From Pseudobdellovibrionaceae bacterium (GTDB lineage Bacteria; Bdellovibrionota; Bdellovibrionia; Bdellovibrionales; Bdellovibrionaceae), in contig JBIKLL010000048.1 of the NCBI GenBank assembly GCA_044359815.1, positions 1 to 20,743 of the forward strand: 20,743 bases of DNA. Reading direction: 5' to 3'. The translations under genes were made by a program, and so were the position numbers. Below, piece after piece: positions 1 through 20,743 of the stretch. Below the pieces are notes generated by a model, which saw only the letters and a program-made list of their open reading frames with translations, made no database searches and was not told the DNA's origin. Position 1 is the stretch's first letter; each line of letters starts with the position of its first letter.

Positions 1-60
1 CACAAAAACGGCGAGACAGAAATTATTTTGATAGAAGAGGTCAATAAGCATGAGTACTAA
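1..60 (+). CDS. 3' end of a probable RelE/HigB-family toxin (truncated by window start)
   Basis: Frame 1 reads HKNGETEIILIEEVNKHEY*. The terminal 'IEEVNKHEY' strand resembles RelE/HigB C-termini, and the stop overlaps the start of the HTH gene by 11 nt (toxin-first arrangement). Confidence 0.6.
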   Translation, partial: HKNGETEIILIEEVNKHEY

Positions 61-376
61 GTACGGACTAAAAGAACTAGAAAAAGAATTTGGCACACTC
101 ACTTTTGGTCGGCTATTGCGTTCGCATCGTCTAGGTGAGGAAATGAGCCAAGTTCAAATGGCAAAACTTTTAAAAATGTCAAAACAAAGCCTAAACGACC
201 TTGAAAGCGGAAGGACATTACCTTCTATCGCAAGAGCTGCAGAAATCGCAAAAAAGATTGGCTTGATGGAGGCAACTCTAGTTGAGCTTGCGATCCAAGA
301 TCAGATTCACCGGGTAAAGCTCAATTTGCATGTCACGATTGAGGGATCCAAAGGTAAATCAAAGAAAGCATCGTAA
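50..376 (+). CDS. XRE/cro-type HTH protein, probable HigA-like antitoxin
   Basis: HTH_3-type signature SQVQMAKLLKMSKQSLNDLESGR; 108 aa; AGAGG RBS upstream; overlaps the preceding toxin-like ORF. Confidence 0.8.
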   Translation: MSTKYGLKELEKEFGTLTFGRLLRSHRLGEEMSQVQMAKLLKMSKQSLNDLESGRTLPSIARAAEIAKKIGLMEATLVELAIQDQIHRVKLNLHVTIEGSKGKSKKAS

Positions 377-463
377 AAATCAAAACACAAAAGATTGTCC
401 TTTAGATGAAGGCCAGATAACCAACGGCAAAGGATTTGGGTGGCGAGATGCATCCAACTGCGC

Positions 464-832
464 TCAAATTTTAAAACTACACTGTAATCGAAAAGCTGGG
501 GTTGTGACCAAGGACTGAAAATCGAAGCCCTGATTTGGACAAACCGATGACGAACCAAAGAGAAGAACGCGAAAATCCGGCTCTTTTCGATTAAAATTTA
601 TGCTAATAGAGCCACAGGTCTTTGCAGGCTTATAGTCAACATCTAGAGAAAACTGCTCCTTAGCGACTCTAAAAGTTTCTTTCAAACTGATCGTACCGTT
701 TGTCGTTGCTTGACCATTAAATACTGAAGTCTGTTCGGTGCCATCTGTCACCAAAACTGTTGCGCGACAAACCAGAGAACTGGCGTAAGTTGAATTTGCG
801 ATTAATAGAATAATGAAAACGACACTTTTCAT
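464..832 (-). CDS. Hypothetical secreted protein (beta-rich, 4 Cys)
   Basis: Signal peptide MKSVVFIILLIANSTYA; RBS GGGGGTG 5 nt upstream on the minus strand. Confidence 0.7.
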   Translation of the reverse strand: MKSVVFIILLIANSTYASSLVCRATVLVTDGTEQTSVFNGQATTNGTISLKETFRVAKEQFSLDVDYKPAKTCGSISINFNRKEPDFRVLLFGSSSVCPNQGFDFQSLVTTPAFRLQCSFKI

Positions 833-995
833 ATTTCACCCCCTTAATAAAAACATTAAAACAATAGCCCTCGATAGGAACTGAGTCATCAGCCAAATCC
901 TTTAGACCGCAGCAAAACCACTTTTCCTAACAATCCAAATGATTCATATACACCAAGTGTTCAGCAATTCAGACATTAGTGATTTGCAAGTAACT

Positions 996-1339
996 GATTG
1001 GACAAAGGGGACTCGGTCTTCTCGCTGCGTTCGCTTCACGCTCACTGCGCTGCCAGAGCCGGCATCGATCGCTTAAAAATGCATCCAGCATTTTCAGCTT
1101 GCGCCAAACGCTCCTGGGCGCATCACAACGAACATGACATTTAGTCATGTTCGCCGTTTGCACAGTCGCGTCCACCGCAAGCCGCGATCTCTATTCTCGT
1201 CCCGTCTAACCCGGTAAATCTTTTTTACCCCCTAGTTTCCCCACACTTCAAAAACGAGTTCGGAGCGCAAGCGCGAAGCGCTGAGCACCGCTGTCTGAGG
1301 CTTTTGATGTGTGGGGAAACTAGGGGGTAAAAAAGATTT
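996..1339. repeat. Nested palindromic element at the tRNA-Asp 3' flank
   Basis: Perfect 31-bp inverted repeat 1216-1246 / 1309-1339, plus 6 more bp after one mismatch. Perfect 10-bp hairpin 1129-1153 and 7-bp hairpin 1076-1094. Degenerate tRNA 3'-end copies at 996-1015 (direct) and 1194-1215 (inverted). Confidence 0.9.
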
Positions 1340-1415
1340 GGCGGGGTGGACGGGACTCGAACCCGCGGCCTTCCGCGTGACAGGCGGACGTTATAACCAA
1401 CTTAACTACCACCCC
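1339..1415 (-). tRNA. tRNA-Asp (GTC), CCA encoded
   Basis: Reverse complement folds as GGGGTGG-TA-GTTA-AGTTGGTTA-TAAC-G-TCCGC-CT[GTC]AC-GCGGA-AGGCC-GCGGG-TTCGAGT-CCCGT-CCACCCC-G-CCA; 77 nt; G discriminator. Confidence 0.98.
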
Positions 1416-1443
1416 GCTGGTGGTCTTAAAAATATAAGCATTA

Positions 1444-1473
1444 CTTATATAAATTTTTAACCTCAAAAATCAA
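1444..1473 (-). promoter_or_regulatory. Possible sigma70 promoter for tRNA-Asp
   Basis: Minus strand reads TTGATT-N18-TATAAG, ending 28 nt before the tRNA 5' end. The AT-rich context makes a chance match plausible. Confidence 0.35.
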
Positions 1474-1725
1474 CAATTTCCTTCCTGCCTACCATGACAA
1501 TCATCAATGACCTGCTTTCAGAATAGGCATTTTAAGTTTTTTACCACGAATTCTGCTATCCAATGTTTTGACAGATACTATTTTCACCGACTTAAGGTGC
1601 TGATAATCTGACCTTATCTGGGGGCCAAAAACGTCACCCCAGGCCCGGGCAAAATCCTCAAGCTACAGTCTGTAACCAGTGGTATATTCAATCGAATACT
1701 TGGTTACCCTTATAAGGAGGATTCA

Positions 1726-2106
1726 GTGAAACTTTCTATCAAAAATTTCTGCATACTGGCGATTGCCACGTTGATTTCAGCTCAATCATTTGCGGGATTA
1801 AACAATGTGACCTTGGGTAAGCTTGAAACCAATATGCCCGAAGACGTTGCCCTGGATGTCGAATACGGGATCACTGAAGCCGGTGCTAACTCATTTTTAA
1901 AAGGCCGCGATGCCGAAGTTTCAAGCCTGATGTTTGATTATTTAAACAACCAATTAACTGTGACAATGATTTTCAATGGCAACCTGGAATCAGAGTGCAC
2001 AATTGATAATATTAACAGCCCACAAAGCATTATGGACAAAATGGGCATCAGATACGATGTGGCCCAAGCCCTAGAAACCTGCTTTACCGAACACAAAAGG
2101 AATTAG
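1726..2106 (+). CDS. Hypothetical secreted protein (paralog 1 of tandem pair)
   Basis: GTG start with AAGGAGG RBS; signal peptide ending SFA; C-x27-C near the C-terminus. Confidence 0.8.
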   Translation: MKLSIKNFCILAIATLISAQSFAGLNNVTLGKLETNMPEDVALDVEYGITEAGANSFLKGRDAEVSSLMFDYLNNQLTVTMIFNGNLESECTIDNINSPQSIMDKMGIRYDVAQALETCFTEHKRN

Positions 2107-2111
2107 ATCAG

Positions 2112-2495
2112 ATGTTGGCTTTATTTTTTACCTTATTAATCAGTCAAACCACCCTAGCGGATGGCACTGACTATTTATCCGAGGTTCAATCACAGCCAAT
2201 CCTTTCAAATCTGAGCGTTTCTGAAACCGCCGAAATTGCTATTCGCATTTACGAACTGGGTTACGATTCCTTTATGGCTGATCGTTCTGGCGAAATCCTT
2301 GAAATCAGCATCAACAACGCAAAAAGCACATTCACTGTCGTGTTAGCTCTGTCGGCTTCAACTGAAGGCAAAGATGACCCATTGACTGTCGAATGCGAAA
2401 TCCCAAAAGTTAACACTGTCAAAGACGTTTTGGACACCTATGGCTTCCAACCCTTTGTTGAAAGCCGATTGCTTCACTGCCTAATTAACAACTAA
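2112..2495 (+). CDS. Hypothetical secreted protein (paralog 2 of tandem pair)
   Basis: Starts 5 nt after the previous stop; signal peptide ending TLA; aligns by eye with 1726..2106, including C-x27-C. Confidence 0.8.
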   Translation: MLALFFTLLISQTTLADGTDYLSEVQSQPILSNLSVSETAEIAIRIYELGYDSFMADRSGEILEISINNAKSTFTVVLALSASTEGKDDPLTVECEIPKVNTVKDVLDTYGFQPFVESRLLHCLINN

Positions 2496-2606
2496 GCTCA
2501 TAACAAAATTTCTAACTAAGCTCCCAACCAATTGGCCATCTGCATCTTTGATCAAATGCACTAAATCAATGGACTTCAGATCAGATTTACTTTTATCTTA
2601 GTCCTG

Positions 2607-3677
2607 ATGGATTTAATCAAAATGGCCCAAACATATTTTCCGGCGCTTACAGAAAAATCCGTGTACGGATACGAACTCCTCAGATCATTTACTTTTTTAG
2701 GGCAATCCCTATCCCTGCCACTGTTTGAGCTGTTATTTATTGGCAAAACAGAGCGACCGTTGAACAAGGAAGCCTTTGCGAAACTTAGAATCGTCTATGC
2801 CGATCTGTTAAAGCTTCTGCAAAAAGATTCTGCCAATATCGCAAACGGCATTTATCCAGCTGATGTTCTGATACCTGAATCCCCTCAGACATTTTTTTTA
2901 CGCTACCCACGCATAATCATGGATGGGATCCAAGTATCCAAGCGCCGTCTTTCCAAAACCGCCCACGATTTTGAAACCGAAGCTCAGCAGTATTTTGCCG
3001 ATGTGCCTGATTATTTTCAGCGTAATTTTCATTACCAAAGCGGTGGATACCTGACCGAAAAAAGCGCCGAACTGTATGAGCATCAGGTTGAAATCCTGTT
3101 TGCTGGTGCCGCCGATGCCATGCGCAGGTTGATATTGGCACCCATGAAAGAGCATTTTTCAAATACTCCGCAGGAATCTCTGCATTTTCTTGAGCTTGCC
3201 GCAGGCACGGGCCGACTGAGTCGGTTTGTTAAATTAACATTTCCGAAAGCCAAAATAACAGTTTTGGATTTAAGCCATCCTTATCTGAAAAAAGCCCAAA
3301 AAAACTTGGAAGGTTTTAATAAAATTAATTTTGTTCAGGGCGATGCCGCCAATCTGCCCTTCAAAGACAATCAATTTGATTGTGTGTATTCTTGTTTTTT
3401 ATTTCACGAATTGCCAATGCCTGTGCGCAAACAAGTTATTTCAGAAGGCCTACGAGTTTTAAAAACTGATGGTTTTTACGGACTGGTCGATTCAATCCAG
3501 CAATCTGACAAAAAAGATCTGACTTGGGCGCTAGAGGATTTTCCAAAATCCTTTCACGAACCTTTTTACAAAAACTATTTAATAAACCCCATGGAAGGCT
3601 TGCTGGAAGCCGCAGGATTTAAAAACCTTCAGCGGGACACAGGCTTTTTATCCAAAGTCGTCACCGGCATCAAATAA
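2607..3677 (+). CDS. Class I SAM-dependent methyltransferase
   Basis: Motif I LELAAGTG, acidic residue in VLDLS, QGDAANLPF, FDCVYSCFLFHE. Confidence 0.9.
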   Translation: MDLIKMAQTYFPALTEKSVYGYELLRSFTFLGQSLSLPLFELLFIGKTERPLNKEAFAKLRIVYADLLKLLQKDSANIANGIYPADVLIPESPQTFFLRYPRIIMDGIQVSKRRLSKTAHDFETEAQQYFADVPDYFQRNFHYQSGGYLTEKSAELYEHQVEILFAGAADAMRRLILAPMKEHFSNTPQESLHFLELAAGTGRLSRFVKLTFPKAKITVLDLSHPYLKKAQKNLEGFNKINFVQGDAANLPFKDNQFDCVYSCFLFHELPMPVRKQVISEGLRVLKTDGFYGLVDSIQQSDKKDLTWALEDFPKSFHEPFYKNYLINPMEGLLEAAGFKNLQRDTGFLSKVVTGIK

Positions 3678-3778
3678 GAATAGAATAAGAATAGTTTTCA
3701 ATTAAGAACATTTAAGATGAACGAAAAGGGTTCATTTATTATCCCTAGCACAGGATATCAAACCATAGGGGGATTTTT

Positions 3779-4240
3779 ATGAAACTAGTTATTTTTGCTA
3801 CTGCTGCATTTGCTTTTCTCTTCTCTGCAAGCCTTGCCCAGGCGGAATCTGCAAAATCCAAGTACCTTACATTTTTATGTGGATCTGAGTCTAATATCGA
3901 GGCTGCATTAGATCAGCGAGATTCTTCAATCGCAGATCTAGCAATCGGGCTGCATTCAGAAAGCCATCTTGAATTCAGCAAACAGATTTATTTGTTAACT
4001 ATTGATGGTTACCGTATTTCTGAGCGTATCAATCATTCAAGCTATGATACTGAAGATGGCTTAAGAATTATTTTAAAAGATCAATCCTCTTACCACATAG
4101 CAGATTTAAGCGATTGCATGAAATCCTACTCAAATGGAAGAGCATCAGTGGTTTACAAACAGGTAAATGGCCTTGGCAGTAAATCCGAAAAGGCGCCCTG
4201 TCTTTGTGTCAGATCCCTAAAGTTTCATTCAGGCAAATAG
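3779..4240 (+). CDS. Hypothetical secreted protein
   Basis: GGGGGA RBS; signal peptide ending AQA; 4 Cys in the mature part. Confidence 0.75.
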   Translation: MKLVIFATAAFAFLFSASLAQAESAKSKYLTFLCGSESNIEAALDQRDSSIADLAIGLHSESHLEFSKQIYLLTIDGYRISERINHSSYDTEDGLRIILKDQSSYHIADLSDCMKSYSNGRASVVYKQVNGLGSKSEKAPCLCVRSLKFHSGK

Positions 4241-4277
4241 TCGTGATAGGATTCAGTCATTGCAGGAGTGTTCAGTA

Positions 4278-5483
4278 ATGAATAGAATCTTGTCCGCGAG
4301 AAATAAATTAGGATCCGTTGTATTCATAGGTATTTTTTTATTTAGTTCGCTGACTGCATTTGGACGAATTCAGTGTGAAAATGTTTTCCCTTTGCTGGAC
4401 GTAGGCAGGGATATCATAGATTCACCGAATGAGTTTAGAAACTTGCTTGTGGATGCACTTAATAAACATAAAAAGAAATCTTCCAATAAAGCTGCTGCCT
4501 TTGTTTTGCCCCAAGTGTTACAGGCTTCTGCACGAGCAACAATTGATCGGATTTATTCTAATTTAGTAAATTTAAAAGAGACTCTGACAGATTCCGATAT
4601 CGAAAAATTTCTTAATCTCGTAGAAGGTCCCATTCCGACAATGCAGCAAATTAGAAAAGATCTAAAAAGCGATATCGTTTTTATCAATTCGATCATCCAA
4701 AAAAACCAACCAATTACCTACGAAGAATTGTATCTTAGCTCTGAGGCTCATGCTTTTTTAATGCAACTAAGAACGTCAAATAGAAAAGCAAAAACAGACG
4801 GCGGGCTAATTTCGGTGAACTGGGAACGAAGGAAAGAGGGATACTTTCAACTCATAAGATACAATGAGCTTTTAAATAGAAGAGTCCCAGGTTTTTATAT
4901 CCCTAGTTTTGCCGAATTTTCTGTTTTTGATATCAATCAATCTTTTTCAAGAGGCCTTTTTGTTTTAGGCCTCACTGAACAGGTTGCAAGAGTAGATGGA
5001 CAGACGAAGAATAGCTGGAACTATTTTATTCATGATTTGAATCATGTCGCAGTTTTATATAGTGAACCAATGTTTTCGTCAGATTCAGGCCGTAAAAAGG
5101 TTTTAGATATTTCGTTGAAAAAAGAAAAAATATTTCTTGATTCACTATTTAGTGAGATTAATTCCGTTAAGGACGAAAACTTGAAAGTACTATTTAATGT
5201 CATACTCTTTGAAATCAGTCATGAGAGAGGCATCCCCCTACATAAGGATAACCTTTACGAGTATCTTGCAGGTAAAGAAAAAGGCAGTGCTGTTTCAAAC
5301 ATCCAAGAATTGATTTCAGCGAGGTGGTTTTTAGAACCAAAAATAAGAGAACGACTAGCCGCACTCATATTATATCGAGGGAAAAAAGGATGGGTTGATC
5401 CATTCAATAACCCAGATGCTGATGCTTATTTAAACAAAGCATTTAAAAAACTTCTAGATATTGTTGAATCTATTAGCCCATAA
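4278..5483 (+). CDS. Hypothetical secreted protein, possible metal-binding enzyme
   Basis: Long ORF. ATG 4278 has an AGGAG RBS and is preferred over TTG 4260. Signal-like N-terminus followed by CENVF; HDxxH and FEISHE motifs. Confidence 0.75.
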   Translation: MNRILSARNKLGSVVFIGIFLFSSLTAFGRIQCENVFPLLDVGRDIIDSPNEFRNLLVDALNKHKKKSSNKAAAFVLPQVLQASARATIDRIYSNLVNLKETLTDSDIEKFLNLVEGPIPTMQQIRKDLKSDIVFINSIIQKNQPITYEELYLSSEAHAFLMQLRTSNRKAKTDGGLISVNWERRKEGYFQLIRYNELLNRRVPGFYIPSFAEFSVFDINQSFSRGLFVLGLTEQVARVDGQTKNSWNYFIHDLNHVAVLYSEPMFSSDSGRKKVLDISLKKEKIFLDSLFSEINSVKDENLKVLFNVILFEISHERGIPLHKDNLYEYLAGKEKGSAVSNIQELISARWFLEPKIRERLAALILYRGKKGWVDPFNNPDADAYLNKAFKKLLDIVESISP

Positions 5484-5533
5484 TCAATAAAAAATGGCCC
5501 TAAATGCAGATAAGAACAGGTCCGTGCTAAGCC

Positions 5534-6322
5534 CTAAAGGTTTTTAAAATCCCAAAGGCTTTGATCCATCATTTGTGATTGATGGATATTTCCCAAAGCA
5601 CCCAGCATTGAAAATTTAATATCAGGAATGTCCTTAGAAAGCTTTGTTAACAATGCTTTCACCTGCTGACGCTTCATCCCGTCCTGTGAACCACACAGAT
5701 TGCATGGGATCACTGGGAACTGCCACTGTGACAACAGCTCCTTGATTTCGTCTTCAAATACCAAACACAGGGGCCTGATCACCACATTGCGCCCATCGTC
5801 TGATTTCAGCTTTGGTGGCATGGATGCCGTTTTGCCTGTAAAAAACTGATTCATCATCAGTGTTTCAATCATATCATCGGCGTGATGACCCAAGGCCATT
5901 TTGTTAAAGCCATTGTTAGCCGCATAATCATATAAAATCCCTCGGCGCAGTCTTGAACACAGCGAACAATAAACACCGTCTGTGACTTTTTCTTTCACGA
6001 TTGAATAAGTATCTTTTGATAAAATCGTCAGCTTCACACCCAGCGACTGCACCCAGTTCTGAAAATCCCTGGGATCAAATCCCGGATGCCCCTGATCAAG
6101 CATCACGGCCTCAAGCTCATAATTATAGGGAGCTCTTTTTTGAATCTCGGTCAAAAGAGCCAATAAAATGCTAGAGTCTTTGCCGCCCGAACAACAAACA
6201 ACCACTCTGTCGCCTTCGCTGATTAAATTAAATTTCGCTATGGCTTCCACAATTTTTTTGCGGATTTTTATGGCCACATTGGTTTCAGTCAGAACTTCTG
6301 CTTTTGATCTTACCAGTTCCAT
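5534..6322 (-). CDS. ttcA: tRNA 2-thiocytidine(32) synthetase
   Basis: PP-loop SGGKDS; two CxxC motifs (CSLCSRLRRG, PCNLCGSQ); LGHHADD; MPPKL. Confidence 0.93.
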   Translation of the reverse strand: MELVRSKAEVLTETNVAIKIRKKIVEAIAKFNLISEGDRVVVCCSGGKDSSILLALLTEIQKRAPYNYELEAVMLDQGHPGFDPRDFQNWVQSLGVKLTILSKDTYSIVKEKVTDGVYCSLCSRLRRGILYDYAANNGFNKMALGHHADDMIETLMMNQFFTGKTASMPPKLKSDDGRNVVIRPLCLVFEDEIKELLSQWQFPVIPCNLCGSQDGMKRQQVKALLTKLSKDIPDIKFSMLGALGNIHQSQMMDQSLWDFKNL

Positions 6323-6744
6323 TAAATTTCCTCTTTGATATAGGCCGTGACTTTAAATTCGACGTGTATGGGGGTTGGCAATGCCACCACCTGCACGGTT
6401 GTTCGAGTGGCCATGATGTCTTTAAAATATTTCTCGTAGACTTTATTAAAAGCTGCAAAATCGTTTTTCATATCGGTTAAAAATACTTGCACATCAACTA
6501 TGTGATTTAAACCGTATCCAGCTTCAGCTAAAATATTTTTAACATTTTCAATCACGCTTTCAGTTTCAACCGTCACATCATAACTGATCACCTGCCCCTG
6601 ATCATTAATCTGAACCCCGGGTATTTGTGTTGTGTTTGGTTTTCTGGGACCGACACCGGATAAAAACATAAAATCACCAGCGATCCTGGCATGGGGATAA
6701 GCCCCCACAGGTTTTGGTGCTTTAACCGAATTGATCGAAATCAT
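6322..6744 (-). CDS. RidA/YjgF family protein, probable 2-aminomuconate deaminase (AmnD-like)
   Basis: PVGAYPHA, FLSGVGPR, conserved Arg in ATRTTV, LPTPIHVE; operon context with AmnABC-like genes. Confidence 0.85.
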   Translation of the reverse strand: MISINSVKAPKPVGAYPHARIAGDFMFLSGVGPRKPNTTQIPGVQINDQGQVISYDVTVETESVIENVKNILAEAGYGLNHIVDVQVFLTDMKNDFAAFNKVYEKYFKDIMATRTTVQVVALPTPIHVEFKVTAYIKEEI

Positions 6745-7816
6745 TTTGATTCTCCTTCAGCATATACCATCTGTCATGGTCTGGATCCCAGTCGTCCCAG
6801 GATTTGATTTTTCCCAGATCATTTAAATACTTTGCTGGAACGATTCCTGGAACCAAAAAAGCTTTTTGCCGTCTGAGCGGGTAAGGATTTCTAAGCTCAA
6901 AACCCAAAACTCCTAAAATCCCGCGGGCCACATACCATGTAGCCTGAGGATTCCAACCGTGAGCAATTTTAATCACCACACCTAATCCGTCTTTGTAATC
7001 AGGGTGATCAATGGCAAGCCCCAACAAACCGTCAGCGCCTTCTTTGGCAATCACCCTGCCCTGGCAAGATTTCATCACAGTGGTGTCCAGTCTGTTAAAT
7101 CCGCCAACCAAATCAGGATGTTTGATCATGCTTTCCCAAATCCAATCCTTGTCCTTGTCCCTGGCAATCCCCGCATAGCAAAGGGCTAATTCATTCACTG
7201 TCATCGACAATGTTGGCAGCCCATCACCATCACGGGCAATTCTGAGCGGCTTCCAATCAGACCCCAAATATTTCTGCACAATTTTTAAATAATTTTTGTA
7301 AACTTCATGATTGGGCATTGTGTAGCCTGTTCTGGACCAACCCAACAACCGACAGCCCAACAATATCGCTGCATGATGACCGCTAGAATTATTGTACCAA
7401 CGACGTGGCCGCCTGACCTGCCTGCCAAACTGCACCAGTGGTAAATCCAGCGGTGTCTGCATTAATCCCCATTCGCTTTCGTTCAATAAACTCTGCGCAG
7501 CTTCGATGTGTTCAGCAGATCCATTGTGCGAACTAACTGATATCGCTTTTTGCTTCCAGTCTGTTTGATCTTTTAAAACTTCAGCAAAAACTTTCATGTA
7601 CAAAAGCTTCAGCATACTGCGGCCATAGCACAAAACATTTCCACCAAACGAATGTATCAATTGGCTTCCGCTGTACCAGGCAATGGCTCCGTGAATGGTG
7701 TTTTCGCTCACACCATTTCGGCGGTAATCCACCAAGGGTTCCCATTCAACATCACGGCCGGTTGGGATGTTTGGCAATGTTTCGCCAAACACTGATTCAG
7801 GATAAATCCGGCTCAT
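6722..7816 (-). CDS. Class 3 (Rhizobium etli-type, asparaginase II family) asparaginase-fold hydrolase, non-canonical
   Basis: RRNGVSE..H.G N-terminal motif, RSxxK (RSMLK), SSHNG, NNSSGHH (cf. NCSGKH), DGDG (cf. DGC), AKEGADG. Confidence 0.8.
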   Translation of the reverse strand: MSRIYPESVFGETLPNIPTGRDVEWEPLVDYRRNGVSENTIHGAIAWYSGSQLIHSFGGNVLCYGRSMLKLLYMKVFAEVLKDQTDWKQKAISVSSHNGSAEHIEAAQSLLNESEWGLMQTPLDLPLVQFGRQVRRPRRWYNNSSGHHAAILLGCRLLGWSRTGYTMPNHEVYKNYLKIVQKYLGSDWKPLRIARDGDGLPTLSMTVNELALCYAGIARDKDKDWIWESMIKHPDLVGGFNRLDTTVMKSCQGRVIAKEGADGLLGLAIDHPDYKDGLGVVIKIAHGWNPQATWYVARGILGVLGFELRNPYPLRRQKAFLVPGIVPAKYLNDLGKIKSWDDWDPDHDRWYMLKENQNDFDQFG

Positions 7817-8775
7817 TGGTTTTCTTCGCTTTCAAAATCTTCTCCAGGGTTCAGACTTTGGCTGGACATTGATACGCTTTCTAAAACATTGCGTTCACCC
7901 AAATAAGTTTCAGTATTGTCCTCGTCAAATTCTAAATCTCTGGCAGCTTTCGCAGCCGGAGTCAGCCCCACCACGGCACAGCCCACACCGTAGATTGGTT
8001 CATAGGCAAAAACTTTGCCTTCAAATCTGTTGTGTGCACCCATAACGGCTGACAACCACCAAAGCGGTTTAAAATTATTCACTTTTTTAACACGAGCTTC
8101 TTTGTGAATCTGCCGACTTAATTGGGCCAGATCTTCCAACCTGCCCATTTCCAAAAGCTCGATCATTTTTAAATTCCATTCTTGATCTTTTAGCGAATGG
8201 ATTTTGTCATCCTTGGGATCAATCAGTGTCTGATGCAGTCTGTTTGACAATGATGACACCACTATGGCTACAGCTTTTTTGTTTTGAGCTTTCAGAGTCT
8301 CGTTGACAGCTTTTCCTAAAACCACAGTTTCCGCGCGGTCAGAATAAATATTGCTGGAAACAATGGATGCCTTAAATTTGTTACCTGGATTAATTAATTT
8401 CAATGCGACCACAGATCCTGTATCAACGGGGAAGGCTTCATAATCTGTGACCTTGATCATTAAACCTTTTTGTTTGCCGATTTCTGCAAACTGATTGGCA
8501 AACTGTTTATCAAACTGAAAATGATATTTAATGCTTCCCAGTTCGTGAAATTCCTCGTCCACATGGGTCCATTTTAAATTTTCTTTGGCCTGAACCTGAT
8601 GACCCAATATGGATGGCCACATGGTCGAATAAATCACAATCAGATCAGGATTGATGGCTTCGATTTCGGCTCGGACAGCATCAAAGGCTTCACGAATTTT
8701 TTTGTAACCTTGATTTGCATTAGGTGACAGCAACGGCTGAACCAAACCTGGCAAAATAAATCCCTTAACTATCAT
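7813..8775 (-). CDS. amnA: 2-aminophenol 1,6-dioxygenase alpha (non-catalytic) subunit-like, with acidic C-terminal extension
   Basis: Motifs typical of AmnA/CnbCa: LPG, IYSTxW, HVDE, FPVDTG, SNIY, IDPxDDKI, KEARV, YxPxYG. Confidence 0.8.
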   Translation of the reverse strand: MIVKGFILPGLVQPLLSPNANQGYKKIREAFDAVRAEIEAINPDLIVIYSTMWPSILGHQVQAKENLKWTHVDEEFHELGSIKYHFQFDKQFANQFAEIGKQKGLMIKVTDYEAFPVDTGSVVALKLINPGNKFKASIVSSNIYSDRAETVVLGKAVNETLKAQNKKAVAIVVSSLSNRLHQTLIDPKDDKIHSLKDQEWNLKMIELLEMGRLEDLAQLSRQIHKEARVKKVNNFKPLWWLSAVMGAHNRFEGKVFAYEPIYGVGCAVVGLTPAAKAARDLEFDEDNTETYLGERNVLESVSMSSQSLNPGEDFESEENQ

Positions 8776-9662
8776 ACAGCCCCCGCATCGGGTCTAAATT
8801 CAACCACAGCATTGCCGGTTCCAATCACCGTTCCATATCCGTAAACCCGGGCAGGATTTTTAGGAAATCCCAATGATGCCAGCATCCAGGTCAGGGCACC
8901 GCAATCAGTTTCACTGACGGCTTGTTCGGTAAAATCTGGCATGATGTTTATGATTTCCTTGGTCTTACCTTCTTTCATAAGCTTAATCATTTTCATGTCC
9001 CACAAATACTGATTGTGATTATAAATATGCTCATGGCTCATGTCTTCTGGCAGTGGCGGTTCTTTGGTAAAATGCCTGTGCGATAACGAATTACTGGCTA
9101 ACAACAAAACTTTTTTTCCGGATTCAGCAATGGCTGCCACTGTGGCCTTGGCCAAAGCAATCATTTCTTCTTGCATGACATCCACATTAAAATATTGAGC
9201 TGCCGAATGACTGGACAAAGCCACAATGGGTTTATCCCATTTGGGATTAACCATGTGACATGAAATTATGGTTCCATAATCCACACGAAAATCCGGATTG
9301 GTCATCGGCTTCATAACCAGATTTTCTTTCAGCCCATGGCTGACAATTTTCTGCGCCAAATCCACGTCGACCTTCAGATCATAATGAAACCGAAACAAAT
9401 GCGGAAAAATCGGATCAACAGAAATTGATTTCATCTGTGGCACAGACAAAACATGGGTTCCCACATAGGTTCGCCAATGCGGGGATAGCACCACGATCAC
9501 ATCGTAATCTAATTTATCAAGACTTTCCCTCATATCTTGATAAGCCCATCGCAGAACCTCCCAGCCGCATTCGCTTTTGGGTTCGTTTTGCTGGGGATTT
9601 TCCGCGTACACTAAATGCGGAGGATGGGGTGCCAAACACCCGGCTACAATTTTGCCTTTCAT
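8772..9662 (-). CDS. amnB: 2-aminophenol 1,6-dioxygenase beta (catalytic) subunit-like, LigB-type extradiol dioxygenase
   Basis: LAPHPPHLVYAENPQQNEP (His13), SPHW (His62), FRVDYG, SNSLSH, AVSE and YGTVIGTGNAV all match AmnB/CnbCb as I recall them. Confidence 0.9.
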   Translation of the reverse strand: MKGKIVAGCLAPHPPHLVYAENPQQNEPKSECGWEVLRWAYQDMRESLDKLDYDVIVVLSPHWRTYVGTHVLSVPQMKSISVDPIFPHLFRFHYDLKVDVDLAQKIVSHGLKENLVMKPMTNPDFRVDYGTIISCHMVNPKWDKPIVALSSHSAAQYFNVDVMQEEMIALAKATVAAIAESGKKVLLLASNSLSHRHFTKEPPLPEDMSHEHIYNHNQYLWDMKMIKLMKEGKTKEIINIMPDFTEQAVSETDCGALTWMLASLGFPKNPARVYGYGTVIGTGNAVVEFRPDAGAV

Positions 9663-11125
9663 GATGGGTCCTTTATGCAGATTGTTTTTATGTTTGTATA
9701 AAAATCCCTGGAATATTTGCCGCCTTCACGTCCCAGCCCTGAAGCTTTCATTCCACCGAAGGGCACACGTAAATCACGCATCATCCAACCATTCACCCAG
9801 ACTGTGCCCGCCTGAACAGCCTTCGCAACCCGCAGGGCTTTTTGCTGATCCAAGCTCCAAACCGTAGCTGATAATCCATAAATCACGTCATTGGCCAAGG
9901 CCACGGCCTCGGCTTCAGTTTCAAATTCTGCTATGCTGACAACGGGTCCAAAAATTTCCTCCTGCATGCAGGCTGAATTTTGTTTTAACCCCGTGATGAC
10001 TGTGGGATTTAAAAAATACCCATGGGCTAAATCCCCCGACAGTTTTGGACTGTCCCCGCCTGTCAGTATCGTTGCGCCTTCTTGTTTTGCTTTTTCAATG
10101 TAGGATTTCACTTTGTTCAGATGTTGTTCGCTGACCAAGGGACCCATAAAGGTTTCAAGGTTTTTAGGATCACCGACTTTTAATTTTTTAACCTCTTCAA
10201 CAAAGGCTGAAATAAATTTCTGCGCCAAAGGCTTTTGCACATAGATTCTGGATCCACACAAACAAATCTCGCCTTGATTCAGAAAGCTTGATCTGATCGA
10301 GATGCTAAGAGCTTTTTCAAAATCACAGTCTGCAAAAATAATATTTGGATTCTTACCACCCAGCTCCAGACTGAGTCGCTTTAATAAACTGGAGGCCTCC
10401 CAAGCAATAGTGGTTCCAGTAGCCGTGCCCCCAGTGAATGAAATCACGGGGACGTCTTTGTTTTTGATCAACGCTTGTCCTGCTTGAAAGCCTTTACCGT
10501 AAACAATGTTGATCACACCTTTTGGAAAATTAATTTTTTGCACAATTTCAGCCAAGGCATTGGCCGAATGTGAAGTGAATTCTGATGGCTTGCAAACCAC
10601 AGCGTTGCCATAGGCAATTGCTGGTGCGATTTTCCAAGTCAGCAAATACAGTGGCAGATTCCATGGTGATATCAAACCCGCCACACCAACTGGTTCATGG
10701 ACGATAATATTATCAGCCCCAAAATCAGATTTTATTTTGAACTGTTCTGGATGCAGATTTTCTGGCTGCAAAATTTCTGCTGCAAAAAATCTAAAATTAT
10801 CCACCACCCGATTCATATCCATTTTTAGCGCAAGCTCGACGGGCTTACCCTGGTCTTCGCTTTCGATTTCTGCCAGTGCTTGTTTGTGGGCATCAATAGC
10901 ATCGGCCAGTTTCAGCATCCAATCAGATCTTTGCTGGGGACTTAAACTGCGCCAATAATTAAATCCCGATTTGGCTGCATCCACTGCCTTATTTACGTCA
11001 GCTGAAGAGGACAATGGGATCATAGAAATGACCTGGGAATTTGAGGGGTTTTTATTTTCCAGATATTTTTCATTAACTGGGGCTATAAACTCGTTACCGA
11101 TAAAGTTAGCTAATTTTTTAATCAT
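9659..11125 (-). CDS. Aldehyde dehydrogenase, probable 2-aminomuconate 6-semialdehyde dehydrogenase (AmnC/ALDH8A1-like)
   Basis: PWNLPLYLLTWKIAPA, KPSE, SFTGGT, LELGGKNP, catalytic Cys in NQGEICLCGSR, EEIFGPV, RDLRVPFGG. Confidence 0.88.
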   Translation of the reverse strand: MIKKLANFIGNEFIAPVNEKYLENKNPSNSQVISMIPLSSSADVNKAVDAAKSGFNYWRSLSPQQRSDWMLKLADAIDAHKQALAEIESEDQGKPVELALKMDMNRVVDNFRFFAAEILQPENLHPEQFKIKSDFGADNIIVHEPVGVAGLISPWNLPLYLLTWKIAPAIAYGNAVVCKPSEFTSHSANALAEIVQKINFPKGVINIVYGKGFQAGQALIKNKDVPVISFTGGTATGTTIAWEASSLLKRLSLELGGKNPNIIFADCDFEKALSISIRSSFLNQGEICLCGSRIYVQKPLAQKFISAFVEEVKKLKVGDPKNLETFMGPLVSEQHLNKVKSYIEKAKQEGATILTGGDSPKLSGDLAHGYFLNPTVITGLKQNSACMQEEIFGPVVSIAEFETEAEAVALANDVIYGLSATVWSLDQQKALRVAKAVQAGTVWVNGWMMRDLRVPFGGMKASGLGREGGKYSRDFYTNIKTICIKDPS

Positions 11126-11252
11126 GCAAAATCAGTATGATTTAAGCCCCTGACAGTCAAATAAGTTTTGCGCCCAGTTGATTTGATTTTATTCATGCAA
11201 TGTCTTGGGATTTTTGTTAAACCTGAAGCCTCAAAACAAAGGATCTAATCAC

Positions 11253-12569
11253 ATGAATTCGCATCTAACATCTGTCTTTAAAACTGACACAGTAACCAAA
11301 ATAAAAACCAAATTGTTCAATGCTTTGTCATTTCAGTATATCCCGCATCCTAAAGTTCTATTATTCATTGCGATTCCATTTATATTATGCCAATGCAAAT
11401 CCCCTGAAAAGCAGGTTCAAACCGCAGTCCCAAAACAGAAATTCTATACCCTGAAATCCCCCGCGACTATTGGAACCACCGATGTGGGACAGCAACTGTT
11501 TCTGGGCGGATTTTCCAGTTTGGTATACAAAGGCAAAACCGAAAGTGGAGAATTTGAATTTTACACCATCACTGACCGTGGCCCCAATGCCTACACCATG
11601 GCTGATTCAAAAGTTAGCGACATCGCAAAACCTTTTTTGCTACCGGCTTTCAATCCAGAAATCATTATCATCAGAACCGATTCTAAAAACATGAACCTCG
11701 AGATTGTTTCCAGAATCCCACTAAAATACGACGACACAAAATTGATGACAGGACTTCCTAACATCGAAAAAACCAAAGCCACTGCGGGTGACGAATACCC
11801 CGTGAACAATCATGGTAAGCCTTTGGAATTTGATTTAATGGGCATTGATTCCGAGGGTCTGACCCTGGATCCAGAAGGAAATTTTTGGGTCTGTGATGAA
11901 TACCGTCCTTCCATTTTGAAATTCAGCAAGGATGGAGTGTTAATTAAAAGATTTGTGCCTGCAAATTTCAAAGGTTCAGATCCCAAGCTCTCAAAAACTT
12001 TGCCCGCTATTTATGGCGAACGCCAACTGAACCGGGGTTTTGAGGGCCTGACCTACAGAAATGGCAAAATTCTGGCCGTGATGCAAAGTCCTTTGAACAT
12101 CAAAAAGGATAAAAATAAAAACGTCGTCAGGATTTTAGAATTTGATCTGAAAACCGAAAAACCCTCAGGGGATTATATGATTTTGCTTGCCGACAAACAG
12201 ATTGATAAAATCGGCGACATCAATGTTTTTAACGATGATTTGATTTATATTTTGCAAAACGGACAGGTCGGCGAAAACGGCTATCACAGGATTTTCAGAA
12301 TCAGACAAATGACGGCAATTAAGGGCCAACCCGAAAAATCCAATTTGGATAAATTAACCGCCAGTTACCAAGCCCCCATCGAGATTTTGGATCTGAAGGC
12401 TGCTGGTTTTGACATGGAAAAAACCGAGGGTTTGGCACCCATTGACGCAAACACTATGGCCGTTATTAACGACAATGATTTTGGCTTAAATGGGGGCATA
12501 GACCGCCAAAAAGGCACTGTCCCCATGGCTCCAGATCGATCTACGGTGCTAGCCATCATTAGTTTGTAA
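11253..12569 (+). CDS. Esterase-like/phytase-like beta-propeller protein, probable lipoprotein
   Basis: TDRGPN, DSEG, DEYRP, NRGFEG, EKTEG and NDNDFG motifs. Hydrophobic stretch followed by Cys (ILCQC). ATG 11253 has an AAGGA RBS and is preferred over TTG 11205. Confidence 0.85.
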   Translation: MNSHLTSVFKTDTVTKIKTKLFNALSFQYIPHPKVLLFIAIPFILCQCKSPEKQVQTAVPKQKFYTLKSPATIGTTDVGQQLFLGGFSSLVYKGKTESGEFEFYTITDRGPNAYTMADSKVSDIAKPFLLPAFNPEIIIIRTDSKNMNLEIVSRIPLKYDDTKLMTGLPNIEKTKATAGDEYPVNNHGKPLEFDLMGIDSEGLTLDPEGNFWVCDEYRPSILKFSKDGVLIKRFVPANFKGSDPKLSKTLPAIYGERQLNRGFEGLTYRNGKILAVMQSPLNIKKDKNKNVVRILEFDLKTEKPSGDYMILLADKQIDKIGDINVFNDDLIYILQNGQVGENGYHRIFRIRQMTAIKGQPEKSNLDKLTASYQAPIEILDLKAAGFDMEKTEGLAPIDANTMAVINDNDFGLNGGIDRQKGTVPMAPDRSTVLAIISL

Positions 12570-12654
12570 TATTTTCATGTAAAAATCTCTGTCAGTTTCA
12601 AATTTGAACCACCTGCCTTAGAATGCCGTCTGTATGTTTGAATTTGGAGGGAAA

Positions 12655-13065
12655 ATGAAAACATTAATCACGCTAGCAATACTGGCTATGGCTCCTGCCA
12701 CTCATGCCCTGTCGCTTACACCTAAACAGGTCAGACACTGTCATGCAATCGGCGGTCGCGAAATGATCGTATCAAAGACTTTTGGCAAAAAAGGCATTTA
12801 TCAAGTCGCCATCACTGGTGTTGATCAATTTGATTTTGTCAGAATCTCTGAGGACCTAAGAGTCGATACAACCACAGGAACCTTAAGCGGTGTTGCCAAC
12901 AATTCTTCAAAAGAAGTTCCTGAAGGCTCTATCATCCGTTTGGGAATCGAAACCTTGGAAATTCTGGATAAAACCACTGAAAACCCAATCATCCAAATGA
13001 ATGAGCTTCACTGCGAAGACACAACATTTGATGACCCATTCGCTGAAAAACTAACTGATTTTTAA
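12655..13065 (+). CDS. Hypothetical secreted protein
   Basis: GGAGG RBS before ATG 12655; signal peptide ending THA; 2 Cys. Confidence 0.75.
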   Translation: MKTLITLAILAMAPATHALSLTPKQVRHCHAIGGREMIVSKTFGKKGIYQVAITGVDQFDFVRISEDLRVDTTTGTLSGVANNSSKEVPEGSIIRLGIETLEILDKTTENPIIQMNELHCEDTTFDDPFAEKLTDF

Positions 13066-13490
13066 ATTCTTGCTGGCCCCTTTGAATCAGGGGCCTACTA
13101 ATTCTGGAAATATAAATTTTAAAAAATATGCCCTTACCTTGTGTATACTTGCTAACGGCCGCAAGCTCATCTCTCGTTTTGATATTCGGGATAAATCAAT
13201 AATCCCATGACACAATACGAGAGATGAGCTTGCGGCCGTTAGCAAGTATTCAAAAGGTATAGAAACAAAGAAATATTTTAAAAATACAAATTCTGGTTTC
13301 AGAAAACTAAATCAGACTCAGTGATAACTTTCGCTTTTAAATTATGACTCAACACCAGATATGCGGCGATAAATTAACCGTCGCGCTCGCAAATGTATTC
13401 ACAAGGTAAGGAATTTAGGGCCTTATTTTTTAAAATTTGTATTTCCAGAATTAGTTGGCCCTTTTGTCAATGGCGCCAGCCAATTTTAAA
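13061..13490. repeat. Large nested inverted-repeat element filling a convergent intergenic region (MITE-like)
   Basis: Outer arms: 13091-13128 / 13424-13461 (36/38), 13132-13148 / 13395-13411 (16/17), 13061-13090 / 13462-13490 (~21/30). Inner perfect 33-bp inverted repeat 13145-13177 / 13217-13249. Confidence 0.92.
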
Positions 13491-14673
13491 TTAATTCAGG
13501 GGCGACTTTTTCGATAAATAGTCGCATGGAATTTTTAATCCCATCATTATCGTGAATGTTAAAATCAAACCATGCCATCAATCGATCCTGCTGATGATAC
13601 TTTGATTTTATTTTTTCCAAGACCTCAATGGGATTTCCGGCAATGGTGTTTTCAACGGCATCAGCAACCTTTTTAGGATCCAAGGTTCCTTCCATCGCAA
13701 TCCAATAATTGCGCCAAGCTTTTTCAGCTTGAGCTTTAGCTTTTGCAGAATCCTTATCAATAAACACCATCAACGTTCTGGGCATATATTCGCGCTTCCA
13801 AGCACCACCTGCGGGATGATAATGCTTTTGCATGAAAGAATGAGTTTGTTCAATAATTTCAGGTGGAGTGATGGACAAATTAAAAACCCCCACTGGCATC
13901 CATTGATTAACGTGTTTTTGCACAGCTGGATCATGACTGCCCAAAGTCAGATTTAATAACTGCATCGGGGCTTCAAAGGGTATCACTCCTACCTTCGGAA
14001 ACTGCCAGTGACTGGCAAGTCTGATTGAATCACCGCTATGACCTGATAATTTTAAAGTTTTTTGCCAATCCAAATCCGATCTAAAATCGGCACGTGTGAG
14101 TATCAAAGGACTGACATCAGCTGAAGAAATTTGTTCCCCAGACAAAATCCTAACAAAAATTTCTGAAGCCTGTTGAAAATATTTATTTTTCAGGACGGCC
14201 CAGCAGGATTTTTCAAAATCATTTTTTGGATAAAATCCGTAGGGAATGTTTGAAAACGGAAATCTGCCAGCCGCAAATCCCAACTGCAAAACCCTTGATT
14301 CAGAATCATTCATCCCGTGCAGGGTCAAAAATGTTTTGATCGCTTCGGCATGGGCAATGGGACCACCATTGCAGATGATGTTTCTGATTGCAGAACCCAC
14401 TTGAATTTTTGAAGTGCATTTGTGAACCAAATGCGCCAATTGCAAAATATCTGTGTTGAGTCCGATCTCGCCCAAAAAATGTGGAACCACAGCATCAGGT
14501 GTTTGCTTTTGCGTTTGACAGGACAAATGTGTTTCAGCAACCCACGCAGTTTGAAATCCCAATTGATCAGCAAACTTTACCTGATCAAAAAAATTCTGAA
14601 ACATCACCCTTTCGCTGGGTTTGTAGCCATCGACTTCTGTTTGGCAGATAGATAAAAAAATATCAAACTTCAT
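13486..14673 (-). CDS. Luciferase-like (LLM class) flavin-dependent monooxygenase
   Basis: MKFDIFL start, ADQLGFQTAWVAETH, LQLGFAAG, IAGNPIEVLEKI, SMRLFIEKVAP: the typical LLM TIM-barrel pattern. Confidence 0.85.
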   Translation of the reverse strand: MKFDIFLSICQTEVDGYKPSERVMFQNFFDQVKFADQLGFQTAWVAETHLSCQTQKQTPDAVVPHFLGEIGLNTDILQLAHLVHKCTSKIQVGSAIRNIICNGGPIAHAEAIKTFLTLHGMNDSESRVLQLGFAAGRFPFSNIPYGFYPKNDFEKSCWAVLKNKYFQQASEIFVRILSGEQISSADVSPLILTRADFRSDLDWQKTLKLSGHSGDSIRLASHWQFPKVGVIPFEAPMQLLNLTLGSHDPAVQKHVNQWMPVGVFNLSITPPEIIEQTHSFMQKHYHPAGGAWKREYMPRTLMVFIDKDSAKAKAQAEKAWRNYWIAMEGTLDPKKVADAVENTIAGNPIEVLEKIKSKYHQQDRLMAWFDFNIHDNDGIKNSMRLFIEKVAPELI

Positions 14674-15419
14674 AGCGAAGGAGTTCGTCCACCATCAACG
14701 GTTAGACTGATTCCAGTGACATAACTAGCTAGCGGACTGGCTAAATATAAAGCCGCATTGGCCAGATCTGAGGGCTCTGCAAATCTGTGCATAGGAATGC
14801 TTTCAAGCCACATCTCGGTAACTTGGTCTTCGGTCATTTTTAGTCTTTCAGCTACGGATTTTCTAAGAGTCTCTAGCCGTTCTGTTTTTGTAAACCCAGG
14901 CAACAGATTATTTACTGTGATTCCAAATTCACCCAGCTCGTTTGCCAAGGTCTTGGACCAGCTGTTCATGGCACCCCTGATGGTATTTGAAACCCCCAAA
15001 TTAGGAATGGGTGTTTTAACACTGGTGGAAAGCACATTAATTATTCTGCCGTACTGTTCAGATTTCATTGAAGGCACAAAGTTTTTTGCCAGCAACTGTG
15101 ACGCCAAAACATGCTGTGTATAGGCCGATGTCATGGATCTGGTGTCGGCATCCAACAAAGATCCCCCCTTGGGCCCACCGCTGTTGTTAACCAAAATATG
15201 AACCTTTTGGTATTTAGCCAAAATTTCTCGCGAAGCGCGCTCGACCAAATTCAGATCACCCAGGTCACAGGTAAAATTATCAAATTTATTATTGTGTGTC
15301 CTGGATACTGAAACCACTTGGGCTCCAGCGGCCTTGAAAGATTCTGCAATGGCTGCACCTATGCCCTTAGAAGCACCACAGACTACTGCGATTTTGTCCT
15401 TTAAGCTCAGTTCAATCAT
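14670..15419 (-). CDS. SDR family oxidoreductase (atypical active site)
   Basis: CGASKGIG Rossmann motif, NNSGGP, SNTIRG in place of YxxxK, ITVNNLLPG, VDGG. Confidence 0.9.
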   Translation of the reverse strand: MIELSLKDKIAVVCGASKGIGAAIAESFKAAGAQVVSVSRTHNNKFDNFTCDLGDLNLVERASREILAKYQKVHILVNNSGGPKGGSLLDADTRSMTSAYTQHVLASQLLAKNFVPSMKSEQYGRIINVLSTSVKTPIPNLGVSNTIRGAMNSWSKTLANELGEFGITVNNLLPGFTKTERLETLRKSVAERLKMTEDQVTEMWLESIPMHRFAEPSDLANAALYLASPLASYVTGISLTVDGGRTPSL

Positions 15420-15422
15420 AGT

Positions 15423-15554
15423 TTACTCAGGCAAAATTTTGGCTTCTTGTTCAGGTGTAAATTCAATAGTGATAGGTTTGGTCTTTTTGGGACCGATCAA
15501 ATATACTCCTAATACAAAAGCCAATGTGATAGCCAATCCATAAATCAATTTCAT
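15423..15554 (-). CDS. Small 43-aa single-pass membrane protein (not in ORF track)
   Basis: Translates to MKLIYGLAITLAFVLGVYLIGPKKTKPITIEFTPEQEAKILPE*. Its stop is 3 nt before the SDR start, and GGAG lies upstream. Confidence 0.65.
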   Translation of the reverse strand: MKLIYGLAITLAFVLGVYLIGPKKTKPITIEFTPEQEAKILPE

Positions 15555-15616
15555 ATTTAGAAACTTACTCCAACGCTGCATGCTGCGTCTACCCTATTTA
15601 TTAAAAACCTGAAAGG

Positions 15617-16159
15617 ATGCCCCCACGCATGAGCAAATTGTTTTGGATAGACCTAGAAATGACAGGCCTGGATGTGACCAAAGAAGTCATAATCGAAACC
15701 GCAGCGCTGGTCACTGACTACAGTTTTAATATTTTGGATAAATACGAAACTGTGGTGAACCAACCGCAAAACTATATCGACAATATGGATCAATGGAACA
15801 AACAACACCACACGGATTCGGGTTTGGTTTCAAAAATCCCTTACGGAAAAACCCCTGACCAGGTGGAAGAAGATTTATTGAATCTGATCAAAAAGCACTG
15901 GCCTAAGATTGAAAAAAAAGAAGACAAACCCATCCTGGCTGGAAACTCGATTCAACAAGACAGATTGTTTATCGATAAATATTGGACCAAGCTTGGGGCA
16001 ACTTTGCATTACCGAATGCTGGATGTGAGTTCTTGGAAAATAATTTTTAATAATAAATTTAATAAAAAATACGACAAAAAAAATGCCCACAGAGCCCTGG
16101 ATGACGTTGTCGAAAGCATCAATGAACTAAAGTTTTACCTGGGCCACATCAAGAATTAA
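15617..16159 (+). CDS. orn: Oligoribonuclease
   Basis: DEDDh motifs WIDLEMTGLD, AGNSIQQDRLF, LHYRMLDVSS, HRALDD..ESI.EL. The true start may be ATG 15629. Confidence 0.95.
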   Translation: MPPRMSKLFWIDLEMTGLDVTKEVIIETAALVTDYSFNILDKYETVVNQPQNYIDNMDQWNKQHHTDSGLVSKIPYGKTPDQVEEDLLNLIKKHWPKIEKKEDKPILAGNSIQQDRLFIDKYWTKLGATLHYRMLDVSSWKIIFNNKFNKKYDKKNAHRALDDVVESINELKFYLGHIKN

Positions 16160-17013
16160 ATTTTTAGTGATTTCAGTGACGAATGTAAATCAAACCTCAA
16201 CCCCAAGCTAGCTGCCAGATCGGTGTTCATATACCAATCAGATTCAATACCATAGGGGGATTGGTCGCGGTCCAGATGGCTTGCAGACAAACGCAGGGCT
16301 TTACCTATTCTGCCTTCAATAAAATCCATCAATTCCTTTAAACTGATTACCGGATTGGCAGCTAAATTTATGGGACCTGTAAAATCCGACTGGGCTAAAA
16401 AGTGGATGCCAAGGGCGGCATCTGCCGAATGGATCAAACTGAGTTTTGCATTGATGTTTGGAAAAAATATTTCCCTTTGCTGCTTGATCCTGTCCACATG
16501 AAATTGAAACCGTCCCGTGTAATCATCAGGTCCAAAAACCATGGGCAAGCGCACTGCCGTCACTGGCATTGAGGCTTGCGCAAAAAACACAGCCTCGCAC
16601 TGCCTTTTGGCTTCGCCATAGTCACTGGTTTTGCTGACTTGAGGCTGAAAACTGTATCCCACAGGATTAAAAACTGACTCTGACAAATTTGGCCCGGAAT
16701 CTTTGTAGACTGATTGAGTGCTAGTAAAAATATATTTTTTAGTGCGATTTTTAAATATTTCCACAGCGGCCAAGGCTTCTGAAGCTTCAAAACAAACTTG
16801 GTCAATCACGACATCAAATTCATGACCCTTTAAACTGCCAGCTAATTGTTTGGCATTGCTGCGATCACATTTAATCCTGAATATTTTTTTATCATTCAAA
16901 CCATCAGCCAGATTCTGCCGGTTCAGCAGTGTGACGTCGTGACCTGATTGCAAAAACAATTCAGCAATTCTTTTACCGAAAAACCGATTGCCACCAATAA
17001 TCAAAATATTCAT
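16156..17013 (-). CDS. NAD-dependent epimerase/dehydratase family protein (extended/atypical SDR)
   Basis: ILIIGGNRFFG, FTSTQSVY, YGEAK (YxxxK). Its stop overlaps the orn stop in TTAA. Confidence 0.88.
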   Translation of the reverse strand: MNILIIGGNRFFGKRIAELFLQSGHDVTLLNRQNLADGLNDKKIFRIKCDRSNAKQLAGSLKGHEFDVVIDQVCFEASEALAAVEIFKNRTKKYIFTSTQSVYKDSGPNLSESVFNPVGYSFQPQVSKTSDYGEAKRQCEAVFFAQASMPVTAVRLPMVFGPDDYTGRFQFHVDRIKQQREIFFPNINAKLSLIHSADAALGIHFLAQSDFTGPINLAANPVISLKELMDFIEGRIGKALRLSASHLDRDQSPYGIESDWYMNTDLAASLGLRFDLHSSLKSLKI

Positions 17014-17331
17014 TTATCTGGGTGGCGGGATGCAAACAATGGTGCTGGCAGAATTGCGAGCTTTAGAATTTTTTAGGGTCACTGTATTTCCGTGGATTGA
17101 AATGGCCTCAAAGCCCGATGGTTTGTGAGAAATCTTAAGCCTGATGACCTCACCAGTTAGCTCTACCAAGGCCTCACCCGAAAATTCACCCGAATCCATA
17201 GTCAGCTTCCAGACTTCGCCGGTGGAGACTTTTATAATTTCTTTGTAGGTAAATTCCTGCATATCCATCATGCAGTTGGGCTCAACAGGTGCCGCATTTA
17301 TTAATGTCGAAAACAATAAAACTGAAAACAT
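17014..17331 (-). CDS. Hypothetical secreted protein
   Basis: AAGGAG RBS; short signal-like N-terminus; 2 Cys; abuts the next gene with a 0-nt gap. Confidence 0.7.
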   Translation of the reverse strand: MFSVLLFSTLINAAPVEPNCMMDMQEFTYKEIIKVSTGEVWKLTMDSGEFSGEALVELTGEVIRLKISHKPSGFEAISIHGNTVTLKNSKARNSASTIVCIPPPR

Positions 17332-17393
17332 AAATCACTCCTTGATTTAAAGGTTTAAAAACCTTTGCTTTATTTCGTAATAAACACTTTAGC

Positions 17394-17425
17394 AAAAAAA
17401 AAGGGGGGTTTTGCAACCCCCCTTT
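17394..17425 (-). terminator. Rho-independent terminator of ahcY
   Basis: Stem GGGGGGTT/AACCCCCC with a GCAA tetraloop on the minus strand, followed by U9; 6 nt after the ahcY stop. Confidence 0.9.
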
Positions 17426-17431
17426 GAAGTC

Positions 17432-18832
17432 TTAGTATCTGTAATGCTCTGGTTTGTAAGGACCATTCACATCAAGGCCCAAATATTTAGATTGCTTGCC
17501 TGAAAGCTTTGTCAGCTTCACACCCAGCTTATCTAAATGCAATTCCGCCACTTTTTCGTCCAAATGTTTTGGCAATCTGTAAACGTTGATTTCCTCGTAT
17601 TTGTCACGGTTAGTGAAAAGCTCTAACTGAGCCAACACTTGGTTGGTAAACGAGTTAGACATTACAAAGCTTGGATGCCCAGTCGCACAACCCAAATTCA
17701 CCAAACGGCCTTTTGCCAAAACAATGATGCTGGTTCCGTCTTTAAGAATATGCAAATCAACCTGAGGTTTGATTTCGCGCATTTTTGAGTTTTTATTTAA
17801 CCAAGCCATATCGATTTCGATATCAAAATGCCCGATATTGCAAACAATCACATTGTCTTTCATTTTGGTGAAATGTTTTTCAGTGATGATGTCACAGCAA
17901 CCTGTGGCCGTTACAAAAATATCGGCATGGGGTGCGGCCTCTTCCATCGTTGTGACTTCAAAACCTTCCATTGCTGCTTGCAACGCACAGATAGGATCAA
18001 TCTCGGTAACCAACACTCGGGCACCGTAGGCACGCAGTGAATGGGCTGAACCTTTACCAACGTCTCCGTAACCAGCTACTACAACGGTCTTACCAGCTAA
18101 CATCACATCAGTGGCTCGCTTGATGCCGTCAGCCAATGATTCACGGCAACCGTACAGATTATCAAATTTTGATTTAGTCACTGAATCGTTAATATTAATT
18201 GCTGGTACTTTCAGTTTTCCTTTTTCCAAAAGCTTCATCAGATTGTGAACACCTGTTGTGGTTTCTTCTGATAAACCAATAATCTTTTTCAATTCTTTGG
18301 CAAAACGCTCTTCGTGCATCATGTTTGTTAAATCGCCGCCGTCATCCAAGATCAGATTGTAGCCATCAGCTCCCCAACCTTCGATTGTTTGTTCGATGCA
18401 CCAGTTAAACTCCTCTTCAGTTTGACCTTTCCAGGCAAACACGGGGATTCCTGCAGCAGCCATGGCAACCGCAGCGTGATCTTGAGTTGAAAAGATATTG
18501 CAAGAAGACCATCTGATTTTAGCACCCAAATAAATCAGAGTTTCAATCAACACAGCCGTTTGAATGGTCATGTGCAGACAGCCTGTGATTTTAGCACCTT
18601 TAAGTGGTTGCTGTTTGCCGTATTCTTGGCGAAGAGCCATCAATCCTGGCATTTCCTTTTCGGCGATCATGATTTCTTCACGACCCCATCTGGCCAGATC
18701 TTTAAACACAGAGGGATTTTCCATGGCCTCTTTGCACACACGATAGTCTGTGCCCCAAGCGTTGAATTTGCTTTTTGCTCCTGCAACAGGAGTTTTCTTA
18801 GATTTTTCTTTCGTAGATGTTTGCAATGCCAT
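17432..18832 (-). CDS. ahcY: Adenosylhomocysteinase (SAH hydrolase)
   Basis: [68 protein letters not shown] end. Start is ATG 18832 (AAAGG RBS) or 18892. Confidence 0.97.
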
Positions 18833-18916
18833 AGTTAAACCTTTCGTTTTGCTTGATGATTTATTTTTCAAAGCTTTTGATTTTAATTTCATTTTGTTAA
18901 GCCCAAATTTTTTAGC

Positions 18917-19675
18917 CTAATCAACGGTCAGAATTTCGCACCCAGTGTCTGTTATTAAAACAGTGTGTTCAAACTGCGCAGACCATTTTTTATCAGCTGT
19001 TGTATAGTATTTAATCGAGGATCCAGGAATGTCCAATTCTTTTATTGCTGCCACTCCTTGGTTAACCATGGGCTCGACAGTAATGCACTGCCATGGAACC
19101 AAAACTTCACCCCGGCCCTTTTTCCCAAAGGAAGGCACAAAGGGGTCGTCATGAAACTTTCTGCCTATTCCATGACCACCAATTTCCTTAACTGTTGTAT
19201 ATCCCCTGCGGGTTACAAATTTATCAATGGCAAAACCGATGTCCCCCGTTGTTGCTCCGGGACGAACCTCAGCTATGCCCTTATCCCTAGCGATTTCTGC
19301 AACCTGCACTAAGTCTTTAATTTCTTCGCTGACGTTTCCAATAAAGAAGGTTGCCGAGGTATCACCAAAAAAGCCGTCTTTTTCACTGGTGATATCCACA
19401 TTTATAATATCCCCCTCTTTCAGGGTTAAATTACCGGGTAATCCGTGACAGACGACTTCGTTAACAGAGGTGCAAATGGTTTTGGGATACCCATTGTAGC
19501 CCAAGCAAGCAGGCCTAAGCTCATTTGATAAGGTGTAGTCATAGACGATTTTATCCAATTCATCAGTAGTGACTCCGGGTTTAACAAATTTTTCGATGTA
19601 CTTCAGAGTTCTGGCCGCCATCATACAGATGTAGCGCATTTTTTGAATTTCGTCTTTTGACAAAGGCTTGATCAT
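18917..19675 (-). CDS. map: Methionine aminopeptidase type I
   Basis: CTSVNEVVCHG, NVDIT, GDTS, GHGIG..FH, TVEPM, AQFEHT. Confidence 0.96.
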   Translation of the reverse strand: MIKPLSKDEIQKMRYICMMAARTLKYIEKFVKPGVTTDELDKIVYDYTLSNELRPACLGYNGYPKTICTSVNEVVCHGLPGNLTLKEGDIINVDITSEKDGFFGDTSATFFIGNVSEEIKDLVQVAEIARDKGIAEVRPGATTGDIGFAIDKFVTRRGYTTVKEIGGHGIGRKFHDDPFVPSFGKKGRGEVLVPWQCITVEPMVNQGVAAIKELDIPGSSIKYYTTADKKWSAQFEHTVLITDTGCEILTVD

Positions 19676-19786
19676 ATTTTGATCCTTACAAGTCTGGCAT
19701 ATGAGATCTTGTTTCTAAAAAGTCTAGCAAATAGCAAATCTGGTACTTTAAGTCCGGTTCTAATAAATATTGTACCTTACAAAATA

Positions 19787-19821
19787 AAAAAAGCCCGAAC
19801 AAAGATTGAACGGGCTTTTTT
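19787..19821. terminator. Intrinsic terminator (bidirectional type) after the SWIB gene
   Basis: AAAAAAGCCCG-N13-CGGGCTTTTTT, 21 nt past the SWIB gene stop. Confidence 0.75.
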
Positions 19822-19842
19822 AAAATTCTACTAAATCAAATA

Positions 19843-20184
19843 CTATTTCAAGTGTTTGCTAACGATTTTAGTCATTTCAAACATAGAAACAGTAGATTTT
19901 CCAAACAACGCTCTTAATTTTTCGTCAGCGTTGATGTTTCTTCTGTTTTTAGCATCTTGAAGCTTGTTCTTTTTGATGTAGTCCCAAAGTTTTTTAACAA
20001 CTTGAGTTCTAGGGATAGAACCAGCGCCGATAACTGCTGCTAGTGTTGAACTAGGCGTTAAAGGTTTCATAAACGCTGCGTTTGGCTTTCTTTTGCCAGC
20101 AGCTTTTTTAGTAGCGGCTTTTTTAGTAGTCGCTTTCTTAGCGGTTTTTTTAGTCGCTTTTTTTGCTTTCTTTTTTGTAGCCAT
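19843..20184 (-). CDS. SWIB/MDM2-domain protein with histone H1-like Lys/Ala-rich N-terminal tail
   Basis: GGAGG RBS before ATG 20184 (113 aa); KKA(T/A) repeats; SWIB motifs LAAVIG, RTQVVKKLWDYIKKNKLQD, NINADEKL, VSMFEMTK. Confidence 0.92.
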   Translation of the reverse strand: MATKKKAKKATKKTAKKATTKKAATKKAAGKRKPNAAFMKPLTPSSTLAAVIGAGSIPRTQVVKKLWDYIKKNKLQDAKNRRNINADEKLRALFGKSTVSMFEMTKIVSKHLK

Positions 20185-20389
20185 GTATTCCTCCACATGC
20201 AATTTGTTGTTGGTTACTGTACTTAATTGTACTTTAGTGACAAGACTTCCCCTCTCACAATCTTTATTATGCAACTTAGTGTATCGACTTCTGTCTGTTT
20301 GTCCAAAAAAAAATTCATTTTTTTATACTTGAGTCAAAAAATCGATTTTCTCGACTGAAAAACTGCGTTTTCCCTCCGAAAAGACATGT

Positions 20390-20743
20390 ATGAGTGATTT
20401 TTTAAGCTTTGCTGAAATACTGGAACACAAAATACGCAAAGAGATTCTGGCAGAGTTTCAGAGCGAAAAACAGGCATCAAAGCCCAATTTCCTCTCTAAA
20501 AAGCCTGTTTACCCCCACAATTTCACCTCTGTAATGATCGATTTAGATCCTGTTTTGTTACCTAAGGACAGCCGGGCACAAGAATACCACAAGCACAAAA
20601 GAACCCCCCCCCCACCCAAGCCTCACGTCTTAAGTGCCACTCAGCAGAAGGCTTATGACCTGTTTCAACAGCTAGGCGCAGGACTAAATCCTGGATACCG
20701 CCCATCAGAATTAAAGAAAGCTTTCAGACAATTGTGTCTAAAA
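20390..20743 (+). CDS. Probable C-terminal J-domain (DnaJ-like) protein, truncated by window end (not in ORF track)
   Basis: Open for 118 codons: MSDFLSFAEILEHKIRKE...TPPPPKPH...ELKKAFRQLCLK. The last segment matches J-domain helix II just before the expected HPD. Confidence 0.65.
   Translation, partial: MSDFLSFAEILEHKIRKEILAEFQSEKQASKPNFLSKKPVYPHNFTSVMIDLDPVLLPKDSRAQEYHKHKRTPPPPKPHVLSATQQKAYDLFQQLGAGLNPGYRPSELKKAFRQLCLK

Follow-up and report, generated by a model that had tools for sequence, protein, structure and literature searches.

Gene content of the locus

The window, which is the whole 20,743-nucleotide stretch of DNA analyzed here, carries seven clustered pathway genes, and all cluster ORFs lie on the minus strand (Table 1). 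Gene calls and family matches agree with the preliminary description, whose gene identities, positions and start/stop overlaps were confirmed from the ORFs, the family matches and the sequence: 4-nt ATGA overlaps occur at 9659-9662, 8772-8775, 7813-7816 and 14670-14673 (coordinates and sequence), the asparaginase-like and RidA genes overlap by 23 nt (6722-6744), and the RidA/ttcA junction is a 1-nt TAATG at 6322. Two plus-strand genes and a dispersed repeat part SDR-LLM from the ALDH to ttcA genes in the window, whereas relatives have the two parts side by side.

Table 1. Positions, strands and family matches of features in the window
Feature	Position	Strand	Family match
Atypical SDR, 249 aa	14670..15419	-	PF13561, 140 bits
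LLM, divergent luciferase-like flavin monooxygenase, 395 aa	13486..14673	-	PF00296, 36.7 bits, N-terminus only
Dispersed repeat	about 13100-13440		
Small ORF	12634-13065	+	
Phytase-like gene	11205-12569	+	
ALDH, AmnC-like candidate	9659..11125	-	PF00171, 552 bits
AmnB-like beta subunit, 296 aa	8772..9662	-	PF02900
AmnA-like alpha subunit, 320 aa	7813..8775	-	PF02900
Class-3-asparaginase-fold serine hydrolase (Asparaginase_II-like, AsnII), 364 aa	6722..7816	-	PF06089, 154 bits
RidA-family deaminase, AmnD-like candidate	6322..6744	-	PF01042, 94 bits
ttcA	5534-6322	-	NF007972, 344 bits, over cut-off

The set of SDR, LLM, ALDH, AmnB, AmnA, asparaginase-like hydrolase and RidA repeats in 80 loci from several phyla; the seven-gene cluster is conserved across phyla, far beyond chance. 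Co-occurrence of the LLM, SDR and asparaginase-like genes with amnAB elsewhere, on which the preliminary description had staked its reading, is thus found both in relatives and among the 80 loci. The phytase-like gene, the small ORF and ttcA are incidental to the cluster; ttcA, formerly counted as a pathway member, neighbours it in just 3 of the 80 loci. Among the ORF family matches within the window there is no decarboxylase, hydratase or aldolase.

The AmnB-like protein is probably the catalytic beta subunit of a 2-aminophenol 1,6-dioxygenase, as judged from its alignment with 3vsg_B (E 1.9e-105), which is ungapped over residues 1-289 and in which His13, His62 and Glu251 are identical, and the AmnA-like protein matches the alpha subunit of such an enzyme (8ihg_B, E 3.5e-38). 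The closeness of AmnB to characterized 2-aminophenol dioxygenases implies that some o-aminophenol must be made. For the ALDH, present in 60 of the 80 LLM loci, the best NCBIfam match is TIGR03216 (2-hydroxymuconic semialdehyde dehydrogenase; 534 bits, under the 693 cut-off), and an AmnC-like role as 2-aminomuconate-6-semialdehyde dehydrogenase is proposed; RidA, whose best PDB match is the 2-aminomuconate deaminase 6izh (E 8.6e-25), is the proposed AmnD-like deaminase of the same pathway.

Association with tryptophan and kynurenine genes

In relatives the LLM gene adjoins TDO and KynB, in operons ordered TDO-SDR-LLM-AsnII-ALDH-AmnB-AmnA::RidA-KynB (genome G030, where RidA is fused to AmnA, L020:6195-7664) or LLM-AsnII-KynB-TDO (G034), and with TDO divergent from KynB-LLM (G038); within the DNA examined per locus, KynB is present in 18 and TDO in 11 of the 80 LLM loci. 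The window's own genome encodes TDO (330 bits) and KynB (TIGR03035, 199 bits) on contig C27. All genomes are MAGs, and the window's own is 91% complete, so that absences are to be read as "not found".

Among 41 relatives the genes are nested: TDO is found in 33, LLM in 18, all TDO-positive, and AmnB in 14, all of them LLM carriers, to which AmnB is thus confined. Kynureninase scores over cut-off in 8 of the 41 and in 0 of the 18 LLM carriers; in the window's own genome no kynureninase was found above 44 bits. The same exclusion holds in a 201-genome sample of the phylum, where LLM occurs in 34 genomes, kynureninase in 45 and both in 0. All 79 genomes with either gene are TDO-positive, and the exclusion gives a Fisher p of 3.4e-7 over the 143 TDO-positive genomes, a value uncorrected for kinship that overstates significance because related genomes are not independent. 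Single families hold both states (10 and 12 of 28 in family f18), and neither route is found in 64 of the 143 TDO-positive genomes.

The preliminary description had suggested a natural route serving as an alternative for tryptophan, and this option is supported by the presence of TDO and kynurenine formamidase in the same operons of relatives and by LLM carriers without kynureninase. For the carrier profile that it proposed (tdo and kynU without kmo, haaO or acmsD), every LLM carrier has TDO, kynureninase was found in no carrier (0/18 and 0/34), and the window's own genome yielded no Amidohydro_2 (ACMSD family) gene; the 3-HAO (HAAO) search of the window's own genome was blank, and its control matched nowhere either. 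The enzyme roles suggested there are mostly unsupported. Ortho-hydroxylation of anthranilate or another arylamine by the LLM has no evident anthranilate source, since kynureninase is missing, and a formamidase role for the asparaginase-fold protein is redundant with the dedicated KynB that is present and co-clustered.

Proposed enzyme roles and alternatives

It is fairly probable that the seven genes encode a kynureninase-independent tryptophan catabolism that proceeds via the LLM and the asparaginase-like hydrolase. TDO and kynurenine formamidase, encoded on C27, would supply L-kynurenine. With O2 and reduced flavin, the LLM would then oxygenate the aryl ketone of L-kynurenine in a Baeyer-Villiger reaction in which the aryl group migrates, giving L-aspartate beta-(2-aminophenyl) ester; rearrangement of this ester to N4-(2-hydroxyphenyl)-L-asparagine may follow. 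Cleavage of this beta-aspartyl compound by the serine hydrolase would give L-aspartate and 2-aminophenol, whose ring AmnAB would open to 2-aminomuconate semialdehyde; ALDH would then form 2-aminomuconate and RidA 4-oxalocrotonate (2-oxohex-3-enedioate), which the atypical SDR would reduce, perhaps to 2-oxoadipate, in a step standing in for the decarboxylase/hydratase branch. In the literature searched the route is not described; if true, it would be an undescribed bacterial tryptophan route in which two uncharacterized enzymes take the place of kynureninase.

The chemistry of the route, including the role of the LLM as a kynurenine Baeyer-Villiger oxygenase, is proposed from genomic context and retro-biosynthetic logic. 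The LLM sequence has no PDB match below E 0.01, and a profile search of the PDB gives a best E of 0.0016. The AF2 model (pLDDT 91.3) has the TIM-barrel LLM fold, and its top Foldseek matches, weak at 13-18% identity and TM 0.6-0.78, are RslO1, luciferases and 3,6-diketocamphane monooxygenase, so that luciferases and a type II Baeyer-Villiger monooxygenase are among the nearest folds; RutA, MsuD and SsuD, which have other chemistry, and F420-dependent reductases rank slightly lower.

The AF2 model of the hydrolase (pLDDT 87.7) has ReAV/ReAIV as its top Foldseek matches. Counterparts of R47, S48, K51, S80 and K263 are invariant in the alignment, and an Arg-rich loop (residues 121-140) is conserved. 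In ReAV, Arg binds the alpha-carboxylate of L-Asn (PMC12292245); retention of this Arg and of the catalytic Ser-Lys tandems suits a beta-aspartyl substrate. The LLM-AsnII pair occurs without AmnAB in G022, G027 and G034, so the hydrolase substrate should be the LLM product, from which the enzyme is proposed to free L-aspartate and 2-aminophenol. In G038 and G045 KynB-LLM is accompanied only by a distant asparaginase-family gene (29-31% identity); the hydrolase is therefore either not always required or replaced.

An unlikely alternative makes the LLM a non-homologous kynurenine 3-hydroxylase, with AmnAB cleaving 3-hydroxykynurenine or 3-hydroxyanthranilate and the hydrolase acting on the ring-fission product. 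LLM enzymes do perform hydroxylations, 3-hydroxykynurenine is an o-aminophenol, and the TDO/KynB link and missing kynureninase suit any kynurenine-acting enzyme; however, this scheme leaves a serine amidohydrolase without an amide or ester, explains neither its retained Arg for an amino-acid alpha-carboxylate nor the three genomes in which LLM and hydrolase occur without AmnAB, and would yield a carboxylated or acylated fission product for which the window's own genome showed no ACMSD-family gene. Decidedly improbable is an alkyl-migration Baeyer-Villiger reaction, or an oxidative decarboxylation to an amide, after which the hydrolase would release anthranilate and serine, or 2-aminobenzoylacetate and ammonia, and AmnAB would serve another substrate. 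It draws on the same context evidence (TDO/KynB link, kynureninase exclusion), and both reactions supply the hydrolase with an ester or amide, but neither product is an o-aminophenol, the substrate type indicated by the AmnB match, AmnB is restricted to genomes that carry the LLM and frequently shares an operon with it, and anthranilate-degrading genes do not recur in the loci. Detoxification of an exogenous aryl amide or heterocycle (N-acyl-aminophenol, benzoxazolinone, phenoxazinone), also raised earlier for prey metabolites, is very improbable: AmnAB-type genes come classically from xenobiotic degraders and the hydrolase could in principle cleave N-acyl-aminophenols to unmask the amine, but nothing points towards such prey compounds, and a tryptophan link due to shared regulation or synteny fits poorly with operon-level joining to TDO and KynB in several phyla, with the strict kynureninase anticorrelation, and with a hydrolase 74-84% identical across relatives that are free-living lake, soil and marine MAGs.

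In the kynureninase-independent route the SDR is proposed to reduce the ring-fission product, either 4-oxalocrotonate or 2-aminomuconate, with NAD(P)H; a role after ring fission, which the preliminary description had put forward in outline, is supported by its genomic context. The protein retains the cofactor motif G-A-S-x-G-I-G and has S144-N145-x-x-R148 instead of the classical Y-x-x-x-K, as do all 37 aligned sequences (36 orthologues and the window protein). The gene stands in a TDO-SDR-ALDH-RidA operon in a kynureninase-type genome (G082) and stays with ALDH-RidA where LLM is located elsewhere (G206). It alternates with a 4-oxalocrotonate decarboxylase/hydratase (DmpH/DmpE-like) pair, which is carried by 5 of 5 SDR-less loci with TDO directly upstream of LLM and by 0 of 58 SDR loci; of 34 LLM carriers, 12 have SDR only, 14 DmpH-like only, 7 neither and 1 both, the last through a weak SDR-like match on a separate contig. 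DmpH-like genes lie in genomes with either kynureninase or LLM in 51 of 52 cases. Thermoanaerobaculia loci are without SDR, and nine genomes of genus g9, TDO-positive and without LLM or kynureninase, have lone SDR orthologues (50-55% identity), so the SDR is not strictly tied to the pathway. In line with the preliminary description, the window's own genome yielded no classical lower pathway of the amnEFGH type: no DmpH/DmpE-like ORF was detected there, and the aldolase (DmpG_comm) had 0 matches in the 41 relatives, which include that genome, and in 5 further genomes.

Comparison with known systems

The 2-aminophenol meta-cleavage pathways (amn of Pseudomonas sp. AP-3, cnb of Comamonas CNB-1, nbz of P. 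pseudoalcaligenes/putida) have in common with the window cluster the AmnB/AmnA two-subunit LigB-type dioxygenase (3vsg_B, the AmnB match, is CnbCb), the semialdehyde dehydrogenase and the RidA-type 2-aminomuconate deaminase. However, they are fed by nitrobenzene or aminophenol, whereas the window cluster is proposed to be fed by kynurenine via LLM and hydrolase, and the latter has the atypical SDR where aldolase and DmpH/DmpE-like genes were not found in its own genome. The bacterial kynurenine pathway (kynA-kynB-kynU; nbaC/ACMSD branch) also begins with TDO and kynurenine formamidase and would meet the proposed route at 2-aminomuconate semialdehyde, 2-aminomuconate and 4-oxalocrotonate. Kynureninase, however, was not found in any LLM carrier, nor the ACMSD family in the window's own genome; on the proposed route the side chain would yield aspartate, not alanine, and the ring 2-aminophenol in place of anthranilate or 3-hydroxyanthranilate.

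Type II (FMN-dependent, two-component) Baeyer-Villiger monooxygenases (3,6-diketocamphane monooxygenase, 4uwm/5aec) and LuxAB share the TIM-barrel fold with the LLM and, as proposed, the attack of a flavin-peroxide on a carbonyl followed by migration; the LLM differs in its low identity to them and in its predicted substrate, an amino-acid aryl ketone. By analogy, the cluster may follow the same logic as the Rut pyrimidine pathway (RutA LLM, RutB amidohydrolase, RutC RidA-family), in which an LLM oxygenase makes an acyl compound that is labile, a hydrolase cleaves this compound and an enamine is handled by a RidA-family protein; RutA is among the LLM Foldseek matches, but the substrates are unrelated and the hydrolase is of a different fold.

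ReAV and ReAIV, which are class 3 L-asparaginases from Rhizobium etli (PF06089), share with the hydrolase the fold (TM about 0.7) and the Ser48-Lys51 and Ser80-Lys263 tandems, Arg47, His139 and Asp187 (PMC12292245). In contrast, identity is 21-24%, and the window protein has Ser/His/Asp in place of the Zn ligands Cys135/Lys138/Cys189, a site replaced in 38 and retained in 32 of the 70 aligned sequences (orthologues and the window protein together) in which these columns are covered. Given the hydrolase's genomic role in an aromatic pathway, the proposed leaving group is 2-aminophenol, compared to ammonia in ReAV/ReAIV.

Gene order in the window and in related genomes

Every gene named in the preliminary description was recovered where it had been placed on the minus strand, by ORF listing and family scans, and the junctions reported there are borne out by coordinates and sequence: 4-nt ATGA overlaps (including the one shared by the AmnB-like and AmnA-like genes), a 23-nt overlap and a TAATG junction. 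The Rfam scan of the window returned tRNA-Asp as its sole RNA gene, and scans for promoters (25 found, 22.8 expected) and terminators (8 found, 11.2 expected) stayed at chance level.

Features of the window and their occurrence among the best 80 loci of the luciferase-like flavin monooxygenase (LLM); occurrences are lower bounds because many loci are short contigs. AmnA/AmnB, 2-aminophenol 1,6-dioxygenase-like subunits; SDR, atypical short-chain dehydrogenase; KynB, kynurenine formamidase; TDO, tryptophan 2,3-dioxygenase
Feature	Coordinates	Strand	Basis or position	Loci (of 80)
tRNA-Asp (GTC)	1339-1415	-	Rfam	
ttcA	5534-6322	-	ORF list, family scans	3
RidA	6322-6744	-	PF01042, 94 bits	26
Asparaginase_II-like hydrolase (AsnII)	6722-7816	-	ORF list, family scans	53
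AmnA-like	7813-8775	-	ORF list, family scans	46
AmnB-like	8772-9662	-	ORF list, family scans	50
ALDH	9659-11125	-	ORF list, family scans	60
Phytase-like esterase	11205-12569	+	PF13449, 135 bits	1
ORF, 143 aa, without family	12634-13065	+	ORF list	0
Dispersed intergenic repeat	about 13100-13440		between ALDH and LLM	
LLM	13486-14673	-	PF00296, residues 1-114, 36.7 bits	
SDR	14670-15419	-	ORF list, family scans	58
Housekeeping block orn / epimerase-like / ahcY / map / SWIB-domain protein	15617-20274			
KynB				18
TDO				11

Sixteen loci around a homologue of the hydrolase were taken from related genomes. Five of them (G020, G012, G003, G040 and G009) hold the unbroken run SDR-LLM-ALDH-AmnB-AmnA-AsnII-RidA, three (G036, G030 and G035) the order SDR-LLM-AsnII-ALDH-AmnB-AmnA, and three (G027, G022 and G034) an LLM gene adjoining AsnII with nothing more of the cluster. 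When 185,579 species genomes were scanned with a pattern based on the LLM alignment, at least 599 stretches matched, at least 554 of which encode a relative; the best 80, which were fetched, come mainly from Bdellovibrionota, with others from Thermoanaerobaculia, Holophagae, Oligoflexia, one Planctomycetota MAG and one Sericytochromatia MAG, and an Atlas look-up places the LLM family in Thermoplasmatota as well. The co-occurrence of the LLM, SDR and asparaginase-like genes with amnAB elsewhere, on which the aminoaromatic pathway of the preliminary description had been made to depend, is recurrent both in the relatives and in the 80 fetched loci, and the gene counts in the latter therefore indicate that seven genes (SDR, LLM, ALDH, AmnB, AmnA, AsnII and RidA) form a unit. 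All-against-all clustering of the ORFs in 51 longer loci revealed no extra recurrent pathway gene besides the known set and the housekeeping synteny.

The ttcA gene, the phytase-like gene and the 143-aa ORF were rejected as pathway members on their counts in the 80 loci. Synteny between the housekeeping block and the cluster recurs in many relatives: orn is present in 30 of 80 loci, and among the 51 longer ones ahcY is present in 13, map in 12 and SWIB in 8. The phytase-like gene and the ORF (together 11205-13065) separate ALDH from LLM, which are contiguous in relatives; in one fetched locus (L054) ~3.6 kb are likewise inserted at the LLM/ALDH junction. Contigs from three lake-water DNA runs were short, with none reaching across the whole window, and they spoke neither for nor against the ALDH-LLM join. 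The repeat has a core hairpin of ~30 nt, a depth of 81-211x compared with ~3-7x elsewhere in the three runs, and blastn finds it in 326 HSPs, at 89 places spread over 61 of the genome's 125 contigs, with a copy no more than 300 nt from the contig end on 29 contigs; it resembles a MITE/REP-type element at which the assembly breaks.

Co-occurrence with tryptophan dioxygenase and kynureninase

The cluster is very probably linked to tryptophan/kynurenine catabolism. In the relative G030 a single operon is annotated by Pfam as TDO-SDR-LLM-AsnII-ALDH-AmnB-AmnA::RidA(fusion)-KynB; G034 has LLM-AsnII-KynB-TDO, G038 has KynB-LLM divergent from TDO, and G022 has KynB-LLM beside AsnII. Farther afield, loci of Holophagae and Acidobacteria (L123 and L090) carry the operon TDO-SDR-LLM-ALDH-RidA-KynB, and a Bdellovibrionota locus (L118) carries TDO-LLM-ALDH-RidA-KynB, from which SDR is absent; in all three genomes AmnB-AmnA-AsnII forms a second operon elsewhere. 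In the genome of the window (2.95 Mb, 125 contigs, 91% complete, so that absences there mean "not found") TDO (330 bits) adjoins KynB (TIGR03035, 199 bits) on another contig, C27. At 359 aa, with a single continuous match, this TDO is of the long form; other carriers have a short TDO in two pieces.

Among 41 relatives, TDO was found in 33, LLM in 18, all with TDO, and AmnB in 14, all with LLM. Kynureninase exceeded its curated cut-off in eight relatives, none of which has LLM, and the eight relatives without TDO have neither. The same pattern holds across the phylum, in 201 evenly sampled genomes that are each at least 90% complete: LLM occurs in 34 and kynureninase in 45, the two together in none of the 201, and TDO in 143, including all 79 genomes with LLM or kynureninase. 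Among TDO-positive genomes the exclusion gives a Fisher p of 3.4e-7, a significance that is inflated by kinship; 64 of the 143 have neither gene. Both states are found inside single families (LLM in 10 and kynureninase in 12 of 28 genomes of family f18, and 7 and 3 of 13 in family f6), a pattern that speaks for repeated replacement. TDO and LLM share a contig and are no more than 10 kb apart in 16 of the 34 carriers. In genus g9 (e.g. G008:C1) each of the 14 genomes sampled has TDO but neither LLM nor kynureninase.

In the window's own genome the search for kynureninase gave no match above 44 bits and that for the Amidohydro_2/ACMSD family found no member; the search for the 3-HAO family gave no match, but its control was likewise without one. 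Tryptophan, one of the sources that the preliminary description had entertained, is thus borne out by the TDO/KynB operons of relatives and by the absence of kynureninase from LLM carriers. Its suggested check, that carriers have TDO and kynureninase, held for TDO, present in every LLM carrier, and failed for kynureninase (0 of 18 and 0 of 34).

Predicted chemistry of the route

No bond in kynurenine is open to cleavage by a serine amidohydrolase, and the LLM would therefore have to make one. In the mechanism proposed here the flavin peroxide of the LLM would carry out a Baeyer-Villiger insertion beside the aryl ketone, with the electron-rich 2-aminophenyl group migrating, to yield a beta-(2-aminophenyl) ester of aspartate that could rearrange into the anilide N4-(2-hydroxyphenyl)asparagine. 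Ester and anilide would both be asparagine analogues, from which an asparaginase-fold hydrolase with an Arg that binds the alpha-carboxylate might release L-aspartate and 2-aminophenol, the latter being the exact substrate expected for AmnAB. This idea would account for the exclusivity with kynureninase, for the confinement of AmnB to LLM carriers, for the genomes that have LLM and hydrolase only, and for the hydrolase family used. We regard such Baeyer-Villiger and beta-aspartyl hydrolysis chemistry, inferred as it is, as moderately probable, and with it, at the same joint strength, the assignment of the LLM as a divergent, reduced-flavin Baeyer-Villiger kynurenine oxygenase.

The LLM reaches the cut-off of no NCBIfam family (best TIGR04027, 19 bits), and sequence and profile searches of the PDB gave nothing usable (best profile E 0.0016); its homologues, at least 2,919, bear generic names only. 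An AF2 model built from a 45-sequence alignment (pLDDT 91.3, pTM 0.89) has the TIM-barrel LLM fold, and a fold search with it gave 160 PDB matches at E <= 0.001, all at 13-18% identity. The nearest solved folds are RslO1 (7bip), an Agrobacterium LLM, bacterial luciferases, the flavin "OX" domain of a PKS-NRPS and 3,6-diketocamphane monooxygenase, a Baeyer-Villiger enzyme of type II (2i7g is among the top matches, 4uwm at rank 16), with F420 reductases, MsuD and RutA at slightly lower rank. For the hydrolase (at least 1,635 homologues counted) the model has a pLDDT of 87.7, and strong fold matches are limited to the class 3 asparaginases ReAV and ReAIV (ReAV: Foldseek E 4e-17, TM 0.69-0.72). 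Portions of the ReAV study (PMC12292245) name Arg47, Ser48, Lys51, Ser80 and Lys263 as essential, with Arg47 gripping the alpha-carboxylate of the substrate, and Cys135, Lys138 and Cys189 as zinc ligands. Of 72 aligned sequences (71 cluster-associated and that of the window), 70-71 have equivalents of the five essential residues and of His139 and Asp187, the others being fragments with gaps there. The zinc-site equivalents in the window are instead Ser144, His147 and Asp198; Ser and Asp replace the two zinc cysteines in 38 of the aligned sequences, that of the window included, and 32 have Cys/Cys. Genomic context argues for a predicted beta-aspartyl substrate bulkier than free L-asparagine. 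The roles first suggested for these two proteins, ortho-hydroxylation of an arylamine by the LLM and an amidase or formamidase activity of the hydrolase, did not find support. One orthologue match of the hydrolase (G043:C1:841131-842201) holds a single in-frame TAG, which could stem from a sequencing error, from a pseudogene or from recoding.

The subsequent steps would be those of known 2-aminophenol degradation. Over residues 1-289 the AmnB-like protein gives an ungapped alignment with 3vsg_B, the beta subunit of 2-amino-5-chlorophenol 1,6-dioxygenase (E 1.9e-105; 8ihg_A, E 1.1e-101), and is identical to it at His13, His62 and Glu251, which we take to be the iron ligands of the CnbCb beta subunit; the AmnA-like protein matches the alpha subunit 8ihg_B (E 3.5e-38). 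Judged from their sequences, the pair is predicted to convert 2-aminophenol to 2-aminomuconate semialdehyde. The best NCBIfam match of ALDH is TIGR03216, 2-hydroxymuconic semialdehyde dehydrogenase (534 bits, below the equivalog cut-off of 693), and the best PDB match of RidA is the 2-aminomuconate deaminase 6izh (E 8.6e-25; TIGR00004, 103 bits, below the cut-off of 106). In G030 (L020:6195-7664), and also in G035 and G036, AmnA and RidA are fused into a protein of 489 aa with LigB and Endoribonuclease L-PSP domains; the fusion speaks for dioxygenase and deaminase being linked, physically or functionally. Four genomes (G022, G027, G034 and G044) have LLM and hydrolase with AmnB absent; their pathway would end at 2-aminophenol, which oxidises to phenoxazinones.

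The SDR retains the cofactor motif G-A-S-x-G-I-G and N-N-S-G, and S-N-x-x-R (Ser144, Arg148) stands in place of Y-x-x-x-K, invariantly in 37 of 37 sequences (36 orthologues and that of the window). Among the fetched loci with TDO directly before LLM, five are without SDR (L064, L084, L086, L117 and L118), and all five have instead a divergent pair resembling the 4-oxalocrotonate decarboxylase and hydratase DmpH/DmpE, with best matches, both below cut-off, to TIGR03220 (2-oxopent-4-enoate hydratase, 273 bits) and TIGR03218 (2-oxo-3-hexenedioate decarboxylase, 207 bits); the pair is missing from every one of the 58 SDR loci. Among the 34 LLM carriers, 12 have SDR only, 14 a DmpH-like gene only, seven neither and one both, the SDR-like gene of the last being 42% identical and on another contig. 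DmpH-like genes occur in 52 of the 201 sampled genomes, 36 with kynureninase, 15 with LLM and one with neither; in L041-L044 (G006, G019, G024 and G016) such a gene adjoins kynureninase. G082, a kynureninase genome without DmpH, has the operon TDO-SDR-ALDH-RidA, and in G206 SDR heads ALDH-AmnB-AmnA-AsnII-RidA-TDO, with LLM on another contig. The alternation and these two genomes therefore place the SDR in the ALDH/RidA module, as an alternative to 4-oxalocrotonate decarboxylation. A role as flavin reductase of the LLM was rejected, since the SDR stays with ALDH-RidA when LLM is elsewhere (G206) and occurs without LLM in a kynureninase-type operon (G082). The SDR is probably a reductase of the ring-fission product, a role that had been proposed for it at the outset and that its alternation with DmpH/DmpE and its association with ALDH/RidA support; that its product is 2-oxoadipate is a rather doubtful guess. 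Nine genomes of genus g9 with TDO only carry a lone SDR orthologue (50-55% identical). The classical lower pathway, which was to be looked for elsewhere in the genome, was not found: searches for the DmpG_comm aldolase gave no hit in any of the 41 relatives (this genome included) or in five further carriers, and no DmpH/DmpE-like ORF was detected at E <= 1e-3 in this 91% complete genome.

Significance and relation to known systems

Tryptophan catabolism is regarded as well mapped, and to our knowledge every described aerobic bacterial kynurenine route runs via kynureninase. In the full texts searched, subscription journals excepted, no paper connected kynurenine with an LLM, with a hydrolase of asparaginase type or with the formation of 2-aminophenol. 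If true, the proposed route would be a new reaction of amino-acid metabolism, in which oxygen insertion and then hydrolysis break a C-C bond and give aspartate, and it would provide functions for two large families that lack annotation (at least 2,919 LLM and 1,635 hydrolase homologues, and at least 554 genome loci).

Passages of a 2015 paper (PMC4646340) describe kynA as the most predator-specific gene, found in obligate predators without the rest of the pathway, and offer "another, unknown pathway" as one option; the route, if true, would partly explain such TDO. It would also be a bacterial counterpart to the animal and fungal steps past 2-aminomuconate, whose enzymes are identified in an excerpted preprint (10.64898/2026.06.05.730449) that cites 2-oxohex-3-enedioate as the product of the bacterial deaminase. 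Taken together, and unlikely to hold in every part, the cluster could be the "unknown pathway" behind the predator-typical TDO of the passages in PMC4646340, a widespread kynureninase-free route (Bdellovibrionota, Acidobacteriota, Oligoflexia and, by Atlas, marine Thermoplasmatota) with three new activities: oxygenation of kynurenine of the Baeyer-Villiger type by a flavin enzyme, hydrolysis of a beta-aspartyl-aminophenol by an enzyme that descends from class 3 asparaginases, and reduction of 4-oxalocrotonate or 2-aminomuconate towards 2-oxoadipate, as in the animal pathway, by an SDR that lacks the tyrosine; genomes with LLM and hydrolase only might then excrete 2-aminophenol, giving rise to antibiotic phenoxazinones.

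The classical amn/cnb operon has a decarboxylase, hydratase, aldolase and acylating acetaldehyde dehydrogenase, none of which the family scan detected in the window. The SDR has the Rossmann motif of classical SDRs, with the catalytic Tyr and Lys replaced. The modelled LLM shares its TIM-barrel fold with type II Baeyer-Villiger monooxygenases and by sequence belongs to none of the characterised LLM subfamilies. The hydrolase shares the fold and Pattern II residues of ReAV-type class 3 asparaginases (PF06089), and its Pattern I zinc site is replaced. Like AmnAB/CnbCab, the dioxygenase pair consists of adjacent LigB-superfamily genes for a beta subunit that is catalytic and an alpha subunit that is not, close to solved enzymes, and like AmnD/NbaF, the RidA protein belongs to the RidA fold family, is closest to a characterised deaminase and is clustered with AmnAB and ALDH.
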